NCBI GenBank assembly: GCA_019090455.1
Contig: JAHRWA010000026.1
Location: 1,431 to 65,430, forward strand
Direction of reading: 5' to 3'
Source of the DNA: Pseudomonadales bacterium
Lineage (GTDB): Bacteria; Pseudomonadota; Gammaproteobacteria; Pseudomonadales; DC-out160
Length of the DNA stretch: 64,000 nt
In this document: piece by piece, positions 1-64,000 of the stretch
Position numbering within the stretch: the first letter of the stretch is position 1
How the letters are laid out: the number at the start of each line of letters is the position of its first letter
Notes under the pieces: model-generated
What the model was told of the DNA's origin: nothing
Database searches by the model: none
What the model saw: the letters and a program-made list of their open reading frames with translations, nothing else
Translations under genes and position numbers: made by a program

Positions 1-59
1 GGTAAATAGGGTGTGTCTAGTGTCGCAATAGTTTTTTGGGTTGTTAAGCTGATTTCTCT

Positions 60-373
60 GCTTCGGTTTACATTCACGAGGGTTAAGTATGAGGGTGCTA
101 AAGAGTGATGCCAAGCCATAAAAAATTATAGCATGATATTTTGAAACAGGAGGCATGGTACATCATGCAGTAAAATATTCAGAGACGCCGATCCTTGATT
201 TGAGCCACTCCGCTTACAGTTCGGTCATCACATCAACAGCGACGTCAAAGAAAATAGAGAGTGGAAGGCGCGGTTTATTTTACTATGGCTAACCTTTATC
301 GGAATGTTAATAGGATGGTTTGATTGGCGGGGAGCGCGGGGGATAAACGCGGGTGCTCATCCGACTAGCCGTC
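60..373. repeat. Structured intergenic repeat, long form, copy R0 (left limit uncertain, may continue toward window start)
   Basis: By-eye alignment: 120-373 aligns with 2330-2583 and partly with 4040-4205. Shared strings are ttgagccactccgct, ggaaggcg.cggt.tattttactatggctaa and a terminal hairpin module at 331-360. It ends 5 nt from the stop codon of the minus-strand gene at 374. Confidence 0.6.
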
Positions 374-1060
374 TTAATACAAATCATTACTTAATTCGAG
401 TAAGTTTTTGTAGCAGCCCAAAGCATTTATATGCGTCGCGTTACCAACCAAGATACAATCAATACCCGCCGCCGATGCGCCGCCAAGGTCTCTGCGAATC
501 GAATCACCTATTACTAAACACCTTTCCCTGCTTATATTAAGCTGCTTCATTACAAGCTCGAATGGCTTTGGGGATGGCTTTACCATTCCATGGTCTGATG
601 AAAATGATGAGGCAGAAAATAACTTGTTGATATCTGACTCTTCAAATAAATTAAGCCATTGTTCTTTTGGTGCCCAGATGTCGATAACAACGGCCAGTTG
701 ATATTTTTTACTTAGCCGATGGAGTACGTCGATATATTCGGAAGGAATATTTCCAATCTCATGCTGAGCAAAAGTGTCAACTAATTTTGATATTTCCTCT
801 TCAGGTAACGATTTATCTACGGCATTTCTAATAGTATCCTCTACAGTTGGAAAACTATGCCGATATTTTTCATCAGGGTATCGTTTATCTAAATAGGAAT
901 AAGCGGACCTTATGACACTATTCGCATCTTCTTTTGAAAGACGCCCACCAATCTTGTGATAGTACTTAGAGAAATCTTCATAAATACCAAAATTATCTTC
1001 ACCAAACATAAACGTACCATTCATGTCTAATAGCAATGCGGATTTATTTGAATACACCAA
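374..1060 (-). CDS. HAD-superfamily hydrolase (subfamily IA-like)
   Basis: Track ORF is 374..1159. HAD motif I variant LLLDMNGT and C-terminal LVIGDSIRRDLGGA are present. The first 33 codons of the track ORF lie on the intergenic repeat shared with 3335-3428. A TTG (1060) or GTG (1057) start preceded by AAAGGA is therefore more likely. Confidence 0.75.
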   Translation of the reverse strand: MVYSNKSALLLDMNGTFMFGEDNFGIYEDFSKYYHKIGGRLSKEDANSVIRSAYSYLDKRYPDEKYRHSFPTVEDTIRNAVDKSLPEEEISKLVDTFAQHEIGNIPSEYIDVLHRLSKKYQLAVVIDIWAPKEQWLNLFEESDINKLFSASSFSSDHGMVKPSPKPFELVMKQLNISRERCLVIGDSIRRDLGGASAAGIDCILVGNATHINALGCYKNLLELSNDLY

Positions 1061-1127
1061 GTTTCCTTTGACAGCTAATGCCCGCACTGCGGGAAAATGG
1101 AGCGCAGCGGAAAAACAGTCCGACAAC

Positions 1128-1283
1128 ATGCGCTTGTGTACGCCCGGCACGGTCATCAACTAACGAGGTGAAAGTCCTCCGTGGGAAAATCACCGTTGAA
1201 CAGCGCGTTGTAAGTAAACGAGAACCTAAAGTGAAAGGCAAGGGCGGGGAGCGCCGGAGAGATACCGGTGCTTACCCGATTAT
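1128..1283. repeat. Structured intergenic repeat, short form, copy A
   Basis: 1128-1222 aligns with 3335-3428 (gcgcttgtg.ac.cccggcacgg.cat...gaggtgaa.gtcctc...gttgaa...gtaagtaaacga). Terminal hairpin is AGCGCCGG/CCGGTGCT at 1250-1272. The motif ccgatta (1277-1282) contains the stop codon of the cupin gene. Confidence 0.7.
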
Positions 1284-1603
1284 GCATTTTCGCCACCTTC
1301 AGGACCATAAAAGAATACCCAGGTAGAAAAGTCATTTGTGAAATCTTCAAATCGGTGAACAACTCCCGCAGGAACAAATAATACCTCTCCTGCTTCGAAT
1401 TTTTTTCGATTATTGCCATTAACAAAATAACCCGAGCCAGTTGCTACAACATAAATTTCATCTCTTGAATGCGGACTCTGTAGGTCGATTTTATTAGGCT
1501 TGTATATTTCTACGGACATAGAGCCATGACTGAATAACTCTTTAAATGGTTTATCCGAACTTTCAATTATTCCGAGTGCATTTGATATCGTGAGCCTACT
1601 CAT
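1280..1603 (-). CDS. Cupin-domain protein
   Basis: Track ORF is 1280..1666 with a TTG start. Cupin motif 1-like is HSRDEIYVVATGSG and motif 2-like is GEVLFVPAGVVHRF. An internal ATG at 1603 with upstream GGGA is the more plausible start. Confidence 0.7.
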   Translation of the reverse strand: MSRLTISNALGIIESSDKPFKELFSHGSMSVEIYKPNKIDLQSPHSRDEIYVVATGSGYFVNGNNRKKFEAGEVLFVPAGVVHRFEDFTNDFSTWVFFYGPEGGENA

Positions 1604-1683
1604 ATATTCCCTATTTGCATAACGCAGCCATAATTCCCCGATTGCAGCGTAGCGAAAAGCGATCAAATTGATTGATGGCCTTG

Positions 1684-2166
1684 TTAGCTGTGGATTTCAT
1701 CATAAACACTGAAGCCACGTGACTTATAGTTATTTAAACCATTGGCGTGATCTAGAGTGCAGGTGTGTACCCAGACCCTTTCTGTACTGGAATATGACCA
1801 TGCTGATTTAATGGCATGACTTAGCAAATAACCACCAAACCTTTTACCTATAAAATCTGGAATTAAACCAAAATAAGCTAGTTCTATATTTCCTGACTCT
1901 TGACTGTGAAGCTCGTAATATCCAGCAACACTACCTTGCACATATGCCACCCATGTACGCAGTGAGGAATCTTCGGCATACGCCCTCCAATCAGAATCAG
2001 GTAAATTAAGCTTATCAGTCCATCCCCATTTCTCGCCAACTGCTTCATAGAGAAACTTATTGAAACGGAAGTTTTTTATTTCGGCTTCTACTATATTAAT
2101 ACCCTCAAGGGAAGGCTTGGCTTTCAGCTCATCCTCAGATCTCATTTCAAGATAATACGTAATCAT
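1684..2166 (-). CDS. GNAT-family N-acetyltransferase
   Basis: 160-aa ORF. An acetyl-CoA-binding motif A-like segment IGKRFGGYLLSHAIKSAW follows the beta-strand LAYFGLIPDF. Size is typical of GNAT proteins. Confidence 0.75.
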   Translation of the reverse strand: MITYYLEMRSEDELKAKPSLEGINIVEAEIKNFRFNKFLYEAVGEKWGWTDKLNLPDSDWRAYAEDSSLRTWVAYVQGSVAGYYELHSQESGNIELAYFGLIPDFIGKRFGGYLLSHAIKSAWSYSSTERVWVHTCTLDHANGLNNYKSRGFSVYDEIHS

Positions 2167-2183
2167 AGTTTGAACCTGTGGAT

Positions 2184-2583
2184 AGCTAACAGTTGGATAC
2201 GCAGAAACTTAATTAACAAGCAATTGGTCTCATCACGGTGAGGGCTTAATAACACAATACTATTCAACCACCAAAATTAGAATCGCATATTTTGAATAGC
2301 TTTGCTATTGCGTATTTACGAGAATTTAGAACGAGAGGGATGGTACAAAACGCAATAGAGTTTTCCGAGAGACGGAGCCTTGGTTTGAGCCGCTCGGCTA
2401 CGTTCGTCGCACTACAATTCGGCAGTCGGCATTGGAATTGGAATTGTCGATCAGCGGGACCAAGGCAAATAATGAATGGAAGGCGACGGTGTATTTTACT
2501 ATGGCTAATCTTTATCAGGGCCTTGATAGAATGTTTTGGTCGGGTGGGAGCGCCGGAGAGGCGCTGGGGCTTACGCGATTAAT
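2184..2583. repeat. Structured intergenic repeat, long form, copy R1
   Basis: 2191-2340 aligns with 3896-4040 (ag.tggata..cagaaacttaattaaca ... agaatcgcatattttgaatagctt.gctattgcgtatt.acgagaatttaga). 2330-2583 aligns with 120-373. A perfect terminal hairpin AGCGCC/GGCGCT lies at 2549-2565. There is no convincing ORF. Confidence 0.7.
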
Positions 2584-2631
2584 TGCCTATTATAAGGGTG
2601 CGTTCTCATGATCATCTCGTGCATGGTCTTG

Positions 2632-3270
2632 TTACAAGGAGCTATAGCTCAGAGCCTTGCTAGATTGATTGAAATCTGTAATTTTCTGATGATGAATCGT
2701 GCCATCACCTACTAGAACAAAATTCCAACTTAAATCTGAACATGCCTTCTTATCCCATGATGCATCGCCAAAATAGGTGATATTTGATGGCCTTTCCGAA
2801 CCGGATTTACTCAACGATAGCTTCATTATATCTACTCGAGCCATTGCATCATTGGCTGAGCAGATTACGATACCGCCAAAATCAAAACCAGCAGACTGCA
2901 ACTTCATTAGGGCAGTCTCAGCCCAACCTCCTGTCGCAACTCCTAAACCAACTTCAGGTTTAAACTTAAGTAACTCAATGAATTTTCGTGCCCCTGGTAC
3001 TTCGGATACTGGATGTTCTTTTAGGTGAGAATAAGTATTTTCAATGAAGCTTTCTTTAATACGTTTAACTAGTTCATCTTTGTGCCTAGTTAAATTGTGC
3101 GACTCTATAATTTCATTAAGAATTCCTGAGTCTGTTACATGCCTATACTCACCCCAATCATCTTTAAAATCTACATCTGCATGGCTCAATATGGCTGCTT
3201 TGTAGCAAGCTGAATCAAAGTCTGTAGACTGGATTAATGTCCCATCAATATCAAATATAATGTATTGCAC
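2632..3270 (-). CDS. HAD-superfamily hydrolase
   Basis: Track ORF is 2632..3363. Canonical motif I is FDIDGTL, with GDASWD near the C-terminus. The first 31 codons overlie the repeat. An in-frame GTG at 3270 preceded by AAGGA gives MQYIIFDIDGT. Confidence 0.75.
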   Translation of the reverse strand: MQYIIFDIDGTLIQSTDFDSACYKAAILSHADVDFKDDWGEYRHVTDSGILNEIIESHNLTRHKDELVKRIKESFIENTYSHLKEHPVSEVPGARKFIELLKFKPEVGLGVATGGWAETALMKLQSAGFDFGGIVICSANDAMARVDIMKLSLSKSGSERPSNITYFGDASWDKKACSDLSWNFVLVGDGTIHHQKITDFNQSSKALSYSSL

Positions 3271-3334
3271 AATTTCATTTTTTCCTTGTAACGCTAGCTT
3301 CTGGCCTGGCGCTTTTTTTGCGCGTTCGTTAGCA

Positions 3335-3533
3335 GGCGCTTGTGCACCGCCCGGCACGGGCATTGACTAATGAGGTGAAGGTCCTCTGTAGGAAGGTTAC
3401 TGTTGAATTCCGTGCTGTAAGTAAACGATAACTACTAGCGAGTGGTAAGTGGGTGTGGTGTGAATGATATCAAAAGTATATTTTGGTGGTGTGGGGAGTG
3501 CCGGAGAGACATCGGTGCTTAGCCGATTAGAAT
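3335..3533. repeat. Structured intergenic repeat, short form, copy B
   Basis: Aligns with 1128-1283. Internal hairpin is at 3363-3406 and terminal hairpin AGTGCCG/CGGTGCT at 3497-3519. The motif ccgattag lies at 3523-3530, 8 nt from the stop of the gene at 3539. Confidence 0.7.
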
Positions 3534-3538
3534 AATAG

Positions 3539-3874
3539 TTATTCGAAAACATACAACAATCCCAACCCCGTCAATGCCATAAAATATCCAGATATTACCC
3601 AGAAACCATCCGTAAGCAAATAACCACCTGAGCCATTTCTGGGGGAAAGCCACCGAGCTGCTAACCCTGGCAACAGCAGAAACAACGCGCTAAGTATTGC
3701 TGGAATATAAACATACTGGGGAACCGGCGCTCTCAGTGAGGGATAAACGATGTTCCCTGTTTTAGAAATGACATCGACTGCCCTATTAAACCCCTGAAAA
3801 TAGTCAACCGCGCCAGTAAACACTAATACAAATAAAATACTTATAACGACGCCCAATGTTTTATGTATTATCAA
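3539..3874 (-). CDS. Small hydrophobic membrane protein (3-4 predicted TM segments), unknown function
   Basis: 111-aa ORF with a TTG start. Hydrophobic stretches are GVVISILFVLVFTGAV, IPAILSALFLLLPGLAA and VISGYFMALTGLGLLYV. I recognise no family. Confidence 0.5.
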   Translation of the reverse strand: MIIHKTLGVVISILFVLVFTGAVDYFQGFNRAVDVISKTGNIVYPSLRAPVPQYVYIPAILSALFLLLPGLAARWLSPRNGSGGYLLTDGFWVISGYFMALTGLGLLYVFE

Positions 3875-3888
3875 AGTCTAATTCCAAT

Positions 3889-4205
3889 TTCTAAGAGCTG
3901 GATATACAGAAACTTAATTAACATGCATTTTCTGCCATCAAGGTGAAGGCTTATAACGCAATGCTATTCAATCACCAAAATAAGAATCGCATATTTTGAA
4001 TAGCTTAGCTATTGCGTATTGACGAGAATTTAGAGCGGGAGGCAAGTCATAAAAAACAGTTGAATTTTCAGAGAAACGGTCCTTTGACTTGAGCCACTCC
4101 GCTATGTGTATCGCACTACAAATCGACAATGCTGGTAACATAACAACAATGATTAACCGCTTACGAGATACGCGCCGTGATTTACTCTACAGAACATTTC
4201 CTCCA
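3889..4205. repeat. Structured intergenic repeat, long form, copy R2 (lacks the terminal hairpin module)
   Basis: Aligns with 2184-2480 and with 170-300. The right end (acgcgccgtgatttactctacag) is a diverged version of ggcg.cggt.tattttactatgg. It runs into the RBS of the plus-strand gene at 4243. Confidence 0.65.
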
Positions 4206-4242
4206 GAAGTGATGCTGCCGAAAGGAAAATGGAACGAGCCTT

Positions 4243-4827
4243 ATGACAACTTACCGTCTCAATAATAATGTTTTTGAATATAGTTGCGCCTACGTGAACT
4301 ATCGTGCGTTGCGCAGGCAGTTCGAGAAGTTAAGTGTCGAGTTTTCTCAACACAATCAGTCGTTGATTGAAGCTCTTACTGCCGAGTGGGTGCCAGTGGG
4401 CGTAGAGTTTAAAACTGAGACGAAGAAAGCCACTATGCCAGATATATCTATTTGGAACATGTCTTGTTTGGTTGTTAATGAAAAGGCGAAAACGGAACTG
4501 GCACCAATTCTTGAAGAATTTGGTGAACTCCTTCCTCTAGAAAATAAGTTTTATTTGTTCAACTGTTTAACCTCATTGAGTGGAGATGTGGTTGACCCTG
4601 ATAAAACCAGTGTCTTACTGGAAAATATCGATTCGGCACATATTCCTAAAACACTGGAATTTTTGCCGAATAAAATTGTTGGCAAGTCGATTTTTAAACC
4701 CGGCTTTGCGCTCAATACTTTTTTAGTCTGTCAGGATGATTTTAAAAAGGCAGTGGAGAGTGCAAATTTAAATGGTCTTCTGTTCGATGAAAATCTGGCG
4801 CAGATGTTTCCGAGAAAATCTGATTAA
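4243..4827 (+). CDS. Imm11 (DUF1629)-like putative immunity protein
   Basis: 194 aa. The pattern PDISIWNMSCLVVNEKAKTELAPILEEFGELLPL...KFYLFNCL...DVVDPDKTSV...KSIFKP...FLVCQDDFKKAVESANLNGLLF matches my memory of the Imm11/DUF1629 layout. Assigned from memory of the family, not from a search. Confidence 0.45.
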   Translation: MTTYRLNNNVFEYSCAYVNYRALRRQFEKLSVEFSQHNQSLIEALTAEWVPVGVEFKTETKKATMPDISIWNMSCLVVNEKAKTELAPILEEFGELLPLENKFYLFNCLTSLSGDVVDPDKTSVLLENIDSAHIPKTLEFLPNKIVGKSIFKPGFALNTFLVCQDDFKKAVESANLNGLLFDENLAQMFPRKSD

Positions 4828-4892
4828 TAGGGTTTTCTCGAATGAAAAGCCTGAGAGGTTTACTCTTTCTGTACCCGACTGGGTTTAGGGTT

Positions 4893-4914
4893 GGTGGCGC
4901 TTACTCCGATTAAC
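4893..4914. repeat. Fragment of the terminal module of the intergenic repeat
   Basis: ggtggcgcttactccgattaac matches g.tgcttacccgatta of the other copies. It lies 1 nt from the stop codon of the small minus-strand ORF at 4915. Confidence 0.5.
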
Positions 4915-5076
4915 CTATTCTTGTTTGTCATCTGGTCTAACTAGGTTTTCAGGCGTTCCTAGAGTTGTTTCGTTTTTCAGCTCTTCCTCAACCTCTTTAG
5001 ATGCTGGCTTAAATAATTCTTTAGAATACTTCTCTGCTTTTTTCTTCGCTATTTCATAGCGCTCTTCGTCGTTCAT
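4915..5076 (-). CDS. Hypothetical 53-aa charged protein
   Basis: Not in the ORF track because it is under 60 aa. I translated it by hand: ATG at 5076 to TAG at 4915-4917, giving MNDEERYEIAKKKAEKYSKELFKPASKEVEEELKNETTLGTPENLVRPDDKQE. Its stop abuts a repeat fragment, as for the other cassette-like genes. Coding status is unproven. Confidence 0.35.
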   Translation of the reverse strand: MNDEERYEIAKKKAEKYSKELFKPASKEVEEELKNETTLGTPENLVRPDDKQE

Positions 5077-5164
5077 AGCTCTCGTACCAAATAGTGTGGA
5101 TTTCCTCTTTTAGTGGCTTATCCTTTGAAAGCTTGAACCGCTTCTCTATTTTCAATCTCACAAG

Positions 5165-6787
5165 TTAAGTTTGCGGCACAACCCGTTTCTGAATAGCTTC
5201 ATGTTCGAGCCAAACTTTGCGTAAGTAAATAACGGGGAGTAGAGCGACAAGGAAAACCACTGTTGACACGATAAAGGAATCTTTGAAGGCAACAGCAACA
5301 GCTTGAATATGCAGTGAGGTGGCCAAGTGTTGCAATGCGACGGCTTGGCCTTCTATCGCGGAGATTCCTGAACCCAATAATTGTTCTTGCAGTATCGCGA
5401 GGGTTTCCAGGGTGGTGGTGTTAGTGGGGTCCTGGGTTGAGTTGACGGTGCTGACATGAAATTGAGTACGCCGGTAGAGAACCACCGAGAGTATGTTGAC
5501 ACCAAACGCACCGCCCAGTTGTCGTATAAAGTTAATCACACCGGCCGCCTGCATCATAAAAGCTGGATCTACTGCGCGCACGGCGGAAATATTCATGGTT
5601 GGCATGGCGAGGCCTATGCCTATTCGACCTATGATCAGCCACCACGCAAAGCTCCAAAAGCTGGTGTTGGTATCTGCCTGAACCATCAAGGCAAATGAAA
5701 TTGCGAAAAATATTATGCCTAGCCCTATTAGATTATAGGGTGGGAATTTATCCACCATTCGCCCGACAAAAGGTGCGACTAATGCTAAAACGAATCCCGC
5801 TGGCATCATCGCTAAGCCGGCATCAATTGGCGACAGTCCCTGTATCACTTGTAAGAATAGAGGTATTAAAAAGGTAGAGCCAAACAGGCCGGCACCAAAG
5901 ACAAACGCGCTCAATGCGAGAATTGAAAAACGTTTGCTCATAAATATTTTTATATCGAGCAGCGGGCTGCTTTGACGTAGTTCCCAAAAAATAAAGCCGA
6001 TCATCGCCACCAGAGCTGTCATTAGCAAAGTGATAATATAAGTTGATCCCCAACCTTCTTTTTCACCATTACTGATTCCCACCAACAGTGCGACGATGGC
6101 GGTGCTTAATAAAATTAAACCGGTCCAATCAAAGGGGTTGTTGGGTTTCTCTCCGTCTCGTTCTGGCAAAAACACGATGGCCATGGGTAAAGAGATAATC
6201 ATGGGAGGAATGCCGAGATAGAAGACGTAACGCCAGTTGAATGTTTCTACCATGAGTCCGCCAATCGTTGGCCCCAATGCGGGTGCTAGCATTGTGCCGA
6301 TTGAGGTGATGCCCATGGCGAAGCCTTGGCGGTTTGCGGGGAATAATTGAAAAACTAACGAAATGCTGAGTGGAGTCACGAATCCCGCGCAAAGACCCTG
6401 GACGATACGGGCGAAGATCATGACTTCTAAGTTTGGGCTGAGGCCTCCGACGACGGATGCGAGAAAGAATGTGACAATGACGGCTGTGACTAATTTGCGT
6501 AAACCGAACTCTCCTTGTACCCAGGCAAACAATAACATTCCCACTGTTGAGGCAGCTAGGTTTGCAGTGGATAACCACTGGGCCTCGTCCTGACCAATGC
6601 CGAACGCGCCCATAATTTGCGGCAGTGCGACGTTGATAGACGTGGCGGTTAGAAAGGAGGTTAGCGTGATGAGCATCGCGGTGAACATGGCTATCCAGCC
6701 GTAGCGTTCACCGTGTTGGCGAAATAAGGCTTTAATAGTGTCAGTCGTATTGAGCGTTGCTATATAGGATTCCAGCCTATCGGACAT
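5165..6787 (-). CDS. MFS drug/H+ antiporter, DHA2 (EmrB/QacA-like, 14-TMS type)
   Basis: 540 aa and highly hydrophobic with about 14 segments. It overlaps the upstream HlyD-family gene by 11 nt, which is operon-like. Confidence 0.85.
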   Translation of the reverse strand: MSDRLESYIATLNTTDTIKALFRQHGERYGWIAMFTAMLITLTSFLTATSINVALPQIMGAFGIGQDEAQWLSTANLAASTVGMLLFAWVQGEFGLRKLVTAVIVTFFLASVVGGLSPNLEVMIFARIVQGLCAGFVTPLSISLVFQLFPANRQGFAMGITSIGTMLAPALGPTIGGLMVETFNWRYVFYLGIPPMIISLPMAIVFLPERDGEKPNNPFDWTGLILLSTAIVALLVGISNGEKEGWGSTYIITLLMTALVAMIGFIFWELRQSSPLLDIKIFMSKRFSILALSAFVFGAGLFGSTFLIPLFLQVIQGLSPIDAGLAMMPAGFVLALVAPFVGRMVDKFPPYNLIGLGIIFFAISFALMVQADTNTSFWSFAWWLIIGRIGIGLAMPTMNISAVRAVDPAFMMQAAGVINFIRQLGGAFGVNILSVVLYRRTQFHVSTVNSTQDPTNTTTLETLAILQEQLLGSGISAIEGQAVALQHLATSLHIQAVAVAFKDSFIVSTVVFLVALLPVIYLRKVWLEHEAIQKRVVPQT

Positions 6788-7970
6788 TAATGGCTACCCC
6801 AACCATCATGCCAGGCTTGAGTAAGTTATCCTGTTGTTGGATTGCAATTTTGATCGGTAACCGTTGGGTGACCTTGGTAAAATTTCCGCTAGGGTTAGTG
6901 CTGGGAAGGAGCGAGTAGAGGCTGGTAGCGGAGTCGCCGATCCGAATGATCTCGCCAGTGAATATTGTGTCGGGGTAGGCATCGACGCTGATCTCTACGG
7001 TTTGGCCTAATTTAATATGGCGGATTTGCGTTTCTTTAATGTTGGCGCTGACCCACACCTTAAGCGGATTGTGCATCAGTAATAGTCGTCTACCGGGCTG
7101 AATGAATTCACCGGTATCCACAAATATCTTGTCAACGATACCGTCGTGGGGTGCTCTAATGGTGAGGTCTTTAAATTCAACTTCTTGTTGTGCCAGTATT
7201 AGTGCAAGTGCTGCCCGCTGATGTTTCAATTTGAGTAGGCCGCTTTCTAATACTTTTAATTGGGTTTGATCGGCTTGGGCTTCAACCAGCTTGGCTTGTG
7301 TGGTTGCCACACCACTGGTTGCAGCTTGGTGACTTTGTTTCGCTTTTCGAAATTGTGTTTGAGCGGATTCCCAGCCTTGTTGTGAAATGATGTTTTTGTC
7401 TTTTAATAGTTGCGCACGTTTCCACTCATTGGAGCGAAACTCTAACTCTGATGCCATTGATAGCAATGTGGCTTGTGAAACGGATTTTTGAGATTTCGCT
7501 GACTCCAGAGCCCCGTCTGTTTGTTTTTCTACCATCTGCATCATGGCTTCCTGGGTTGCGTATTCTGCATCTACAGCCGCTAGGTTTTCTTGTAGTTCTT
7601 GTATTTTTAGCTGACGTTCTCGATCATCAATGGAGGCGATGATATCACCTGAGGAGAGGCTATCACCGGTGGAGACAGCGACGTCGACGAGCAAACCGGA
7701 GGAGGTACTGCTGATATCTATCATGTCTGCCGCGATACGGGCATCTTCCGTATAAACATGCGTGTAACGTTGCAGGATCCAATAAGCGCCGGCGATACAC
7801 AGGATGACAGCAAAAAGAGCAGCGATGCGCCTTTTAGACCCTTTGAGTTTCTGCGCAGCACCGTCATCGTTCTTGCCTGAATTTGGCTGAAGAGTTGCGT
7901 CGCCCTTACTGTCCGAATCGGTGCCGTTCTTGTCTGTGGTTGTCGCGGGATGTTGTGTGACTGTGCTCAT
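6777..7970 (-). CDS. HlyD-family membrane fusion protein (EmrA-like)
   Basis: N-terminal TM anchor, long coiled-coil middle, and C-terminal GNFTKVTQRLPIKIAI motif typical of EmrA-type adaptors. Confidence 0.85.
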   Translation of the reverse strand: MSTVTQHPATTTDKNGTDSDSKGDATLQPNSGKNDDGAAQKLKGSKRRIAALFAVILCIAGAYWILQRYTHVYTEDARIAADMIDISSTSSGLLVDVAVSTGDSLSSGDIIASIDDRERQLKIQELQENLAAVDAEYATQEAMMQMVEKQTDGALESAKSQKSVSQATLLSMASELEFRSNEWKRAQLLKDKNIISQQGWESAQTQFRKAKQSHQAATSGVATTQAKLVEAQADQTQLKVLESGLLKLKHQRAALALILAQQEVEFKDLTIRAPHDGIVDKIFVDTGEFIQPGRRLLLMHNPLKVWVSANIKETQIRHIKLGQTVEISVDAYPDTIFTGEIIRIGDSATSLYSLLPSTNPSGNFTKVTQRLPIKIAIQQQDNLLKPGMMVGVAINVR

Positions 7971-7979
7971 TAATACCTC

Positions 7980-9065
7980 TTATGATCTTTCCATTAGCGG
8001 TTTGCCTGGTAGCCGTTTTACTTCAGGCATGACTTCGCGGCAAAATAAACGCATGCTTTTTTCCACATCGGCATAGGGCATTCCGGCATAACTAAAGACG
8101 CCGTTGTAGGCACCCGCGCCCGTTCTTTCAGTGAAAAGTCGTATACGGTCGTAGCATTGTTCTGGAGTTCCCCAGACTTGAATGCTCATAAAGAAATCGA
8201 TCATGCCTTGAACGTCAGCATTGGCCATATCTTGCATGGCGACGTAGGATTCATAACCTTTGGTATCTTTGAAATGATTCCCCTGCATCTCATAGTGCTG
8301 GACTACTGTTAGGTAATAGCCACCAATATATTTCCGTGCCATTTCTTCTGCGCGTCCTGCATCTTCATCGCAAAAGGTCCAGCCTCCCAATATGGGTGCA
8401 GGAGCTTCTTCGGCGTGCACTTCTCGGTATATTGTTCGATAGTCGTTTAATTCTTTTTCAACGTGTTCCCACGGTTTTTGGGGAATAATGAGAATGCCGA
8501 CTCCTAATTCAGCCATGATTTTGGATGACTCGGGAGAGACTGCTGCAGCGTAGGTTCTGCCTTTGAAACTCTTGATTGGTGCTGGGCGAATATCGCGTGC
8601 TTCTTGTTTTATTAATCGGCCGTCAAATTCACAAACGCCTGTCTCGAGGCCTTGTAAGATCATTTGAGCTGATTCGGTGAAGTATTCACGGCTTTCATTC
8701 ATGTCACGTCGAAAGCCTTCAAATTCAACTCGACCTAGGCCACGACCGATACCTAAAATAAACCGACCATCTGACATGTTATCGAGTAGAGAAATTTCTT
8801 CCGCGACGCGCATGGGGTCGTGCCAAGGTAAGACAATGACCATGGAGCCTAATAATAGCTTTTCGCTTTTCGCCGCAAAATAAGTGAGATATTGCAGAAC
8901 ATCGGGGCACATTGTGTAGTCGGTAAAATGATGCTCAACTCCCCATATCGATTGAAAGCCCAGTTCCTCAGCCATTAGACCCAGACGTATTTCATTATCG
9001 TAGACGTACTTATCCGTCATTGACGGATCGGAGCCTTGAAATATCAGCGCTAGTCCTACATCCAT
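7980..9065 (-). CDS. LLM-class (luciferase-like) flavin-dependent oxidoreductase
   Basis: Track ORF is 7980..9098. An ATG at 9065 preceded by AGGAG gives MDVGLALIFQG. The sequence FQSIWGVEHHFTDY...VLPWHDP is typical of bacterial luciferase-like monooxygenases. Confidence 0.8.
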   Translation of the reverse strand: MDVGLALIFQGSDPSMTDKYVYDNEIRLGLMAEELGFQSIWGVEHHFTDYTMCPDVLQYLTYFAAKSEKLLLGSMVIVLPWHDPMRVAEEISLLDNMSDGRFILGIGRGLGRVEFEGFRRDMNESREYFTESAQMILQGLETGVCEFDGRLIKQEARDIRPAPIKSFKGRTYAAAVSPESSKIMAELGVGILIIPQKPWEHVEKELNDYRTIYREVHAEEAPAPILGGWTFCDEDAGRAEEMARKYIGGYYLTVVQHYEMQGNHFKDTKGYESYVAMQDMANADVQGMIDFFMSIQVWGTPEQCYDRIRLFTERTGAGAYNGVFSYAGMPYADVEKSMRLFCREVMPEVKRLPGKPLMERS

Positions 9066-9413
9066 GTTGCTTCTCCTTTTTTTCAATTCAGTGATCAAAA
9101 ATTCAGTCTTTAAAAAGTAAATGTTGTAAAAACAAGTTTTTAAAAATAGGTATTCGAGACTTTAAGTCAGCGAGGACATCGGTGGAATTTATAATAATAA
9201 ACGCCTAGAACGCTGGCTTGATAGGTGACTAAAATCCATTTTGCGAAAAGGGTTGCGTATCATAACCTATTTTCACTGACCGGGAGAGGGAAGGGGCATC
9301 TGCACTGTTCAATATTGTAAAGCGACGATTTTTTTAGCAGGATATTTTATAAGGCTGACTTGAAAAATGTTAGCATCACAATTTAGCCAACCCGTTACCA
9401 TGAGAATTGTATT

Positions 9414-9995
9414 ATGAATTCAGATTCACGCGAAAGCAGTGCAGCTGTAGGGGATATACTTGGGTTCCTGAGTCAGCGTCGTTCCCAGCCGTTATTAAGT
9501 TCACCCGCTCCAGACAAAGCGGAGATAGAGACTATCGTTGAATCTGCTTTGCATGTGCCAGATCATAAACGCTTATCGCCATGGCGGGTAATTGCTGTTG
9601 AGGAGGGGCAACGAGACAAGTTGGCTGGTTTGTGGAATCAATTTGCCGTCATGGAAAACAAAGATGAGAATAAACTTAAAAAGAAAGCAGCGCGTGCGCC
9701 TTTAATTTTAATTTGCATTGCCTCTATTGTGGATCATCCTAAGGTGCCCGAAAGTGAACAAGTCATTACCGCAGGCATTGCTGCTTATACCATGTTAATG
9801 GCCGCGAATGGCTTGGGTTATCAAGGTTACTGGCGTACGGGAACGCTGGCTTATGATCGGAATGTCTACTCAGCATTGGGTCTGACTGAGAGCGAATCCA
9901 TTGTGGGTTATTTATATCTGGGATCAGGTGTAGCGAATACGAGGTCTCGCCCTGAAGGGAAAACGTTGCAGGATAAGTTAAGCTATTTTGTTTAA
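9414..9995 (+). CDS. Nitroreductase-family protein
   Basis: RRSQPLL...VESALHVPDHKRLSPWRVIAV matches the N-terminal nitroreductase signature. Length is 193 aa. Confidence 0.8.
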   Translation: MNSDSRESSAAVGDILGFLSQRRSQPLLSSPAPDKAEIETIVESALHVPDHKRLSPWRVIAVEEGQRDKLAGLWNQFAVMENKDENKLKKKAARAPLILICIASIVDHPKVPESEQVITAGIAAYTMLMAANGLGYQGYWRTGTLAYDRNVYSALGLTESESIVGYLYLGSGVANTRSRPEGKTLQDKLSYFV

Positions 9996-10004
9996 ACGTT
10001 CTCT

Positions 10005-10058
10005 CTATTGAATTTCTAAGACCTTAATGAATTTCTAAAACGTTAATGGATTTCTATG
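10005..10058. repeat. Three direct repeats of (t)taatg(a/g)atttcta at 19-bp spacing
   Basis: Copies lie at 10005-10020, 10024-10039 and 10043-10058. The last copy overlaps the 5-prime arm of the following hairpin. Confidence 0.6.
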
Positions 10059-10086
10059 GCATCAATAAATTTAATGCCATAGAAAT
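10050..10086 (+). terminator. Hairpin downstream of the nitroreductase gene (13-bp perfect stem)
   Basis: ATTTCTATGGCAT (10050-10062) pairs with ATGCCATAGAAAT (10074-10086). The following tract is A/T-rich but is not a clean U-run. Confidence 0.5.
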
Positions 10087-10431
10087 TTAAAATAATTTCA
10101 ATCTCTATTCTCCTTTCCGATTCTTTTTTTATTTATTGTCTCTCCCTAAAGGGATTCTCAATTCAGCATTATTAGTCAGTCTAGGCTCATCCATTCAACG
10201 CGCAGAGTCAGTTGCGGCCCATTGTGAAGGTGATGGAGCTATTTCATTAAGCTCGCCATTTGGTAGTTAGAGTGTCAATAATATTGAAGCGGAGTGAGCT
10301 TATAAAATTAAGTGGCACGGCTATAAAAATTTTGTTTACCCCTGGTGATTTATCCGTTAGCTTTGAAGTTCGGCGGGATTGCCGATGATCAAATTAAGTC
10401 GTCGTTAATGGAATAACGTTAGGTACTTGAT

Positions 10432-12039
10432 ATGCACAAAACAATGATAAGACGTGTTGTTTTATTTTTTCTTGTTGTCGCTTCTGCTCAAAGTCATGGG
10501 CAATTATTTCAAAATCTACTAATTGGTAATGCGAAAGCATTGGCGCTGGGTCAAGCGGTCACTGCTGATCCGCCAGGAATTGATTCGATTCATTTTAATC
10601 CTGCAGGCTTGACCCGATTGAAGGGTCGCCAAGTTGAGATAAAAGTTCTTGCTGCCGATTTTTCTCTTATCGGTGAATTTGAACTGAATAATCCAGATAT
10701 CATTAAACGTTATGATGAGTTGGAAATAGTCGATCCCATTGCCGGTAGGGAAAGTGATGTGGATGGTTTGGCCGTTTACTTGCCGGGTGGTGGGTTTACC
10801 GAAGTGCCTATTCCCTTAGCGCCTTTGGGAGGTGTCTCTTTCAATCGTAAAGGATCGAAGTGGACTTTTGCCAATTCCGTTTATGCGCCGATGGCTTTTG
10901 GGTTATCTCGTGGTGATGATAACCCAGGTAAAGTCTATGGTCGGGCTCTTGCTCTCTCCCGTATCACCTTTTTCTCGCCTTCCTTTGGCTACCAAGTGAC
11001 AGAGAATTTTTCTGTCGGCATGACGGCGACATTTTCGTTTACCGGGTTTGCTGCAGATTTCGCATATCGAGCATCTGGCGGTGTTATTAGGGAATTAGCG
11101 GAATTGTTGAATCAAACTTGTGGCCGTACGGATAGAACCGGTTTTGTATTGGAGGTACCTTTTATTAATGCCTGTGGAGGAGAGCTCAGTGCGTTTGAAA
11201 GCCTCTTCGATTTTCGAGCGGATATGAAAAAAAATGTGTCAACGACTATCAATATTGGGCTGTTGTGGGATGCGACAGACTGGTTGACTTTGGGGATGGT
11301 TTATCAGACAGAAGCGGTTGATTATCTAAAAGGTACCGTAGATATACAAATTTATGAGGGCTTGCTTGGTTTGCTAAATGGGCTGGCTGAAAACGAACCC
11401 TTGAAAACCATACTCGTGGATGCCGCTCACATGCCTGAGGATGGGCATTTGGTAGAATCGGGATCCATAAAATTAGTCACGCCACAGCATCTATCCTTTG
11501 GGATGAGTATGCAGGTATTGCCTAAGTTAAAATTTAATGTCGATGTTAAGTGGACTGAAACGAGTGAGTGGGAGCAATTAGATTTTCAAACCGATCAAAA
11601 TGTGGGGCTTTTCGCTTTGTTCACGATACTGCAAGTTCATGGAGCGGAACCTGATCATTTAACGGTACCCAGAGGGTATGTGGATACGGTGAATTGGGGC
11701 TTCGGTCTTGAGTATCAATATGATGCTAAAACAGCGATACGATTTGGTTATGAGCCGCGTAAAACAGGTATACCTGACGATAAGAGAGACTTTACTGTTC
11801 CTCTTGCGGATCTTGATGTTTATGCGGTGGGCTTCAGTCGTAATTTAAGTAAAACAAGTTCCTTTGATCTCACCATTGCTACCACTAGCAGTGATATGTA
11901 CATCCCGTCAGGCTCGAGTACTAATGGAAATGATCATACCAATATTAATAACTTTATTTATCACCCGACATCAGGTTTGGATACACGGTCTAGTTTGAGT
12001 ATCTTTCTGGTTGAAACTAGTTATCGGAAACACTTTTAG
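10432..12039 (+). CDS. Outer-membrane transport protein, OmpP1/FadL/TodX family
   Basis: Signal peptide, N-terminal hatch-like ALALGQAVTADPPGIDSIHFNPAGL (NPAGL motif), beta-rich sequence and a terminal aromatic residue (F). Confidence 0.75.
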   Translation: MHKTMIRRVVLFFLVVASAQSHGQLFQNLLIGNAKALALGQAVTADPPGIDSIHFNPAGLTRLKGRQVEIKVLAADFSLIGEFELNNPDIIKRYDELEIVDPIAGRESDVDGLAVYLPGGGFTEVPIPLAPLGGVSFNRKGSKWTFANSVYAPMAFGLSRGDDNPGKVYGRALALSRITFFSPSFGYQVTENFSVGMTATFSFTGFAADFAYRASGGVIRELAELLNQTCGRTDRTGFVLEVPFINACGGELSAFESLFDFRADMKKNVSTTINIGLLWDATDWLTLGMVYQTEAVDYLKGTVDIQIYEGLLGLLNGLAENEPLKTILVDAAHMPEDGHLVESGSIKLVTPQHLSFGMSMQVLPKLKFNVDVKWTETSEWEQLDFQTDQNVGLFALFTILQVHGAEPDHLTVPRGYVDTVNWGFGLEYQYDAKTAIRFGYEPRKTGIPDDKRDFTVPLADLDVYAVGFSRNLSKTSSFDLTIATTSSDMYIPSGSSTNGNDHTNINNFIYHPTSGLDTRSSLSIFLVETSYRKHF

Positions 12040-12109
12040 TCCAATCCCTGTTGCGCTAAAAAGTTGATGGATCATTAATCTCTAATGATCCATCAAGATT
12101 GGAATAAAG

Positions 12110-13516
12110 TTACGCTCTTTTAACGTTGATAACTTGTATCTCAGTTGAACCCTCTACTCCCCAACGACCGTTAATGTAGCCAATGCCTGACCATTTAGAT
12201 CCGCCAAAGGGAACCATTGGATTCAACGCTAAATGCTGATTGACCCAAGCAGTACCACATTCTAGTTGTTGTGCGACTTCCGTTGCCTTATCAATATCGC
12301 CTGACCATACAGAACCACCTAAACCGTAATTCGTGTTGTTGGCACGAGTGATGGCTTCATCGGTATCTGAGAATGAAAGAATAGGCAGTACGGGACCGAA
12401 CTGTTCCTCCGCTACGATACGGGTGCTATCGTCTACATCCGTAATAATTGTATTGGCAAAGCAATATCCATTATCGCTAAGTTGATCGCCACCCGTCACA
12501 ATGGTTGCGCCATTGTTGCGGGCATCGTTCACCAACTCTCTGACGCGATCAAATTGAGGTTTGTTATTAATAGGCCCAAGACGATTACCCTCAACCATTC
12601 CGTCACCGACGGAGGTTTTGCTTGCCATTTCGGCCATGGCTTCGACTAAGTTGGAATAGACAGATTCATGAGCATAGACACGTTTGGCTGCGATACAGAC
12701 TTGGCCAGAATTGGTGAACGCGCCCCAAAAAAGGCTCTTGGCAACTTGTTTAACGTTAACGTCACTTAGCACGATAGCAGCATCATTACCGCCCAGCTCA
12801 AGGGTAATTCGCTTCAGGTCGGGTGCTGCGGCAGCGGCGACTTTTTTTCCGGTATTCACTGATCCCGTGAAATCTATTTTGCGGACTGATGGATGTGCCG
12901 TGAGATGAGAGCCTAGAGGATCACTACCTGAAATGATATTGAGTACGCCGGGTGGTAATGCAGATTGGACAGCTTCAGCGACTAGCAATGTGGAGAGTGG
13001 CGTAAACGGTGAAGGTTTGAGTATGACGGTATTCCCTGAAATGAGTGCTGTTGCTACTTTGCCCATCGCGATGGAGACAGGGAAATTCCAAGGTGTGATG
13101 GTGGCGACGACTCCGTAAGGTTTACGGTGCACTTCAAGTAAACCTTTGGGAGAATCTTGGACAACTTCAACGGGCATGGTTAGATTGGCAGACAATTGAA
13201 TTTGCATCACAGAGCCCATTATTTCCATCTTCGATTGGCTCAGGGGCTTGCCTTGTTCTAGTGTGAGGACTTCAGCAATTCTTTCGCTGTTCGCTTGAAT
13301 CGCGTTAGCCATCGCCATTAGGGCTTCTTTACGTTTAGCAATGTCGCTCTTCCATGCGGGAAATGCTTGCTCTGCAGCTTCTACCGCCTGATTGACTTGT
13401 TCTATACTACACTCTGGGGCTCGGGCAAAAACCTCTCCGTTAGCGGGATTGATGACAGGGAAACTGTCTTTCGTTCTAATCAAATCACCATTAATTAGTA
13501 AACTGTAATCACTCAT
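12110..13516 (-). CDS. NAD(P)-dependent aldehyde dehydrogenase
   Basis: ELGGNDA glutamate motif, catalytic-Cys segment FTNSGQVCIAAKR and EEQFGPVLP. Length is 468 aa. Confidence 0.9.
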   Translation of the reverse strand: MSDYSLLINGDLIRTKDSFPVINPANGEVFARAPECSIEQVNQAVEAAEQAFPAWKSDIAKRKEALMAMANAIQANSERIAEVLTLEQGKPLSQSKMEIMGSVMQIQLSANLTMPVEVVQDSPKGLLEVHRKPYGVVATITPWNFPVSIAMGKVATALISGNTVILKPSPFTPLSTLLVAEAVQSALPPGVLNIISGSDPLGSHLTAHPSVRKIDFTGSVNTGKKVAAAAAPDLKRITLELGGNDAAIVLSDVNVKQVAKSLFWGAFTNSGQVCIAAKRVYAHESVYSNLVEAMAEMASKTSVGDGMVEGNRLGPINNKPQFDRVRELVNDARNNGATIVTGGDQLSDNGYCFANTIITDVDDSTRIVAEEQFGPVLPILSFSDTDEAITRANNTNYGLGGSVWSGDIDKATEVAQQLECGTAWVNQHLALNPMVPFGGSKWSGIGYINGRWGVEGSTEIQVINVKRA

Positions 13517-13677
13517 TTTAAAATCTCCATTTTTTATTTAATATACAAGGATCAGCCGGAAACCAGTATAAACAGAGCTTTCAGGGATTGATACGAAACA
13601 TTAAAGTGATGCATCTGAAAAGTTAGACAGGCCAAAAGTGTGCTACTAATATACTGATAAGAGATAGGCATGATCAT

Positions 13678-13729
13678 AGTTAAAGTGATAGTTAAAGTGA
13701 TAGCTAAAGCTAAAGTGATAGTTAAAAAT
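13678..13729. repeat. Tandem 12-bp repeat AGTTAAAGTGAT (about 4.5 units, two degenerate)
   Basis: Units lie at 13678-13689, 13690-13701, 13702-13709 (truncated), 13710-13719 and 13720-13729. An isolated ttaaagtgat lies at 13601-13610. The tract is 25 nt upstream of the msrA start. Confidence 0.8.
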
Positions 13730-13754
13730 AAGAGTCAGTTTTTAATACGGGAAT

Positions 13755-14378
13755 ATGTTGATGGGAATTATCATCCGACAAGTACTTAGGTTTTTCTGTT
13801 CAATTGCACTATTGAATTTTTCAATGATGGCCTATGCCGATACTGCGGTATTAGCCGGGGGCTGTTTTTGGTGTATGGAATCTGATTTTGAAAAACTAGA
13901 AGGTGTGACTAACGTGGTGTCTGGTTTTACGGGAGGTACGTTAAAGAATCCGACTTACAATGGTAATCATAAGGGTCATTATGAAGCAGTTGAAATACAG
14001 TATGACCCTAGCAAGGTGACTTACAAAGAGCTGCTAAATCATTTCTGGATTAACATTGATCCCTTTGATGCAAAAGGCCAGTTTTGTGATAAAGGGTTCA
14101 GTTATCTCAGTGCCGTTTTTGTGGCTGACGAAAGGCAAAAGAAAATTGCGGAGCAGTCCCGAAAAGAGGTTGTTGGGATGTTTCCCAATAACAGCGTGGT
14201 TACACCCATTCTAGAAGCTTCCGTTTTTTATCCTATTGCGGGAAAAGAAAGTGGTCATCAGGATTATTATAAAAATAATCCTATTCGTTATAAAGCCTAT
14301 CGTTGGAACTGTGGCCGGGACAAACGCTTAAGGGAAATCTGGGGTGATGCGCCGAAAGCTAGGTTTAGTCTTAAGTAA
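13755..14378 (+). CDS. msrA: Peptide-methionine (S)-S-oxide reductase MsrA with N-terminal signal peptide
   Basis: GGCFWCMESDFEK active-site motif preceded by a hydrophobic leader ending in AYA. Confidence 0.9.
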   Translation: MLMGIIIRQVLRFFCSIALLNFSMMAYADTAVLAGGCFWCMESDFEKLEGVTNVVSGFTGGTLKNPTYNGNHKGHYEAVEIQYDPSKVTYKELLNHFWINIDPFDAKGQFCDKGFSYLSAVFVADERQKKIAEQSRKEVVGMFPNNSVVTPILEASVFYPIAGKESGHQDYYKNNPIRYKAYRWNCGRDKRLREIWGDAPKARFSLK

Positions 14379-14387
14379 TGTTTAGTC

Positions 14388-15263
14388 TTAGGTAATGTCA
14401 AAATGGGCAAAGTAGCAGCCGGCAACGGATTCTAGCCCATCGTTTCGATCTGCGAAATACTGTTCATATTGTTGTTCTGGAGACATGTTTTCTCTTAGGG
14501 TATATCCCAGTTCACAGACGTCTTTAATAAATTGTTCTGTCGTAAAATTATTGTCGATAAGCGGTTCGCCGGATAATTGTGTGTAAGCTTGTAGCAGCCT
14601 AATTTTGTATTTTTGACCTCTCATTATTTCATCGAAAGAGGTGGCGTAATCGAAAGTCAGCTCACTGGATTTGGCGGCAACTTGGACCAACGCATTGAGT
14701 GTCGAAAATATAGCTTCTTTGGACAAGTAAACGGTGACGCCTAGCCAGTAAAAAAAGGCAGGCTGACTTGAATCAAAACTGGATTTTTTCAGCGCAGAGG
14801 CAAGATCTTCTCGTTCTAGATCGGCGGCTACAAACTCTAGGTTAGGCGGGATTTCTATACCGGCTTTAGCCAGTTGTGCTTGTTTGAAACGTTGACTGCC
14901 AGGATGATCAATTTCGTAAACGGTAACAGAGTCTTTTAGCTCCGGATGGCTTAGGCAAAAACTGTCTAAGCCAGCACCGATGACGACTACCTGTTTCATT
15001 CCTCCTTTTATAGCAGCCAGTGCGCGATCTTCTGTGAATCGTGCTCTTGCTAACACTTGACCTTTGATGGGTGTCAATGGCCGCATTAGAGTGCCGAAGA
15101 CAATTTTATTTAAGACGGAATTGGTCACCGCTTTTTGCCAGGGGAGGGTGGATAAAGGCAGTGCAAAACGATCCGCAAAAACCACGGGAGTATCATCTTG
15201 AAGGTGTGATGCTCTGACTGCTGCAGCACCTTCTGCGGTACGACTGCGTTGAATTTGTTTCAT
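14388..15263 (-). CDS. Class I SAM-dependent methyltransferase (LCMT/TIGR00027-like)
   Basis: VVVIGAGLDSF SAM motif, YEIDHP and FYWLGVTVYL, typical of the O-methyltransferase family related to leucine carboxyl methyltransferases. Confidence 0.7.
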   Translation of the reverse strand: MKQIQRSRTAEGAAAVRASHLQDDTPVVFADRFALPLSTLPWQKAVTNSVLNKIVFGTLMRPLTPIKGQVLARARFTEDRALAAIKGGMKQVVVIGAGLDSFCLSHPELKDSVTVYEIDHPGSQRFKQAQLAKAGIEIPPNLEFVAADLEREDLASALKKSSFDSSQPAFFYWLGVTVYLSKEAIFSTLNALVQVAAKSSELTFDYATSFDEIMRGQKYKIRLLQAYTQLSGEPLIDNNFTTEQFIKDVCELGYTLRENMSPEQQYEQYFADRNDGLESVAGCYFAHFDIT

Positions 15264-15390
15264 GGTAGTGTGATTCCGTAAAGGCCGAGAATAAACTGAG
15301 TCATCTTCAGAGATAATAGATGAGGAGTTTTGGCGAACGTGGGCACGATGAAAGTGCCCACAGTATAAGCGATACTGGGTGTAAACTAGA

Positions 15391-16842
15391 TTAAGAATAA
15401 ACTATGTCAGATTTTTCTAACGAGCTATAACGCAGGCTCTTAATATCTGCTAGATAGTTTTGATTCATTTTCCAGGGTGCGGTAATGCCTTGCTTAGGAA
15501 AGATATCTTTTGCACGGCTAATGTATCCTGCCTTTAAATCAAAGAAGGGTAAGTCGCTGACGGGAACGCCATTATTATTCGGTATGCATTGCTTATGGTT
15601 ATTGTCGCTCATATGTTTGAGTAGCCGAGAAATATATTCACTGGCTAAATCTGCTTTCAGAGTCCAGGACGCATTGGTATAGCCCATCGCGAAGCCTAAA
15701 TTAGGAACGTCTTGTAGCATGACGCCTTTGTAAACCATTTTGTCAGCTAGATTTAGAGGGACGTCATCCAGTGTGAATTTGACATCGCCCAGGGGAACCA
15801 TGTTAAGGCCGGTTGCGGTAACAATAATGTCGGCATCCAGTTCTTTGCCAGATTTTAAGCGTATGCCTTTTTCTGTGAAGGTATCAATATGGTCGGTGAC
15901 AATGTCTGCCTTACCACTTTTTAAAGCTTTGAAAAAATCGCCATCAGGCGCGAGACACATTCTTTCGTCCCAGGGATTGTAGTCAGGGGTTAGGTGCGTA
16001 TCGATGTCATAGTCTGGACCTAATTCATAAGTAATGTATTTGTTGATTAATTTCTTCATGACTTTGGGTTGACGTTGACTCAATTGGAAAATAGAAATTG
16101 CTAAACACACGTTTTTCCATCGAGTAATGTCATAATTGAGCTTTTGCGGCAAAATTTTGCCCAGCGTATTTGAAATGACATCTTTTTCTGGGAAACCGAC
16201 GATATAGGTGGGTGATCGTTGTAGCATGGTGATGTGAGAGACTTTTTCTGCCATTGAAGGCACCAGCGTAACGGCAGTGGCACCACTGCCGATAACAACG
16301 ACTTTTTTGCCTGAATAATCCAGATCCGTTGGCCACAACTGGGGATGAATAACCTGCCCTTTGAATTTGTCTTGGCCGTCAAAGCTAGGCGTATAACCTT
16401 TATCGTATTTGTAGTAGCCACTGCAAAGATAGAGGAAGTTACAGGTGTAGAAAAGGGTTTCTTCCGATGGTCTTAATTGCACTTCCACTGTCCATTGTGA
16501 ATTCTCAGTGGACCATGCGGCTGATTTGACGAAACTTTGATATTTGATGTGTTGTTCAATATCAAAGTTCTTAGCGGTTTCTTTTATGTAGCTTAGGATT
16601 GAAGGTCCGTCAGCGATAGCCTTGGGGTTCTTCCAGGGGCTAAACGAAAAACCTAAGGTATGCATGTCAGAATCAGAGCGTATTCCAGGATATTGAAAAA
16701 GGTCCCAAGTTCCCCCCATGGATTCTCTGCCTTCTAAAATGGCAAAGGTCTTACTGGGATTTTCTTTTTGCATGAAGTATCCGGCGCCGATGCCAGATAT
16801 TCCTGCACCTACAATTAATAAATCAAAATGTTCTGTGGCCAT
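15391..16842 (-). CDS. Type I Baeyer-Villiger (flavin-containing) monooxygenase
   Basis: Two Rossmann motifs (GAGISG, GSGATA) and the BVMO fingerprint FxGxxxHxxxWP, present as FKGQVIHPQLWP. Confidence 0.85.
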   Translation of the reverse strand: MATEHFDLLIVGAGISGIGAGYFMQKENPSKTFAILEGRESMGGTWDLFQYPGIRSDSDMHTLGFSFSPWKNPKAIADGPSILSYIKETAKNFDIEQHIKYQSFVKSAAWSTENSQWTVEVQLRPSEETLFYTCNFLYLCSGYYKYDKGYTPSFDGQDKFKGQVIHPQLWPTDLDYSGKKVVVIGSGATAVTLVPSMAEKVSHITMLQRSPTYIVGFPEKDVISNTLGKILPQKLNYDITRWKNVCLAISIFQLSQRQPKVMKKLINKYITYELGPDYDIDTHLTPDYNPWDERMCLAPDGDFFKALKSGKADIVTDHIDTFTEKGIRLKSGKELDADIIVTATGLNMVPLGDVKFTLDDVPLNLADKMVYKGVMLQDVPNLGFAMGYTNASWTLKADLASEYISRLLKHMSDNNHKQCIPNNNGVPVSDLPFFDLKAGYISRAKDIFPKQGITAPWKMNQNYLADIKSLRYSSLEKSDIVYS

Positions 16843-16903
16843 GGTTCTGTCTCTCGTTTCTTAGGTTTATTACTTGGCTACGCAATATCCGTCTGTAGAT
16901 ACG

Positions 16904-16942
16904 GCAATGGCATATTCAATTTGAAATAGAATATGCCATTGC
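16904..16942 (-). other. Intercistronic 14-bp perfect hairpin (possible terminator or processing site)
   Basis: GCAATGGCATATTC (16904-16917) pairs with GAATATGCCATTGC (16929-16942). It is flanked by ACGCA...TGCGT and a smaller CCGT/ACGG hairpin. No U-tract on either strand. Confidence 0.35.
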
Positions 16943-17152
16943 TGCGTCTCAGTATTACTGGCGAGTGTTACTTGCGAATATTAGGTTGGTGTAGGCGTAG
17001 GTCGGATCATTCTTGGATGCTGATGAATCACCTGTATTGGGGGCAAACTCCATTAATAATCCGATCGCCTTCAATTTGATGGCTTACGATAATTCGCTTT
17101 TATCCTGTTTTACTCAAAGCATTTTAAATCTATACGTGTTTTAGATCTAGAC

Positions 17153-18337
17153 TTAAACGATTCGTTTTTTTCGAAGTTCAGCAATTTCGTTTCCACTATA
17201 TCCTAGAGTCAATAGGATTTCGTCTGTGTGTTCTCCTAATGTAGGGGGACGGCGTTTTATTTCACCTGGCGTTTCTGATAGTTTTATAGGCGGTGACGAC
17301 ATAGGAGCAGGCTTGCTTAACCCGGGAAAATCAGTGTACTGCAATAGGTTGGGAGCCTTGACCTGGGGGTGATCTAAACATTCTTGCGGGGTTAATATTT
17401 CGCCTGCCGGAAGTCTTGCTTTTTCTAATGCGGTTAGTACTTCTGCGTTGGATTTATCCTTGCACCAAGCCGCCATGATTTCACTAATGGCTTCGCCATT
17501 AATACCGCGGCCTAAGTCGTCTTTAAATCGTGGGTCTTCTAATAACTGGGGTTGATCTACCAGTGTCACCCAGCGCTCAAACAATCCTTGGCCTATGGCT
17601 TGCACAAATACCCAACCATCAGTGGTTTGAAAAGCATCGGAAGGTGATGCGTAAGGAGATCTGTTGCCCGTGGCCTCTCGATTGGATTGTAATACGGATT
17701 GTTCCATCAGGCTTGCATTGGCGACATTCACGGCGCTGGCAAGAAGGGAGCCTTCAACTATCTGACCTTTCCCTGTTTTATTCCGCTCTAATATGGCGAG
17801 GACTGTTCCGTATGCGCAGAGAATAGCGGTGGTAAAATCCACATAGGGGTTAAAGTTTTTCATGGGTCGATCGGGGAATCCACTTAAATGAAGGTTCCCC
17901 GAAATGGCTTGAGCAACGCCATCAAATCCGACTTTTTCTGAATAAGGTCCGATAGAGCCGAAGGCAGAACTGGTCGTCAAAATGATGTCACTTTTAATGG
18001 CTTTTAAACTTTCGTAATCGATGCCCATGGTTTTTAAAACGTTAACAGGTACGTTAGCGACGACGACATCTGCCGTTGCCACGAGTTTTTTCACGATTTC
18101 TCGGCCTTCTGGTTTGGTTGGGTTGAGGGTCATTCCTAATTTGTTGCGAGCATGTTGTAGGAATGCGGCACCCTCACCATTTTCCGTGATGGGAAATAAA
18201 AAGCGATCTTCGTTACCGTCAATTTTTTCAAGACGGATGACCTCTGCACCATAATCTGCAAGCAGGGCGGCGCAATGAGGGCCCGCAATGTACCGACCGA
18301 AATCTAAAACTCTTATCCCATCTAAAACGCCACTCAT
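17153..18337 (-). CDS. Family III CoA-transferase (CaiB/BaiF type)
   Basis: N-terminal GIRVLDFGRYIAGPHCAALLADYGAEVIRLE is the classic family III signature. Length is 394 aa. Confidence 0.85.
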   Translation of the reverse strand: MSGVLDGIRVLDFGRYIAGPHCAALLADYGAEVIRLEKIDGNEDRFLFPITENGEGAAFLQHARNKLGMTLNPTKPEGREIVKKLVATADVVVANVPVNVLKTMGIDYESLKAIKSDIILTTSSAFGSIGPYSEKVGFDGVAQAISGNLHLSGFPDRPMKNFNPYVDFTTAILCAYGTVLAILERNKTGKGQIVEGSLLASAVNVANASLMEQSVLQSNREATGNRSPYASPSDAFQTTDGWVFVQAIGQGLFERWVTLVDQPQLLEDPRFKDDLGRGINGEAISEIMAAWCKDKSNAEVLTALEKARLPAGEILTPQECLDHPQVKAPNLLQYTDFPGLSKPAPMSSPPIKLSETPGEIKRRPPTLGEHTDEILLTLGYSGNEIAELRKKRIV

Positions 18338-18385
18338 GCCTTAATTTCCTCATAAAAATTGATAGTGTAATGTTGTCGAGCCGAT

Positions 18386-19087
18386 TTACTTTTTCGTATA
18401 GGTAGTCATATAGGATGGTGGATATGTGATGGGCCTAAGTTGGAGTCCTGTGAATTTTTGCTCGATATCAAAGTCGGACATGATGTCTTTAAATCCGGCT
18501 GTTTTAGTTTTCAATGAGGTTTTATAGGGTGTAGGGTAAATTTTAACTTGCCCGCCGGGTTTTAATATTCGATGAAATTCACGGAAGATACTCTCTAATA
18601 CGGCCTCATCATTGATCCAGGCATAAATAAGAAAGCAAGATAAAATGAGGTCGGTGGATTCATCCTCAAAAGGTAGGTCATCCGCGAGAGTTGCAATGCC
18701 TTTTTCGAGCCCTTGAGCGTTGGGATCAATACTGCCGCTACCACCAATGATCATTACTTTGAATTTGTCGAATGGGCCAAACTTAAAGCCCTCTTCGAGT
18801 TTTGGATCCACACCATAAAAGTCGATATCGTTTTGGCGGCATACCTGGAACATGGATTCAGTAATGTAAGGCGTTAATCCGCATCCGATGTCGACGATTT
18901 TTTTCCCCTTTAGGGAATTCAGTACTTCAGTTTCAGATTTCGAATTAAAGAAGGTCTTCCTATAATAGGCAAACTTTCTGCCAGTACTGATGACGGGGAA
19001 GGCGAATTTTTCTTTCGCAGCGGTGATAAATAACATTACGATGTTAGTGAGAAATGCAAGGGTGGGGTTAAATACTGAATCAATCAT
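18386..19087 (-). CDS. Class I SAM-dependent methyltransferase
   Basis: SAM motif I is VDIGCGLTPY and post-I/motif II-like is DLILSCFLIYAW, followed by LKPGGQV. Confidence 0.65.
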   Translation of the reverse strand: MIDSVFNPTLAFLTNIVMLFITAAKEKFAFPVISTGRKFAYYRKTFFNSKSETEVLNSLKGKKIVDIGCGLTPYITESMFQVCRQNDIDFYGVDPKLEEGFKFGPFDKFKVMIIGGSGSIDPNAQGLEKGIATLADDLPFEDESTDLILSCFLIYAWINDEAVLESIFREFHRILKPGGQVKIYPTPYKTSLKTKTAGFKDIMSDFDIEQKFTGLQLRPITYPPSYMTTYTKK

Positions 19088-19627
19088 AACTTCGGCTCAA
19101 TAATTTAATTTGTGTCAGTTCATTTGTTTAAGGAGCTATTTTTGTTGAACTGGAGCGCACATGAGACTCAGTTTTTGACTGCTCTTGTTACCTGCCCATT
19201 TCGTTACCTGTCATTTTCGTCACCTATCACAAGTGACTTTTAGTGATGGAAGGCCCGTGTTTAAGGAAGGTTTGACGTCATGGCGGGTCTATAGTGCGGC
19301 TCGTCCTGATGTTTACAAAGTGATGTCCCTATACAAAACGTTAGAGGAGCTTAACCTACTTTATTGGGTGAGTCACGGGTTATCAGAATCAAGAAAAGGG
19401 GTGGCTGATGGTCCAAATTTAAAGGCTAATAATGTTAGAAATCACCCCCGTCATTATGTGACAAAATGGATAGTGAAAAAATAGGAACTGGCCGAGATCG
19501 ATAGGAACGGGTTGAGATAGAGGGGTATAGCAGTTAAAGTTCTCACGCATTCGTACTTGTCTAAAAAAGGTAGATGCTAAAGAGCTGGTATTTAGATAAG
19601 AGACTATTTTTTCGATCGGAGTTAGTA

Positions 19628-20788
19628 ATGGAATTTGAACTTACCCAAGAACAACAAATGATATACCAATACGGATCTCAATTGGCGAAGACTTATGACC
19701 GAAAGTATTGGATGGAGAAGGCCGAGAACCGAGAGTTTACTCATGAGATGTGGGACCAAATGGGGAAAGATGGTTTTCTGGGTATGATGGTTGATACTCA
19801 ATACGGTGGCGCAGGCTTGGGAATGATGGAGTTAGCACTGCTAATGGAGGGTATGTCGAATGAGGGCATTCCGTTGCTAATGTTAGTGGCGGGTCCAACG
19901 ATGTCGTTGGCACCGATATCGTCACATGGGACGGAAGAGCAAAAGCAAAAATACTTACCCGCCTGTTGTGCTGGCACCAAGCAATTTTGCTTTGCAATTA
20001 CTGAGGCTGATGCAGGTAGTAATTCAATGAAAATTACCACCATGGCGAAATCGAATGGCGAAGGTTATAAGTTGAGTGGGTCGAAGACATTTATTTCCGG
20101 TGCTGATGTTGCGGACTATGCTCTAGTCGTTGCTCGGACCACGGCATTCAAAGACGTAGATAAGAAAACGGATGGGTTCACTTTGTTTGTCGTCGATATG
20201 AAAGCGAAAGGTGTCGAGATACAGCCTATTGATATGAGCTTTGTGATGCCAGAGGTTCAGCATTCTGTTTTTTTTGATGAAGTGGAATTAGGTCCTGAAA
20301 ATGTTATTGGGGAAGTGGGTAAAGGTTTTAATATTTTATTCGATTGCCTGAATCCGGAAAGAGTCATTTTAGCCGCGATGTGTGTGGGTTTGGGCCGGTA
20401 TGCATTGGATAAGGCTGTTGATTACGCGTCTGAGCGTGAGGTTTTTAATGGTCCTATAGGCGCATATCAGGGGATCCAGCATCCTTTGGCAGATGCAAAA
20501 ACTAAAATCGAATTGGCGTCCTTGTTAATGCGTAAAGCGGCATGGGGGATTGATCAGGGATTTACGGAAGGTGGTGATGCCAATATGGCAAAATATGCGG
20601 CAGCTGAGGCAGGGATTGAAGCGGTTGATGCGGCTTTACAGGCTCATGGTGGTAATGGTTTTACGAAAGAGTACGGTATTTTCGATATGTATCCGTTTAT
20701 GAGGGTATTCCGCACAGCGCCGTTAAATCGCGAGGTAATTCTCAGTTATATCGGTTCACATGTGATGGGTTTGCCCAAGTCTTATTAA
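19628..20788 (+). CDS. Acyl-CoA dehydrogenase
   Basis: Track ORF is 19574..20788. An ATG at 19628 with GGAG 8 nt upstream gives MEFELTQEQQ. The sequences FAITEADAGSN, GSKTFISGA and QAHGGNGFTKEY are ACAD hallmarks. Confidence 0.9.
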   Translation: MEFELTQEQQMIYQYGSQLAKTYDRKYWMEKAENREFTHEMWDQMGKDGFLGMMVDTQYGGAGLGMMELALLMEGMSNEGIPLLMLVAGPTMSLAPISSHGTEEQKQKYLPACCAGTKQFCFAITEADAGSNSMKITTMAKSNGEGYKLSGSKTFISGADVADYALVVARTTAFKDVDKKTDGFTLFVVDMKAKGVEIQPIDMSFVMPEVQHSVFFDEVELGPENVIGEVGKGFNILFDCLNPERVILAAMCVGLGRYALDKAVDYASEREVFNGPIGAYQGIQHPLADAKTKIELASLLMRKAAWGIDQGFTEGGDANMAKYAAAEAGIEAVDAALQAHGGNGFTKEYGIFDMYPFMRVFRTAPLNREVILSYIGSHVMGLPKSY

Positions 20789-20805
20789 GTCTAATTAGAT
20801 TAGAT

Positions 20806-20866
20806 AAAAAGCCTCCGGTGATGGGATACGATCAATTGATCAATCCCATCACCGGAGGATTTTTTG
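20806..20866. terminator. Bidirectional rho-independent terminator between convergent genes
   Basis: 16-bp perfect stem: CCTCCGGTGATGGGAT (20812-20827) pairs with ATCCCATCACCGGAGG (20843-20858). It is flanked by an A-run on the left and TTTTTT on the right. Confidence 0.85.
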
Positions 20867-20877
20867 TATTAGCGTCT

Positions 20878-22125
20878 TTAAATTGGTGTACCAGAAGCTT
20901 GAATCCCATATTTCGCTATTAAAGGATTGGCATACATTGTTAATAGGTAGGACTGAAGGTGCTGGGAATATTGCTGCATACGAAGAGTGAATTCTGCAGC
21001 GTGCTCACTGAATTCCGTGGCATTTTTGCTTCGCCATTTTTGGAGGGCTAGTTGCGCTTTTTCTTGTATCTGTTTTATGTTTTCACTCTGAAGGCGATCA
21101 AGGAGAACGGATTTCAAATCCAATTGTTCAAATGCAATGAGATTTGAAACATGCAGGCGATAATTGCTAATGACCTGTCGATCAATCAGCTCTGCTACCT
21201 CTTCTGCATTTTCGTAATTCCCTTGTAAGGGTGTACCAAAGCTAACATGAACTTGTCCTTTGGGCTTGGTTATCCCATCAATAATGCTTTGGACATCTTC
21301 ACCATCTGCTTTTTCGTACTGGCCTTGTTCTGCTGTGGCTTGCAATTCTTTCGCTTTTAATAGATCACAGGGGTCAAACTCGTATGAGATGGATACGGGA
21401 ACGATATTGAGTTTTTTGACGGTATCGGAAAAACTAAGGCGCTGTTTTTTTCCAAACATGGTGAGCATTTTTATGATGGCAGGGTCGGTTTTATCGACTC
21501 CGTCTTTAGCTCGACCTTCTCTTTGTGCTATCCAGATGGAAGAATCTTGTTCTAACCGGTCGTTAATATAGTCTGACAAATGGGTAAAGGTTTTATACTT
21601 GTTCTTAATGCCTTGGACAGATCGTCGTACGGTAAAGCTTTTGTTGAGTCGCATTAGATCCGAGACTAATGGGTTTGCTAATAAGTTGTCGCCAATTGCA
21701 ATTTCTACCGTGTCTCGTCCTGCTTGATATAAAGCGAAATTGACCAAGGCAGGGTCCATGGCGATATCACGATGATTGCTAATGTACGTGTATCGTTGAC
21801 TAGGATCGAGCTGATCTACACCGCTAGTCGTAAAATCCGACGTGGTCTTATTCACGCTAATGCTAAGGTACTTCGCAAGGAGAACTTGGAAATCAGAAAT
21901 TGCATTAACGGATTTTAATTCGCGTTTTATTAACCATTTAACCAGAACAGAAAGGGGTATCTCCGCCCAGGGATAGATGTTAGGGAACTTGAGATGTAGC
22001 ATGGTGTGAGCTAAAGCCGGCTCGCTGAGTAGCTTGTCTATCACAGCTCGCACTTCATGGTCTCTATAGGGGCGAATGTCATCAAAATTGGTCATTTTTT
22101 TCCAACGTTTTAGTACGGACTTCAA
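20878..22125 (-). CDS. PlsC-family acyltransferase (lysophospholipid/glycerol-phosphate acyltransferase-like)
   Basis: H(X)4D catalytic box NHRDIAMDP, followed by FTVRR and EGRAKDG blocks typical of the family. An alternative start at M11 (22095) is possible. Confidence 0.75.
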   Translation of the reverse strand: MKSVLKRWKKMTNFDDIRPYRDHEVRAVIDKLLSEPALAHTMLHLKFPNIYPWAEIPLSVLVKWLIKRELKSVNAISDFQVLLAKYLSISVNKTTSDFTTSGVDQLDPSQRYTYISNHRDIAMDPALVNFALYQAGRDTVEIAIGDNLLANPLVSDLMRLNKSFTVRRSVQGIKNKYKTFTHLSDYINDRLEQDSSIWIAQREGRAKDGVDKTDPAIIKMLTMFGKKQRLSFSDTVKKLNIVPVSISYEFDPCDLLKAKELQATAEQGQYEKADGEDVQSIIDGITKPKGQVHVSFGTPLQGNYENAEEVAELIDRQVISNYRLHVSNLIAFEQLDLKSVLLDRLQSENIKQIQEKAQLALQKWRSKNATEFSEHAAEFTLRMQQYSQHLQSYLLTMYANPLIAKYGIQASGTPI

Positions 22126-22741
22126 AGAGTTGAGCGGTACAATTAATAGATACTAATGGGATCGAGTCTATTGATAGAACGAGCGGCTCGATTGTTTCAA
22201 GTGGCATTATAAGGGCTCGTTGTTAGCTAGAGTTGTCAGGCAATTCTGTAGGAATTTCATAGTCCAGATATTGGCATACAATCAATTTCCTAATTCTAGC
22301 GCATTCTTCTGAATTTGTTGAGATTATAACCGAAAAACAAGAGGGTAATGTTAGTTATATAGGGGATGACTTGTTTATGTCGCTGAATCCAGAGTTATTA
22401 AGTGCTTTTAGCTTACGTAATTAATGGATGGGTAGATTGAATTATGGGCGGTGTGGTTCAAATCTTCTAGCTCAAGGAAATTGAGACCCTACGAGGTTAG
22501 TTTGATTGTGAGCGTTAAATTTGCAACATCACTGTCCAGTAGCCTAACTTTAGTATCGCCATACTTGCCTTCGGTCTATTCCGTGGCCTTTGGTATATGT
22601 TGGTAATTAACCGGAGCAATAGTACATTAAAGCTCATTCAGGAATAGTGGTACCCTGACAATCAACGACTGCGTAGCCTAATAGAATGCAGGCTGCCCTC
22701 TGCTTATTTCGCTGGAAATGAAAGACTGGGAATCGAAGGAA

Positions 22742-24829
22742 ATGTCTCAATATACACAAGAAACGCATACTATCTCCGTAGAAACTGGATTAGGGGAAGA
22801 TGTTCTACTGCTTCAGTCTTTTTCTGGGGTGGAGGAGCTGTCAAGACTGTTTTCATTTGAACTCAGCTTTCTGTCTGAAAGGGATGATATAGAGGCAGAT
22901 GAGGTCGTCGGAAAGAGTATCAATGTTGTTATGAAAAGACAGGGGGGAGAGGAACCTCGGTACTTTAATGGCTTCGTTTCTCGATTTACGGCGCAGGGTG
23001 TGGGCGAACGCGGCATGCGAATTTATACTGCCACGATGGTGCCTTGGTTATGGTTTTTGACGAGAACGACGGATTGTAAGGTCGTTGCGCTAGAAAAAAA
23101 TGCAATCGATATCATAACGTCTATTTTCGATGAGTTTGGATTTAGTGATTATGAAGTATCACTTCATAATGCTTCTGCACAGGCGGTGCGAGAGCTTTGT
23201 ATTCAATATCGGGAGACGGCTTTTGATTTTGTTTCTCGCCTTATGGAAGAGGAGGGTATCTTTTATTTCTTTAGGCAGGAAAAGAATAAACACACATTAG
23301 TGCTCGCTGATTCAAAAGGGGCTTTTCAAAATTGCCCCGAAAACAGTGTCGAGTACTGCACGGGTGAGTTCCCTGAACCCCATATTTCCCATCTTGATCA
23401 TCACTATAATTTTGTCACCGGTAAGTGGGCACAATCTGACTATAATTTTGAAACCCCCACCACCAATTTAGAAACCAAGACAAACACGATTGTGAGTTTG
23501 CCTGGTATTAGCCAATATGAAAAATTTGATTATCCGGGGGAGTACGAGAGTAAATCGGAAGGCTCTGCTCTAACAAAAATAAGGATGGAGGAGAATGAGT
23601 CGGGCTATGATGAAGTAGAAGGTGAAAGTGATTGCAGAACATTTTATGCGGGAGGTAAGTTCACAATAAGTGAGCATCCTTTTAAATCTGAAAAGGGAAA
23701 GGCCTATACCATTGTTGAGATTAATCATTTAGCCATTGATGGTACTTACAGCGCCTCTCCGGAGGGAGAGCAGAGTTACGGGAACCGGTTTCGCTCAATA
23801 CCCGATAGCGTCGAATTTAGGCCGCAAAGAACAACGGATAAACCGCAAATACATGGCACTCAAACAGCGGTTGTTGTTGGTAAAGCGGGAGAAGAAATCG
23901 ATACTGATCAGTACGGTCGTATTAAAATTCAGTTCCATTGGGATCGTTACGGGCAGAAGGATGATAATAGTTCCTGCTGGGTAAGATTTGCTACGGGTTG
24001 GGCTGGAAAAAAATGGGGAATGATATCTATACCTCGAATCGGGCAAGAAGTTGTCGTCTCTTTTTTGGAGGGCGATCCCGATAGGCCGATTGTCATTGGT
24101 AGTGTCTATAATGCAACGCACATGCCCCCTTATGAACTGCCGGCGAATAAAACGCAAAGTGGCGTCAAGACACATAGCTCTAAAGATGGTGCTGTTTCCA
24201 ATTTTAATGAAATTCGTTTTGAAGATAAGCTTGGCTCTGAAGAACTTTTTGTCCAGGCCGAAAAAGATAACAATATAAATGTAAAGAATGACCAGAGTAC
24301 CGCAGTTGGAAGCGATCAATCTACTTCAGTGGGTAATAACCAGACTACTAGTGTAGGCAATAACCAAGCTGCCTCAGTTGGCGGTAATCGCAGTATGTCG
24401 GTAACAGGTAATCAAGACACGACTATATCGGGGAATAATGGATTAGCCGTGTCGAAAAATGATACTAGTTCAGTGGGTGGTAACCGTACCATGAGCGTCT
24501 CGGGTAATCACACAGAGAGCGTCGATAAGGATCAAGCCATTAGTATTGGTAAAGACTTGGCCCTGAATGTCGGCGGCACAGGGACTATTAGTGTCGCCAA
24601 AGATATGCAAGAGAGTTACGGAGCAAAACACACCCATACGGTAGAAAAAGAATTTGCCCTAAAAGCGAAGAAAATCTTAATTGACGCGGACGACGAGATT
24701 GTACTTAAAACGGGGTCAGCTAAGATCACGATGAAAAAGAATGGTGACATCACTATTGAAGGGAAAAATATTAAACTGAAAGGTTCAGGAAACATAGTGA
24801 TGAAAGGTAAAAAAATATTTCAAAACTAA
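22742..24829 (+). CDS. vgrG: Type VI secretion spike protein VgrG
   Basis: Track ORF is 22718..24829. An ATG at 22742 follows AAGGA. The N-terminus LSRLFSFELSF, then RYFNGFVSRF, IPRIGQEVVVSFLEGDPDRPIVIGSVYN and octapeptide-type VGxN repeats are canonical VgrG (gp27/gp5-like). Confidence 0.95.
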   Translation: MSQYTQETHTISVETGLGEDVLLLQSFSGVEELSRLFSFELSFLSERDDIEADEVVGKSINVVMKRQGGEEPRYFNGFVSRFTAQGVGERGMRIYTATMVPWLWFLTRTTDCKVVALEKNAIDIITSIFDEFGFSDYEVSLHNASAQAVRELCIQYRETAFDFVSRLMEEEGIFYFFRQEKNKHTLVLADSKGAFQNCPENSVEYCTGEFPEPHISHLDHHYNFVTGKWAQSDYNFETPTTNLETKTNTIVSLPGISQYEKFDYPGEYESKSEGSALTKIRMEENESGYDEVEGESDCRTFYAGGKFTISEHPFKSEKGKAYTIVEINHLAIDGTYSASPEGEQSYGNRFRSIPDSVEFRPQRTTDKPQIHGTQTAVVVGKAGEEIDTDQYGRIKIQFHWDRYGQKDDNSSCWVRFATGWAGKKWGMISIPRIGQEVVVSFLEGDPDRPIVIGSVYNATHMPPYELPANKTQSGVKTHSSKDGAVSNFNEIRFEDKLGSEELFVQAEKDNNINVKNDQSTAVGSDQSTSVGNNQTTSVGNNQAASVGGNRSMSVTGNQDTTISGNNGLAVSKNDTSSVGGNRTMSVSGNHTESVDKDQAISIGKDLALNVGGTGTISVAKDMQESYGAKHTHTVEKEFALKAKKILIDADDEIVLKTGSAKITMKKNGDITIEGKNIKLKGSGNIVMKGKKIFQN

Positions 24830-24845
24830 TATAGAAAAAAATACT

Positions 24846-25358
24846 ATGAGCAATGCGAATAAAGACCGAAAACTGAGTCAAAATGCTTCTAGCGAACGTG
24901 TGATTCATCCTGGTGAAATAATAATGGGTGTGATTCTAAGTGTTTCTGCGGAAGGTGTGTACGTTGATTATGACGGAAATCCTACCTCCGAAAAATTATT
25001 GGCTATTAGCACGATACCTATTGTAGAAAAACAGATTGGAAGAGAAGTGGCTTTGTTATTCAGCAATGGTGATTTGACTAAGCCAATCTTAATGGGTGTT
25101 GTCTTTAATGCGTTAGAGGAGGCTATCGTACAATCTGAGGAAGAGAGTGGGCTTCCCCTAGAACCTTTGAATAACATTGAAGTGAGTACAGGCGATGACA
25201 GAATGTTATTGGAAGCGAAAAAAGAAATCACCATTAAGTGTGGAAAATCCAGCATTACCTTGAAAGAAGATGGAAAAATTCTACTAAGAGGGACTTATTT
25301 ATCGAGTCGTTCTACTGGAGTCAATCGAATATTGGGTGGTTCGGTATTATTAAACTAA
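24846..25358 (+). CDS. DUF6484-like small protein with VgrG-tip-like C-terminus
   Basis: GVILSVSAEGVYVDYDG...EVALLFSNGDLTKPILMGVV resembles my recollection of DUF6484. The C-terminal AKKEITIKCGKSSITLKEDGKILLRG aligns with the VgrG C-terminus ADDEIVLKTGSAKITMKKNGDITIEG. Confidence 0.55.
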   Translation: MSNANKDRKLSQNASSERVIHPGEIIMGVILSVSAEGVYVDYDGNPTSEKLLAISTIPIVEKQIGREVALLFSNGDLTKPILMGVVFNALEEAIVQSEEESGLPLEPLNNIEVSTGDDRMLLEAKKEITIKCGKSSITLKEDGKILLRGTYLSSRSTGVNRILGGSVLLN

Positions 25359-25437
25359 CGATACTATGGTATTAGTGATGTTTAGGTATTTCCGATAGTC
25401 ATAATGAAATCACATTGATGATGCAACAATTGAATTT

Positions 25438-26478
25438 ATGTTACAGCTAAAAAATAATACGCCCTTCTCGCCTGCCCTATCTCTGTTTCCGAATGAGCAG
25501 GGTGTGGATACATTATATGTTGTGGTGAAATGCACTTTCGATATATTTCCTCTCGTTAAAGTCTCAGAAGTTCAGATTCCTCCCACGATAGAAGATAGTT
25601 TTTGGGGTGAGCCCATCAAAAATAGTATTAAGAATGCCTCAGAAATGCACGTAGGAAAAAGCACAACGGACATCATCTTGAATGGTCATGCTTACGCTCC
25701 TAATGAAAAAGGCGTAGATAAGCTAGACCTCTTTTTGTCAGTCGGCAATAACCAGCAAAGACTAAGTGTGATCGGTGATAGGCAATGGCATAAAGGAAAA
25801 GCTACCAAACCTATCCCGTTTGAAAAAGTAGCTTTGGTTTATGAAAATGCATACGGTGGCGAACATGTTAGCCATAAAAAGGACAGTAAGGGTGAATTAA
25901 GAGAAGTGGTGATTGGCGAAGTATGCAACCCCATAGGCAAGGGTTTTATTGGTAAGAGAGCAGGTGCGGATATTGATGGAATGCCCTTACCTAATCTTGA
26001 AGATCCTAGACAGTTAATTACGCGCCCACAACATAGTCCAGTTCCACTTTGTTTTGGCTATATAGCACCTTCGTGGCAGCCCCGCGTGCAATATGCCGGA
26101 ACTTACGATGAAAAGTGGAAAAAAAATAGGGCGCCTTACTTACCCTCTGATTTCAGCAAACGTTTTTTTAATATGGCCCATTCTTCGATGGTGAGTCGAC
26201 AGTTTTTGTTGGGTGGGGAGGCCGTTAGAATGGTGAATTCAAGCCTGCAGGGTGAAATTAATTTCAACTTACCAGCGTGTGCGATTGAGGCTAAAGTTGT
26301 ATTTGAGGACAGGGTAGAAATTCCACCGTTGGATTTGGAGACCGTACAATTAGAACCGGACCATAATCGATTTACATTGACTTGGAGAGGGAGAGTTACC
26401 TGCGATAAAGAAGCGCTAAGAATAAAGCAAGTGGACATTGATTTATTAAGTACGTCTTTACAGCAGGTAGTCGCATAG
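25438..26478 (+). CDS. DUF2169-family T6SS adaptor-like protein
   Basis: The N-terminus LKNNTPFSPALSLFPNEQGVDTLYVVVKCTFD is the typical DUF2169 start. It sits immediately downstream of vgrG, as DUF2169 genes usually do. Confidence 0.8.
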   Translation: MLQLKNNTPFSPALSLFPNEQGVDTLYVVVKCTFDIFPLVKVSEVQIPPTIEDSFWGEPIKNSIKNASEMHVGKSTTDIILNGHAYAPNEKGVDKLDLFLSVGNNQQRLSVIGDRQWHKGKATKPIPFEKVALVYENAYGGEHVSHKKDSKGELREVVIGEVCNPIGKGFIGKRAGADIDGMPLPNLEDPRQLITRPQHSPVPLCFGYIAPSWQPRVQYAGTYDEKWKKNRAPYLPSDFSKRFFNMAHSSMVSRQFLLGGEAVRMVNSSLQGEINFNLPACAIEAKVVFEDRVEIPPLDLETVQLEPDHNRFTLTWRGRVTCDKEALRIKQVDIDLLSTSLQQVVA

Positions 26479-26479
26479 C

Positions 26480-27634
26480 ATGTTAGATGAGATCAGTGAA
26501 GATTGTGAAAAATGGCAAGAGTCTCAACTCGATGATTCCGTATTGAGGGCTGCTACAGGTGCTGTGGAATTGGTTGCGACTAGTATGTTAACTCCGATTG
26601 GCATTAATACGGTTAAATCCGCTGCAGCAGTCAGAGCAGGAATTGATGCCTTTGATGACAGTAGAATTTTGGATAATTTTTTTGAAACAATAACGGCAGC
26701 GACAATCCCCGAAGGGGTGTTGCCTCCATTAGTGGATGCGTTGAAGGGTATTCCTTTTTTGTCGGGACGCCATCAGCGATTGCTACGATTGCTGACGTTG
26801 CCACTTAAAACAATAGCAGATCAAATTCAGCTTAAGGAGCCGTTGATACTTAAGTTGGCTTTGCCGGATTCAATACCCTGTGCGGTCATCAATTTTGATA
26901 ACCGATTTCTCGACTGGGTGGCGATACAAACCGAAGTACCCATTGATTTGGATTCGAGTGCACTTTTTCCTTTGGGTCGCGCCGGCGGTATTGCAGCACT
27001 GAATAGTGGCATGGTCGACCTGGAAGAAAAATCATTGCAGCAGGTGGTCGTAGGGGGAGTAGATTCTTTTGTCGATTTGGGGTTGCTAGCGAGTTTAGAT
27101 AAAGAAAAGAGAATTAACGGACCCGGAATAATGGATGGTTTTATTCCGGGAGAAGCAGCCAGTTTTTTTGCGATTCAGTCTTCAGATCTCAGTCCTAGAA
27201 ATGGAGTCGCGGAGTCGAGTGGGAGCCCGTTAGGAAAAATCATTATTCATAGTCCAGGACTGAGTACAGAGCCAGGTCATCGCTATTGCAACACTGAACC
27301 GTATAAGGGTGAAGGTCTAGCGACTGCGGTGAGTCAATCATTAGAAAGTAGCATTGCTAATACAGTACAAACGGTTCTTTGTACTTTTAATGGCGAGAGC
27401 TTTAGCAGTAAAGAGTGGGGTGTGACCTCAATTCGAAACAGGGATAGTCTAGCCGATAACGTGAGTCTGCATCATCCTGCAGAATATTTTGGAGAAATTG
27501 GAGCGGCCTTTGCTCCCGTATTAATAGGTTTGGCATCTGTAGGATTGGAGCACCGTTATTATCAGAATGATTGTTTAGTTTGGTGTAGTTCTGATACGCA
27601 ATTACGATCAGCTGTTCGCGTCACTTTATGTTGA
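26480..27634 (+). CDS. Beta-ketoacyl-synthase (thiolase-fold)-like protein, apparently lacking the nucleophilic Cys
   Basis: KAS-like blocks are ATSMLTPIGINTVKSAAAVRAGIDAF, QQVVVGGVDSFVD, FIPGEAASFFAIQS and HHPAEYFGEIGAAFAPV. The position aligned by eye to the ACxSG nucleophile reads PLGRAGG. Confidence 0.6.
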   Translation: MLDEISEDCEKWQESQLDDSVLRAATGAVELVATSMLTPIGINTVKSAAAVRAGIDAFDDSRILDNFFETITAATIPEGVLPPLVDALKGIPFLSGRHQRLLRLLTLPLKTIADQIQLKEPLILKLALPDSIPCAVINFDNRFLDWVAIQTEVPIDLDSSALFPLGRAGGIAALNSGMVDLEEKSLQQVVVGGVDSFVDLGLLASLDKEKRINGPGIMDGFIPGEAASFFAIQSSDLSPRNGVAESSGSPLGKIIIHSPGLSTEPGHRYCNTEPYKGEGLATAVSQSLESSIANTVQTVLCTFNGESFSSKEWGVTSIRNRDSLADNVSLHHPAEYFGEIGAAFAPVLIGLASVGLEHRYYQNDCLVWCSSDTQLRSAVRVTLC

Positions 27635-27673
27635 GTCTGCGGAGAGGGCACCCATTGAAATGGATAATGTTTT

Positions 27674-28864
27674 GTGAATAGTCTAGAGATAATACCTTAC
27701 AAGATGGCTGAAAATGCCGCTTTTTTTTGGATGCTGTATTCCCAAGGGGAAAATCGGCGAGACTACAATCAAAGTGATTTGGATGAGCTGAGCCAGAAGA
27801 TTAATGCTCAATTAGCGGGGCTAGAGGTATACGGTGAAGAGGCTTGGGTAGTCTGTGATGATATTCTCGACTTTGAAGATTCAGGTGAGGTATTTGTCGC
27901 AGCCTCAGTTATTCTGGGTAGCCGATTTGATGAGCGAGATAAATCAGAACGGATGCGTAAAGTGGTGACGGCTGCCTGTGCGGGTGATGAGTCATTCGAC
28001 GGGTTGGTCGGGGCTTTTAAATGGCGACCATTCGATGAATCTAAAAGCTGGATTGCTAAATTTTTGAAATCTGGGAATCCTGTTTTTTCTAGTTTAGGTG
28101 TTGATATCTGTGCTGCTCAAGATCGGGACTGCGGTGCAATGCTGACAACATTAATAGAAAAAAAAGAGGTGCAAGAAAATCCCGATTATTTCTGGCGTAT
28201 TGTCAAAGCGGTTGGTGAGCTAAGGCGTAAAGATTTGATCGAATCGTTGCTGGATTTTATCAACGCTGAGGACGACAGAGTACGGTTTTGGAGTGCGTGG
28301 TCTTGCGTCCTGCTGGGTGATTTACGCGGCCTTGAGAGTTTGAAAATATTTGCAAAAGGTGATTCTTTCTTTTCAGAAAGGGCATTAAAACTGATACTTA
28401 GAGTCATGCCCGCACAGGACGCCAAACATTTTGTAAAGGAATTGGCGGCTGGAGATAGCAGCAGGGCTGTCATTTTATCAGCTGGCATTCTAGGTGAAAT
28501 ATCGGCTATTCCCTGGTTATTGCAGCAAATGCAGGAAAAGATAACGGCACGACTTGCTGGTGAATCATTTTCGCTGATTACTGGGCTTGAAATTTTGAAT
28601 TCTGAATATGAAACGGAAGCCCCCGCTGATTTACCTATTCTTGAAGAAACATCCGATATGGATAGTAGGGATGATGATCTACCCTGGCCTAATGCCAACA
28701 GTATTGCCACTTGGTATCAACTGAATAGACTACGATTTAGTGCGGATCAACGTTATTTGCTCGGACAGATAGTCAGTATGGCCAGTTGTGAAAAAATAAA
28801 ACAGACGGGCTATCAGCCCCAAAGAAAAGCGGCAGATTTAGAAATTATAGCCGCTGCGATTTAG
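27674..28864 (+). CDS. TIGR02270-like, HEAT/ARM-repeat-like protein of unknown function
   Basis: 396 aa and helical-repeat-like (RFWSAWSCVLLGDLRGLESLKIF, AVILSAGILGEISAIPWLLQQM). It lies between DUF2169 and DUF4150 genes. The family call is from memory. Confidence 0.45.
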   Translation: MNSLEIIPYKMAENAAFFWMLYSQGENRRDYNQSDLDELSQKINAQLAGLEVYGEEAWVVCDDILDFEDSGEVFVAASVILGSRFDERDKSERMRKVVTAACAGDESFDGLVGAFKWRPFDESKSWIAKFLKSGNPVFSSLGVDICAAQDRDCGAMLTTLIEKKEVQENPDYFWRIVKAVGELRRKDLIESLLDFINAEDDRVRFWSAWSCVLLGDLRGLESLKIFAKGDSFFSERALKLILRVMPAQDAKHFVKELAAGDSSRAVILSAGILGEISAIPWLLQQMQEKITARLAGESFSLITGLEILNSEYETEAPADLPILEETSDMDSRDDDLPWPNANSIATWYQLNRLRFSADQRYLLGQIVSMASCEKIKQTGYQPQRKAADLEIIAAAI

Positions 28865-28879
28865 TACTAGGAGAATATT

Positions 28880-29260
28880 ATGGGACAAACTGTATTTGCG
28901 AATTCAAGAGGTGTAGCGCACAAAGGAAGTGGGGGGTTGAGTGTTGTCTTTCCTGACGTGTGTAAAACACCAACTCCGGCAGGACCCGTGCCTATTCCTT
29001 ATCCCAATATTGGTAAAGCATCAGATACGAGTAAAGGACCAAAAAATGTCAAAGCGGATGGCCAGATGCCAATGACGAAGGGGGCTGTGTATATGATGAC
29101 TACTGGGGATGAAGCAGGTAGTGCAGGCGGTGTAGTGTCGGGAAAGATAAAAGGGGAGGCAGAATTTATGATGTATTCTTTTGACGTTAAGTTTGAAGGT
29201 AAGAATGCTTGCCGGTTAGCGGATCCATTATTTCATAATAAAAAGAATATTATGGGCTAG
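28880..29260 (+). CDS. DUF4150 (PAAR-like) domain protein, domain-only (126 aa)
   Basis: VFANSRGVAHKGSGGLSVVFPDVCKTPTPAGPVPIPYPNIGKASD is the DUF4150/Tox-PAAR-like signature. There is no C-terminal extension. Confidence 0.85.
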   Translation: MGQTVFANSRGVAHKGSGGLSVVFPDVCKTPTPAGPVPIPYPNIGKASDTSKGPKNVKADGQMPMTKGAVYMMTTGDEAGSAGGVVSGKIKGEAEFMMYSFDVKFEGKNACRLADPLFHNKKNIMG

Positions 29261-29412
29261 TGCTTTTAGGATGATATTTTTCGCATTTAAAGGGCGCTAC
29301 TGGCGACCTTGAATTAACGAGAAAATAAGGTTTTAGTGAATGTTTGGCACCACGAATAATCAAAACGTTTAACTTACTTGTTATCGGTGGTGCTGGTCTC
29401 TTTGGGTGATTT

Positions 29413-30558
29413 CTATTTAAATAAAGCGCTAAATTGACCGTATCCCTGCTTATCTAACTCCTCTTTAGGAACAAACTTCAATGACGAGGAGTTAATACAA
29501 TAGCGCTTGCCTGTGGGTGCTGGACCATCATCAAACAAATGGCCCAAATGAGAGTCTCCTTTGGTACTGCGTACTTCGATACGAGTCGCAAATAATTTAC
29601 GATCCTTTTTTTCAACAATATTGTTGTTAGCGATGGTATCAAAAAAACTGGGCCAACCCGATCGCGAATCATATTTGTGAGTCGAGCTAAATAAAGGTTC
29701 GCCACTGACAACGTCAACGTATAACCCCTCCTGCTTTTCATCCCAATACTCATTTTGAAATGGAGGTTCAGTCCCTTCCTTTTGTGTCACTCGATATTGT
29801 AATGGCGTTAATCTGTTTCTTAATTCTTCGTCGGATGGCTTTGTATAAGTCTTTGTGTCGATTATATCTTTCATAGCAATCTCTCTTGTTGCCGGCATGA
29901 AGTGTAATTCGTCACCCCAAATGTTTTTTAGGTACTCGTCTCGGCCTGAGTTGTGACGATAGTATTTGTAGCGGATAGGGTTCTTTTTATAGTAATCCTG
30001 ATGATAATCCTCTGCGGCATAAAATGTAACTGCCTCAGACAGTTCGATGGTGATAGGTTTCGAATAGCGGTTGCTCTCTACTAGTCGTTTAATGGAATTC
30101 TCAGCGGCTATTTTTTCTTTCATGTTGGCATAATAAATAGCGGGCCGGTAACTGTTACCTCTATCCACGAATTGACCCTTATTATCAGTGGGGTCAATTT
30201 GTCGCCAGAAAGCTTCTAACAGTTCATCGTAGCTTATTGTTGAAGGGTCGTAATAAATTTGAACTGCTTCTGTGTGTTGAGTTTTCCCCGCGGCGACCTG
30301 CTTGTAACTAGGATCGACAGTGGATCCTCCAGTAAACCCGGACACCGCAGAAACTACACCGGGTAATTTTTCAAAATCGGCCTCGACACACCAAAAGCAC
30401 CCACCAGCGAAGGTGGCCACTTGTTGGTGGGCGGTAGGAGCGATAAGTTTGCTATCTGTCCCTTTTGCTGTGGCCTGTGTTATTTGCCAACCGACCAGCA
30501 ACAGAAGAGAGGCTATTAATGGGATGAAGGCTTTTAATAGGACAATAGTTTTTTGCAT
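29413..30558 (-). CDS. Exported bifunctional methionine sulfoxide reductase MsrA-MsrB fusion
   Basis: Signal peptide, MsrA motif [13 protein letters not shown], and a C-terminal MsrB domain with GWPSF and [11 protein letters not shown]. Confidence 0.9.
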
Positions 30559-30823
30559 GGGATGATCCCCTCAAATGAGTGTTCGAATTCTCGACTGGTT
30601 GCTAGATGTATAGTGTGGCAAGCCTTTGTGATGATGTGAAGAGATCAAAGCGCGAAGTTATTGAAATTTGATATTCATAATTTCGTCGTGATTAAATTGT
30701 GATTAATTCGTGAAATGAGCGGTATATTTGTGGTCTAACCTTTAGAATGTACTAATACGCTCCACTCACATTATTAGTATATAAATTATTACGTTAACGC
30801 TTAAAACTGACATATTGGTAATC

Positions 30824-31522
30824 ATGAAAACACAAATATTAGTGATAGAAGATGATCCTGACATCAACAAGTTGTTGATGATGAATCTAAATGATAGTAA
30901 TCATGAAGTGTACAGTTGCAGCGATGGGTTAAAAGGGTTGCTACTGGCTAAGTCTGGTAATTATCACCTAATTGTCCTCGATCTCATGTTGCCGGGTCTT
31001 GACGGCATTGAAATCTGTAAAAAACTGCGAGCTGAGAATAACTTCATTCCTATTTTGATGTTAACAGCGCGAGACTCCGAAGCAGACCGAGTCATCGGGT
31101 TAGAAATGGGGGCCGATGATTACCTGACTAAGCCTTTTAGCGTAAGGGAATTACAAGCAAGGGTAAAAGCATTATTACGGCGAGCAGAGATTCAAAACCA
31201 AGTTGTCCAGCCAGAATTGGAAAGCCTGGACTTTGGCGAGTTAAAAATAGAAGTCGAAAAACGCCTAGTGACCTTATCGAATAAATTAGTCGATCTGACA
31301 AGCACTGAGTTTGATTTGCTTTTATACATGGCTCGTAAACCCGGTTTAGTTTTTAGCCGTAGTCAGCTTCTGGATAGTGTTTGGGGGTATCAGCATAGCG
31401 GCTATGAGCATACGGTAAATTCCCATATTAATCGATTGCGCACGAAATTAGAAAAAGATCCTTCCAATCCCAAATATGTATTGACTGTTTGGGGTGTCGG
31501 CTACAAATTCACTGACGTGTAA
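30824..31522 (+). CDS. OmpR-family response regulator
   Basis: Track ORF is 30815..31522, and an ATG at 30824 gives MKTQILVIEDD. The receiver has DLMLPGLDG and KPF. The winged-helix C-terminus is VWGVGYKF. Confidence 0.9.
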   Translation: MKTQILVIEDDPDINKLLMMNLNDSNHEVYSCSDGLKGLLLAKSGNYHLIVLDLMLPGLDGIEICKKLRAENNFIPILMLTARDSEADRVIGLEMGADDYLTKPFSVRELQARVKALLRRAEIQNQVVQPELESLDFGELKIEVEKRLVTLSNKLVDLTSTEFDLLLYMARKPGLVFSRSQLLDSVWGYQHSGYEHTVNSHINRLRTKLEKDPSNPKYVLTVWGVGYKFTDV

Positions 31523-31567
31523 TTAGACTAATTACCGTAATCGAGAATTCATATCAGAGAGGTTTTG

Positions 31568-33100
31568 ATGGAACAATCTCAGCAGGTAAAAATGGGGAGT
31601 TGGTTCTACACGCGACTAAATTCATTTTATACCAAACTATCACTGCTGCTCATCGTTTTTTTTATTCTAGTAGCAGGCTTCTTTTTCGTTTTAACCCAAC
31701 AACTATCCCAAGAATATCGAAGTGAAGTTGAACAAAAACTTCATGCCGATTTGGCAGCACATATCGTTCACGGTAACCAGTTGTTGCGGAATGGTGAAAT
31801 TGATCAGAAAGCGCTAAAGAAAGCGTTTCATTCTATGATGGTGTTAGGTCCCAGTTTCGAGTTTTATGTTTTAAATCCAGCGGGAGAGATCATGACGTAC
31901 TCGGCTGATCCCAAAAAGATTAAGCGTCAGGCTGTGAATCTTTTACCCGTTAAACAATTGTTGTCCGGCGAAATTAAACTTCCTATTTTAGGAGATGATC
32001 CTCGATCTCGAATTAAGCAGAAAATATTTTCCGTTGCGCAGATTAATGATGACACTGTATTGGTCGGTTATTTATATGTGATTATCGGCGGCGAAATATA
32101 TGACGGCTTGGCTGACTTGTTAGGTAAGAGTCATATCATTAAATTGGGGCTTTGGGGAGTTGCATTGTCGTTACTGATTGGCTTAGTGGTTATATTATTA
32201 CTCTTTGCGATTTTAACGCGCCCTTTGCGCCGATTGAGTGAAGATATGCAGAACTTTAGAGAAAATGGTTTTGCTACGGCGACTTTGCCAAAATCCGGCT
32301 GGAAGAATGATTCGGCCGATGAGATACATCGGTTAGGTTCTACCTTCGTTGAAATGGCTGACGCGTTGAAGAGTCAGTATCACAAAGTGAAAGATATGGA
32401 TGAATTACGCCGTGAGCTAGTGTCCTATGTTTCGCACGATTTAAGAACGCCGCTGACTTCGTTGCAAGGGTATCTTGAGACGTGGCAGCTGAACAAAGAT
32501 AGTCTTTCACAAGAGGAGGGAGAAGAGCTTATTACGGTAGCCGTTAAGAATGCGAAGCAAATTAGCCGCCTGGTAGAACAGCTATTTGAGTTGGCTCACT
32601 TAGATAGTGAGAATGTGCAGCTACAACTAGAGTCCATTTCGGTAGCGGAATTGGCGCAAGATGTTTTACAAAAATTAAGTATCGAAGCCGAGCGTAGACA
32701 AATTTCCCTGGAGGTGACACCAAAAGATCCGTCCATTTTGGTGAATGCCGATATTGGGAAGTTAGAAAGGGCTTTCACCAATCTCGTGGATAATGCCGTA
32801 CGCCACTGTAATGAGGGGGATCGAGTGGTAATTGATTTGCAGCTCGATGGTGCAGAGGTTGAAGTCTCTATACGAGATACGGGTTTGGGTATTCCAGAAT
32901 CTGATGTCGAGCACTTGTTTGAACCGCATTTTAGAGCAGAGAATAGTGTAAAAGGCAGAGGGGGGCATTCCGGTTTGGGATTAGCCATTACTCAACGTAT
33001 ATTGCAGCTGCATGGCGCTGAGATACAAGTCAGTAGTGTTCTTCATCAAGGAACTGAATTTCGGTTTCGCTTACCTAGAGCCACTGACAAGAACAGTTGA
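31568..33100 (+). CDS. Sensor histidine kinase (two TM segments, periplasmic loop, HAMP, HisKA, HATPase_c)
   Basis: H-box SHDLRTPLTSL, N-box DNAVRH, and G-boxes DTGLGI and GLGLAI. Two hydrophobic segments flank a loop of about 140 aa. Confidence 0.9.
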   Translation: MEQSQQVKMGSWFYTRLNSFYTKLSLLLIVFFILVAGFFFVLTQQLSQEYRSEVEQKLHADLAAHIVHGNQLLRNGEIDQKALKKAFHSMMVLGPSFEFYVLNPAGEIMTYSADPKKIKRQAVNLLPVKQLLSGEIKLPILGDDPRSRIKQKIFSVAQINDDTVLVGYLYVIIGGEIYDGLADLLGKSHIIKLGLWGVALSLLIGLVVILLLFAILTRPLRRLSEDMQNFRENGFATATLPKSGWKNDSADEIHRLGSTFVEMADALKSQYHKVKDMDELRRELVSYVSHDLRTPLTSLQGYLETWQLNKDSLSQEEGEELITVAVKNAKQISRLVEQLFELAHLDSENVQLQLESISVAELAQDVLQKLSIEAERRQISLEVTPKDPSILVNADIGKLERAFTNLVDNAVRHCNEGDRVVIDLQLDGAEVEVSIRDTGLGIPESDVEHLFEPHFRAENSVKGRGGHSGLGLAITQRILQLHGAEIQVSSVLHQGTEFRFRLPRATDKNS

Positions 33101-33160
33101 GTTGCATAGTCTCAATTCCTATGGTTTTTATTCGCTAGCAATTATTAATTTGGAGGTACT

Positions 33161-33964
33161 GTGTTAAACGATAGATGGCCGCAACGCATAGTTTGCCTTA
33201 CTGAAGAGACAACGGAATTGTTGTATCTGTTGGGAGAGCAGGATCGCATTGTTGGAATTTCTGGATTCACGGTACGTCCCCCTATCGCGCGGAAAGAGAA
33301 GCCTAAAATATCCGCCTTTACCAGTGCAAAAGAAAGTAAAATTCTTGATTTAAAACCGGATTTGGTTTTTGCATTTTCTGATATGCAGGCCGATATTGTT
33401 GCTGATCTTGTCAGAGCGGGTTTGCAAGTGCATGTCTTTAATCAGCGTACTGTGGCGGGTATTTTTCAAATGATGACCACAGTGGGCCGGTTATTGTCGG
33501 TTGAAGAAAAAACCGATGCATTAGCCGTGCAATTTCAGGAACATTTGGACGAAGTGGTAAAGCAGGGAAGTCAATTGAAGCGTAAACCCATTGTGTATTT
33601 TGAAGAATGGAACGACCCGATGATGGCTTGTATACAGTGGGTGTCTGAGCTGATCGAAATTGCGGGTGGAGTGAATTGCTGTAAAGATCTGTCGATGCAT
33701 CCCGATGGCAAAAGTCGAATCATAGCAGACCCTCAACGGATAATTGATGCTAGGCCCGATATTATTATTGGTTCTTGGTGTGGTCGTCGGTTCCGTTCCG
33801 AGCATATTCATGCGCGAGAAGGATGGGCTGATATACCTGCGCTAAAAACGGAGTCTTTATATGAGATACGATCTCCCATCATTCTCCAGCCTGGACCGGC
33901 TTCGTTGACAGAAGGTGTCAGTGCATTGCTCGGATTATTTCAGCAATGGGATGCCTCTGTGTAA
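33161..33964 (+). CDS. BtuF/helical-backbone periplasmic-binding-protein-like protein without an obvious signal peptide
   Basis: IVCLTEETTELLYLLGEQDRIVGIS and PDLVFAF are class III PBP (cobalamin/siderophore-binding) hallmarks. The start is GTG and the N-terminus is not hydrophobic. Confidence 0.65.
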   Translation: MLNDRWPQRIVCLTEETTELLYLLGEQDRIVGISGFTVRPPIARKEKPKISAFTSAKESKILDLKPDLVFAFSDMQADIVADLVRAGLQVHVFNQRTVAGIFQMMTTVGRLLSVEEKTDALAVQFQEHLDEVVKQGSQLKRKPIVYFEEWNDPMMACIQWVSELIEIAGGVNCCKDLSMHPDGKSRIIADPQRIIDARPDIIIGSWCGRRFRSEHIHAREGWADIPALKTESLYEIRSPIILQPGPASLTEGVSALLGLFQQWDASV

Positions 33965-34072
33965 AGGGTGAAATCCTGGGGGCCGCGTTAGAGAAATGCA
34001 ATGAGGCATAAAAAAACTCGCTCAAATTCCCTATGCTATTCTAGGAGTTGGAGCGAGCTATGCCATCTATGT

Positions 34073-34113
34073 CCTACCGATATAAGTAGCCCACATGTAT
34101 CGGTAGGTTTTAT
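34073..34113 (+). terminator. Rho-independent terminator
   Basis: CCTACCGATA (34073-34082) pairs with TATCGGTAGG (34098-34107), followed by TTTTAT. Confidence 0.55.
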
Positions 34114-34119
34114 CTGATC

Positions 34120-35679
34120 TTAATTAACGCCCTTTCCTTTGCTATCCCAAAAAGGTTTGCGGAGCTCGGTTTTTAGGATTTTACCGGCACCACTAACGGG
34201 TAAAGGCTCATCTTGAAAACTGATACTACGAGGACATTTGTAACCGGCAATGAGTTCTGCGCAGTGCTTCTTTAATTCATCTTCAGTTAGTTTCTTACCT
34301 TCATGCAATACCACTACGGCATGTACCATTTCACCCCAATCCTTATGAGGTATACCAATGACGGCACATTCCATAACGTCTGAGTGTTGGTAGATTGCAT
34401 TTTCAGTTTCGGTGGAATAAACGTTTTCTCCACCCGAGATGATCATGTCTTTTGAACGGTCAACAATATAAATGAAACCGTCTTCATCCATATAGGCCAT
34501 GTCGCCTGTGTGCATCCATCCGCCGCGTAGTGTTTCTTTCGTGAGCTCTTCCATTTTCCAATAGCCTTTCATGACGTTCGGGCCGCGAGCGAGTACTTCG
34601 CCCACTTCACCGCGAGGGACTTCATTGTCATTTTCGTCGGCAATTTTAAGTTCTGTGGCGACGCCAGCACGTCCTGCAGACTTTAAACGACCTGCGTAGG
34701 GGCCGTCCATGGTGTGGAATTTGGGTTCAAGAAAAGTAATTAACGGTGCCGTTTCGGTCATGCCGTAGCCCTGGGAGAACAGGCAGTTGGGCAATAACTC
34801 CATGGCTTTAAGTAATACGGCCTCAGGCATTGGAGATGCGCCGTACATAATTCTCTTAAAGTTAGATAAGTCGTATTTTTCGATGCCAGGGAAATTGATC
34901 AACATATTGATCATGGTGGGTACTAGTAAGCAATTAGTTACTTTATCTGCGACGAGTGTCTTTAGCGTATCTTCAGGGTCAAATTTAGGGATGAAACTGT
35001 GGGTTCCGCCTGCTAGAGTGATAGCGAAGGTAGAGGCACAATCGGCTAAATGGAACATGGGCGCGGCGTGCAAATAAGTGACTTCTTCATCTATTTGCGA
35101 TGCAGGGATAATATTAAGGGTATTTGTGAGTAGGTTGGTGTGTGTCAGCATCACTCCCTTAGACCTGCCCGTGGTACCACCCGTGTAAAATAAACCAGCG
35201 ATGTCATCGCCTTGTCGCTCTGCATCGGCTGCAGGTTCATTGTTCTTAATTAAATCTTCATAATTGATGCAACCTTCGGGCGTCTCGCCGTCACCAGCAA
35301 AAACAATATGAGTGACCGTTTCCATTTTGCCTTTCAAGGCAGGAAGCATGGCAGCAAACGTATCATCAATTACGAGTACTTTGGTTTCAGAATCATTTAA
35401 CGTGAATAAAATTTCGGGGGGAGCTAATCGAATATTAACGGGTACAACCATGCCGCCAGCCCATGGGACACTAAAAAAATATTCCAGATAACGATCACTG
35501 TTCATTGATAAAATGGCGACTCGATCTTCAGTCTCAACGCCTAGACCTTTTAGTCCCTGAGCTAAACGGGCTATACGGTCTTTAAATTCGGTCCAGGTAA
35601 ATTTTCGTTCGCCGAATATGGTGGCGAATCCATTGGGGTTAATTTGAGCAGCTCGATTGACACATTGAGACAGATACAT
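34120..35679 (-). CDS. Acyl-CoA synthetase / long-chain-fatty-acid-CoA ligase (ANL superfamily)
   Basis: AMP-binding motif YTGGTTGRSKGVMLTH, with GYGMTE, GDMAYMDEDG and GKILK near the C-terminus. Confidence 0.9.
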   Translation of the reverse strand: MYLSQCVNRAAQINPNGFATIFGERKFTWTEFKDRIARLAQGLKGLGVETEDRVAILSMNSDRYLEYFFSVPWAGGMVVPVNIRLAPPEILFTLNDSETKVLVIDDTFAAMLPALKGKMETVTHIVFAGDGETPEGCINYEDLIKNNEPAADAERQGDDIAGLFYTGGTTGRSKGVMLTHTNLLTNTLNIIPASQIDEEVTYLHAAPMFHLADCASTFAITLAGGTHSFIPKFDPEDTLKTLVADKVTNCLLVPTMINMLINFPGIEKYDLSNFKRIMYGASPMPEAVLLKAMELLPNCLFSQGYGMTETAPLITFLEPKFHTMDGPYAGRLKSAGRAGVATELKIADENDNEVPRGEVGEVLARGPNVMKGYWKMEELTKETLRGGWMHTGDMAYMDEDGFIYIVDRSKDMIISGGENVYSTETENAIYQHSDVMECAVIGIPHKDWGEMVHAVVVLHEGKKLTEDELKKHCAELIAGYKCPRSISFQDEPLPVSGAGKILKTELRKPFWDSKGKGVN

Positions 35680-35993
35680 GTTTTTTCCTAATTTATAACG
35701 GTTTATTTTTTTATAAGTCTATCCGGTGGGGAAGCATCAATAATGCTAGTCGGATAGTTTTGCGACACCACTGCAAGAAAACGACGATTTCTTGTAGCTT
35801 TATTGTACATAATCGCGATGGGGCTGGATGTTGTCATATCCTTATCCTGAACTCAAGAGTAACTCATTAAGTGGTTGCTTATTGGTCTAGCGTTCCGATT
35901 TTGTTGGTTGTGAATATGATTGGGTACATACTGTCCCGGCAGTGGAACAATAAATGGGTGGCTAGGAGTTTAAACGAGCAATGGAAAAATTAG

Positions 35994-36899
35994 ATGGCTG
36001 ATCTCAATGGGATGGTAGTGTTTTCTAAAGTGGTGGAAGTCAGTAGCTTTACAGCAGCTGCGGGCCTCCTGGACATGCCAAAATCCAGCGTTAGTCGAAA
36101 GATCTCGGAGTTAGAAGAGCGCTTGGGGGTACAGTTGCTTTACCGGACATCTCGATCAGTACAATTAACGGAAATTGGAGCTGAATACTATTCGCATTGT
36201 TCTCGAATAGCAGAGGCCGTGGAAGTTGCTGATCATATTGTGACGCAACGACAATTAGTGCCTCAAGGGAAACTGGTGATTTCCACTCCGGTACCCTCCG
36301 GTAATTATCTATTCGATATTGTATTCGGTAGTTTTTTAGAGCGCTATCCATTGGTAGAAATGGAATTAAGGATTGATTCGGGAGATGGCTCCAGTTTAGA
36401 AACGGATGTAGATCTTGCTATTCGTAACGGACCATTGCCTGATTCAGATTTAATCGCGAGGCCTATTGGTGTTGTAAAATACTTTCTCTGTGCAACACCT
36501 GAATATATTGAGAGATTCGGTATTCCACGGTCAGTTGAGGATTTAAAAAACCATCAGTTAATCAAAGATGCTTCTGATACCAATTCAGCAGTTTTAGAGT
36601 TTTGGAAAGATGATGAATCGATTCCTCTCGCGATACGAGGGCGTCTTACCATGCCGAGCCCTGTCCAAACCCATCAAGCGACTGCGGCGCATATGGGGAT
36701 TTCCAAACTACCCGTGTATTTATGCGGGAAAAGTATTAGACAGGGTAAGTTAGTCAGCGTGTTACCTGAATATCAGTTCGCGCATAAAATAATGTACCTG
36801 GTTTACCGTAGTAGTCGAATTCAGCCCATAAAGCTAAGGTTGTTGATTGATCACGTGGCCAAGGCATTCAATCAGGATGCGCCTTGGGACCGAGAGTGA
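35994..36899 (+). CDS. LysR-family transcriptional regulator
   Basis: N-terminal wHTH FTAAAGLLDMPKSSVSRKISELEERLGVQLLYRTSR. Length is 301 aa. It is divergent from the acyl-CoA ligase gene. Confidence 0.9.
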   Translation: MADLNGMVVFSKVVEVSSFTAAAGLLDMPKSSVSRKISELEERLGVQLLYRTSRSVQLTEIGAEYYSHCSRIAEAVEVADHIVTQRQLVPQGKLVISTPVPSGNYLFDIVFGSFLERYPLVEMELRIDSGDGSSLETDVDLAIRNGPLPDSDLIARPIGVVKYFLCATPEYIERFGIPRSVEDLKNHQLIKDASDTNSAVLEFWKDDESIPLAIRGRLTMPSPVQTHQATAAHMGISKLPVYLCGKSIRQGKLVSVLPEYQFAHKIMYLVYRSSRIQPIKLRLLIDHVAKAFNQDAPWDRE

Positions 36900-37756
36900 T
36901 AACGAATTACTGATTCTCCTAGGCTTGGAGAGAGTAACTCCGCTATTGTTGGCATTAGCTGAGATAGTGTTTTATCGGTTAACCAGGGTGGATTGACGAT
37001 TACCATACCTGAACCATATAAGCCTGCGCCCTCATTGTTTTGTGCGACAGTCAATTCGGAGATTAAAATGTTGTCTATCCCGCTCTTAGTCAATGCCCGC
37101 ATTAAATACTGATCGCGGTTTTCGGGGAGTAAGGGATACCAAATAGCATATATTGCAGTAGGCCACTTATTATAAGCTTTCACTAAAAGCGACACTATCC
37201 TGGAATATTCATCTTTTTGTTCATAACTCGGATCTAGCAGAATCATCCCGCGTTTGATGTTGGCAGGTGGTACTAAGGCAGGCAGACCTTCGTAGCAATC
37301 CCGAGCATGTAAACTGATGCGCGAGTCATTCTTAAAATGTCGGCGCAAACTCTTTAATGCTTGAGGGTGTAGTTCTAAGAAGTGGGCTTTATCCTGGTTG
37401 CGTAGCCATTGCTGCGCTAAGCAAGGAGACCCAGGGCAGTAGCGTAGTTGGTTTTTTGTGTTAATCGTGGAGATCGCTTTTATATAGGCCTCTAAGACGG
37501 ACTCATTTGTAGTTTCCAATTTAGACGCCATGGGATGTGTCATTGTCTCCCAGATACGGGCAATGCCACTGGCATATTCTTTGTTTTTCGTAGATTTATC
37601 TGTTTGAAGGTCGTATTGACCTGAGCCTGCATGGCAATCGATATAATAAAAAGGTTTATCCTTTTTCAGCAGAGATTCGAAGAGTACGCGTAAGGTCAGG
37701 TGTTTGTGAATGTCAGCAAAATTTCCCGAATGGTAGTCGTGTTGGTAGCTTAGCAT
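36872..37756 (-). CDS. rlmJ: 23S rRNA (adenine2030-N6)-methyltransferase RlmJ
   Basis: MLSYQHDYHSGNFADIHKH at the N-terminus and the DPSYE (DPPY-like) motif match RlmJ. Confidence 0.85.
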   Translation of the reverse strand: MLSYQHDYHSGNFADIHKHLTLRVLFESLLKKDKPFYYIDCHAGSGQYDLQTDKSTKNKEYASGIARIWETMTHPMASKLETTNESVLEAYIKAISTINTKNQLRYCPGSPCLAQQWLRNQDKAHFLELHPQALKSLRRHFKNDSRISLHARDCYEGLPALVPPANIKRGMILLDPSYEQKDEYSRIVSLLVKAYNKWPTAIYAIWYPLLPENRDQYLMRALTKSGIDNILISELTVAQNNEGAGLYGSGMVIVNPPWLTDKTLSQLMPTIAELLSPSLGESVIRYHSRSQGAS

Positions 37757-37931
37757 GACTGATAGAATCCAAAGTGAGTGTTGTTAGTGGTATAAACCAT
37801 TTGAGTGAGTTTCTCAATGAAAGTGCTTGGGAAATTCGAATAGACGAAGTGAAAAAAAATGGCGATACTCTGCGCCGGAGTGAAGTTCCACTTTGTTTTT
37901 GTTTCTAATTCTAAGTCTAGGAGACTATTAA

Positions 37932-38834
37932 ATGTCAGATGTTCGTTTTGATAACCGTGTTGTTATTGTCACTGGAGCCGGTAACGGCTTGGGTAGAAGT
38001 CATGCTTTATCGTTTGCAGCTCGTGGGGCAAAGGTTGTTGTCAATGATTTAGGCGGTGATAAAGGCGGAGCTGGATCTAGCTCTAGGGCTGCTGATGTCG
38101 TGGTTGATGAAATTAAAGCCGCAGGTGGAGAAGCGACAGCAAATTATGATTCAGTGTTGGACGGCGCTAACATCGTAAAAACAGCGATGGATGCCTATGG
38201 AAGAGTTGATGTGGTGGTCAATAATGCCGGTATTTTACGCGATCTTAGCTTTCATAAAATGCAAGATAAAGATTGGGACATTATCTATGACATTCACGTG
38301 AAAGGTTCTTATTCCGTGACACACGCAGTATGGCCAATTATGCGCGAACAGGGTTTTGGTCGTGTTATTTTTACTGCATCGGCTGCTGGTATTTACGGGA
38401 ATTTCGGTCAAGCGAACTACGGCATGGCTAAATTAGGTTTGTATGGTTTGGCACAGACGCTAGCAGTAGAAGGCTTGAAGAAGAACATATTGGTTAATAC
38501 CATAGCACCAGTTGCAGGCTCGCGTTTGACTGAAACTGTTATGCCTAAGGAAATTTGTGATCAGTTAAAGCCTGAATTTGTTTCTCCACTAGTACTGAAA
38601 CTGTGTGATGAAAACTCGAAGGAAAATGGCGGACTCTATGAGGTTGGCGGTGGCAATATAGCGCAACTTCGTTGGGAGCGAACCATTGGTGCAAACTTCA
38701 AGGTCACTGGTGAAATTACGCCGGAAAATGTGAACGAGTCTTGGGAAACTGTTGTTAATTATGAAGGGTCTGCTCACCCTAAAAATATCCAAGAAGCAAC
38801 GATGGTAGCAATGGCTAATTTACAGAATAAATAG
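37932..38834 (+). CDS. SDR-family oxidoreductase (MFE-2/hydroxyacyl-CoA dehydrogenase-like)
   Basis: [13 protein letters not shown] cofactor motif, NNAG and catalytic YGMAK. Confidence 0.85.
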
Positions 38835-38887
38835 TCTATGTCGTTATAGTCTATGTAGTTGTTGATCTCAGATAAGGGTAAGTCGAT

Positions 38888-39358
38888 ATGGATAAGAGTA
38901 AAAATTTACTTGTTATTGCTCATGCCCCATCTGAGAATACGCATACATTGCTGGATGCAGTGATGAGAGGTGCGAATAATCCAGATGTGGAGGGCGTAGT
39001 CCCTCTGCACATTCCACCCTTGTTGGCGACTGCTGAAGATGTGTTAGCGGCAGACGCAATTATATTGGGGACGACAGAAAATCTAGGTTATATGAGCGGT
39101 GCTTTAAAAGATTTTTTTGATCGCATCTATTACCCCTGTTTAGAGCTAAAGCAGGGGTTGCCTTGTGCAACCTATATCCGTGCTGGCAACGATGGGACGG
39201 GTACCCGGAGAGCGATTGATACCATATTAACAGGGCTTAGATGGCGTCAGGTGCAAGAGCCTATTATTTGTAAAGGTGATTTTTTGCCTAGTTTTATTGA
39301 TCGATGCGAAGAGCTGGGTTTAACCATGGCTGCAAGTTTGGAAGCCGGTATTATCTAA
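38888..39358 (+). CDS. Flavodoxin-like fold NAD(P)H-dependent oxidoreductase
   Basis: 156 aa. LLVIAHAPSENTHTL...AADAIILGTTENLGYMSGALKDFFDR is typical of the flavodoxin-like/NADPH-FMN reductase fold. Confidence 0.6.
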   Translation: MDKSKNLLVIAHAPSENTHTLLDAVMRGANNPDVEGVVPLHIPPLLATAEDVLAADAIILGTTENLGYMSGALKDFFDRIYYPCLELKQGLPCATYIRAGNDGTGTRRAIDTILTGLRWRQVQEPIICKGDFLPSFIDRCEELGLTMAASLEAGII

Positions 39359-39383
39359 TTTGAGTTTCTAAATCCATAATTTC

Positions 39384-40412
39384 TTAATCCCATAATAAGG
39401 TCATGAATAGGGCTCTTTTCTCTTTCGAGGTATCTCTATGGGAAAGGTATTTTACATGCTCTTCCAGTGTAGCATCAGGTCGCAACTCAATGCTCCATAG
39501 TGGGTTGATTTCATTGGGTATCATGGAGTAGCGAATATCGATAATGCGATTCTCATGATGAGGGTCTTTCGCAATATATCCATTAGAAAACCAGCGAAAA
39601 CGCTCAATATCCTTTGCTTGTTGAGAGTTTTTATCCAGCCATAGAAAGTCTTCTGACAAATCCAGTTTTTCTAATTTATCGCCAGGGTAAAATCGGGCTT
39701 CTTCTGCTTTTTGAAATAATCCTATTCGAACAGCGTCGACATGAAAATGCGTTTCGGTTTCATAGACTATCTTCCACAGTACAATATTGCCAAAGCTTGG
39801 TTTTGCCTCAAGGGAAAGTATGTTATCTGATGCTTTACCATTGGTTGAGTTTATTCTATGTTGCTCGGCAATATTCGAGGCACGATGGTTTTGAATTAGC
39901 CCCAAGGAGGGGTAAAGCAATATCCAAATCCAGGCGAATCGTATTATTCTAGGGTCTCTTTTTCTTGCTGTTAGAATTACGGCCAACACAAGAGGGAGAG
40001 TATAAACTGGATCAATGACGGATACGGTATTCCATGCGATTCGTTCGTCACTAAAGGGCCAAAGTAAAAGAGTCCCGTAAGTTGTGCAGGAATCGATTAG
40101 TGCGTGGGTGGCATATCCTAATAGACAATATAAATACGTTTGTTTGAACTTAAGATCCCAGCGCTTTCCTAAGAATTTTTGAATTACAATTGCGCAGAGC
40201 AGAGCTCCAAATGGAATAAATATAAGCGAATGCGTAAACTGCCGATGGTATTCTAAAAAGAGTAAAGGATCTGTTGACGATCGAATTAATACATCTAAGT
40301 CTGCACTCATTCCCGCCACTGCGCCTACCATGGCAGCTTTTTTTAAGTTTTTTCGTTTTGATATTGCTTGGGGTGCGGCTGCACCTAATACTGCTTGGGT
40401 AATGGGGTCCAT
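39384..40412 (-). CDS. Membrane-bound metal-dependent hydrolase (YdjM/DUF457 family)
   Basis: Track ORF is 39384..40538. An internal ATG at 40412 gives MDPITQAVLGAA, the usual family start. The family-typical H...H...D pattern appears as HRQFTHSLIF and HALIDSCT. This start also removes the overlap with the gene at 40509. Confidence 0.7.
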   Translation of the reverse strand: MDPITQAVLGAAAPQAISKRKNLKKAAMVGAVAGMSADLDVLIRSSTDPLLFLEYHRQFTHSLIFIPFGALLCAIVIQKFLGKRWDLKFKQTYLYCLLGYATHALIDSCTTYGTLLLWPFSDERIAWNTVSVIDPVYTLPLVLAVILTARKRDPRIIRFAWIWILLYPSLGLIQNHRASNIAEQHRINSTNGKASDNILSLEAKPSFGNIVLWKIVYETETHFHVDAVRIGLFQKAEEARFYPGDKLEKLDLSEDFLWLDKNSQQAKDIERFRWFSNGYIAKDPHHENRIIDIRYSMIPNEINPLWSIELRPDATLEEHVKYLSHRDTSKEKRALFMTLLWD

Positions 40413-40508
40413 AATACGATGGTTCTGCTGTTGTGATAGTGGTAATGACGGTGTTGATATTTGAATAGCTAAAGGTTTTTCATTAATAAATAGGAAGAAT
40501 ATATCACA

Positions 40509-41444
40509 ATGAATGGTATAGCCCATTCCCCAATTCATGAAATGGTCTTCGCGGGTAGGCGTTTTTTTCTAAAAAGGGATGATTTGCTGTCACCTATTTT
40601 TTGTAGTCCTGCTTTTTCTGGGAATAAGGCTCGGAAATTTCATTATCTGTTGCAAGAAAAGTATTTCAAAATTAAAAAAATAGTCAGTCATGGTTCTTCC
40701 CAGTCCAATTCTCTCTATTCACTCTCGGAACTTGCGAAGTCGAAGAGTTGGGAGTTTGAATTTTATGTGGACCATATCTCGGTGTTTTTAAAAAATAATC
40801 CAGCTGGGAATTATCAAGGGGCTTTGGCGAACGGTGCCAAGATTATTTCTTTGGAATCTGAGGAGCATAATAGAGAGGAACGCGCAGGTTGGATGCAGGC
40901 TTATCTTCAGGATGAAATTATGCCTCACGAAGAAAATGCACTGTTTATATCGGAAGGAGGCCGCGGTATTGATGCCGAATTGGGGGTAAAGCGATTGGCC
41001 GACGAAATACGACGATGGTCTCAGAAGGAAGGTGTTAAAAAATTGAAAGTGGCACTCCCATCAGGTACCGGCACAACGGCATTGTATTTGCAAAAACACT
41101 TGGATTTTGAAGTGTTGACTTGCGCGTGCGTAGGGGGAGAGGAATATCTAGAAAAACAATTTTCTGAATTATCTTCGGACAGTAGAGCTCATCCAACTAT
41201 TTTACCTGCGCGCAAGAAATATCATTTTGGAAAGCTGTATCGGGAGTTCTTTTCTATATGGAATGAGTTGAATGCTCAATGTGGGATCGAGTTCGATCTG
41301 CTTTATGATCCGTTAGGTTGGCTCACTTTATTAGATCATCTTGACCGGGTACGTCTTCAAGATTGGGATGTTATTTATATACATCAGGGAGGGTTGTTGG
41401 GTAACGCAACTATGTTGCCACGCTACCAACGTAAATTTGGTTAA
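40509..41444 (+). CDS. PLP-dependent enzyme, ACC deaminase / D-cysteine desulfhydrase family
   Basis: FLKRDDLLSP...FSGNKARKF contains the PLP-lysine context. A glycine-rich LPSGTGTT loop is present. The start (40509 or 40542) is uncertain. Confidence 0.7.
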   Translation: MNGIAHSPIHEMVFAGRRFFLKRDDLLSPIFCSPAFSGNKARKFHYLLQEKYFKIKKIVSHGSSQSNSLYSLSELAKSKSWEFEFYVDHISVFLKNNPAGNYQGALANGAKIISLESEEHNREERAGWMQAYLQDEIMPHEENALFISEGGRGIDAELGVKRLADEIRRWSQKEGVKKLKVALPSGTGTTALYLQKHLDFEVLTCACVGGEEYLEKQFSELSSDSRAHPTILPARKKYHFGKLYREFFSIWNELNAQCGIEFDLLYDPLGWLTLLDHLDRVRLQDWDVIYIHQGGLLGNATMLPRYQRKFG

Positions 41445-41491
41445 TGCATTCTGTAAGAATTGTTGAGTTAGCTAGCTAAATAATCTCGATT

Positions 41492-41761
41492 CTAAACAGG
41501 TTCGGGTTGTGGTGCTTGGCGTTGAATGGCTTCTGGTTTCGCTGGAGCTTGTGGCTGCTGAGGTCGGCTATTGCTATTACCTAAGGTAATGTGCTTCGGT
41601 CCAGCTAGGCTTTGTTGTCCACTGACGCCAGAGTTTATGTATTCAATTTCACCGCCACTTTCTAGGAAAGCTTGAGTTTGATCTCTGATTGATAAGGATG
41701 TTTCAGTGGAGGGACTCTTTTTAGGTGTACTTGGTCTTGTATTGCTGGGTTTAGAAGCCAT
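41492..41761 (-). CDS. Small Ser/Pro/Gln-rich protein of unknown function
   Basis: Track ORF is 41492..41824. An ATG at 41761 gives MASKPSNTRP. A conserved-looking core AFLESGGEIEYINSGVSG is flanked by low-complexity tails. No confident family assignment. Confidence 0.45.
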   Translation of the reverse strand: MASKPSNTRPSTPKKSPSTETSLSIRDQTQAFLESGGEIEYINSGVSGQQSLAGPKHITLGNSNSRPQQPQAPAKPEAIQRQAPQPEPV

Positions 41762-41964
41762 GTAGAGGAGCCTTAAATTTGCTATGCGGTTGAGCATTGT
41801 ACACAAGCGGGTATGTAGGTACAAGTTGTCTATATGTTGTGCTGTTTTTTGCAGGCTTTATGCTTGCAATTCACGCAAAAAATAGTCTCATTTATGCGGG
41901 TTTTCTTGGGGGAATTTAATTTGTACTTTTCGCCATATGTGCCCGAAATAGCAAGGAATATTCG

Positions 41965-41992
41965 TTGACTACCCAGTAAAGCTGTATATAAT
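41965..41992 (+). promoter_or_regulatory. Sigma70-type promoter of the cold-shock gene
   Basis: TTGACT (41965-41970), a 16-nt spacer, then TATAAT (41987-41992). This predicts a 5-prime UTR of about 170 nt, as is typical of cspA-family genes. Confidence 0.6.
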
Positions 41993-42171
41993 TAGTTCAG
42001 CTTGAAAGTACGACTTATATTTATGCACACCATTTCGATGCCCTGTTCTGTAGTCCTCGACCGGTTCTTCATAAGTAAAAACAACACTTCCAGCCAACTT
42101 GCTTATCTTGTTGCATCATTTGCTTGTAATAAGAGGGCACAAAATTACTCTTGAATTAATAGGTTATCATT

Positions 42172-42378
42172 ATGTCTACAGTTACCGGTACAGTTAAATG
42201 GTTCAATGAAGCTAAAGGTTTTGGCTTCATCGAGCAAGAATCTGGCCCTGATGTATTTGCTCATTTTAGTGCTATTTCAGCTACAGGATTCAAAACTCTA
42301 ACTGAAGGTCAAAAAGTTCAGTTTACTGTTACTCAAGGACAAAAAGGTCCTCAAGCAGAGAACATCGTACCTCTCTGA
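42172..42378 (+). CDS. Cold-shock protein, CspA family
   Basis: [15 protein letters not shown] (RNP1) and VFAHFS (RNP2). Length is 68 aa. Confidence 0.95.
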
Positions 42379-42430
42379 TATACGTACCTTCCGGTTTTGA
42401 GTCAGCTTTCTAAGTTGTACATCAAAATAT

Positions 42431-42460
42431 AAATCCGCATTGAATGCAGCGCGGATTTTA
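42431..42460 (+). terminator. Hairpin terminator after the csp gene
   Basis: AAATCCGC (42431-42438) pairs with GCGGATTT (42451-42458), followed by TA. The U-tract is short. Confidence 0.45.
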
Positions 42461-42496
42461 CTGCAGCTCAGTAGACTAATAAGTCAAAAGGTTGCA

Positions 42497-42542
42497 GGCA
42501 ATAAAAAAGGCAGATTCTATAAAATCTGCCTTTTTTATTGCC
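42497..42542. terminator. Bidirectional terminator, 20-bp perfect palindrome
   Basis: GGCAATAAAAAAGGCAGATT (42497-42516) pairs with AATCTGCCTTTTTTATTGCC (42523-42542). The A6/T6 tracts inside the arms serve both strands. It lies between convergent genes. Confidence 0.8.
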
Positions 42543-42604
42543 TGAATTTTAGTGTCGATATTGTGTGTAGCTGTGATATTTAAATGTAATTGTGAGCTTC
42601 TATA

Positions 42605-43510
42605 TCAAGCAGGTTGGGGGGTTGCTACTTTTTGTCTGCGGTTTTTAGACAAATAGTGGCCGTTGATTTCTGTAATGTCGCCACCCGATAAGAAAGTTTC
42701 AATAAGTTGAGTTGTGACCTCTAGTTGTTCTAAGTGGAACATGTGATCCGCTTTTTCAATGAGTGTGAAAATGCTGTTGGGTGATCGGTCGTGGAGTTTT
42801 TTGTGATGTGCTGGCGTGGTGAAGATATCAAACTCACCGGTCAGCATAAGTGTGTGGCATTGAGGGACAGGAAAGGACTTTCTGTTATTCATCAGTCGTT
42901 CGATGCTAAAAATGAATTTATCTAGCTCAGCGTAGGTGGCGCCTGTGAGTTTTCTTACCATCATTGTGCTGATGTAATTTTGAAGTCGTACCTCTTTCGA
43001 GCGCTCTTTATTTAAGAGTAAAGCGGCCAACTTTTCCGCAAACTCTTTGCGGCAAGCCTTCTTGGCGTAGCTCAGGCCGTCTTCCCATTTGGCTAGAGTT
43101 TCTGGATTAAACTGGTCCATAAATCCACCCAAGATGAGTTTGTTCATTTTTTCGGGAGATTTTCCGGCAAGAATATACGCCACTACTGCACCATAGGATG
43201 TGCCAACAATATTGACCTTTTTGAACCCCATTGCATCAATTAAGTGATCAATGCTGTCCGCTAGTAGCTCCATTTTGTAACTGCTATCGAGGATATCTGA
43301 ATCACCAAACCCCAGTAAATCCACCATTATAGTGCGTGAGTATTGGGATGAGGACTTAGCATAATTTTGAACATTTTGAATGCTCTGGAATGCTCCCCCC
43401 AGGTAGATGGTAGGCACCCCTAATCGGTAAGAATCTTGATTGTTGATATCTTGGTAAATGATGCGTAGTCCCATAAATTTATGGTACTTGATGTCCTGCA
43501 TTTCTGTCAT
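42605..43510 (-). CDS. Alpha/beta-fold hydrolase
   Basis: Nucleophile elbow GTSYG (GxSxG), HGFG-like LLGFGDS and a C-terminal ADHMFHLE histidine context. Confidence 0.75.
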   Translation of the reverse strand: MTEMQDIKYHKFMGLRIIYQDINNQDSYRLGVPTIYLGGAFQSIQNVQNYAKSSSQYSRTIMVDLLGFGDSDILDSSYKMELLADSIDHLIDAMGFKKVNIVGTSYGAVVAYILAGKSPEKMNKLILGGFMDQFNPETLAKWEDGLSYAKKACRKEFAEKLAALLLNKERSKEVRLQNYISTMMVRKLTGATYAELDKFIFSIERLMNNRKSFPVPQCHTLMLTGEFDIFTTPAHHKKLHDRSPNSIFTLIEKADHMFHLEQLEVTTQLIETFLSGGDITEINGHYLSKNRRQKVATPQPA

Positions 43511-43705
43511 GTGGTACTAATTTCCTATGTCTACGGGACTAACGATTATTTTGAAGTATGACGAGTCACGAGGAAAGCCTGACCTGCCGTAGAAAAAAGC
43601 TGCACCCTAACACACCTTGGCAATTCAGGCGAACCTACAGTCATATATTTAGCAGGATTGTACGGCAAATTGTACTTTGATGATGTTTATAATTTATGTT
43701 CCCCG

Positions 43706-45697
43706 TCAAAGGGAAAGCCAATGATCTAGCTTTACTGTTAATTCATCCAGATCAATGGGCTTGGGTATATAGTCATCCATTCCTGATTCGATGCACCGCT
43801 CTCGATCAAGTGTCGTTGAATTAGCGGTCACCGCTATTATGGGGACTTTTCTAATGCTAGATTTAGCATTTCTAATGATTTTTGTTGCTTCAAACCCATC
43901 CATGACTGGCATTTGGCAATCCATGAGAATGATATCGACTTCTGTTTTTTCTATTTCCACAATTGCCTCTTCGCCATTACCTGCAACTACCACATTCAAT
44001 CCGTATTTTTCAGCAAACTTTCTTTCTACGATAAGATTGACTGGGTTGTCTTCCACTATCAATATGGTTTTTGATGAAATGTCGATTGGCTGGTGTGATG
44101 TTACAATCGACGTGTTTGTCTGTTTGTCGATTTGAAGAGGGATTTCCAGCTTTGCTATTGTGCCGTGATCTTCTTGCGAAGATATGTGGATCGAACCTTT
44201 CATCATTTGTAGCAATGACTGGCAGAAAGTCAGTCCTATTCCTAGACCACTAAAGCGCCGCGTTGAATTATCTTCAAGCTGCCTAAAAAGTTGGAATATT
44301 TTTTCTAGCTGATCATTATCAATGCCAATCCCAGTATCTTCAACTGTGATTTTTAATATCATGAAATTATCAGTTTTAGTTGCTCTGTCTAATTTTGACT
44401 TCAGTTTGATGTGCCCATGATGCGTAAACTTAACGGCATTATCGATTAGATGTTCAATGACACGTGTGAGTTGAGCGGGATCACCAATGAAATTGTCTGT
44501 TAGATCGGACTCTATTTTAACTTCAAAAGACAAAGCTCGGTTATCTGATTTCTGTCTTGCTTTTGTTACAATATTGTTTAGAACTTTGGTTAGAGAGAAT
44601 GGCTTATTATCAAGTTTTAAAGTGCCGGCGATGGCTTCGGTGAGGATCAATATACTCTCAACAAGATCACATAGATCTGACAATGAGTTACTTGCCGTTG
44701 AAAGTAGTTCAGCTTGTTCGGGTGGTAGCTGTTGGTCATGCTGCATAAGGTATAAAGCGCCTTGGGCACCATTCAACGGCGTTCTCAGTTCATGATTTAT
44801 TATGGTAAGAAAAGCGTCTTTTATCTCATTACTCTGTGACAGTTTTTTTAGGGATGACCGTAGCTCTTTGGTGCGTTGTTTAACGACCTCTTCCAAAGAG
44901 TCTTGATATAATTTCAATTGTAAGTGTATCTTCACTCGTGCCAGCAGTAGAGGTACGTTGATTGGCTTCATAATATAGTCAACACCGCCAACGCTAAAGC
45001 CTTCTTCTTCTGCGCAACTCATATTTTCTGATGTCACGAATATAACAGGGATTAATTCCGTCTCTGCCATGCTTTTTAATTGACGGCAGGTATCGAAGCC
45101 ATTAATCCCTGGCATGAGTACATCTAGTATAATGAGCTGCGGGCGTACCTCCTGTGCTAATGCAATGCCTTGGTTTCCCGTACTCGCGCTTCTCACTTGG
45201 TATCCTGCATCAGAGAGAGAGGTTTCTAATAATAAAACCATATCGGGCGAGTCATCAATAATGAGGATATCGACGGCCTCTTCGCAAGCGAGATCTTTGC
45301 TATGTTGTAATTCCAGTTCTTGCCTACGGGAATGTACGGCAGCCTCTACCTTTATCATGAGTAGAGCATTATCGGTGGGTACAGCCAAGCAGTCGAAGGC
45401 TCCCAGTAATAAACCTTTGACAGCATTTGAGGTTTCAGAGAAATCGGTGTTGAGGAATATGATTGGTATATTTCTTATGAGTGCAATTTGTTTGACGGAA
45501 TTCATAAAGGCATAACCGTCAAATTGTGGATTAACAATATTTAAGACGATGGTTTCAGGTAATAACTGCTGTGCTAGCTGAAGGCCACTGTTGCCGCTGT
45601 CGGCACAATATATTGTATAGTGAGCCGAAAGAATCGCAGAAAATTGCTGTTGGTTTTCCTTGTTGTCATCAATAATGAGTATTGACATTACGCTCAA
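43706..45697 (-). CDS. Hybrid sensor histidine kinase with two N-terminal receiver domains (the first degenerate) and one C-terminal receiver
   Basis: REC1 is ILIIDDNK...IVLNIVNPQFDG, with Asn where the phospho-Asp is expected. REC2 is ILIIDDSP...IILDVLMPGINGFD. H-box is NHELRTPLNG and G-boxes are DTGIGI and GLGIGL. REC3 is ILIVEDNP...ILMDCQMPVMDGFE. There is no TM segment. Confidence 0.85.
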   Translation of the reverse strand: MSVMSILIIDDNKENQQQFSAILSAHYTIYCADSGNSGLQLAQQLLPETIVLNIVNPQFDGYAFMNSVKQIALIRNIPIIFLNTDFSETSNAVKGLLLGAFDCLAVPTDNALLMIKVEAAVHSRRQELELQHSKDLACEEAVDILIIDDSPDMVLLLETSLSDAGYQVRSASTGNQGIALAQEVRPQLIILDVLMPGINGFDTCRQLKSMAETELIPVIFVTSENMSCAEEEGFSVGGVDYIMKPINVPLLLARVKIHLQLKLYQDSLEEVVKQRTKELRSSLKKLSQSNEIKDAFLTIINHELRTPLNGAQGALYLMQHDQQLPPEQAELLSTASNSLSDLCDLVESILILTEAIAGTLKLDNKPFSLTKVLNNIVTKARQKSDNRALSFEVKIESDLTDNFIGDPAQLTRVIEHLIDNAVKFTHHGHIKLKSKLDRATKTDNFMILKITVEDTGIGIDNDQLEKIFQLFRQLEDNSTRRFSGLGIGLTFCQSLLQMMKGSIHISSQEDHGTIAKLEIPLQIDKQTNTSIVTSHQPIDISSKTILIVEDNPVNLIVERKFAEKYGLNVVVAGNGEEAIVEIEKTEVDIILMDCQMPVMDGFEATKIIRNAKSSIRKVPIIAVTANSTTLDRERCIESGMDDYIPKPIDLDELTVKLDHWLSL

Positions 45698-45871
45698 ACC
45701 TTAATTAGATCATTCTATTAGTTCTAGATAAGTGTAGCTTGTGACTCTTATTTACACCTACTTGAGCGCTTTCTAATTGGTACATCTATACAAGAGTCAA
45801 GTAGGATTAAGGTATGTAGGTATATGATGTCGTGGTGATATCGCTGTTGGTTATATTGGTGGGATGGTGCA

Positions 45872-47281
45872 GTGTTAAATTATCGTAAGTTCCATTTATT
45901 ACAGAGTATTTTCTCTTGGTGTAGTCCTATCGTTATTTTTCTGCGGTCCACTGTTCTTGTGTTTGTTTGTACGCTTATGATATTTGGGACTCTTTTGACG
46001 TTGAGCGCCTCGGCGCTTGTGGTTGCAGAAGAAGACGCAAGCAGCCTGTTCAGTGAATTAAAAAAGCAGGTGTATCAGATACGGGTCATTGACCTAGCTT
46101 CCGATGATAAAAGTGCGATTGGATCGGGGTTTTTGATTAGTGACACGGGATTGATAGCAACTAATTTCCATGTTGTTTCTTCCTATGTTCATGAGCCCTC
46201 AAAATATCGATTGGAGTATGTCGATTACTTGGGGGGAACGGGCTCTATCGAATTGCAGAGCATTGATGTCGTTCATGATCTCGCCATTGGTAAAATATCA
46301 ATTGGTAAAATAGCGATAGGAAAAATCGAGATTGATAAAGCTGTAACGGACATTTCGAATACACAAGGTTCAAATTTCTTTTCGTTCAATTTGGGCGAAA
46401 TGTCACAAGGCGAGCGTCTCTATTCCGTGGGGAACCCCCTTGATCTAGGCATGACAATTATTGAAGGCATCTACAACGGACTGATAAAAAAATCACGTTA
46501 TAAGAAAATACTTTTTTCAGGTTCTTTGAATTCAGGTATGAGCGGCGGCCCCGCCTTGGACTCAAAAGGGCAAGTGATAGGAATCAATGTCGCTAAAGGG
46601 AGTGAACAATTAAGCTTCTTGGTTCCCGTAGAATACCTTCATGTGCTCCTAATAAAATTGGCTGAGAAGGGGCCTGAAAAAGATTTTGAGCAGTCGATTA
46701 CAGAAGCACTAACGAATGATCAACGTCGTTTTTACGCTGAACTATTAGGAAGGGATTGGCAGAAAGAGAAGTTTATGGAAGCGATACTACCGACAAAAAT
46801 CAGTGATAAGCTGGAGTGCTGGGGCCATACGGAAGACAAAGAGGAGTATCTCTATAAGGGTGTTCATCAGCATTGTCGCTCATCAGATGATATTTATTTA
46901 AGTGGTACTTTATCCACTGGCCATTTCTCCTATAGCTATGAATGGAATGAGTCCACGCAATTGAACAGCGCTCAGTTTTACAATGTACTGGAGAGGCGGT
47001 TTGATCACCGTGGATTGAATAATATATACGAAGAAAAGGATGGGACCAATTTCTCGTGCCATACCGAATTCGTGACGTTGAGTCAGCATGAATGGAAAAT
47101 TTCTAGTTGCTTGCGTGGATATAAAATGTATCGTGGATTGTACGATGCTAGTTTTGTGATGGCTTCAGTGGATACCAGGGATAAGGGGCTGATTATTAGG
47201 GGTGCTGCCGCGGGTTTGAGTAAAGAGAATGTTCAGGGAATGATAAGGAAATTCTTAGAGGCCGTTGAATGGACACGCTAG
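45872..47281 (+). CDS. Trypsin-like (S1/S1C-type) serine protease with N-terminal TM/signal segment and a Cys-containing C-terminal domain of unknown function
   Basis: Catalytic contexts are ATNFHVV (His), VHDLAIGKI (Asp) and NSGMSGGPALDSKGQVIGINV (Ser). A hydrophobic N-terminal segment is present. The start is GTG, so the exact start is uncertain. Confidence 0.8.
   Translation: MLNYRKFHLLQSIFSWCSPIVIFLRSTVLVFVCTLMIFGTLLTLSASALVVAEEDASSLFSELKKQVYQIRVIDLASDDKSAIGSGFLISDTGLIATNFHVVSSYVHEPSKYRLEYVDYLGGTGSIELQSIDVVHDLAIGKISIGKIAIGKIEIDKAVTDISNTQGSNFFSFNLGEMSQGERLYSVGNPLDLGMTIIEGIYNGLIKKSRYKKILFSGSLNSGMSGGPALDSKGQVIGINVAKGSEQLSFLVPVEYLHVLLIKLAEKGPEKDFEQSITEALTNDQRRFYAELLGRDWQKEKFMEAILPTKISDKLECWGHTEDKEEYLYKGVHQHCRSSDDIYLSGTLSTGHFSYSYEWNESTQLNSAQFYNVLERRFDHRGLNNIYEEKDGTNFSCHTEFVTLSQHEWKISSCLRGYKMYRGLYDASFVMASVDTRDKGLIIRGAAAGLSKENVQGMIRKFLEAVEWTR
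46283..46342 (+). repeat. In-frame 15-bp tandem repeat (4 units) inside the protease gene, encoding (x-I-G/D-K-I/A)4
   Basis: Units are gccattggtaaaata, tcaattggtaaaata, gcgataggaaaaatc and gagattgataaagct. The protein reads AIGKISIGKIAIGKIEIDKA, directly after the catalytic Asp context. Confidence 0.8.
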
Positions 47282-48240
47282 TCATTCGTTTGGGCTTACG
47301 TCACGCGAGAATAAGTGAATTCGTAAAGGTAAAAAGCGACACTTTTAGTGTGGGGCGCGCGTTGAAAAACGATCTGGTCCTGTCTGATCCCTACATTGCA
47401 CCCGAGCAATTGCGCTTTAGTCGTGATGAGTCAGGTTGGTCTATGGAGATCATGGATTTTATTAATCCTATTGTTGTGAATGATGAGCCTGTTGAGAAGA
47501 AGGATGCGATCGTAAAAGTACATTCTGGTGATTGCCTCGTACTGGGTCGAACCCATATGGCACTTTTTTCCGAGGATCATCCTAGTGATGCGACGCGGAC
47601 TATGGTGCTGTCACGTTGGTTGCACCATTCGGTTTTGCGACGAGTGATTCCATTGTTAATGTTGGCAGTGGCCTGTGCCATTACGGGCTTGAGTGAATAT
47701 TCTCACTTGGCCACGGAAATGAAATTGGGTGATGTCGCAATGAGCAGTTTGATTGTTGCATTGGCAGCACTAGGTTGGTCGAGCCAATGGGCTCTTGCGG
47801 GTCGAATATTACATCATCATGCCCATTTTTTTGCGCAATTATTTTACACCTCCTCGATATTAGCCGCCATTTGTTTGTTGGGGTTGGTGGAGGGCTATGT
47901 GGAGTACATGCTTAATAGCAATGTGATCGAATCCACTTTTATTCAAATTTTTCTGTTTGGTCTTATTACTGCATTGCTTAAATTTAATCTCTCTTATGCA
48001 ACACACATACATCGTAAGTGGACAGTTTCATTTGCGGTGACGACATTTGGGGCCGTGGTCATCTTTAGTCTATTTCATTTCAATGCGAGAGACTTTAAGG
48101 CGACACCGGAATACTCCGCTGTACTTCGGCCTCCGGTGGTGAAGTTGTTAGGCAATCAAAGTCTGGATGAATTTATGATGGATTTCGAAGCCCAGTTTGA
48201 ACTTGTTGATTCCGAAATAGACGACTGGAAAAGCAAATAG
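47269..48240 (+). CDS. FHA-domain protein with C-terminal polytopic membrane domain
   Basis: The N-terminal FHA-like segment is FSVGRALKNDLVLSDPYIAPEQLRF...VNDEPV...GDCLVLGRTHMALF, followed by about 5 hydrophobic helices. The ATG overlaps the protease stop codon by 13 nt. Confidence 0.75.
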   Translation: MDTLVIRLGLRHARISEFVKVKSDTFSVGRALKNDLVLSDPYIAPEQLRFSRDESGWSMEIMDFINPIVVNDEPVEKKDAIVKVHSGDCLVLGRTHMALFSEDHPSDATRTMVLSRWLHHSVLRRVIPLLMLAVACAITGLSEYSHLATEMKLGDVAMSSLIVALAALGWSSQWALAGRILHHHAHFFAQLFYTSSILAAICLLGLVEGYVEYMLNSNVIESTFIQIFLFGLITALLKFNLSYATHIHRKWTVSFAVTTFGAVVIFSLFHFNARDFKATPEYSAVLRPPVVKLLGNQSLDEFMMDFEAQFELVDSEIDDWKSK

Positions 48241-48306
48241 TTTCTCGGCCTAATCTCTAGTATCCTAATCGCTCTTACCCACTTTCGTTAAGAGTCGATT
48301 TTATTG

Positions 48307-51300
48307 ATGAGCCGAGAATCCATTGTCATTAGAGGCGCCCGCCAAAATAATCTTAAAAATCTAGATTTAGATCTGCCTACCAATGAGCTTATTGTCGTCA
48401 CCGGTGTGAGTGGATCTGGTAAGTCGACTTTAGCTTTTGACACCATTTATGCAGAAGGGCAACGTCGTTACGTGGAAACGTTTTCCGCTTATGCTCGACA
48501 GTTTTTAGATAGGATGGATAAACCCAATGTCGATAGTATACAAGGGATTCCACCGGCTATAGCGATCAACCAATCTAATCCAGTACGCACTTCCCGTTCC
48601 ACTGTTGGGACGATGACCGAGCTAAATGATTATATAAAGCTTTTGTTTGCGCGACTCTCCCGATTGTTCTGTCATCAGTGTGATCGTGAGGTATCAAGAG
48701 ATTCAGCTCAGAGTATTGTCAATTCAATCTATGAATTAGCGGAAACTGATCAGCGGTGCATTATTTGTTTGCCGATTAAAGTACCGGATAATTTCACTGA
48801 CGACGAAGTTGTCCAAATGCTCAATCAGCAAGGCTATACGCGAATTCATAAGCGAACCAAAAAAAAATTAGAAGTGATACAAGACCGATTGGTGCTGAGA
48901 GAAAGCAATCGCGAAAGATTGACCGAGTCCATTGAAGCAGCACTGCAACATGGGAATGGACATGTGTTGATATACCCGCTGGATGCGGAAAAAAATAGCG
49001 GAGAACCCTGGCGCTATTCCAGTCATCATCATTGCTCACACTGCGAAATTGATTATGCCGATCCGACACCCAGTTTATTTTCTTTTAATTCTGCTATCGG
49101 AGCCTGCGAAGAATGTCGCGGTTTTGGACGTATTATTGGCGTGGATTATGGTTTGGTTATACCGGATGAATCCAAATCCTTAAGGGAAGGCGCGATTAAG
49201 CCTTTTCAAACTCCTAGCAACGTGGAGATTCAAGATGCTCTTATCTCTTTTGCTCAAAAGAAAAAAGTACCGCTAGATACACCGTGGAGGAAACTCACTA
49301 AAAAACAGCAAGCCTGGATCATAGAGGGAGAGGGCCGTTGGTCTGATGGAGTGTGGTTTGGCATAGACGGTTTTTTTCGTTGGTTGGAAGCGAGAGCTTA
49401 CAAAATGCATGTTCGCGTCCTGCTTTCCAAATACCGTTCCTATACCACTTGCCCTGAGTGTCACGGAGCGAGATTGAAGCCCAGCGCTTTATGGTGGCGG
49501 ATTGATGATCTCAATGTGCATGACATTATGCAGTTACCACTAGAGCAAGGCGCAAAATTCTTTAAGCAAGTAAATCTGCCTGCCCAGTTTGATGAGGCCG
49601 GTGAACTGCTGTTGACCGAGGTGCGGTCACGTTTGGATTATTTGTTGGAAGTGGGTTTAGGCTATTTAACCTTAGACCGACAATCTCGAACTTTGAGTGG
49701 TGGTGAAGTACAACGGATTAATTTGACGACTGCTCTCGGGACTTCTTTAGTCAATACTTTGTTTGTTCTGGATGAGCCTAGTATTGGTTTGCACCCAAGA
49801 GATATTAACCGTCTCGTACTGGTATTACATCGCCTACGGGATGCAGGCAATACGTTGTTAGTAGTTGAGCACGATCCGCAAGTCATTATGGCAGCAGATC
49901 GTGTGTTAGATATTGGACCGGGTCCGGGAAAGCTAGGGGGAGAGATTGGTTTTTTTGGTACGCCGAAGGCACTCATGCGTAATCGAAAATCGCTTACCGC
50001 TCAATATCTCTCGGGTAAAAAGTCCGTGACTTTCGAGGTCCATAAACCGGGTTTTTCCCCGACCAACAACACACTAAAGATCGTCGGCGCGAGTGAGCAT
50101 AATCTAAAAAATATCGATATTGATATCCCATTAAATCGCTTGGTGTGTATTACCGGTGTTAGTGGTTCGGGTAAGTCGACACTCATGCGAGATGTGCTTT
50201 ATCCCGCACTCTGCAAAATAAAAGGAAAAACCATAGAAACCCCCGGTGCTCACCATAGCATTAAAGGGCATGATCATATTGATGATGTGGTGTTAGTGGA
50301 TCAAAGTGCGATTGGTAAAACCACACGATCGATTCCGGCTACCTATGTAGGGGCATTCGATGCCATCAGGAAATTATTTTTGGTGACACCTCTGGCAAAG
50401 GAGCGAGGTTACACTGCAGGTACATTTAGCTTTAATTCGGGTAATGGCCGTTGTCCTACTTGTACGGGTAATGGTTTCGAGCACGTGGAGATGCAGTTCC
50501 TGAGTGATGTGTACTTACGTTGTGCGGATTGCAATGGAAAACGATATCGAAATGAAATATTGGAAGTGACCTTGCTAGGCGCAAAAGCGACTGAGGAAAA
50601 TAAGTCAGATTCTAATAAAATCGTTGTCTCTGAAGCAATGTCTATTGCGGATGTGTTGGAGCTTACCGTCACTGAAGCCCTGTCTTTTTTCGCGGATGCT
50701 CCCGATGTGATAAGCAGTTTACAGCCGTTAGCTGACGTTGGTCTTCAATATGTACAGCTAGGGCAGTCGGTGCCGACACTGAGTGGTGGTGAGGCGCAAC
50801 GTCTTAAGTTAGCAGGTTATCTGGCAAAGAATGCGATGGCGCAGAAAAAAGCACTGGCTAAGAAAAAGGCGCAAGATAAAAAGAAATATCTAGTTAAGCC
50901 AAAAACATCCACGAAGAAAAGCACGGCTAAGAATAAAACAGCACAGGTTAAGGACAATGTTCCAGCGGAAAAAGGAACTTTATTTCTATTTGACGAGCCT
51001 ACGACGGGTTTGCACTTCGATGATATTGCTACCTTGATGAAAGCGTTTCAACAGCTGATTCAAGCCGGGCATTCTCTCTTGGTGATAGAGCATAATATAG
51101 ATGTGATTCGAGCCGCAGACTGGATCATTGATATTGGTCCAGAAGGGGGTGACGGTGGCGGGCAACGTATCGCCGAGGGGAGTCCTCAGGCGGTGGCGAA
51201 AACGAAGACTCATACTGGGATTGCTTTGCAAGACTACTTTAGTTCTTTAGATCAAAAGCAGGGGGGAGCGCAAAAGGTGGCTGAACTGGCGGCCACTTAC

Positions 51301-54030
51301 GCCACGGGCAATTCAAATTATGAACAGAAAAAACCAATGCCAAGAAAGCGTGAGATTCAGATTCATCATGCGAGAGAGCACAATCTAAAAAACATTGACA
51401 TAAATATTCCTCTCGATAAATTTACCGTGATCACAGGGGTGAGTGGCAGTGGGAAAAGCACAGTCGCTTTTGATATCGTTTTTGGGGAAGGGCAACGTCG
51501 CTATCTTGAATCCTTAAATGCCTACGCAAGACAGTTTATTCAAGCCGCTTCTCGCCCTGACGTAGATGCGATACACGGTATACCCCCTACCGTCGCCATT
51601 GAGCAACGTACCAGTCGAGGCGGTCGAAAAAGTACAGTGGCCACGCTTACCGAAATTTATCACTTTATGCGGTTGCTCTATGTGAAATTAGGCACTCAAC
51701 ATTGCCCCCATTGTGATGAAGCTATTGAGCCGCAAACATCCGCGGCGATACTTGCTCGATTATTAAAAGACTTTCGTGGCCAGAAGATAGAGCTGCTTGC
51801 ACCTCAGGTGGTCGCGCGAAAGGGCATATATAAGGAGCTAGCCAAGTGGGCTAGCGACAAAGGGTTTGAACGATTGCGAGTGGATGGAGAATATCAGCAA
51901 ACGGATCCTTGGCCAGTCTTGGATCGATATAAGGAGCATGATATTGAACTTCTCGTTGGCAGCTGTGAGGTGACGGCTAAGAATGAAGTCCACTTAATGG
52001 GGCTGCTGGAACAGGCATTAAAACTGGGCAATGAAATTGTTATTGTTTCACCTATTGGATCTGAGAAAACAAGAAATAAAATTAAAGCTAAGAATAAAAA
52101 AGAGACCCTATTTTCCACTTCTCGTTCATGTCCTGGATGTGGTCAAGGCTTCGATGAGCTGGATCCGCGCTTGTTCTCCTATAACTCCAAACACGGTTGG
52201 TGCGCACATTGTTTTGGAACGGGTGTGCTCATCAAGGATTTTGATGAAGAACAAACTGGGGAGGAGGAAGAATGGCGACTTGAAGACGATAACGGTTCTT
52301 CTAATGTCAGCTCTTCTAAAACAAGCTCTTCAAAAAAGGGGGTGACGATAGCGGATAGGGATAAGCACTGTCATCATTGTGATGGCCAACGATTGAATGA
52401 CACTGCACTAGCGGTGCGCTTCCGTTCGCAGTCAATTGCCCAGCTCGCCAATTACACAGTGGATCATAGTAACCTTTGGTTTTCGAAGCTGAAGTTAACC
52501 AAAAAGGAAGCCGAGATCGCAAAGGATCTTATGGTTGAATTAACAGGACGGCTGCAGTTTTTGAATAAAGTCGGTCTGGGATACTTAACCTTAGATCGGG
52601 CCGCTCCTACGTTGAGTGGTGGCGAGGCACAACGGATACGCCTAGCGTCTCAGTTAGGGTCGAATCTACAAGGGGTTTGTTATATTTTGGATGAACCCAC
52701 TATTGGCCTTCATGCCAGAGATAATCGCCGACTCATCACGACGTTACGCGAATTGCAACAGCAGGGTAATACCGTTCTAGTAGTAGAGCACGATGAAGAT
52801 ACGATCCAGGAGGCGGACTATATTATCGATATGGGACCGGGTGCTGGGATAAATGGGGGAGAAGTGGTTGCTCAAGGGACTTTGCCGCAGCTGATAAAAA
52901 ACAAAAAATCGATCACAGGGCAGTTTGTATCGAACCCGCTTCGCCACCCGATGAAGGATCTTGTGGATCAGGCGTTACGCCAGAGATGGGATAGCGAAAA
53001 AATGTCAATCCTAGGGGCGTCGCAAAACAATCTGGCCAATGTGGATGTGGATATTCCTTTGCGCCGCTTGGTGTGTGTATCCGGAGTCAGTGGTAGTGGC
53101 AAAAGCACACTGATTCGCTCAGTGCTACAACGAAATCTTCGTCCTATCATTAACGTGCCTGGAAAAGGCGCAAAGAGAAAGACAGTGCGTTGGCAAGGTT
53201 GTGAGGATATTGTCGGTTGGGGTAGCATTCGACGAATACTCGAAGTGGATCAAACGCCCATAGGCAAAACGCCGCGTTCTTGTCCGGCGACTTATATCGG
53301 CATTTGGGATCAAATACGCAAATTGTTTGCGGGAACAGTGGATGCCCGACTACGGGGTTATAAACCCGCACGGTTTTCTTTTAATACCGGTGATGGTCGG
53401 TGCGGTACCTGTGGTGGTCATGGCATGCGTAAGGTAGAAATGAATTTTTTGCCAGACGTAAGGGTTGAGTGTGAAGTCTGCCATGGCTGGCGGTTCAATG
53501 ATGAGACGTTAACCGTGCGTTACAAAGATAAGCACATCGGAGATGTGCTTATGATGAATGTGGAGGAGGCGTCTACCTATTTTTCAGAAGTCGCTTCTAT
53601 TCATCATGCGTTGCAATTATTGCAAGATGTGGGTTTGGGTTACTTAACCTTGGGGCAACAAAGTCCCACCTTAAGTGGGGGCGAGGCGCAACGAATAAAA
53701 TTAGTTGCTGAGTTGGCAAAGGCAAAGATGAATATAAAATCCATAGGCCAGCACAATCTCTATATTCTTGATGAGCCCACTGTGGGATTGCATATGGCAG
53801 ATGTGGAAAAGCTAGTACGAGTGCTGCATCGATTGGTTAACGCGGGCAACTCTGTCATCGTAATCGAACATAATCTAGATGTGATAGCGGAAGCGGACTG
53901 GATAATTGATATGGGACCGGAAGGTGGCAGCAAAGGGGGTAAAGTTATTGCTCAAGGGGCACCCGAAACGATGTGTAAGAGAAAACGATCGTATACGGGA
54001 GAGTATTTAAAGCAGTTGTTAGAGAGATAG
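48307..54030 (+). CDS. Tandem-duplicated UvrA-like ABC ATPase (two complete UvrA-like units fused, 4 nucleotide-binding modules)
   Basis: Single uninterrupted frame of 1907 aa from the ATG at 48307. The UvrA N-terminal signature RGARQNNLKNLDL...GVSGSGKSTLAFDTIYAEGQRRYVETFSAYARQF recurs at about residue 1015 (HHAREHNLKNIDI...GVSGSGKSTVAFDIVFGEGQRRYLESLNAYARQF). There are four GVSGSGKST Walker A sites, four LSGGE signature motifs and multiple CxxC zinc modules. Confidence 0.9.
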   Translation: MSRESIVIRGARQNNLKNLDLDLPTNELIVVTGVSGSGKSTLAFDTIYAEGQRRYVETFSAYARQFLDRMDKPNVDSIQGIPPAIAINQSNPVRTSRSTVGTMTELNDYIKLLFARLSRLFCHQCDREVSRDSAQSIVNSIYELAETDQRCIICLPIKVPDNFTDDEVVQMLNQQGYTRIHKRTKKKLEVIQDRLVLRESNRERLTESIEAALQHGNGHVLIYPLDAEKNSGEPWRYSSHHHCSHCEIDYADPTPSLFSFNSAIGACEECRGFGRIIGVDYGLVIPDESKSLREGAIKPFQTPSNVEIQDALISFAQKKKVPLDTPWRKLTKKQQAWIIEGEGRWSDGVWFGIDGFFRWLEARAYKMHVRVLLSKYRSYTTCPECHGARLKPSALWWRIDDLNVHDIMQLPLEQGAKFFKQVNLPAQFDEAGELLLTEVRSRLDYLLEVGLGYLTLDRQSRTLSGGEVQRINLTTALGTSLVNTLFVLDEPSIGLHPRDINRLVLVLHRLRDAGNTLLVVEHDPQVIMAADRVLDIGPGPGKLGGEIGFFGTPKALMRNRKSLTAQYLSGKKSVTFEVHKPGFSPTNNTLKIVGASEHNLKNIDIDIPLNRLVCITGVSGSGKSTLMRDVLYPALCKIKGKTIETPGAHHSIKGHDHIDDVVLVDQSAIGKTTRSIPATYVGAFDAIRKLFLVTPLAKERGYTAGTFSFNSGNGRCPTCTGNGFEHVEMQFLSDVYLRCADCNGKRYRNEILEVTLLGAKATEENKSDSNKIVVSEAMSIADVLELTVTEALSFFADAPDVISSLQPLADVGLQYVQLGQSVPTLSGGEAQRLKLAGYLAKNAMAQKKALAKKKAQDKKKYLVKPKTSTKKSTAKNKTAQVKDNVPAEKGTLFLFDEPTTGLHFDDIATLMKAFQQLIQAGHSLLVIEHNIDVIRAADWIIDIGPEGGDGGGQRIAEGSPQAVAKTKTHTGIALQDYFSSLDQKQGGAQKVAELAATYATGNSNYEQKKPMPRKREIQIHHAREHNLKNIDINIPLDKFTVITGVSGSGKSTVAFDIVFGEGQRRYLESLNAYARQFIQAASRPDVDAIHGIPPTVAIEQRTSRGGRKSTVATLTEIYHFMRLLYVKLGTQHCPHCDEAIEPQTSAAILARLLKDFRGQKIELLAPQVVARKGIYKELAKWASDKGFERLRVDGEYQQTDPWPVLDRYKEHDIELLVGSCEVTAKNEVHLMGLLEQALKLGNEIVIVSPIGSEKTRNKIKAKNKKETLFSTSRSCPGCGQGFDELDPRLFSYNSKHGWCAHCFGTGVLIKDFDEEQTGEEEEWRLEDDNGSSNVSSSKTSSSKKGVTIADRDKHCHHCDGQRLNDTALAVRFRSQSIAQLANYTVDHSNLWFSKLKLTKKEAEIAKDLMVELTGRLQFLNKVGLGYLTLDRAAPTLSGGEAQRIRLASQLGSNLQGVCYILDEPTIGLHARDNRRLITTLRELQQQGNTVLVVEHDEDTIQEADYIIDMGPGAGINGGEVVAQGTLPQLIKNKKSITGQFVSNPLRHPMKDLVDQALRQRWDSEKMSILGASQNNLANVDVDIPLRRLVCVSGVSGSGKSTLIRSVLQRNLRPIINVPGKGAKRKTVRWQGCEDIVGWGSIRRILEVDQTPIGKTPRSCPATYIGIWDQIRKLFAGTVDARLRGYKPARFSFNTGDGRCGTCGGHGMRKVEMNFLPDVRVECEVCHGWRFNDETLTVRYKDKHIGDVLMMNVEEASTYFSEVASIHHALQLLQDVGLGYLTLGQQSPTLSGGEAQRIKLVAELAKAKMNIKSIGQHNLYILDEPTVGLHMADVEKLVRVLHRLVNAGNSVIVIEHNLDVIAEADWIIDMGPEGGSKGGKVIAQGAPETMCKRKRSYTGEYLKQLLER

Positions 54031-54059
54031 GCGTAAAGTCGGGTGACCGAAAAAGAAAA

Positions 54060-54092
54060 CGCTCCCGTTATTGTTGTGAAATAACGGGAGCG
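54060..54092. terminator. Hairpin terminator between convergent genes (best on the minus strand)
   Basis: CGCTCCCGTTAT (54060-54071) pairs with ATAACGGGAGCG (54081-54092). On the minus strand it is followed by TTTTCTTTTTC. Confidence 0.7.
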
Positions 54093-54130
54093 AATAGGTG
54101 AGCTTTTGTTTTTAGATTTAGGTTCTAGAT

Positions 54131-54799
54131 TTAGGCTCTACTGCTCTTTTGCTTTTTTCTTGCAAGACCAAGTGCAATTAATCCTAATCCAAATAGTGAT
54201 AGTGTTTCGGGCTCAGGAACTGAAGCGATATTCACATTTGAATTGAGGAATTCAACACGAAGACCAGCAGGGTTGCCAGTAGCTTGAGCAGAGTTGATTA
54301 AAGTAAACTCGAGTGTATTCAAGCCTGCGATAAAGCTACCACCCAAATCTGAAAATGTAGCCCAGCTGGTGAATGAAGCCGACGAGTTGCTTAACGCATC
54401 ACCGTTTAGGGATAGAGTGCCGCTATTATCCGTTGCCCAACGTCCGTCAAATGATGCACTAGTTGCATCGTATCCAGTCAAATCAAAGGTGAGAGACCAC
54501 GTATAAGTACCGTTGGATACAGGGTCATACGATGTGTTAGCAGATGGGCCAGGTGTAAGCCACTGAGAAGTTGCATTATTAGGGATCCATGGGCCTTGGG
54601 TTGGCCAACCTGTGCCCTCGTAACCATTTGCACCAAAAGCAGTGGTGTCAGCACCTGAATAGCTCAGTGCGTAGTTTGAATCGATAGTACCGGCAGTAGA
54701 ACTTTCGCCAGTATTGTATAGGTCAGAAATGGGTATAGCTGACGCGTTAATTGAAATTAACGACGTCAATGTTGCTGCAGCAAGAAGTTTAAAATTCAT
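54131..54799 (-). CDS. PEP-CTERM sorting-domain secreted protein
   Basis: Signal peptide, a Ser/Thr/Gly/Asn-rich body, and C-terminal VPEPETLSLFGLGLIALGLARKKQ (PEP motif, TM helix and basic tail). Confidence 0.85.
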   Translation of the reverse strand: MNFKLLAAATLTSLISINASAIPISDLYNTGESSTAGTIDSNYALSYSGADTTAFGANGYEGTGWPTQGPWIPNNATSQWLTPGPSANTSYDPVSNGTYTWSLTFDLTGYDATSASFDGRWATDNSGTLSLNGDALSNSSASFTSWATFSDLGGSFIAGLNTLEFTLINSAQATGNPAGLRVEFLNSNVNIASVPEPETLSLFGLGLIALGLARKKQKSSRA

Positions 54800-55319
54800 A
54801 ATGGCCCTTAATTTGTTTCAGATGGTTAAGATTTTAGTGCCCACATATTTAAATGTTGTCTGGGTTATTCTAGTTTTAGCAAATATTATGCCAAAGTATA
54901 AATAACTATATAAAACAATATGTTAGTATTTTTTATCTTGTTTTAAGTTATTCATATGTAAAATAATTCGACATGTTATTAAGGCAGTCATTTGACCTAC
55001 AATGTGGACATTTAAGGGAAGCTGCTTATGGATAAAAAACTGCCGGGATTATAAGGAGAAAAATCGGTCGAGTGGGCCTATGGGCTCGTGTATTTTGACC
55101 CCGTGATTTACTGTCAGCTTATTCGCCGGTGTCGAAGGTGACGAAAATCGGTTCGCGATCAAAATATTATCAAGGATCTGAATATCGCATTGAAGATGTT
55201 GGCGTGGATACTCCTCGTGAAAGGTGTTGCAGAAAACAATGGATAATGGTGCTTTTCAGAGACGAAAGGATTATTAGCGGCTGCCGAAATCAGAGAAGTG
55301 ACGGCAGGAATTAGAAAAA

Positions 55320-56369
55320 TTATACACACTTTATATCGCCGCCGATAAGAACAGGCTTAACACACAGCAGGTAGGCTTTGCTTTGGGCGCCATTGGTTCG
55401 AGGAGCGGTGTATGAGTTATTGCCGATGTTAGGTGCATGTGATTCATCTGTCAGTAGTCTGCCGGTCACGCCTCTTATTTTACGGTCAAAAAAGTGAGAT
55501 CTCATTCCTCTAGCACTTCTTGATAAGACGAGACCGTCATTTTTCCCCCACAGTCGTAAAGCCGAATATATCCATTGGTTCAATTTTTTCTCAAAATTGG
55601 ATTTTGGGGCTTCGCCACCAATAAAATAATAATCCACTCCCAGAGCACGTTTTTTTCTATTCAATCGACGCATGTTTTTTCGGGTGATCTCACAGCCAGG
55701 GGATTGTCCTACGCTGCAATCCATACCCAGTCCTTCTGCTAAATAAACTAATGCCCCAATAGGTAGACCTTTGTGGGGGCTACCCAAAGTAAAAATTTTC
55801 TCAACATTATCAGCATAGGGATGAAACAACGCTTCATTTTCTAGGTAATAGCGACTAACCAAACCTCCTAAACTCGCCGCGATGATAGTCACCTTTCCCT
55901 CTGCATCATAGCCACTCACCTCGGCAATTTGTTGGGCCAAGCATGCAGCATTCTCCGCCAAAGGTAATGTACCGGCGGGGTTTGAAGTGTAGTGAGCAAA
56001 CCAGACATCAAACCCTGATTCCACTAACCAAATTGGCATGCCTTTGTCGTCCTCATCAATCATATACGGTTGCAATATCTCCTTATCAATGATGGCGCCA
56101 GTGTCATCTAATCGAAGCTGCTGTATCCCCATCTCGCAATTAAAGCCTTCGCTACCTGCGATGTCTTCCTCCAGCTGGGATGGATTTGCAAAGCCTCTAA
56201 ATCCATGGACGAAGACAATTACTTGATTTCCATTGGCGCGTGAGTCAGGGCTGCCTACAGTGTCTTCACTGTATTCATTATAAGAGGATGAGTAAGAGGT
56301 TGTTGCACAAACGCTTGCACAGAAATAAAGGAGACTTATAAATAACTTAGAATAATTCATGATTAGCAC
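55320..56369 (-). CDS. Secreted alpha/beta hydrolase, lipase/esterase-like
   Basis: Signal peptide, VIVFVHGFRGF and a nucleophile-elbow variant AASLGG. Confidence 0.6.
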   Translation of the reverse strand: MLIMNYSKLFISLLYFCASVCATTSYSSSYNEYSEDTVGSPDSRANGNQVIVFVHGFRGFANPSQLEEDIAGSEGFNCEMGIQQLRLDDTGAIIDKEILQPYMIDEDDKGMPIWLVESGFDVWFAHYTSNPAGTLPLAENAACLAQQIAEVSGYDAEGKVTIIAASLGGLVSRYYLENEALFHPYADNVEKIFTLGSPHKGLPIGALVYLAEGLGMDCSVGQSPGCEITRKNMRRLNRKKRALGVDYYFIGGEAPKSNFEKKLNQWIYSALRLWGKNDGLVLSRSARGMRSHFFDRKIRGVTGRLLTDESHAPNIGNNSYTAPRTNGAQSKAYLLCVKPVLIGGDIKCV

Positions 56370-56530
56370 CGAGAGTTGTTGTTATTATAAATAGTTATTT
56401 TGTTATTCAGTATTGAGAGATAGTTATTGCAGGCAAAGGTTTCTTTCTAGTAAATAAAGCAAGGAGCCGATGGTAGCATTAACGCAGTATTCTCTAATAC
56501 TGTTTATTTATACAAATAAATGGAATTAAA

Positions 56531-56561
56531 CGAAAACAAAAATAACGCAGATCCGATCTGC
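56531..56561 (-). terminator. Rho-independent terminator of the MFS gene
   Basis: On the minus strand, GCAGAT cgg ATCTGC (56547-56561) is followed by GTTATTTTTGTTTTCG. Confidence 0.6.
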
Positions 56562-56594
56562 AAATGCGTATCGGAATGGAACCGCTTGGTTTAA

Positions 56595-57809
56595 TTAGCG
56601 AGGAAGAACATTACCCCATCGTGCCACAGTGGATCTATCCGGTTTCTGAGGAATATTCCTAGCAAGGATTAGAGAGCAGCACGCAAAACCTGAGCCCACG
56701 AGAAACACTAAAGTGGGAGATGATAACCAGAGTATGCCTAATAAAGCTGGGATGATTACGGCGGCAATATGGTTGATAGAAAAGCTGACTCCAGCGGATG
56801 ATGCGATATCTTTTGGATCTACTATTTTTTGGAAATAGGTTTTTATCGCAATAGCCATGGAGAAAAACAAGTGGTCGATGATATACAACCCAGCTGCGAT
56901 GTTTGCGTTTTCGACAAAAGCATAGGCGATGAATAAAATAATAAGTCCGCAGTATTCCAGTGTTAATGCATTACGCTCGCCGATTTTTCCTATCATCGCA
57001 CCAATTTTAGGTGCTGCGTAGAGATTGATAACGTGGTTTGCTAAAAAGAGTAAGGCAATGCTTGAAACACTATAACCAAACTTCTCAACCATCATGAATC
57101 CGGCAAAGACCACAAATATTTGCCTGCGGGCACCCCCTAAAAAAGTGAGCGAATAATAAAGCCAATAGTTTTTACGCAAAACCAAGTGTTTGTGTTGTGC
57201 TTCTTTTTCTGGAAACTTAGGGAATAAGAAAAAGCATAATAAGGCGACGAATACAGTTGAAACCCCCGCCAGGAGATAAACCCATTTGAACGGTAAATCA
57301 AACAAGGTTCCAGTTAGCCAAATGAGGCCGTAAGCAAGGATAGAAGCGAAGGAGCTGGCAGCGACTATTTTTCCTAAAATGGCGGGTGCTTTATCTTTGG
57401 GTAACCATTGTAGGCTGAGAGAGGTTTGCATGGTTTCGTAATAGTGAAACCCAACAGACATAAAAACAGTCGTGCAGTAAAGACCAAGGGTGCTAGGGAA
57501 GAAGCCCGTTAAGGCGACACCGGCACCCAAGGCGGCTAGGGATAACAAAGCGAATGTTTGTTCTCGAAATATCAGGAGTAAGAAGACAGCAGTAAAAGCT
57601 AAAAATCCCGGTACTTCTCGCAGGCTTTGTAACAGTCCAATTTCAGCGCCAGTGAAGTGGCCTTGCTCGATAACGAAATTGTTGAGCAGGGCCATCCAGG
57701 TGGAAAAAGACAGCGGTACACCTATTGCCATTAGCATCAACAGTATTTCTGGTTTTTGCCAGTGTGTGCGTTGTCGGCTGAGTTGTAGGTTGAACTGTTT
57801 TGTTTCCAC
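56595..57809 (-). CDS. MFS transporter (12-TMS type)
   Basis: 404 aa with about 12 hydrophobic segments. Substrate cannot be inferred. Confidence 0.8.
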   Translation of the reverse strand: METKQFNLQLSRQRTHWQKPEILLMLMAIGVPLSFSTWMALLNNFVIEQGHFTGAEIGLLQSLREVPGFLAFTAVFLLLIFREQTFALLSLAALGAGVALTGFFPSTLGLYCTTVFMSVGFHYYETMQTSLSLQWLPKDKAPAILGKIVAASSFASILAYGLIWLTGTLFDLPFKWVYLLAGVSTVFVALLCFFLFPKFPEKEAQHKHLVLRKNYWLYYSLTFLGGARRQIFVVFAGFMMVEKFGYSVSSIALLFLANHVINLYAAPKIGAMIGKIGERNALTLEYCGLIILFIAYAFVENANIAAGLYIIDHLFFSMAIAIKTYFQKIVDPKDIASSAGVSFSINHIAAVIIPALLGILWLSSPTLVFLVGSGFACCSLILARNIPQKPDRSTVARWGNVLPR

Positions 57810-57839
57810 TGATGTGTCTTCTCTAGTGATACTGATAAA

Positions 57840-58475
57840 TTACATTGCTTTTAAGGCGGCCTTGTTTTCGGCGACCACTTGTTGGGCAACATCGGTGGCG
57901 TCTATCAAGGACATGAGTTCTGCCAATCCTTCAACCTCTGTGACGATATCTCTTTTTAATACAACCTTGCCGGCAGCTTTCGCTAGCTTGATTGAGTAGT
58001 AAATTAAGATATCAGCTGCTGTGAGGTTTTCCCCACAAGCATAGGGGCTAAATGAGGCATGATGTTGAAACGCAGCGATGCCTCGGCTAAGCATAGCATC
58101 TGCCGTTTTCTTAGTTTCTTCAGCCACTTTTTCTCTGCCCATTAATTCCGGTACCAAAGTGTGCGCGGGTGCCTCTATGTAGAGTTCCACAGTCTTTAAT
58201 ACTTCTTTGACTTTGGCTTTTTCAAAAGGATCTGAGGGGTAGAGAGGTGTGTCAGGATACACCTCATCGAGATATTCAAGAATGATGTTGGTTTCAGTGA
58301 GAATGCCTTGCTCTGTTTCGATAAAGGGGACTTTCCCCATAGGGCTTTTAGCGAGCATTTCCGGTCCTTGGTCGGGCAGTGCAGTCACTGCCTCATACTC
58401 AATACCTTTCACAAACAATGCGTGCTTGACCATATTGTAGTAGTTGCTGACTGCGTATCCATGGAGCTTTAACAT
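57840..58475 (-). CDS. Glutathione S-transferase
   Basis: N-terminal thioredoxin-like MLKLHGYAVSNYYNMVKHAL, then GKVPFIE, and a helical C-terminal domain. Length is 211 aa. Confidence 0.8.
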   Translation of the reverse strand: MLKLHGYAVSNYYNMVKHALFVKGIEYEAVTALPDQGPEMLAKSPMGKVPFIETEQGILTETNIILEYLDEVYPDTPLYPSDPFEKAKVKEVLKTVELYIEAPAHTLVPELMGREKVAEETKKTADAMLSRGIAAFQHHASFSPYACGENLTAADILIYYSIKLAKAAGKVVLKRDIVTEVEGLAELMSLIDATDVAQQVVAENKAALKAM

Positions 58476-58542
58476 TAGATATCCTTCCTTTTTGTGATTG
58501 AGATGTTGGATAGGGTACTGCCCTTGTAACCGGTGAAAATTT

Positions 58543-59310
58543 TTATCCGGTATAAAGCTTTTTTATGATTTGTCGTGCAAGTTTGGCAGGTAGGTGCCGC
58601 GTGAGTTGCCAAGTGAGCTTCATTTGAGTGGTGACGGGTCTATGGAGTTCTCTTGATTCAGTTAAGGCAAAGATCTCCTTGGAGATGTCCTCCGCAGATA
58701 ATTTAACAGGAGAATTTTTCAGTATTCCTGAATCGGAAGTCAACGTTGTTACCATAGGTGTGCTGACAAACGGAGGCATCACATCAGATACCATAATGTC
58801 ATCAGATTCCCACTCGATGTTGAGTGCCTCAGTGAGCGCACGAACAGCAAACTTACTGGCAGAATAGCTGGCAAAATCCGGGATACCATAAATGGCAGAG
58901 GCGGAACTCATGCTAATCACATGGGCCTTGGGTGTCATCTTGAGATAAGGGAATGCAGCGTGCGACATGTTGATCACGCCTTTGACGTTGATGTCGATAA
59001 TTTTGCCGTGTTGGGCTGGTGTAATCTCTGCGAAGGGAGCAACAGTGAGAATGCCGGCATTATTGAAGAGCACATTGATTTTGCCGTTCGTCTTATCGGT
59101 AAACTCTTTTAGAGCCTTGCGGCATTGGGTGGATTTAGTCACATCGACTTCATGAATGCTGTATCGGTCGTTGGTAAAAGTGGCTGTGAGGTTCTGTACA
59201 TCATCGATATTGATGTCGCTGAGCCCCACATACCAGCCTTTGTCAGAAAAGTACTTAGCTGTCGCTGCGCCGATACCGGATGCAGCGCCAGTGATAAAAA
59301 TCGAATTCAT
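58543..59310 (-). CDS. SDR-family oxidoreductase
   Basis: ITGAASGIGAATA, NNAG and catalytic YSASK. Confidence 0.9.
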   Translation of the reverse strand: MNSIFITGAASGIGAATAKYFSDKGWYVGLSDINIDDVQNLTATFTNDRYSIHEVDVTKSTQCRKALKEFTDKTNGKINVLFNNAGILTVAPFAEITPAQHGKIIDINVKGVINMSHAAFPYLKMTPKAHVISMSSASAIYGIPDFASYSASKFAVRALTEALNIEWESDDIMVSDVMPPFVSTPMVTTLTSDSGILKNSPVKLSAEDISKEIFALTESRELHRPVTTQMKLTWQLTRHLPAKLARQIIKKLYTG

Positions 59311-59589
59311 GGGTGGTTCCTATTATTGATAATTCTGAGGTATTGATGTTGCTGAACTTATTGAAAATGAAAAAATTCTTAGTGCCATGTGTGTTAGGCG
59401 CAGGTGTCAGGCATATAAGTGGTGCTATTCTGCCCTTTGTGAAAGGTCGACATTTTAGGTTGCTAAGGTCGTTTTAGCTAATGTTTTTTATGTTTCTAGG
59501 TTAAATGCTGCACGCTTCCCTAGTCTCGTGGTAAAACAGGGCGGCAAGTCAGTCGACCTATTAATTGATTTAGAAAAGGAAATTAGGAA

Positions 59590-59892
59590 ATGATATATGT
59601 TGCGTATTTTTTTATCGGTGCTTTTTTCGTGAATAGCATCCCCCATATTGTGCATGGTGTTAGTGGCAGCAAGTTTCAAAGCCCATTTGCAAAGCCGCCT
59701 GGGGTGGGTGAATCATCGGCAGTGGTGAATGTGTTGTGGGGTGCTTTCAATTTTATTGCTGCCTACATTTGGCTTTCTTATTTAGGTTTTTGTGAAATCG
59801 GATTGAATGCGTGCACGATCGCTCTCGTTTGTGGTGGTCTCGTGACGGGGATAACCTTAGCGATCCATTTTGGCCGAGTACGTAATCCATAA
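59590..59892 (+). CDS. Small membrane protein (3 predicted TM segments), unknown function
   Basis: 100-aa hydrophobic ORF in an otherwise empty gap. No family recognised. Confidence 0.4.
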   Translation: MIYVAYFFIGAFFVNSIPHIVHGVSGSKFQSPFAKPPGVGESSAVVNVLWGAFNFIAAYIWLSYLGFCEIGLNACTIALVCGGLVTGITLAIHFGRVRNP

Positions 59893-59924
59893 CTAGTATG
59901 GCGCTTACTAGCGGAGATTGTGGT

Positions 59925-61526
59925 TCAGTTGCTCTCAAAATATTCGTCATATTTTTCTTGAGCCTCTTCGCCGAAGAGAATATGACAAGCCTCCAGTAGG
60001 CCGGGTGAGTTTCGTAGGTCTTCCTTACTCACCACTAATGCTATTTTCGAGCGCCGTCTAAGAAAGTCCTCCAGTTTTATGATCATTTCTCGTTGAGCAG
60101 CTTGTTCTATTTCGCAGCGCGTATATTCTGCATTTTCAATGAGGAGTTCTGCATCGCGGGGATCGTTACGAATATTCTCCAATAGACCTAAAGCGTTTGC
60201 ACCATATCGTCGCCATAGTCTAGAGGTAAGAGGTTCCGATGAGGAGCTATGGGTAAGGCTATCCAGATTCAAGAGTTTAGATTGGTGGAGGTATTCTTCT
60301 TTAACACTGTTGTGTGGCTCGCCATACCATTTCTTTTCGGGGTAGGGAAAATGAATACCCATGTTTTGTAGCCTTTTAACCACTTCATTTCCTACGTTAA
60401 TGCAGTCTGTTAATTTCCCGCCGAAGATACTGAGATGCTGATCCTTCTTGTTAGTATCGATGGCGTGTTTGCGTGACAGTTTTAACCAATCGCTATGGGT
60501 ATCTGCTTGTTTTATCGCTAAGGGGCGGACACCGCAACGTTCAGCAATAATATCTTTTTTGGTTAGGGGAGTGGGCAAGTTGAGTAGCGCGTTGACGTTG
60601 TCGAGAACAAATTGCCGATCTTCATCGGTAATCTGGGTGATAGGGTCTTTGACCTGTGTATCGGTGGTACCGATGCAAGTCTTAGGGCCCATGGGGATAA
60701 CAAAAAATAAACGGCCATCGCTGGCGAAAAAAGCCAGTACTCGACTGTTATCGGTTATTTTATTCACCATCAAATGAATGCCCTTGGAGAATGCATGGTG
60801 GTGAGCGGTCTTCTGTTGAGTGATGAGATTGTGTTGATCCGTGAGAGGGCCGCAGGCGTTAATTAGCGCTTTGGCTTTTATTTGAAAACGTTGCCCTGAG
60901 ATATTGTCTTTGGCGTCAATGGTCCACAGGTTTGATTCTCTTTTTGCGCCAAGAGATTCGACATAGTTAGTCGCGATGCAGCCAAAGTTCAGGCTAGAAC
61001 GAATGAAATTGAAAACGAAGCGCGCATCGTTGTCGTAAAGATAACAGTCTGAATATTCGAACCCGGCTTTTACGTTTTGTGTATTAACTATGGGTTCTTT
61101 TACGTTGATTTGATTTTTGCTGAGATAGCGAGGGGCTTGTGTAAAAAAACGACCTATTAGCCAATAGAGTAGTGTACCAAAATAAACGAAAATGACGGGT
61201 AGTCGAAAGCCTTTTTGTATCGAGGTGAAAAAGCGAATTTCCTGTACCGTTGACGGATAGCTTTTCATTAAGTGGTTTCGACTTTTGCAGAGTTTATTCA
61301 CTAAAAGGAAATCAAAATTCTCTAAGTACTTAATGCCTCCCCAGGCGAGATTGGATGAATTAGAACTGGTGACTCCAGCGAAATCACCTTTATCGATTAA
61401 AGCGACCTTTGCACCTTTCGTGGCTAAGGCTGCTGCGGAAACGGCACCATTAATCCCCCCACCCAAAATCAAGACATCAAAAGTCTCATGTTGGAGTTTG
61501 GCTATGTTGGTGTCTCGCAATGTCAT
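59925..61526 (-). CDS. FAD-dependent glycerol-3-phosphate dehydrogenase/oxidase-like oxidoreductase (GlpD family)
   Basis: The N-terminal DVLILGGGINGA dinucleotide fold, the 533-aa length and a C-terminal helical domain resemble GlpD. Confidence 0.75.
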   Translation of the reverse strand: MTLRDTNIAKLQHETFDVLILGGGINGAVSAAALATKGAKVALIDKGDFAGVTSSNSSNLAWGGIKYLENFDFLLVNKLCKSRNHLMKSYPSTVQEIRFFTSIQKGFRLPVIFVYFGTLLYWLIGRFFTQAPRYLSKNQINVKEPIVNTQNVKAGFEYSDCYLYDNDARFVFNFIRSSLNFGCIATNYVESLGAKRESNLWTIDAKDNISGQRFQIKAKALINACGPLTDQHNLITQQKTAHHHAFSKGIHLMVNKITDNSRVLAFFASDGRLFFVIPMGPKTCIGTTDTQVKDPITQITDEDRQFVLDNVNALLNLPTPLTKKDIIAERCGVRPLAIKQADTHSDWLKLSRKHAIDTNKKDQHLSIFGGKLTDCINVGNEVVKRLQNMGIHFPYPEKKWYGEPHNSVKEEYLHQSKLLNLDSLTHSSSSEPLTSRLWRRYGANALGLLENIRNDPRDAELLIENAEYTRCEIEQAAQREMIIKLEDFLRRRSKIALVVSKEDLRNSPGLLEACHILFGEEAQEKYDEYFESN

Positions 61527-61538
61527 GGTTATCGTATC

Positions 61539-63848
61539 TTAGTCTTGTGACTGCAGTTTAATGGCGGCATCTACAATACTGTCTTTTGTGGGCAGTAGAT
61601 ATTGCCATGATTTACCAATAGGGATAAAACAATCTTCGGCTGTTAATCGGGAGACTCTTGGGCGGAGTTCACAGTTTTCCGAAATCCAAGATAGGATTTG
61701 TTCACTTAAGCTGCCGGTTCGTCTGCATTCGTCGACGATTAATGTTTTCTCAACCCCAATGAGCTGTTCTTTTAATTGGGCTTCTGGCAAGGGTGCTAGC
61801 CAGCGAAGGTCAATCAGCTTACTGCTGATACCGTGTTGCTCTTGTAATTGTTTTTGCGCCTGCCTTGAAAGGTAAGCCCCGTTCGCATAGGAAATTATGG
61901 CAATGTCTATTTTTTTATTGGAATTGATCTCATTATCATCGCTATAAAATGCAGCCACCGTACCTAAAGGGATTCGAGACGCTGCTTGTTCATCGGCAGA
62001 AGGTTCATCGATAGAAGGTTTATCCTTTGATGCATGATAGGGGGACATCCATAGTCCGTCGCCTTCAGTGTGCAAATCCTTTGTCATGTATAGCGCAATG
62101 GGCTCCAAAAAAAGACATACGCGACCGTTGCAGTGGGCTTGATAGAAAAGCTCTTTTAGCATCTTTGCCGCATCAGCTCCATTGGATGGGCAGGCAATAA
62201 TGATACCGGGAATTTCTCTCAAAAAGGCAATTGCATTGTCGTTGTGGAAGTGGCCGCCGAACCCCTTTTGATAAGCCAGTGAAGCGATGCGTATCACCAT
62301 GGGGTTAGTGAATTGTTGATTCGAAAAAAAGGAGAGAGTAGCGGCTTCTCCACGAAGTTGATCAATGGCATTGTGGGTGTAGGCTAGGAACTGAATCTCC
62401 GGTATGGGCAGTAAACCCTGAGCGCTCATTCCAATGGCCATGCCTAAAATCGTGGTTTCGTCGAGAATGGTGTCCATCACTCGGCGTTGACCAAATCGTT
62501 TCTGCAAGCCTGAGGTGACGTTATAGACTCCGCCTTTGGCACCAATGTCTTCACCCAGAATAATGGCATTGCTGTACTGAAGCATGAGGTCTGTTAACGC
62601 GGCGTTGATATGCTGGTTGAGGTTTCTTGGCTTGCCGAGTTGGGACCAGCCTTTACCAAAGGTTTCTTGTCTTGCTTCTATTGTGGGTAAGTGTGGTTGC
62701 TGTTTTTGATTTGGCGCTGGGAGTATGCTGGCTTTTATTTCTGCGACAGATTGTAAACCCAATTTCCCCGATAATTTCTCAGCCTCACTATCGACGAGTC
62801 GTCGCGTATTATCGTAACGTTGTGCTAGCGCTTTCGGCGTCGCGTAGCCTGCATCGATGAGTAATTTAGCGTTGTGGATCAGCGGATCGTCAGATTCGGT
62901 TTTTTCAATTTCGATCTGGCTGCGATAAACGGATTCAATATCCGATCCCGCATGGCCCATGAGACGAACTGTTTTGAGGTGTAGAAAAACAGGTTCTTGG
63001 CGATCTCGTAGTATGTGCTCCGCTTCTTTTGCGGCACGATAAGTGTCTGCCATGCTGAGGCCATTGGCTTGGATATAGTGTAAGCCTGTTCGACCTTGTA
63101 CATTCGATTGTATCCAGTCCGAAGGGGTAGGTACGGAAATGCCGATGCCGTTATCTTCACAAATGAATAAGAGTGGTAGGGGGTAATGATTGTGTGCAAT
63201 AAATTGGGCGCTATTGAGGGATGTTTGTGTGCAGGCGTGATTGAATGAGGCATCGCCAAAACTGCACAATACGAGATTTCGAATCTTTTTGTCTTTTAAC
63301 CCAAGCTCTTTGGCTTTGGTGAGTCCGTAAGCCGCACCTACGGATTTCGGTAAATGAGAGGCGATGGTACTGGTTTGAGGCGGGACGTTTAAAGCGAGAC
63401 TGCCGAATACTTTGTGTCGTCCCGAGGAAATGGGGTCCTCTTTTGCTGCCATGAGAGAGAGGATGTTGTCCTTTATGATGGAGTTCGAATCCTTCGGCTG
63501 ACCTTTCAGCTGTTTACTTCTTTGTATCATAAAGGCACCGCTACGATAGTGTAGAAATGCCATATCCTCTATCCCAAATACGTGACCTAAAACCGCGTTG
63601 TTCTCATGACCGCTACTGCCAATGGTGTAGAAGGCGGCTCCTGTTTCTTTTAATCGACGAGCGAGTAAGTCCAGATGGCGGCTCACCAGTTGTGAATCAA
63701 AAATATCCAGGCACTTAGCTTGATTGAGATCAATGTCTCGCAAGGTGGATGTGTCTTTCGCTGGCGGGAAATGAAGATTGGTGAGTGCCTGCTTGAAATT
63801 TGAATCAACAACTGATGTTCTGTCTAAGACGGGTTGTGTGCTTTTCAT
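61539..63848 (-). CDS. Fused alpha-beta E1 component of a 2-oxoacid dehydrogenase (TPP-dependent)
   Basis: The N-terminal half carries the TPP motif GDASFNH...EDNGIGIS (E1 alpha). The C-terminal half carries GEDIGAKGGVYNVTSGLQKRFGQRRVMDTILDETTILGMAIG (E1 beta). Confidence 0.8.
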   Translation of the reverse strand: MKSTQPVLDRTSVVDSNFKQALTNLHFPPAKDTSTLRDIDLNQAKCLDIFDSQLVSRHLDLLARRLKETGAAFYTIGSSGHENNAVLGHVFGIEDMAFLHYRSGAFMIQRSKQLKGQPKDSNSIIKDNILSLMAAKEDPISSGRHKVFGSLALNVPPQTSTIASHLPKSVGAAYGLTKAKELGLKDKKIRNLVLCSFGDASFNHACTQTSLNSAQFIAHNHYPLPLLFICEDNGIGISVPTPSDWIQSNVQGRTGLHYIQANGLSMADTYRAAKEAEHILRDRQEPVFLHLKTVRLMGHAGSDIESVYRSQIEIEKTESDDPLIHNAKLLIDAGYATPKALAQRYDNTRRLVDSEAEKLSGKLGLQSVAEIKASILPAPNQKQQPHLPTIEARQETFGKGWSQLGKPRNLNQHINAALTDLMLQYSNAIILGEDIGAKGGVYNVTSGLQKRFGQRRVMDTILDETTILGMAIGMSAQGLLPIPEIQFLAYTHNAIDQLRGEAATLSFFSNQQFTNPMVIRIASLAYQKGFGGHFHNDNAIAFLREIPGIIIACPSNGADAAKMLKELFYQAHCNGRVCLFLEPIALYMTKDLHTEGDGLWMSPYHASKDKPSIDEPSADEQAASRIPLGTVAAFYSDDNEINSNKKIDIAIISYANGAYLSRQAQKQLQEQHGISSKLIDLRWLAPLPEAQLKEQLIGVEKTLIVDECRRTGSLSEQILSWISENCELRPRVSRLTAEDCFIPIGKSWQYLLPTKDSIVDAAIKLQSQD

Positions 63849-64000
63849 CGGAACTCAATTCCTTGTGAGTTTTTCCGTATCGAATAAAATTGGCTAATAA
63901 TGGAAAATCATTAATGCTAAGTGTAGCTGAGCTGAGCTGAACTGAATCGAGGAGGATTTGGGCTGATGTGCGAGGCTTGAAATGTAATGTTAAGCTAGAG

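Follow-up and report, generated by a model that had tools for sequence, protein, structure and literature searches.

The first 5 kb of the window, by which we mean the whole 64,000-nt stretch of DNA that was analyzed, very likely represent most of a degraded integron cassette array (positions 1–5164) that has no nearby integrase, is CALIN-like, and has been colonized by intron relics. CALIN is the name that Cury et al. reportedly gave in 2016 to clustered attC sites that are not accompanied by an integron integrase. We regard the array as a neat case of a known phenomenon and not as a new cassette system, because the "repeat" that trails its genes is mostly a decayed mobile intron that invades attC sites. 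The array totals ~6.5 kb, 1.4 kb of which lies past window position 1 in the public contig L001. It adjoins emrB, and its cargo consists of short unrelated genes (HAD, GNAT, cupin, glyoxalase, Imm11) that are unidirectional except for a reversed Imm11 gene. The genes within the window, beginning with the first ORF after emrB, are as follows.

4915–5076, minus strand: ORF of cassette 1, 53 aa, no family (ORF list; gene call in the public contig)
4243–4827, plus strand: Imm11-family gene in reverse orientation (Pfam PF07791, E = 2e-6)
3539–3874, minus strand: ORF of cassette 2, 111 aa, membrane-like, no family (ORF list, Pfam search, gene calls)
2632–3270, minus strand: ORF of cassette 3, HAD hydrolase 2 (Pfam HAD_2; likely GTG start at 3270 from the sequence)
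1684–2166, minus strand: ORF of cassette 4, GNAT acetyltransferase (Pfam)
1280–1603, minus strand: ORF of cassette 5, cupin, 107-aa version (gene calls in public copies L003–L006; Pfam Cupin_2)
374–1060, minus strand: ORF of cassette 6, HAD hydrolase 1 (Pfam; likely start TTG at 1060 or GTG at 1057)

The 53-aa ORF has no Pfam match, and the two HAD hydrolases show no sequence kinship (BLASTP E = 3.8). A 128-aa version of the cupin ORF is over-extended, the gene caller's 107-aa version beginning at 1603, and inspection of the sequence indicated that both HAD ORFs run too far, into the repeats, with likely starts at 1060/1057 and 3270. A homologue of the GNAT acetyltransferase, 66% identical, was found in a different attC array. 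In L001, long unit A (see below) continues into an attC-like site, followed by genes for a glyoxalase, a YjbR protein, and a second cupin and then by another attC-like site. Of the additional cassettes and the intI gene that the preliminary description had suggested looking for to the left, the cassettes were present (three genes in two), but no intI was found within 8 kb beyond the window. Neither an integrase nor attI was found by tblastn in the window, in those 8 kb, or in the syntenic relative L026, in keeping with the earlier statement that the window holds no tyrosine recombinase, and we did not identify a recombinase gene of any kind among the array ORFs.

The array is located within an 11.7 kb island between emrB and aldh that is missing from L026. 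The island next to emrB is strain-specific, and with the block absent from this relative we saw none of the gene-for-gene conservation that would have spoken against an array. Across the length they share, the six public copies of the locus show at least 99.9% identity, and five of them match at 100%, so that gain or loss of cassettes was not directly visible.

By our reconstruction, the array would comprise eight cassettes, each made up of an ORF or ORF pair plus an attC site and each starting at a GTTRRRY-like core ~15–25 nt ahead of the ribosome binding site. Such a core was recognized by inspection upstream of all eight ORFs or ORF pairs, and GTTA lies upstream of six of the eight cassette starts (P about 6e-5 to 5e-3). 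The attC sites also have the 5′ consensus TAACAAG in common. Intact and split sites in the window are as follows.

1617–1689, minus strand: intact attC of the GNAT cassette, AGCTAAC...GTTATGC, 73 nt (home-made attC covariance model R1, 25.2 bits)
3286–3343, minus strand: rest of the cassette 2 attC (intron exon 1), R′ core GTTACAA at 3286–3292 (reconstruction without the intron)
1073–1137, minus strand: rest of the cassette 5 attC, R′-like core ATTAGCT at 1073–1079 (reconstruction without the intron)

The site at 1617–1689, whose R″ overlaps the TAA stop of the GNAT gene, was the sole significant match to the model in the window, L001, and L026 together (205 kb), with an E value of 1e-3 over that span and 8e-5 within the array; genuine attC sites used as controls scored 27–62 bits, and the dfrA12 attC scored 26.9 bits. 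The preliminary description had excepted the GNAT-cupin gap as the one without a copy of the repeat, yet the only attC that is clear and intact lies there. Two weaker matches were found in L001, one (TGCTAAC...GTTAGCC, 12219–12278, 9.2 bits) on the cassette strand and the other (13454–13565, 13.1 bits, E = 0.09) scored on the opposite strand, and all matches were confined to intergenic gaps. Without its intron, the cassette 2 site reads TTCTAAC...GTTACAA (63 nt) and folds into one imperfect hairpin whose R box is paired (z = 0.1), while the cassette 5 site reads GCATAAC...ATTAGCT (70 nt; z = −1.8), with the R box unpaired in the minimum free energy structure. All attC sites of the array fold weakly, including the thermodynamic fold of 1617–1689, and in a plain scan for AAC...GTT hairpins the array was not enriched over background.

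Repeat blocks had been described at 60–373, 1128–1283, 2184–2583, 3335–3533, and 3889–4205, and all of them were recovered at these places; the fragment near 4893–4914 is visible by eye. BLAST with each copy gave no match outside 60–4242 and a search with a 16-nt motif gave no further convincing copy, in agreement with the reported absence of the repeat from the rest of the 64 kb. The long copies do end at (G/C)TTAG, 21–24 nt ahead of the next start codon. As for the motif seen at stop codons, the cupin TAA is indeed part of it and it lies ~50 nt past the stop at 2632, but from the remaining stops it is separated by 2, 6, and 9 nt, not 1, 5, and 8. The idea of a single repeat family proved wrong, since the copies are mosaics of modules in differing combinations: a 37-nt core is common to four copies and partly present in the 4896–4910 fragment, copy 3889–4205 has no core, module D4 occurs in the two short copies only, and modules a, b, and c are variously combined among the three long copies.

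Read in reverse complement, the shared core, 35–45 nt long, is the domain VI 3′ end of group IIC-attC introns. Starting from the core motif, we arrived at full group II introns that have Rfam matches to D1–D4 and D5/D6. One of these is situated immediately behind the aadA2 stop codon, in antisense orientation, in a class 1 integron with intI1. The junction, TTGT followed by GTACGCCC, is conserved in five sequences and agrees with the published target TTGT/T (PMC7923331). The following relics and promoter-like sequences were recognized in the array.

3344–3527, plus strand: mini-intron D, a group IIC-attC intron with an internal deletion, antisense to the cassettes (BLAST, nhmmer, alignment)
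1138–1280, plus strand: mini-intron B, a group IIC-attC intron with an internal deletion (BLAST, nhmmer)
4896–4910, plus strand: 15-nt relic of an intron 3′ end, ATCGGAGTAAGCGCC when read on the minus strand (by eye against domain VI cores; too short for statistics)
3420–3448, minus strand: P1out-like promoter in relic D, TTACCA-17 nt-TTTACT, facing HAD2 (relative position 77–105)
1213–1241, minus strand: P1out-like promoter in relic B, TTGCCT-17 nt-TTTACT, facing HAD1 (relative position 76–104)

Mini-intron D consists of the 5′ ~105 nt of the intron, 43 nt whose source we did not recognize, and the last ~45 nt (domain VI). It is 83% identical to positions 4–105 of the class 1 integron intron (BLAST E = 1e-23), and an nhmmer profile of five full introns matched its 5′ and 3′ parts with E values of 1.7e-17 and 1.5e-5. 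Mini-intron B joins intron positions 1–108 (78% identity, BLAST E = 3e-20) to the last ~35 nt, with nhmmer E values of 8.9e-15 and 2.7e-8 for the two parts, and is 89% identical to the 3′ end of the L009 intron. Both sit at the published target junction TTGT/T, with GCGCTTGT on one side and TAGAA (D) or TATGC (B) on the other; the cupin stop codon TAA is therefore exon TA plus one intron base. An exon TA at 4911–4912 also precedes the 15-nt relic on the minus strand. The stop-codon "motif" is thus made up of the exon TA and the last intron bases (...CCCGAT) in reverse complement, and these shared relics came to be perceived as one repeat beginning at the stop codon. No relic copy contains an Rfam match to domain V or a reverse transcriptase (RT) ORF.

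The published outward promoter P1out, TTGCCA-17-TTTAAT, occupies intron positions 76–104 (PMC3001079, Table 3). The retained 5′ pieces end 1–4 nt past its −35 box (4 nt at the junction in relic B), and the P1out-like hexamers are no better conserved than the remaining relic. In this array without Pc, the P1out predicted in both mini-introns probably transcribes the downstream HAD cassettes.

The other intergenic blocks are three long units.

3889–4242, minus strand: long unit E, with a unique part e, modules b and c, and an R′-like core CTTAGAA at 3889–3895 (81% identical to 2186–2424 over 239 nt)
2184–2583, minus strand: long unit C, with a domain VI relic (2545–2579), modules a, b, and c, and an R′ core GTTAGCT at 2184–2190 (alignment, BLAST)
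1–373, minus strand: long unit A, with a domain VI relic (331–365), module a, part of module b, and unique sequence (alignment; cut by the window end)

The core of unit C is 81–83% identical to copies B and D, although nhmmer gave only E = 1.6; its module a is 78% identical to 246–343 and its modules b and c are 81% identical to 3891–4128. In the units that carry the core, only that domain VI core is intron-derived, and no similarity to introns, RT, Pfam families, or database sequences was detected for the ~350 nt per unit that make up modules a, b, and c. Likewise, unit E showed no similarity to Pfam, RT, or intron sequences. At about 3950–4020 it carries an imperfect palindrome of 17 bp with a bulge of 6 nt (−11.9 kcal/mol, z = −1.9). 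We judge modules b–c to be non-coding because substitutions are spread evenly across codon positions. The Imm11 gene lies between the 15-nt relic and modules b and c, as if it may have been inserted into a long unit.

The weak, unenriched hairpins and the single significant model match could also suggest that there is no integron array, and that ordinary small genes carry terminators targeted by group IIC introns, the attC-like match being due to chance; IIC-attC introns can indeed target terminators as well (PMC7923331). We consider this unlikely in view of the GTTRRRY core upstream of every cassette, the common TAACAAG consensus, the restriction of model matches to intergenic gaps (1617–1689 and 12219–12278 on the cassette strand, 13454–13565 opposite), the unrelated short genes in one orientation on an island absent from the relative, the GNAT homologue in another attC array, and introns in exactly the arrangement known from class 1 integrons, namely antisense and directly adjoining stop codons. 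An integrase-less integron-type array, as first proposed, is supported by the attC hit, the cores, the introns at TTGT/T, the absence in the relative, and the GNAT homologue.

Even less probable is a distinct cassette-like system, or truly long sites of 150–400 bp, in which the whole repeat would be recognized by some other recombinase. The unmatched modules are conserved at 78–81% between copies, a ~100-nt stretch of b–c is ~93% conserved and holds the imperfect palindrome with its one-sided bulge, and no canonical integrase is present, all of which would fit such a system. Against it, the common core is an intron end strongly homologous to known attC introns, the copies are mosaics with differing module sets, an ordinary 73-nt attC occurs in the same array, no recombinase gene was identified among the array ORFs, and the module b pattern was not found in a metagenome collection. 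The sites appear long because foreign DNA, namely intron relics and unmatched sequence, sits between the R″ core and the remaining attC. A REP/BIME- or MITE-type repeat accumulating genome-wide behind genes, which short structured repeats directly downstream of stop codons might bring to mind, is effectively refuted: the remaining 59 kb of the window contain no copy, and the core motif is rare, occurring in only 2 of 185,579 species genomes, where D5/D6 sequence follows, and in 14 metagenome contigs, each time after TA (mostly YCTA), with downstream sequence readable as intron D5/D6 in 12 of them; two of the contig copies are 3′ fragments.

For the degraded array, we propose that most attC sites were entered by retrohoming of group IIC-attC introns at the R″ core (TTGT/T), the folded bottom strand serving as the target, which would leave each intron in antisense orientation with the stop codon on one side and the remaining attC on the other. 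The introns would have decayed afterwards, two losing everything between ~position 108 and domain VI and four others being reduced to 3′ ends of 15–45 nt, three of them fused to unmatched sequence. Once split, the attC sites would be unable to fold, which probably leaves the cassettes fixed where they are.

Among known systems, ORF-less or promoter-bearing cassettes (PMC8876359) resemble modules b–c, which are non-coding, situated between cassettes, and terminated by a GTTAG core, but no canonical attC, convincing promoter, or homologue was found for b–c. Group IIC-attC introns insert antisense into integron attC sites at TTGT/T (PMC3001079, PMC7923331), and truncated copies in CALINs have already been described (PMC3001079; Sonbol & Siam 2021, PMC7923331). 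Our relics share the antisense position between stop/R″ and remaining attC at TTGT/T, 78–83% identity to the class 1 integron intron over the 5′ 105 nt, and P1out at positions 76–104. They differ in that no functional copy exists in the array (no RT ORF, no domain V), in that six of eight junctions carry remnants of introns that the literature describes as rare in arrays, and in the two internally deleted mini-introns (143 and 184 nt), which have retained both termini and, besides these, just the outward promoter, a form that we did not find described in PMC3001079 or PMC7923331. Unlike CALIN and sedentary chromosomal integron arrays, this one has a single clearly recognizable attC (by our home-made model), most of its sites being split or decayed, and its hairpins are AT-rich and thermodynamically weak. 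What it shares with them are unidirectional short unrelated ORFs, GTTRRRY cores before each ORF, mutually similar attC sites (TAACAAG...), no intI in reach, and a location on a variable island.

The preliminary description had taken the stretches between the short genes at the start of the window for copies of a single structured repeat family. Repeat finding on positions 1-8000 recovered the listed repeat blocks, and they proved to be a mosaic of different modules rather than one family:

331-367, 1246-1282, 2545-2581 and 3493-3529: a 37-nt module
1141-1242 and 3348-3449: a 102-nt module common only to these two places
237-343 and 2452-2559: a 73-nt and a 34-nt module, common to both
2186-2424 and 3891-4128: a 239-nt block, 80 nt of which occur again at 135-214

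BLAST searches of the full 64 kb with each copy gave no match outside 60-4242, in agreement with the earlier remark that no copy was seen elsewhere in the window. The motif also abuts stop codons, as had been described. It overlaps the cupin TAA, and three other stops precede it at distances of 2, 6 and 9 nt. A dispersed repeat of the REP/BIME type was rejected, given zero copies in the other 59 kb and the rarity of the core motif in public collections. Wherever enough downstream sequence could be read in those collections, the core motif continued as intron sequence. The repeat observation is real, but the "repeat" is a composite.

An exact-pattern scan of 185,579 species, each represented by one genome, matched the shared core in only two metagenome-assembled genomes. 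At locus L009, the motif sits within an obvious attC array and corresponds, in reverse complement, to the 3' end of a full group II intron. The reverse transcriptase (RT) gene of this intron lies on the strand opposite to the array, and the Rfam D1-D4 and D5/D6 models match the intron. The RT of this intron led us to plasmid-borne relatives, among them one in the class 1 integron of pASP-135 (locus L011), where the order is intI1 - blaCARB-2 - aadA2 - intron - cmlA6 - catB11. There the intron runs antisense to the cassettes. The aadA2 stop/R'' core (GTCTA/ATCGGG...) adjoins its 3' end, and the rest of the aadA2 attC follows its 5' end. Group IIC-attC introns are known to enter the attC bottom strand at R'', with the consensus TTGT/T and opposite to cassette transcription, in CALINs as well (PMC3001079, PMC7923331). 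The insertions in our array are likewise antisense to the cassette, at TTGT/T of R'' on the attC bottom strand. Their junctions, ...GCGCTTGT/GTACGCCC and ...CCCGAT/TA, have the same form as those of the full introns at L009, L010 and L011 (consensus TTGT/T from PMC7923331), and a five-way alignment showed the TTGT/GTACGCCC junction to be conserved, with ...CCCGAT/TA at the opposite end. Two metagenome contigs (L021 and L025) carry bare ~45-nt 3' fragments of the same intron lineage after a ...CTA/ or ...ATA/ junction, so terminal relics of this intron are not unique to the array locus.

The clearest intron homology was found in the two short copies, B and D, which retain both intron termini:

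1138-1280: relic B, 143 nt; 1138-1245 corresponds to L011 intron positions 1-108 (78% identity, E 3e-20, BLAST)
3344-3527: relic D, 184 nt; 3348-3449 corresponds to L011 intron positions 4-105 (83% identity, E 1e-23, BLAST)

With nhmmer and a profile of five full-length introns, the 5' parts of B and D gave E values of 9e-15 and 2e-17; a 3'-end profile matched their 3' ends at 3e-8 and 1e-7, the nhmmer range for these ends being 1e-5 to 1e-8. When the relics were taken out, RYYYAAC-type cores were restored (GCATA/AC and TTCTA/AC). As judged from these alignments, the 5' and 3' terminal sequences of B and D can both be regarded as homologous to those of group IIC-attC members. A search for group II ribozyme domains I-V with the Rfam group II models returned nothing for window 1-5300, with E allowed up to 10, and matched L009-L011, and no Rfam family was found in the window at the gathering threshold; the blank arises because the Rfam group II models omit intron positions 1-108 and domain VI alone. 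A tblastn search for an RT/maturase with the L009 RT gave a best E of about 1, which is noise. We conclude that B, D and the other elements are relics and not splicing-capable introns. B and D are 80% identical, no closer to each other than either is to the plasmid intron, and hence probably represent old or independent insertions.

In the long units A (1-373) and C (2184-2583) and in a fragment at 4896-4910, the intron end makes up the first 15-37 nt only. The last 15-37 intron nucleotides match in A, C, the copy labelled S and this fragment, and the matches are weak when taken alone (E 1.5-1.6, or seen by alignment to B/D); the intron end of C shares 81-83% identity with B and D and reached only E 1.6 by nhmmer. 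A sixth remnant follows the glyoxalase gene on L001, the public contig that continues the array past window position 1. At L001 12688-12705 stand 18 nt of intron end, behind which the last ~13 nt recur in inverted form. In the stretch 12686-12730, after the glyoxalase stop, this sense-oriented ~13-nt copy (GCTTAAAGCCCGAT) pairs with the antisense intron 3' end. The resulting hairpin (-8.8 kcal/mol, z about -2) may be a product of foldback or a remnant of the intron in head-to-head arrangement.

The non-intron parts of the long units, including E (3889-4242), fall into three modules:

Module a: common to A and C
Module b: common to A, C and E
Module c: common to C and E

The b-c module (240 nt) occurs three times, and conservation reaches about 93% in a core of ~100 nt. 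From the layout, long units seem to follow three genes: the 53-aa ORF, HAD2 and HAD1. The unit behind the 53-aa ORF appears to have been split by the Imm11 gene, which is in reverse orientation and stands between a 15-nt relic and b-c. A 17-bp palindrome with a one-sided bulge of 6 nt lies in unit E. A Pfam search of the long units in every + strand frame revealed no RVT or GIIM domain, and the small array ORFs had zero Pfam matches. For modules a-b-c, nothing similar could be detected among introns, RT, Pfam families, plasmids or metagenome contigs: BLAST of a long copy against plasmids and a pattern scan for module b in metagenomes each gave zero matches, and a+b and b+c profiles found nothing significant in any of the intron loci by nhmmer (the best match, E 0.46 in the RT region of L010, was judged to be noise). 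RNA folding of b-c on both strands gave z about 0. A 57-aa ORF within b-c was rejected as a gene: its copies are alike as proteins, yet without purifying selection, with 16, 14 and 11 substitutions at the three codon positions, 24 non-synonymous vs. 7 synonymous codons, and zero homologues. Our best guess is that a-b-c are decayed, ORF-less cassettes.

The HAD cassettes (window 374-1159 and 2632-3363) have alike neighbors, with a mini-intron on the upstream side and an a-b long unit on the downstream side, and HAD1 and HAD2 are similar even in their last few bases (TTGTATTAAGAC and TTGTAACAAGAC). Segmental duplication was ruled out as the source of the alike flanks, the HAD proteins being unrelated; recombination between repeated flanks is possible.

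A plain energy scan for AAC...GTT hairpins recovered control attCs and showed zero enrichment in the array, and we used a covariance model instead, home-made (R1) from 12 attC sites of the intron-bearing loci. On independent class 1 sites the model scored aadA2 at 62 bits, orfF at 39, aacA4 at 36 and dfrA12 at 27; its sensitivity on independent genuine sites was four out of six, with ereA and dfrA1 missed. Over the window, L001 and the syntenic relative L026 (205 kb, both strands) it returned a single match, the first below; the other two came from a run with filters off on the array only, in which all weaker matches lay in intergenic gaps.

Window 1689 to 1617: 25.2 bits, E 1e-3; AGCTAAC...GTTATGC, beginning at the GNAT stop, with the cupin gene starting beyond it, at 1603
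L001 13454-13565, after the last cassette: 13.1 bits, E 0.09, opposite strand; ACATAAC...GTTAAAT when read in cassette orientation
L001 12219-12278, before glyoxalase: 9.2 bits, cassette strand

The GNAT-cupin gap, for which no repeat copy had been listed, holds the first of these matches. Two further attC sites are reconstructions by intron removal, and the intact and reconstructed sites have a common 5' consensus, TAACAAG. As single-stranded DNA, all these sites form only weak folds, which would fit AT-rich sites in decay where no integrase is present. A GTTRRRY-like core stands upstream of each cassette ORF or ORF pair:

Before cassettes: GTTACAA, GTTAGCT, GTTATGC, ATTAGCT, GTTAGCC, GTTATGT and CTTAGAA
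At the distal array end: GTTAAAT

GTTA lies within 40 nt of six of the eight cassette starts, vs. 0.12 expected by chance. The strongest AAC...GTT hairpins of the window, at 12025-12115 and 54054-54114 (-0.20 to -0.21 kcal/mol per nt), were unmatched by the attC model and are most likely intrinsic terminators, because they stand at the ends of long ORFs. By far the longest ORF of the window (1908 aa) occupies 48304-54030.

We found no sign of intI: tblastn with IntI1 gave zero matches at E<=1 in the window, in L001 (8 kb past the window) or in L026. The spacing between emrB and the first cassette is only 88 nt, and the Rfam attI/AAC_AAD_leader family matched class 1 controls and left the window unmatched. 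The window belongs to a 167-kb metagenome scaffold, read in reverse; an EmrB 100% identical to the one here is assigned in NCBI to a Pseudomonadales MAG. L001 extends the array by 1.4 kb past window position 1, adding these features in order:

L001, array extension: glyoxalase, then YjbR and a second cupin, then mobile-element remnants

Across all six public copies of the locus, identity over the stretch they have in common is at least 99.9% (100% in five), and no content variation was seen among these copies of the same organism. L026, from a metagenome relative whose EmrB is 87% identical, keeps synteny to either side of the island and differs in content between, with 1.5 kb and two other genes there vs. 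11.7 kb here; the block is not conserved in this relative. The 11.7-kb island holds the array, IS fragments, an AdeT-like gene and, by ORF reading, a broken YhfG/Fic pair.

In L001 13535-16570, ORF reading also placed a C-terminal fragment of an IS30-type transposase at the array end. A duplicated ~300-490 nt block, 96% identical (L001 13746-14240 and 15914-16400), flanks a gene of the AdeT1_2 family and resembles, again by ORF reading, the C terminus of a Y1/IS200-like transposase. At the far island end (L001 16956-18012), a gene with a weak YhfG match (PF10832) is followed by one with a weak Fic match (PF02661), the latter apparently split into two ORFs; the pair is probably a decayed toxin-antitoxin pair. 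A homologue of the GNAT protein, 66% identical, occurs in a different array (L031), where four intergenic gaps gave attC-model matches of 11-39 bits on the coding strand. That array, at 2400-7300 of an unrelated metagenome contig, lacks an integrase, adjoins cysS/glnS and carries GFA, metallo-beta-lactamase fold, methyltransferase, NUDIX and DAP-epimerase-like genes and two GNATs.

We conclude that the locus is a degraded cassette array without an integrase, and that group IIC-attC intron remnants occupy six of its eight attC sites; two of the six are cut down to the putative outward promoter and the intron 3' tip. Of the two interpretations offered earlier, the integron-type array is supported, with the attC at 1617-1689, the GTTRRRY-like cores and an island that has no counterpart in L026. 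Unusually long sites or a new cassette-like system are unsupported, as the repeat is composite and an attC of ordinary size is present in the same array.

The outward promoter P1out was mapped or predicted by Leon et al., mostly as TTGCCA-17-TTTAAT at intron positions 76-104, and several versions were shown to be active (PMC3001079 Table 3). The L011 intron carries exactly TTGCCA-17-TTTAAT at 76-104, and both relics contain a similar sequence directed at the downstream HAD cassette:

1241 to 1213 (relic B, positions 76-104): P1out-like, TTGCCT-17-TTTACT
3448 to 3420 (relic D, positions 77-105): P1out-like, TTACCA-17-TTTACT

Intron homology stops at ~108 in B and at 105-106 in D, that is, 1-4 nt past the -35 box. 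The promoter hexamers are conserved no better than the remainder of the relic. The promoters of B and D may be active, or may have been retained for that reason. We hold it rather unlikely that the mini-introns were kept for their outward promoter and that the b-c module is a new non-coding cassette or regulatory element; if true, promoterless cassettes would gain their own transcription in an array without Pc and intI. With active relic promoters, the array would be a naturally occurring example in which intron remnants drive cassette expression after loss of the integron promoter, and it would extend the experimental work on P1out, which was done on full-length introns.

The array shows the outcome of heavy colonization by attC-specific introns, namely split recombination sites, which probably freeze the cassettes. 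Such sites look 150-400 bp long, a trap for manual reading and for finders based on attC models. In the cassette-formation model of Leon and Roy, arrays of gene-intron-attC units are reportedly predicted as intermediates, and gene-intron-attC loci are useful material for testing that model.

Follow-up and report, generated by a model that had tools for sequence, protein, structure and literature searches.

The window analysed here is a 64,000-nucleotide stretch of contig JAHRWA010000026.1 (assembly GCA_019090455.1, a Pseudomonadales bacterium), and between its positions 45872 and 54030 three plus-strand genes lie in tandem, as a sequence-only reading of the same DNA had described. The first encodes a protease, the second a membrane protein with an FHA-like domain and the third a UvrA-like ATPase, and the sequence-only reading had proposed that the three form one functional unit. 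The features on which the analysis turns are as follows.

45872–47281, plus strand: ORF of 469 aa from GTG, secreted S1 (trypsin-fold) serine protease (Pfam, catalytic triad, AlphaFold, Foldseek).
46169–46171, 46277–46279 and 46541–46543, plus strand: protease catalytic residues H100, D136 and S224.
46292–46326, plus strand: 15-nt tandem repeat, 2.3 copies (Tandem Repeats Finder).
46670–47278, plus strand: protease C-terminal domain, aa 267–469, unclassified, with four near-invariant Cys.
47269–47281, plus strand: 13-nt overlap between the protease end (...W-x-x-stop) and the FHA gene start (ATG), read from the sequence.
47269–48240, plus strand: ORF of 323 aa, FHA-containing inner-membrane protein (Pfam, AlphaFold, Foldseek, hydropathy).
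47269–47571, plus strand: cytoplasmic FHA-like domain, aa 1–101.
47629–48093, plus strand: five TM helices, aa 121–275.
48094–48237, plus strand: periplasmic tail, aa 276–323, with an F-x3-P-x-Y-x5-P-P motif and a terminal helix.
48241–48306, plus strand: 66-nt spacer separating the pair from the uvrA-like gene, an imperfect hairpin then AUUUUAUU.
48304/48307–54030, plus strand: UvrA-like ORF, 1908/1907 aa; from 48307, a tandem-fused ("single-chain dimer") UvrA of 1907 aa with four Walker A and four signature motifs.
48307–51231, plus strand: UvrA half 1, aa 1–975.
49129–49449, plus strand: insertion (DNA-binding) domain of half 1, aa 275–381, the sole such domain.
50830–50976, plus strand: insertion rich in Lys and of low complexity, about 48 aa, in the second ATPase module of half 1, where it separates the signature motif from Walker B.
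51232–54027, plus strand: UvrA half 2, aa 976–1907.
52231–52368, plus strand: acidic, Ser-rich linker of half 2, aa ~1309–1354, at the insertion-domain position.
54060–54092, minus strand: intrinsic terminator hairpin with a 13-bp stem (terminator scan, sequence).

The FHA gene ATG (47269–47271) overlaps the protease stop codon TAG (47279–47281) by 13 nt, exactly as first reported, with the bases ATGG common to W467 of the protease and Met1 of its partner and with AGAGG about 10 nt 5′ of the ATG. The gap of 66 nt between the FHA gene stop and the UvrA-like ATG at 48307 was likewise correctly read. The hairpin in this spacer, described earlier as a weak stem of 6–7 bp, is present, but its stem is actually about 11 bp with bulges, and the spacer folds as RNA at −23.2 kcal/mol (z = −2.4). 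The terminator scan made no call in the spacer and the promoter scan found no sigma-70-like promoter there; read-through from the pair into the uvrA-like gene is possible. A search for a LexA box (CTGT-N8-ACAG) near the spacer and upstream of the uvrA-like gene gave no match, and SOS control of the gene was dropped for want of a LexA-box-like site upstream.

Downstream of the UvrA-like gene, the strong terminator that had been assigned to 54060–54092 is a real hairpin, but its T-tract belongs to the minus strand, and on the plus strand the stem lacks a directly adjoining T-run. The hairpin terminates the convergent PEP-CTERM gene (54131–54799) and can give the uvrA-like gene no more than a weak stop. 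On the other side, a hybrid histidine kinase gene (43706–45697, minus strand) lies directly upstream of the protease gene and is divergent from it. Thus the earlier statement that no uvrB, uvrC, kinase or phosphatase gene is nearby stands for uvrB, uvrC, Pkinase and PP2C, none of which appears in the 41 window ORFs scanned (all ORFs of at least 200 aa included), but fails for the histidine kinase. By Pfam, the flanking genes encode the PEP-CTERM protein, hydrolases, an MFS transporter, a GST, an SDR and the histidine kinase.

The protease matches Pfam Trypsin_2 at 2e-20 (74 bits versus a cut-off of 27.6) and has the two-barrel trypsin fold and His-Asp-Ser triad of an S1 serine peptidase, with H100, D136 and S224 kept in 85–86 of 86 sequences. 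Its AlphaFold model has a pLDDT of 91, and the top Foldseek matches are HtrA, DegS and Deg1 (HtrA and DegS at probability 1.0). Translation could also begin at ATG 45977 or at TTG 46001, from which the public 426-aa annotation starts. The N-terminal hydrophobic segment and the extra Cys-containing domain that had been noted from the sequence were both found, the latter C-terminal, about 200 aa long and with four invariant Cys. The N-termini of homologues resemble Sec signal peptides. The protein is not one of the HtrA/DegP/DegQ/DegS (S1C) proteases: a PDZ match is absent, and the scores fall far below the curated cut-offs (58.5 bits versus 416 for TIGR02037, 34.8 versus 423 for DegS). Judged by its sequence, the protease is probably active and exported to the periplasm. 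A 20-aa insertion just past the catalytic Asp (IGKISIGKIAIGKIEIDK...), part of which is encoded by the tandem repeat at 46292–46326, is unique to the window's protease and missing from 19 aligned homologues.

The C-terminal domain occupies the place that the PDZ domain has in HtrA proteases. Its four Cys (C316, C335, C396 and C413) are kept in 83–86 of 86 sequences, and the neighbouring His residues are not conserved. Assignment of the domain to a family failed, as searches at E ≤ 10 gave no Pfam match above noise and no PDB sequence-profile match; a whole-chain Foldseek search against the PDB likewise gave the domain no recognised fold. A profile search with the domain found 634 representatives at E ≤ 1e-3, and nearly all of the best 150 are 415–445 aa long with the domain at the C-terminus. 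Alternative architectures were considered among the longer matches (448–566 aa) and rejected, because these differ by N-terminal extensions only and carry no extra Pfam domain.

The second protein has the profile and the fold of an FHA domain, scoring 32 bits against Pfam FHA (32.2 versus a cut-off of 20.7) and 45 bits against Yop-YscD_cpl. Its AlphaFold model (pLDDT 77) retrieved FHA domains only in Foldseek (GarA, Rv0020c, YscD; about 100 aligned columns), with target-normalised TM-scores of 0.8–0.87 to the FHA domains of GarA, Rv0020c and Ki67. The earlier estimate of about 5 TM helices holds, with five hydrophobic helices C-terminal to this domain; the loops predicted to be cytoplasmic carry K and R, and the periplasmic ones and the tail carry acidic residues, in line with the positive-inside rule. 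The 48-aa periplasmic tail is short, partly disordered and conserved; over 84 sequences, conservation is highest in the cytoplasmic linker (0.51), with 0.43 for the tail motif and 0.28 for TM5. We rejected any family assignment for the TM region, for which Pfam at E ≤ 10 gave inconsistent noise and no family match.

FHA domains read phosphothreonine signals, a role that is doubtful for the present protein. The position of the GarA Ser is Ala44 in the window's protein (A in 41, S in 17, D in 12 and G in 12 of 84 sequences) and the His position is Gln47 (Q in 58 and H in 22 of 84), so that the pocket of this particular protein is, on its residues, degenerate. Across the family, G29 and R30 are kept in 84/84 sequences and N66 in 79/84 (94%). 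Because these residues are so well kept and 17–22 of the 84 sequences retain the canonical Ser and His, the pocket has not simply decayed.

The same protein resembles YscD/EscD and mycobacterial FhaB/FipA (Rv0019c) in placing an FHA fold on the cytoplasmic side of the membrane, with Yop-YscD_cpl above its cut-off and NCBIfam FhaB weak (26 bits versus a cut-off of 125). Unlike YscD, however, it has five TM helices and the 48-aa tail in place of a single TM helix and periplasmic ring-building domains, and it is thus not a T3SS YscD/EscD/PrgH protein. Its genes, unlike those of YscD and FhaB, do not stand in a secretion-system or cell-division context, and no T3SS genes were found within the window ORFs or the related pair loci.

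The translational coupling of the protease and FHA genes that had been suggested from the overlap is strongly borne out by comparison with other genomes. All 83 non-redundant loci have the two genes side by side and in the same direction, and in 76 of these the genes overlap by exactly 13 nt, with 4, 10, 16 or 25 nt in the others. Recurrence of the 13-nt overlap is far beyond chance, and the overlap is likely to be a site of translational coupling. A scan of the species-genome collection returned 434 matching stretches, placing the pair at more than 400 places and in several phyla; the carriers are Gammaproteobacteria together with MAGs labelled Omnitrophota, Planctomycetales and Fibrobacteres. 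All-against-all ORF clustering over 8 kb at the 83 loci found no third conserved partner; the best third-gene family, a short-chain dehydrogenase, reaches 14 of 83 loci, and the remaining families belong to metabolism or efflux. No conserved kinase, phosphatase or regulator was found near the pair loci. No known family name or function fits the pair in the profile, structure and literature searches, so that the earlier remark that no such system has been described stands for the pair within the literature searched. The pair is a widespread, uncharacterised two-gene module of fixed architecture, which adds a protease family whose C-terminal domain fits no assigned family and an FHA-like membrane protein family.

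The third gene encodes two UvrA copies in one chain. A motif scan placed Walker A motifs at aa 33, 617, 1044 and 1593, along with four signature motifs and four H-loops, and all four ATPase sites are intact as far as these motifs tell. Pfam matches UvrA_inter twice and UvrA_DNA-bind at aa 281–345 only, and NCBIfam UvrA (NF001503) matches in four stretches at 2114 bits (cut-off 1147). Each of the two halves aligns over the full extent of PDB UvrA structures, half 1 with residues 22–950 of 2r6f (B. stearothermophilus UvrA). Each half is 39–41% identical to E. coli UvrA, and identity between the halves is 32–42%. In half 1 the flanking Cys motifs are separated by a spacer with a median of 107 aa, versus 121 aa in E. 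coli. In half 2 the insertion domain is replaced by the low-complexity linker of about 48 aa, the spacer there having a median of 29 aa (15–48) over 120 homologues, and the asymmetry, with the insertion domain in half 1 only, is kept in 120/120 homologues examined. The Lys-rich insertion of half 1 was located by alignments with B. stearothermophilus and E. coli UvrA. As for the UvrB-binding regions, BLAST with E. coli residues 118–256 matches aa 122–246 and aa 1133–1278; the domain of half 1 carries a 15-aa deletion, and both halves have such a region in 119/120 homologues.

The fused UvrA belongs to a large family of tandem-fused UvrAs; the best 120 homologues listed are 63–79% identical over 98–100% of the length and are 1835–2055 aa long. 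Homologues go under the name "Excinuclease ABC subunit A, dimeric form" in some sources. Tandem UvrAs of about 1800 aa are already catalogued as "excinuclease ABC subunit A" in NF001885 (PRK00635, 1809 positions), but the fused UvrA, at 1162 bits, falls below the cut-off of 3054 and is not a member of that family; its lineage is a separate one, mostly of marine gammaproteobacteria. Class I UvrA works as a homodimer. Like the class I proteins of E. coli and B. stearothermophilus, each half has the full ABC motifs, the Zn-module Cys and the UvrB-binding domain; unlike the class I homodimer of ~940-aa protomers, each with an insertion domain, the fused UvrA is a 1907-aa chain of two diverged copies with an insertion domain in half 1 only and with the Lys-rich insert. 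The literature searched contained no description of the pair, of a tandem UvrA or of a UvrA class scheme that covers tandem UvrAs. The UvrA class scheme of Goosen and Moolenaar or of Marszalkowska reportedly may include fused forms.

From its sequence, the fused UvrA would most likely scan DNA for distortions as a covalent pseudo-dimer and hand them to UvrB, and a repair role is what we infer for it. It could instead be a factor outside nucleotide excision repair that clears DNA-binding toxins or intercalators without UvrB, as do the similarly divergent UvrA paralogues of class II (DrrC, Ecm16, Deinococcus UvrA2). Class II UvrAs have no UvrB-binding domain and no first zinc finger, coexist with canonical UvrA and are ~40% identical to class I (PMC9328131), a distance about equal to the 39–41% that separates the present halves from E. 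coli UvrA; the loss of one insertion domain and the missing upstream LexA box point the same way. The absence of a UvrB-binding domain that marks class II (PMC9328131) is, however, not seen in the fused UvrA, which has these regions in both halves, as do 119/120 homologues; the protein has two UvrA_inter matches, and its score exceeds the NCBIfam UvrA equivalog cut-off. We consider the class II-like role unlikely and retain scanning and handover to UvrB. The fused UvrA is a divergent paralogue, and therefore an ordinary uvrA is probably present elsewhere in the organism. A covalent, asymmetric "dimer" that has a single insertion domain and UvrB-binding domains that differ between its halves, the fused UvrA offers a tool for separating each protomer's part in damage recognition and UvrB loading, which is hard with a symmetric homodimer.

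The proposal that the three genes are one unit thus divides: the coupling of protease and FHA gene holds (83/83 loci), but inclusion of the UvrA-like gene does not. The neighbourhood check that had been suggested was run, and only 2 of the 83 non-redundant loci, both from the closest relatives (L001 and L002), have a UvrA-like ORF no more than 10 kb from the pair. The pair and the uvrA-like gene are within a few kb of each other in three related genomes, a local linkage, and the adjacency does not recur. One BrkB-family gene separates the pair from the UvrA-like gene in L001 and four genes do so in L002, one of them on the opposite strand; in the more distant pair loci L005, L007 and L009 the downstream genes are unrelated. 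Approached from the UvrA side, no protease or FHA gene neighbours the double UvrA in Maricurvus or Marinimicrobium, and the genera named among the best protease matches do not overlap with those named among the best fused-UvrA matches. Conservation of the trio was thus rejected from both sides (83 pair loci; two other genera for UvrA), an outcome that the sequence-only reading had itself listed as refuting a single unit.

It might still be that the trio is one operon or system in this lineage, an envelope signal passing through the pair to control or recruit the fused UvrA, for example in repair or foreign-DNA sensing. The genes are co-directional; the 66-nt gap that separates the FHA gene from the uvrA gene contains no called promoter or terminator; in the two closest relatives the three genes still lie within a few kb; and FHA domains elsewhere participate in DNA-damage signalling. 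Against this stand the intervening genes in those same relatives (one in L001; four, one on the opposite strand, in L002), the roughly 78 remaining pair loci, none with a UvrA-like ORF inside 10 kb, the fused-UvrA loci of Maricurvus and Marinimicrobium without the pair, and the non-overlapping genera of the best matches, and we regard a single system as highly improbable. The preferred reading, to which we give a probability of roughly 60%, is that the region holds two independent units that are adjacent only in this lineage, with the pair as an envelope module and the UvrA as a separate gene. The best explanation of the fused uvrA is a monocistronic gene.

Foreign-DNA sensing or defence, which had also been raised, found no support. 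For an anti-phage or conflict role of the pair or the trio, in which the protease would be the effector and the ATPase the sensor, one could point to the PADLOC matches, RT-Protease_XI for the protease at 1e-13 and mad3 (1.8e-156) and mad8 (1.9e-74) for the UvrA-like protein, and to a caspase-domain gene downstream of the pair in L009. The PADLOC matches, however, span generic trypsin and UvrA/ABC domains only, and the FHA protein is unmatched; flanking mad or other defence genes are absent, the neighbours (annotated by Pfam) being metabolic. A mad cluster of the MADS system was not seen among these Pfam-annotated neighbours, and the mad3 and mad8 matches are to generic UvrA regions. Defence genes typically vary more than the pair, whose architecture is fixed, or the fused UvrA, which is 63–79% identical across genera, and the Marinimicrobium island lies on the opposite strand and is missing at other loci. 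Membership in a defence system was rejected, the similarity being confined to generic domains, and we find such a role scarcely credible. A "protease-FHA-UvrA system" would be a tempting but wrong entry for catalogues of defence and stress systems.

With the pair taken as an envelope module, our best guess by analogy is that it would serve trans-envelope signalling or regulated proteolysis of the DegS-RseA type. The secreted protease, with its disulfide-type four-Cys domain, would act in the periplasm, where it may bind or cleave its membrane partner at the tail or loops, or these may tether and gate the protease; its action would alter what the cytoplasmic FHA-like domain binds. Physical contact between protease and tail and a signalling output are what we infer here. 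In both the pair and DegS-RseA, a periplasmic trypsin-fold protease goes with an inner-membrane protein that reaches into the periplasm and carries a protein-binding domain in the cytoplasm, and DegS/HtrA are the best structural matches of the protease domain. Unlike DegS, the protease has the unclassified four-Cys domain instead of a PDZ; unlike RseA, a single-pass anti-sigma factor, the partner spans the membrane with five TM helices and carries an FHA-like domain; and no sigma factor or site-2 protease gene is linked in the pair loci. Cleavage of the partner, a feature of DegS-RseA, is for the pair a conjecture.

A further precedent is RsgI9 of Clostridium thermocellum (PDB 7sjy), in which a trypsin-fold domain and a second compact domain also lie outside the cytoplasmic membrane, and whose S1C-plus-second-domain ectodomain serves as an anti-sigma factor sensor. 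The Foldseek match to 7sjy covers 348 columns (E = 9e-15), but with an overall rmsd of 17.5 Å only the protease domain superposes clearly. In RsgI9 an S1C peptidase-like and an NTF2-like domain are fused to the membrane protein, whereas the protease of the pair is a separate secreted protein, and its catalytic triad is invariant.

The pair could instead belong to periplasmic protein quality control, with the membrane protein anchoring, chaperoning or inhibiting the protease and with an FHA-like domain that is structural or oligomerising, as in T3SS YscD. This is possible, if rather doubtful: HtrA, DegP and DegS come out best by fold and by sequence, Yop-YscD_cpl outscores FHA, the canonical Ser and His that contact phosphothreonine are replaced in most members, and no kinase, phosphatase or regulator is conserved nearby. 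On the other hand, the pocket is not simply decayed (G29 and R30 invariant, N66 at 94%, Ser and His kept in 17–22 of 84), a cytoplasmic linker that is the best conserved segment (0.51) would be odd in a mere anchor, and the PDZ domains of HtrA quality-control proteases are missing. A further possibility, well short of an even chance, is an undescribed trans-envelope signalling device in which a protease with a new disulfide-stabilised sensor domain would act on the tail and switch the FHA-like domain, while the 13-nt overlap kept across phyla would enforce one-to-one production. The protease and FHA membrane families are candidates for a new way of communicating across the inner membrane.

FHA and trypsin-fold domains are also functionally linked in a single polypeptide, the FHA-FHA-trypsin fusion NP_811686.1 of Bacteroides thetaiotaomicron (PMC2605481), a precedent for the pair by its domain description. 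Cultivable carriers of the pair include Litoribacillus peritrichatus, Dasania phycosphaerae, Parathalassolituus penaei, Spartinivicinus and Endozoicomonas.

The findings of weight in this stretch are an uncharacterised conserved gene pair and an asymmetric fused UvrA, rather than the three-gene system that the sequence-only reading had proposed. The interpretation of that reading holds for the pair and fails for the trio, and its gene-level observation stands with two corrections of detail. ORF reading finds the three plus-strand genes where they had been placed, and Pfam and NCBIfam agree with the trypsin-like, FHA and UvrA-like domain calls:

45872-47281, plus strand, protease gene (gene 1), 469 aa, Trypsin_2 at 2e-20 (Pfam)
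47269-48240, plus strand, FHA-membrane gene (gene 2), 323 aa, FHA at 32 bits and Yop-YscD_cpl at 45 bits (Pfam)
48304 or 48307-54030, plus strand, fused uvrA (gene 3), 1908 or 1907 aa

Gene 3 matches the NCBIfam UvrA equivalog with 2114 bits in four stretches, and Pfam finds UvrA_inter twice and UvrA_DNA-bind once. The ATG of the FHA-membrane gene (47269-47271) lies inside the protease gene, whose TAG is at 47279-47281, which gives the claimed 13-nt overlap, and the sequence AGAGG is found ~10 nt upstream of this ATG. The 66-nt gap before the fused uvrA is also correct, counted from the FHA-membrane gene stop to the ATG at 48307. The first correction concerns the hairpin at 54060-54092, which is real and had been called a strong terminator of the uvrA-like gene. 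On the plus strand it has an A-tract before the stem and no T-run directly after it, and because its T-tract is on the minus strand we assign it as a terminator to the convergent PEP-CTERM gene (54131-54799). The second concerns the claim that no uvrB, uvrC, kinase or phosphatase lies nearby. Among the 41 window ORFs scanned, including all of at least 200 aa, there was no Pkinase, PP2C, uvrB or uvrC match, so the claim stands for Ser/Thr kinases but not for histidine kinases, one of which is directly upstream:

43706-45697, minus strand, hybrid histidine kinase with three receiver domains, divergent from the protease gene

This kinase occupies the same position in the closest relatives of the locus (L001, L002 and L003, all loci that carry the pair in other genomes) and is absent from that position in more distant pair loci.

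The coupling of the protease and FHA-membrane genes was borne out in other genomes. The protease has at least 955 relatives in the protein collection, and a collection with a single genome for each species gave 434 stretches matching its family, most of them in Gammaproteobacteria of marine or sediment origin. These include MAG lineages (Halioglobus, Haliea, Sedimenticolaceae, Cellvibrionaceae) and isolates (Litoribacillus, Dasania, Parathalassolituus), and the family is also found in MAGs labelled Omnitrophota, Planctomycetales, Fibrobacteres and Chitinispirillaceae. We fetched 90 loci, comprising the best 80 of the 434 stretches from the pattern-based scan and 10 contigs from exact protein look-ups, called their ORFs and searched these with an FHA-membrane protein profile and the UvrA sequence. 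The FHA-membrane gene was immediately downstream of the protease gene in 88 of the 90. After removal of redundancy the two were adjacent in 83/83 loci, with an overlap of exactly 13 nt in 76 and of 4, 10, 16 or 25 nt in the others. Within the overlap, the bases A-TGG are common to W467, an invariant Trp near the protease C-terminus, and to Met1 of the partner. The persistence of this 13-nt overlap from phylum to phylum speaks for translational coupling and for a need to make both products at a constant ratio. When the ORFs neighbouring the pair in the 83 loci were all clustered, no third conserved family emerged; the commonest neighbour, a short-chain dehydrogenase, occurs in 14 of these loci, and oxidoreductases, RND efflux parts and acyl-CoA dehydrogenases also recur. 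We found no description of the pair in the searched literature, and its public names are generic. Its general type is known, namely a serine protease of the periplasm that is coupled to a membrane protein bearing an adaptor domain in the cytoplasm; in this pair the protease C-terminal domain and the five-helix module are both unclassified.

The trio, on the other hand, is not a system, as the UvrA-like ORF is not kept beside the pair in relatives. A word-based search with the FHA-membrane protein returned only 12 relatives, and in every one of their contigs viewed the protease gene was directly upstream with an overlap, whereas the fused uvrA was downstream of the pair in the two closest relatives only. 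One BrkB-family gene lies between the pair and the fused uvrA in L001 (66% identity), and four genes, one on the opposite strand, lie between them in L002 (54% identity). The genes downstream of the pair are unrelated in L005, L007 and L009 (24-39% identity), and the contig of L010 (46% identity) stops ~0.5 kb past the FHA-membrane gene. Among the 90 loci, a UvrA-like ORF within 10 kb of the pair is confined to L001, which shares its contig with L011, and to L002. Looking from the other side, the neighbourhood of double-UvrA genes did not yield the expected co-occurrence with protease and FHA genes: the fused uvrA is solitary among unrelated genes in Maricurvus nonylphenolicus and Marinimicrobium sp. 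C6131. Beyond the two closest relatives, the three genes are thus not co-localised in the other genomes examined, an outcome that the sequence-only reading had itself named as counting against a single unit. From the synteny of L001 and L002, the window lineage most likely lost the intervening gene or genes, bringing uvrA beside the pair.

A role in defence, which had also been suggested, finds no support in the context of the genes. PADLOC matches the protease in its generic trypsin domain only and does not match the FHA-membrane protein, and the genes around the trio in the window are mainly metabolic. The PADLOC models mad3 (1.8e-156) and mad8 (1.9e-74) match the fused UvrA strongly, from which it appears that they were built on UvrA-like ATPase parts; they would probably match any UvrA and could thus give false positives when defence genes are annotated. 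L009 is the most distant of the pair loci examined. There, the FHA-membrane gene is immediately followed, on its own strand, by a gene (L009 positions 2747-5014) for a 755-aa protein with a caspase (Peptidase_C14) domain, a single case that is not conserved elsewhere.

The catalytic residues of the protease, H100, D136 and S224 (numbered from the GTG start), are conserved in 85-86 of 86 sequences. Its AlphaFold model is confident (pLDDT 91, pTM 0.88), and structurally it comes closest to M. tuberculosis HtrA, plant Deg1 and Deg5, human HtrA1 and HtrA2, and E. coli DegS. It is not a strict HtrA, having no PDZ domain and scoring far under the curated cut-offs (e.g., 58 versus 416 bits). The PDZ position is taken by a C-terminal domain of ~200 aa (aa 267-469) for which neither Pfam nor, by sequence, the PDB gave a match even at E = 10. 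The domain has four Cys that are kept by 83-86 of 86 sequences, and its neighbouring His residues are not conserved, a pattern that suggests two disulfides rather than a metal site and would be in keeping with a location outside the cytoplasm. Among 1.84 billion cluster representatives, a profile of the domain matched 634 at E <= 1e-3, and 439 reached E <= 1e-10. Of the top 150 matches, almost all are 415-445 aa long and carry the domain at their extreme C-terminus, and the longer ones have N-terminal extensions only and no extra domains, so the domain is confined to one architecture. The N-termini of homologues are hydrophobic segments ending in Ala-rich sites, as in Sec signal peptides. The public annotation of the window protease (426 aa, TTG start at 46001) would cut off this segment; the true start is probably further upstream, with GTG 45872 or ATG 45977 as better candidates. 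One insertion sets the window protein apart from 19 aligned homologues, in which it is absent:

46292-46326, 15-nt tandem repeat, 2.3 copies, part of a 20-aa protease insertion (IGKISIGKIAIGKIEIDK…)

It sits right after the catalytic Asp, in a region of low model confidence (pLDDT <50 at model residues 112-116).

The model of the FHA-membrane protein (pLDDT 77) starts with an FHA beta-sandwich (residues 1-101). Five long helices fall between residues 121 and 275, and a stretch of low confidence (275-297) leads to a terminal helix (299-322). Foldseek aligned the FHA part alone, and the TM region matched no Pfam family and no solved structure. Lys and Arg occupy the predicted cytoplasm-facing loops, and acidic residues the other loops and the tail, a charge pattern that places the FHA-like domain in the cytoplasm and the 48-aa tail in the periplasm, on the protease side. 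Among 84 sequences, the best kept parts include the linker after the FHA domain (conservation 0.51), the FHA domain (0.48), and TM2 with its following loop (W170, W174, G178, R179, H183, F187). The membrane-proximal tail motif F276-x3-P280-x-Y282-x5-P288-P289 (0.43) is also among them, and conservation is lower in TM5 (0.28) and in the terminal helix (0.22). Half of the FHA pocket is canonical, with G29 and R30 invariant and N66 94% conserved. The window protein has Ala44 where GarA has its phosphate-binding Ser (A in 41, S in 17, D in 12 and G in 12 of 84) and Gln47 at the FHA-pocket His (Q in 58, H in 22 of 84). The idea that the FHA domain reads phosphothreonine may therefore apply to some members and is doubtful for the window protein.

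The pair would most likely serve trans-membrane signalling by contact between protease and membrane protein. Both products would meet in the periplasm, where the membrane protein may present its conserved, disordered tail (or its 208-218 loop) for the protease to bind or cleave, or may instead hold and gate the protease. Such contact could shift the state of the helix bundle and, with the conserved linker, of the cytoplasmic FHA-like domain, and thereby change what that domain binds. The same logic operates in DegS-RseA and other signalling proteases. A supporting analogy is the anti-sigma factor RsgI9, whose extracellular sensor is a trypsin-fold domain plus a second domain, although its structure (PDB 7sjy) aligned with the protease over 348 columns at an rmsd of 17.5 Å, so that only the protease domain clearly superposes. 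Another is the occurrence of FHA-FHA-trypsin fusion proteins in Bacteroides (PMC2605481). The main rival, a quality-control protease with a membrane tether, is about as likely as the specific version of signalling set out here.

The fused UvrA is a tandem fusion of two halves (aa 1-975 and 976-1907) that retains four intact ATPase sites: Walker A motifs lie at aa 33, 617, 1044 and 1593, and the signature motif and the H-loop each occur four times. Half 1 aligns to residues 22-950 of B. stearothermophilus UvrA. The halves differ at the insertion domain, and half 1 carries an additional insert:

49129-49449, plus strand, insertion (DNA-binding) domain of half 1, ~110 aa, the sole such domain per chain
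50830-50976, plus strand, Lys-rich low-complexity insert of ~48 aa (…KKALAKKKAQDKKKYLVKPKTSTKKSTAKNK…) in half 1
52231-52368, plus strand, short, acidic and Ser-rich linker replacing the insertion domain in half 2 (alignment with E. coli UvrA)

The spacer between the flanking Cys motifs has a median of 107 aa (range 102-111) in half 1 and 29 aa (range 15-48) in half 2 among the 120 homologues examined, compared with 121 aa in E. coli UvrA, and the loss in half 2 is kept in 120/120. The UvrB-binding domain is full length in half 2 and has a 15-aa deletion in half 1. In the second ATPase module of half 1, the signature motif and Walker B are separated by the Lys-rich insert, which is absent from the aligned E. 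coli and B. stearothermophilus UvrAs. The fused protein most likely scans DNA and engages UvrB, acting as a covalently joined, asymmetric pseudo-dimer of UvrA.

Of the relatives listed, the best 120 share 63-79% identity across 98-100% of the length, and all have 1835-2055 aa; cultured carriers include Exilibacterium, Pseudomaricurvus, Maricurvus, Marinimicrobium, Gilvimarinus, Saccharospirillum, Motiliproteus and Pseudohongiella. In some sources the form already goes by the name 'Excinuclease ABC subunit A, dimeric form', and NCBIfam has a separate UvrA model of 1809 positions (NF001885), so double length as such is not new and the protein is a member of an already annotated form. It does not belong to NF001885 itself (1162 bits versus a cut-off of 3054). 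We found no paper on the fused UvrA or its one-insertion-domain asymmetry, in a search without most subscription journals that is weak evidence of novelty. The halves are 32-42% identical to each other and 39-41% to E. coli UvrA, which points to an old fusion and a divergent lineage. This distance is about that of class II from class I UvrAs (PMC9328131), suggesting a paralogue beside an ordinary uvrA elsewhere in the genome. Class II itself is ruled out because both halves have UvrB-binding domains.

The 66-nt spacer upstream of the uvrA-like gene contains an imperfect hairpin followed by AUUUUAUU, and we found no promoter-like site in it and no LexA box upstream of the gene. The hairpin is enclosed by an outer stem that pairs UUCUCGGC, just past the FHA gene stop, with GCCGAGAA in codons 2-4 of the uvrA-like gene:

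48242-48318, 8-bp outer stem around the inner hairpin, -23.2 kcal/mol, z = -2.4

This fold might act as a weak terminator, or it might mask translation. Read-through from the pair into the uvrA-like gene may occur in the window genome and would be a local accident.

Elsewhere, the window carries an orphan type VI secretion vgrG island (22718-28864), which also includes a 384-aa ORF without a family and a HEAT-repeat protein; the scanned window ORFs showed no further T6SS core genes. Its remaining members and two separate ORFs are:

22718-24829, VgrG, island member
25438-26478, DUF2169 protein, island member
4243-4827, Imm11-family immunity-like ORF, apart from the island
41492-41824, minus strand, 110-aa ORF with a SutA RNA-polymerase-binding domain (Pfam 2.5e-11)

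Follow-up and report, generated by a model that had tools for sequence, protein, structure and literature searches.

A double-length UvrA with complementary asymmetry between its two units in a Pseudomonadales genome

Results

The gene analysed here, located in a 64,000-nt stretch of DNA (the window) from a marine Pseudomonadales MAG, encodes two UvrA units joined head to tail in a single chain, and the units differ in a complementary manner: by Pfam matches, alignments and AF2 models, unit 2 alone has a canonical UvrB-binding domain and unit 1 alone an insertion (DNA-clamp) domain. The protein belongs to a large, already annotated family of fused UvrA from hundreds of bacterial species. We consider it fairly probable that it is the single-chain equivalent of a UvrA2 dimer, serving as an auxiliary NER damage sensor with one canonical UvrB docking site. 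An initial annotation, made from the sequence alone, had proposed a covalent pseudo-dimer with specialised halves. The head-to-tail fusion stands, as does a conserved difference between the halves, visible in separate clades of the units, but not the “decay” and the “acidic insertion” by which the halves had been distinguished; the asymmetry in UvrB binding had been recognised, while the restriction of the insertion domain to unit 1 had been missed.

Table 1. Features of the double-length uvrA gene and its 3' flank (positions in the window)
Feature	Position	Strand	Remarks
Complete CDS, double-length UvrA	48307..54030	+	1907 aa from ATG
Unit 1, aa 1-950, full UvrA unit	48307..51156	+	variant UvrB-binding-like domain, insertion domain kept
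Walker A sites 1-4	48403..48426; 50155-50178; 51436-51459; 53083-53106	+	motif scan
Unit 1 zinc module 1 and compact UvrB-binding-like domain, aa 118-250	48658..49056	+	Pfam UvrA_inter 44.5 bits
Unit 1 insertion (DNA-binding) domain, aa 271-381	49117..49449	+	between both CxxC pairs of zinc module 2
Small variable insertion, unit 1, aa 757-779	50575..50643	+	3' of C-terminal zinc module
Unit 1 Lys-rich loop, aa 843-889	50833..50973	+	between signature II and Walker B II
Inter-unit linker, aa 951-1012	51157..51342	+	variable length, poorly conserved
Unit 2, aa 1013-1907, class I-like UvrA unit	51343..54027	+	canonical UvrB-binding domain, insertion domain absent
Unit 2 zinc module 1 and canonical UvrB/Mfd-binding domain, aa 1129-1282	51691..52152	+	Pfam UvrA_inter 92.7 bits
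Unit 2 insertion-domain deletion scar, aa 1303-1354	52213..52368	+	between kept CxxC pairs of zinc module 2
13-bp GC-rich hairpin	54060..54092	.	between convergent uvrA-like and PEP-CTERM genes (consensus scan only)

The coding sequence comprises 1907 codons plus a stop codon without an internal stop, and a TTG at 48304, one codon 5' of the ATG at 48307, is an alternative start. In NCBI the product is matched at 100% identity by [quoted passage not shown]. An identical protein has been assembled on 5 contigs from separate samples, and a protein search retrieved at least 120 full-length orthologues with identities of 63–82% and lengths of 1835–2055 aa. Both observations support the continuity of the frame, and ORF reading and motifs bear out the single uninterrupted frame with two complete UvrA units described in the initial annotation. 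The reading that an assembly or sequencing artefact has joined two adjacent uvrA-like genes, for which the unusual length is the sole argument, is refuted by these contigs and orthologues together with at least 598 related loci in species-representative genomes, isolate genomes and complete replicons among them, and we attach a negligible probability to it. The best 80 of these loci (53–66% identity) all span about residues 1–1905. Natural split versions were considered for matches of about 1000 aa and rejected: P0158 is ended by a contig end, and P0216 is a genuine stand-alone protein of the unit 1 type, a rare form.

E. coli UvrA has 940 aa and works as a dimer with four ATPase sites. Class I UvrA in general is a homodimer of chains of about 940 aa, a format that does not describe the present protein with its two units within 1907 aa. 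A motif scan of the protein located four copies of Walker A (GVSGSGKS, at aa 33, 617, 1044 and 1593), four LSGGE signatures (aa 463, 825, 1436 and 1789) and four Walker B motifs (DEPS at aa 489; DEPT at aa 896, 1462 and 1822), in agreement with two of each per unit as listed previously along with CxxC zinc modules. There are 13 CxxC motifs, of which 12 form six zinc modules, three per unit. Unit 2 had been said to start near nt 51350 and indeed begins at about aa 1013 (nt 51343). At all four ATPase sites the Walker A Lys, the Walker B Asp-Glu, LSGGE and the H-loop His do not vary in any of 120 orthologues, and neither do the Cys residues of all six zinc modules; the ATPase engine is therefore not decaying.

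The UvrA equivalog models TIGR00630 and NF001503 match with 2114 and 2046 bits (cut-offs 1147 and 730), scores that sum over two units. Taken singly, unit 1 is 39% identical to E. coli UvrA over aa 4–975 and matches 2r6f with 783 bits, while unit 2 is 41% identical and matches 9gxk with 848 bits. The AF2 models and the representative search likewise took each unit separately; the mean pLDDT is 73 for unit 1, and the best structural match of unit 2 is 3uwx_A, the UvrA of a UvrA-UvrB complex (TM 0.78). The linker between the units is 51–82 aa long among orthologues, with a mean identity of 26%, and corresponds to low-confidence ends in both AF2 models; such a long and poorly conserved connection fits an intramolecular pseudo-dimer.

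The two units differ markedly in their UvrB-binding domains. Unit 2 contains the segment LLAPQVVARKGIYKEL..., already noted as similar to the UvrB-binding region of E. coli, and its UvrA_inter score marks the domain as canonical, the match covering profile positions 1–106 of 109. It includes an RKG motif and a hairpin that unit 1 does not have, and in alignments to class I structures both are free of gaps; the domain also matches the isolated interaction-domain structures 4dfc_B and 3fpn_A and has an AF2 pLDDT of 76–90. The counterpart in unit 1, CIICLPIKVPDNFTDDEVVQMLNQQGYTRIHKR, is shorter and divergent, as had been observed: it lacks the RKG motif and the 15-residue hairpin (a 15-aa deletion relative to class I structures), and its UvrA_inter score compares with 132 bits for E. 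coli UvrA. Of the “asymmetric domain decay” seen in this pair, the asymmetry is genuine. “Decay”, however, is the wrong word for a domain that is conserved (mean identity among orthologues 0.57, versus 0.59 for the unit 2 domain) and that AF2 folds confidently (pLDDT 82–91). A domain that is conserved and folded may well have kept a partner, be it UvrB, Mfd or some other protein; the assumption of one UvrB per chain would then be wrong.

The insertion domain shows the opposite distribution. The unit 1 copy is modelled by AF2 as helical and with confidence, has 112 residues between the alignment anchors (126 in E. coli) and matches Pfam UvrA_DNA-bind with 59 bits, a partial match over profile positions 1–65 of 110. 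Pfam search of the 1907-aa protein gave no UvrA_DNA-bind match in unit 2, which has 53 residues between the same anchors versus 126 in E. coli, and 56 between the CxxC starts of zinc module 2. What had been taken for an acidic and Ser-rich insertion (aa ~1306–1352) is, judged by this shortfall, rather the scar left where about 75 residues of the insertion domain were deleted. The scar consists of an acidic FDEEQTGEE..W motif, conserved in the family, and a private Ser-rich extension; it is 47 aa long compared to a family median of 28 aa, and is disordered in AF2 (pLDDT 29–37). The class I rule of an insertion domain in every protomer thus does not hold here, with a partial domain in unit 1 and a deletion in unit 2. 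Across sub-clades the unit 2 scars vary in sequence and also in length, with 14–74 residues between the CxxC starts of zinc module 2, which hints at repeated, independent loss of the domain. The complementary asymmetry of the two domains is the commonest architecture among the 71 classified double-length representatives, occurring in 34 of them, while 21 have both domains in both units.

Charged tracts had also been pointed out. The Lys-rich tract was correctly placed in unit 1 between signature II and Walker B II, and it has 47 aa, but it is not an isolated insertion: the loop at this site is basic in all orthologues (37% K/R), with a median length of 13 aa and a maximum of 67 aa. Both long tracts, the K-rich and the Ser-rich one, are private expansions of loops that occur family-wide in a short form. 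An origin by slippage was rejected, as DNA tandem repeats are absent from both tracts. AF2 models the Lys-rich loop as a helix extension followed by disorder at aa 862–886; that the basic loop might add non-specific affinity for DNA (or membranes) is speculation. The small insertion at aa 757–779, which had been overlooked, has no counterpart in E. coli UvrA or in unit 2; it varies from 8 to 35 aa among orthologues and has low pLDDT at aa 762–773.

In a tree of individual units, unit 1 sequences from across the family cluster together and unit 2 sequences form a separate clade, which points to a single ancient fusion behind the family. Fusions of two class II units, about 1600 aa long, occur as well and form a clade of their own in this tree. 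Among the best 80 genome loci, identity to MAGs of Nitrospirota, Verrucomicrobiia and Spirochaetaceae is 55–59%, compared to 64–66% within the gammaproteobacteria; values this close across phyla suggest horizontal spread of the family. A member has been kept in the 0.82-Mb genome of the endosymbiont Candidatus Kinetoplastibacterium crithidii, a retention that hints at a working, perhaps the only, UvrA in some lineages. The literature searched contained no functional or experimental study of the fused or dimeric-form UvrA family, and the earlier remark that long UvrA paralogues are annotated but uncharacterised agrees with this literature and with the databases.

The neighbours of the gene are a trypsin-like protease, an FHA protein and a PEP-CTERM protein, and the hairpin between the convergent uvrA-like and PEP-CTERM genes is likely a bidirectional terminator. 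A functional operon with the upstream protease and FHA genes was considered and rejected, because this pairing is confined to assemblies of the present population and absent in five other genera. The neighbourhood indeed differs between genera in the six contexts read (the present one, Maricurvus, Marinimicrobium, Pseudohongiella, Kinetoplastibacterium and Ralstonia); none of them has a biosynthetic cluster nearby, and a defence island adjoins the gene in Marinimicrobium only. Here it is a stand-alone gene, without biosynthetic or defence context. A foreign origin by composition was likewise dismissed, as the GC content of the gene (43–48%) is not distinctive against that of the flanks (39–45%). 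The E. coli uvrA gene has an upstream LexA box. No LexA box match was found near the start codon of the double-length gene, and matches across the window were fewer than expected by chance. Reading of the neighbourhood showed that ssb does not adjoin the gene, and no second UvrA is encoded within the 64,000-nt window.

Discussion

The explanation that we favour starts from an ancient head-to-tail fusion of two UvrA units via a flexible linker of some 50–60 residues, after which peripheral domains that had become redundant would have been lost or remodelled in a complementary manner. The chain is expected to fold back on itself in the manner of a UvrA dimer, and to scan DNA and use ATP as UvrA does. 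A single canonical UvrB dock would be formed by the binding domain of unit 2 and the signature-II domain of unit 1, and since there is only one such dock, the protein would sense damage for NER in an auxiliary role and load one UvrB, in an organism presumably carrying a canonical uvrA as well. A more specific proposal, which we put forward tentatively and consider less probable than the general one, is that of an obligately asymmetric sensor: the covalent link would have led to divided labour, where one clamp and one UvrB dock suffice and the variant domain of unit 1 recruits another partner or none. The variation of the unit 2 scars, with its hint of repeated loss, lends this proposal some support. 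If this is true, exactly one UvrB would be loaded on a defined side of the lesion, a natural and genetically fixed UvrA2-UvrB1 state, and the family would lend itself directly to deciding between UvrA2B1 and UvrA2B2 as the working complex, a question of long standing.

The main competing explanation, to which we give a rather low probability, is that the canonical gene has given way to the covalent dimer, on which all NER would depend as the only, housekeeping UvrA of the organism. Scores above the curated NF001503 and TIGR00630 equivalog cut-offs, the retention of a canonical UvrB-binding domain and of four intact ATPase sites, and the persistence of a family member in the reduced Kinetoplastibacterium genome all speak for it; to our knowledge, Chlamydiae have only a double-length UvrA, which may be counted on the same side. 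Yet the orthologues of Ralstonia and Cupriavidus reside on secondary replicons in genomes that also have a canonical uvrA, each unit is merely about 40% identical to E. coli UvrA, and neither an adjacent ssb gene nor an upstream LexA box is found; the identity pattern across phyla, with its suggestion of horizontal spread, is also a point against a housekeeping gene.

Roles outside NER are less probable still. Paralogous UvrAs of class II such as Ecm16, DrrC and DrUvrA2 could serve as the model for an ATP-driven DNA scanner that removes DNA-bound toxins or makes them tolerable without UvrB, as illustrated by the echinomycin resistance conferred by Ecm16, which is independent of UvrB, UvrC and UvrD (PMC9328131), and some genomes carry the fused protein as an additional copy. 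We think this improbable, as zinc module 1 is present in both units and the canonical UvrB-binding domain of unit 2 is conserved, class I structures outscore class II structures for both units, and none of the six contexts contains a biosynthetic cluster. Finally, the PADLOC models mad3 and mad8 match the protein with 519 and 249 bits, from which a component of a MADS-related anti-phage defence system might be read. This was rejected as highly unlikely: the matches are limited to the shared UvrA-like ATPase core and fall far below the 2114 bits of the UvrA equivalog model, partner genes (including a methyltransferase) and any other mad or defence genes are absent from the flanks, and neighbourhoods vary by genus, with an adjoining defence island in Marinimicrobium alone.

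For annotation, the gene should be read neither as a housekeeping uvrA nor as a misassembly; current pipelines label this very large family of fused paralogues simply “UvrA”. For the mechanism of NER, the family represents an unexploited natural experiment in the form of a single-chain UvrA pseudo-dimer. Each of the four ATPase sites can be mutated alone, which is impossible in a homodimer, and since a single UvrB-binding domain of the canonical form and a single insertion domain remain, the asymmetry of the protomers, the stoichiometry of UvrB and whether two DNA clamps are needed become directly testable.

Comparison with known UvrA systems

Class I UvrA (references: E. coli UvrA, Bst 2r6f/3uwx, Tma 3pih, Ct 9gxk and Mtb 3zqj) shares the make-up of each unit, in which two ABC ATPase modules are combined with signature domains and three zinc modules; identity to E. 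coli UvrA is 39–41%, and the TM for the fold of unit 2 is 0.73–0.78. Both units score 770–850 bits against class I structures versus 436–554 bits against class II, so that in the comparison with UvrA classes proposed in the initial annotation both resemble class I more than class II. The differences are that class I UvrA is a homodimer of 940-aa chains with two UvrB-binding and two insertion domains, whereas the pseudo-dimer has one canonical UvrB-binding and one insertion domain, and that the divergence from E. coli UvrA is large for a gammaproteobacterial protein.

The chlamydial type of double UvrA is represented by NF001885 (PRK00635), an NCBIfam model with 1809 positions. Our protein scores 1162 bits against its cut-off of 3054, and five tested representatives of the family also remain below, which sets the family apart as a lineage of its own among fused UvrA proteins. 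Class II proteins (D. radiodurans UvrA2 2vf7, Ecm16 7sh1 and DrrC) are single-length paralogues that can coexist with a canonical UvrA and are devoid of zinc module 1 and the UvrB-binding domain (PMC9328131); in contrast, both units of the protein described here keep zinc module 1, followed by a UvrB-binding domain in unit 2 and a domain resembling it in unit 1.

Its full-length counterparts are the double-length proteins called “Excinuclease ABC subunit A, dimeric form” in SEED, uvrA2 in the Cupriavidus literature and uvrA_2 on megaplasmids of Ralstonia solanacearum. The uvrA_2 of the Ralstonia megaplasmid is 55% identical and colinear over residues 1–1907 with the same unit order, and the locus on chromosome 2 of Cupriavidus is 54% identical and colinear. 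The Ralstonia orthologue has the same asymmetry: of its units, only the second matches UvrA_inter strongly, and only the first matches UvrA_DNA-bind. A canonical uvrA coexists with the double-length orthologue in both genera; two uvrA genes are listed for R. solanacearum (PMC518961, Table 2), and the CHR2 uvrA2 of Cupriavidus metallidurans, which is Rmet_4549, has been described as a paralogue of a CHR1 gene (PMC2864759). Compared to this Ralstonia/Cupriavidus type, the copy described here is distinguished by its K-rich loop (47 aa, median 13) and its scar with a Ser-rich tail (47 aa, median 28), and by being chromosomal, in a marine Pseudomonadales MAG and in another neighbourhood.

An asymmetric double-length UvrA

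The uvrA-like gene is a single open frame of 1907 codons and not an artefact, as the identical protein is encoded by 5 contigs from different samples and at least 120 full-length orthologues exist (1835-2055 aa, 63-82% identity), in Exilibacterium, Maricurvus, Marinimicrobium, Gilvimarinus, Saccharospirillum, Motiliproteus, Pseudohongiella and others. NCBI holds the identical protein as 'MAG: excinuclease ABC subunit UvrA [Pseudomonadales bacterium]'. Unit 2 starts at about aa 1013 (nt 51343), and the protein has four copies each of the Walker A, LSGGE signature, Walker B and H-loop motifs, along with 13 CxxC motifs, 12 of which build six zinc modules. The initial annotation had proposed an uninterrupted frame of 1907 aa, a second unit beginning near 51350 and a full set of Walker A, LSGGE, Walker B and zinc motifs in each unit; all of this is borne out, and the segments it quoted lie where it placed them. 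Its observation is confirmed with one correction, and its interpretation is supported in part.

Across 120 orthologues, no substitution occurs in any Walker A Lys, Walker B Asp-Glu, LSGGE, H-loop His or zinc-module Cys. The linker between the units (51-82 aa) is 26% conserved. The units share only 32-42% identity with each other and 39-41% with E. coli UvrA, and both match class I structures (canonical UvrA with a UvrB-binding domain; 770-850 bits) better than class II structures (UvrA2/Ecm16/DrrC type; 436-554 bits). The differences between the units come out consistently in a three-way alignment that includes E. coli UvrA, in Pfam scans, in domain-only comparison with solved structures and in AlphaFold models of each half.

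In unit 2, the UvrB-binding domain is canonical: it scores 92.7 bits for Pfam UvrA_inter (E. coli UvrA: 132), its RKG motif and hairpin, both missing in unit 1, match class I structures gap-free, and it matches 4dfc and 3fpn, which are structures of the interaction domain alone. The insertion (DNA-binding) domain has been lost from this unit, with 53 residues between the anchors flanking zinc module 2 versus 126 in E. coli, no UvrA_DNA-bind match in the Pfam scan, and a residual segment with an AlphaFold pLDDT of 29-37. The supposed acidic insertion at this position is the deletion scar of that domain. Unit 1 keeps an insertion domain of 112 residues (UvrA_DNA-bind, 59 bits, first 65 profile positions), which is helical and confident in the AlphaFold model. 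Its UvrB-binding domain is a compact variant (UvrA_inter, 44.5 bits) that has no RKG motif and is missing a 15-residue hairpin. It is indeed shorter and divergent, as had been noted, but not decayed, since it is about as conserved among orthologues as that of unit 2 (0.57 vs 0.59) and AlphaFold predicts a confident fold.

The lysine-rich tract of unit 1 (47 aa) is present. It is a private lengthening of a short basic loop (median 13 aa, 37% K/R) that the whole family has between signature II and Walker B II of this unit. At the unit 2 scar, the acidic motif FDEEQ(T/S)GEE..W is subfamily-conserved (median 28 aa) and its Ser-rich tail is private. No DNA tandem repeats underlie the K-rich or the Ser-rich tract.

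Family and origin of the fusion

Unit 1 was searched against 1.84 billion cluster representatives, and nearly all of the top 150 matches are double-length. We classified 71 of these by residue count between anchors shared with E. coli: 34 share the query's architecture, 21 retain the two domains in each unit, 10 are class II-like doubles of around 1600 aa and 6 are other mixes. The proteins of about 1600 aa lack the UvrB-binding domain in both units (P0204, P0212-P0214, P0218, P0222, P0234, P0242, P0253, P0263); two others, P0134 (2334 aa) and P0136 (2343 aa), pair near-canonical class I units and have additional length. UvrA fusion has evidently arisen several times, the other double kinds being independent.

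A neighbour-joining tree built from units splits the query's family into a unit-1 clade and a unit-2 clade, which indicates that the fusion is ancient and happened once; E. coli UvrA lies closer to the unit-2 side. The unit-2 scars differ between sub-clades in sequence and in length (14-74 residues between zinc-module-2 CxxC starts), suggesting, on a rough tree, that the insertion domain was lost repeatedly. Unit-1-type proteins also occur unfused, as P0216 is a stand-alone 999-aa UvrA with 48% identity to unit 1 along its entire length, either a fission product or a survivor of the paralogue that preceded the fusion. It lies in a contig interior (L011, a relative's locus, 1208-4207) between unrelated genes.

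One scan of species-representative genomes gave at least 598 relatives (598 of 600 candidate stretches confirmed). Each of the best 80 spans the full length (53-66% identity); they come from gamma- and betaproteobacteria and from MAGs of Nitrospirota, Verrucomicrobiia, Thermodesulfobacteriota and Spirochaetaceae. Identity across phyla (55-59%) is only a little below that among gammaproteobacteria (64-66%), which suggests horizontal spread. The query and 5 other family representatives miss the cut-off of NF001885, a 1809-position model. The query is an ordinary representative of a large family that databases annotate but that is experimentally unstudied.

Genomic context

Features around the uvrA-like gene (L002, identical ENA contig)
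Feature	Window	Strand	L002	Remark
YdjM-family inner membrane protein	39384-40538	-
Small SutA-RBD-domain gene	41492-41797	-	3186-3491	called in L002
Cold-shock-domain gene	42172-42378	+	3866-4072	called in L002
Hybrid histidine kinase, 3 receiver domains, 663 aa	43706-45697	-		divergent from protease/FHA/uvrA-like run
Trypsin-like serine protease, 469 aa, and FHA/YscD-cytoplasmic-domain membrane protein, 323 aa	45872-48240	+
Double-length uvrA-like gene	48307-54030	+
PEP-CTERM sorting-signal protein	54131-54799	-		convergent with uvrA-like gene

The protease and FHA genes, which together resemble a small module for signalling or proteolysis, overlap by 13 nt. They share the strand of the uvrA-like gene and end 66 nt ahead of its ATG, with no intervening terminator; no such link to a fused uvrA was seen in other genera. 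Downstream, a hairpin precedes the PEP-CTERM gene, whose product implies an exosortase system in the organism. This neighbourhood is absent around the orthologues of Maricurvus, Marinimicrobium, Pseudohongiella, Kinetoplastibacterium and Ralstonia, and near the uvrA-like gene there is no ssb, biosynthetic cluster, LexA box or compositional anomaly. In E. coli, YdjM belongs to the SOS genes under LexA control; no LexA-box match adjoins the YdjM-family gene here.

The evidence on whether the protein is the organism's sole UvrA or an auxiliary paralogue comes from relatives. Ralstonia solanacearum, tabulated with 2 uvrA genes (PMC518961), carries on its megaplasmids a colinear 1945-aa orthologue (55% identity) with the same asymmetry, labelled uvrA_2 in several assemblies. 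One locus on chromosome 2 of Cupriavidus shares 54% identity with the query, and the genome paper of C. metallidurans terms uvrA2 (Rmet_4549) on CHR2 a paralogue of a CHR1 gene (PMC2864759). The counter-case is the endosymbiont Ca. Kinetoplastibacterium crithidii, which retains a family member in a 0.82-Mb genome, as a sole UvrA might be. Taken together, these cases make an auxiliary paralogue more likely than a sole UvrA. The endosymbiont protein, encoded within the stretch 595698-621127 of CP064915.1, has 1809 aa and the query's architecture, and its gene lies among ruvCAB, minCDE, mutL and tsaE.

Comparison with known systems

In the UvrA dimer, DNA is clamped by the two insertion domains (PMC12796330). 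The single chain would fold into a pseudo-dimer in which all four ATPase sites are active, unit 1 supplies the one DNA clamp, and the unit 2 domain together with unit 1 signature II makes the one canonical UvrB dock. The variant domain of unit 1 may have a weak affinity for UvrB, a different binding partner or a structural role, and the basic loop may contribute to non-specific DNA binding, as had been proposed for the K-rich tract. The family is of value as a natural asymmetric single-chain UvrA.

In Marinimicrobium sp. C6131, a defence-like island (AIPR, DUF4420, Z1, HATPase_c_3, DNA methylase; L005, 13657-21541) lies directly 3' of the fused uvrA orthologue, probably by coincidence, as it is absent elsewhere.

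PADLOC matched mad3 to aa 1021-1539 (UvrA NBD-I, 519 bits) and mad8 to aa 1571-1862 (NBD-II, 249 bits). We rejected a MADS defence reading, as no partner mad genes flank the gene; only a shared ATPase fold lies behind these matches, and single-gene PADLOC matches risk mislabelling UvrA-family genes as defence. Given the strength of both matches, the MADS components mad3 and mad8 look like a UvrA-type ATPase split in two.
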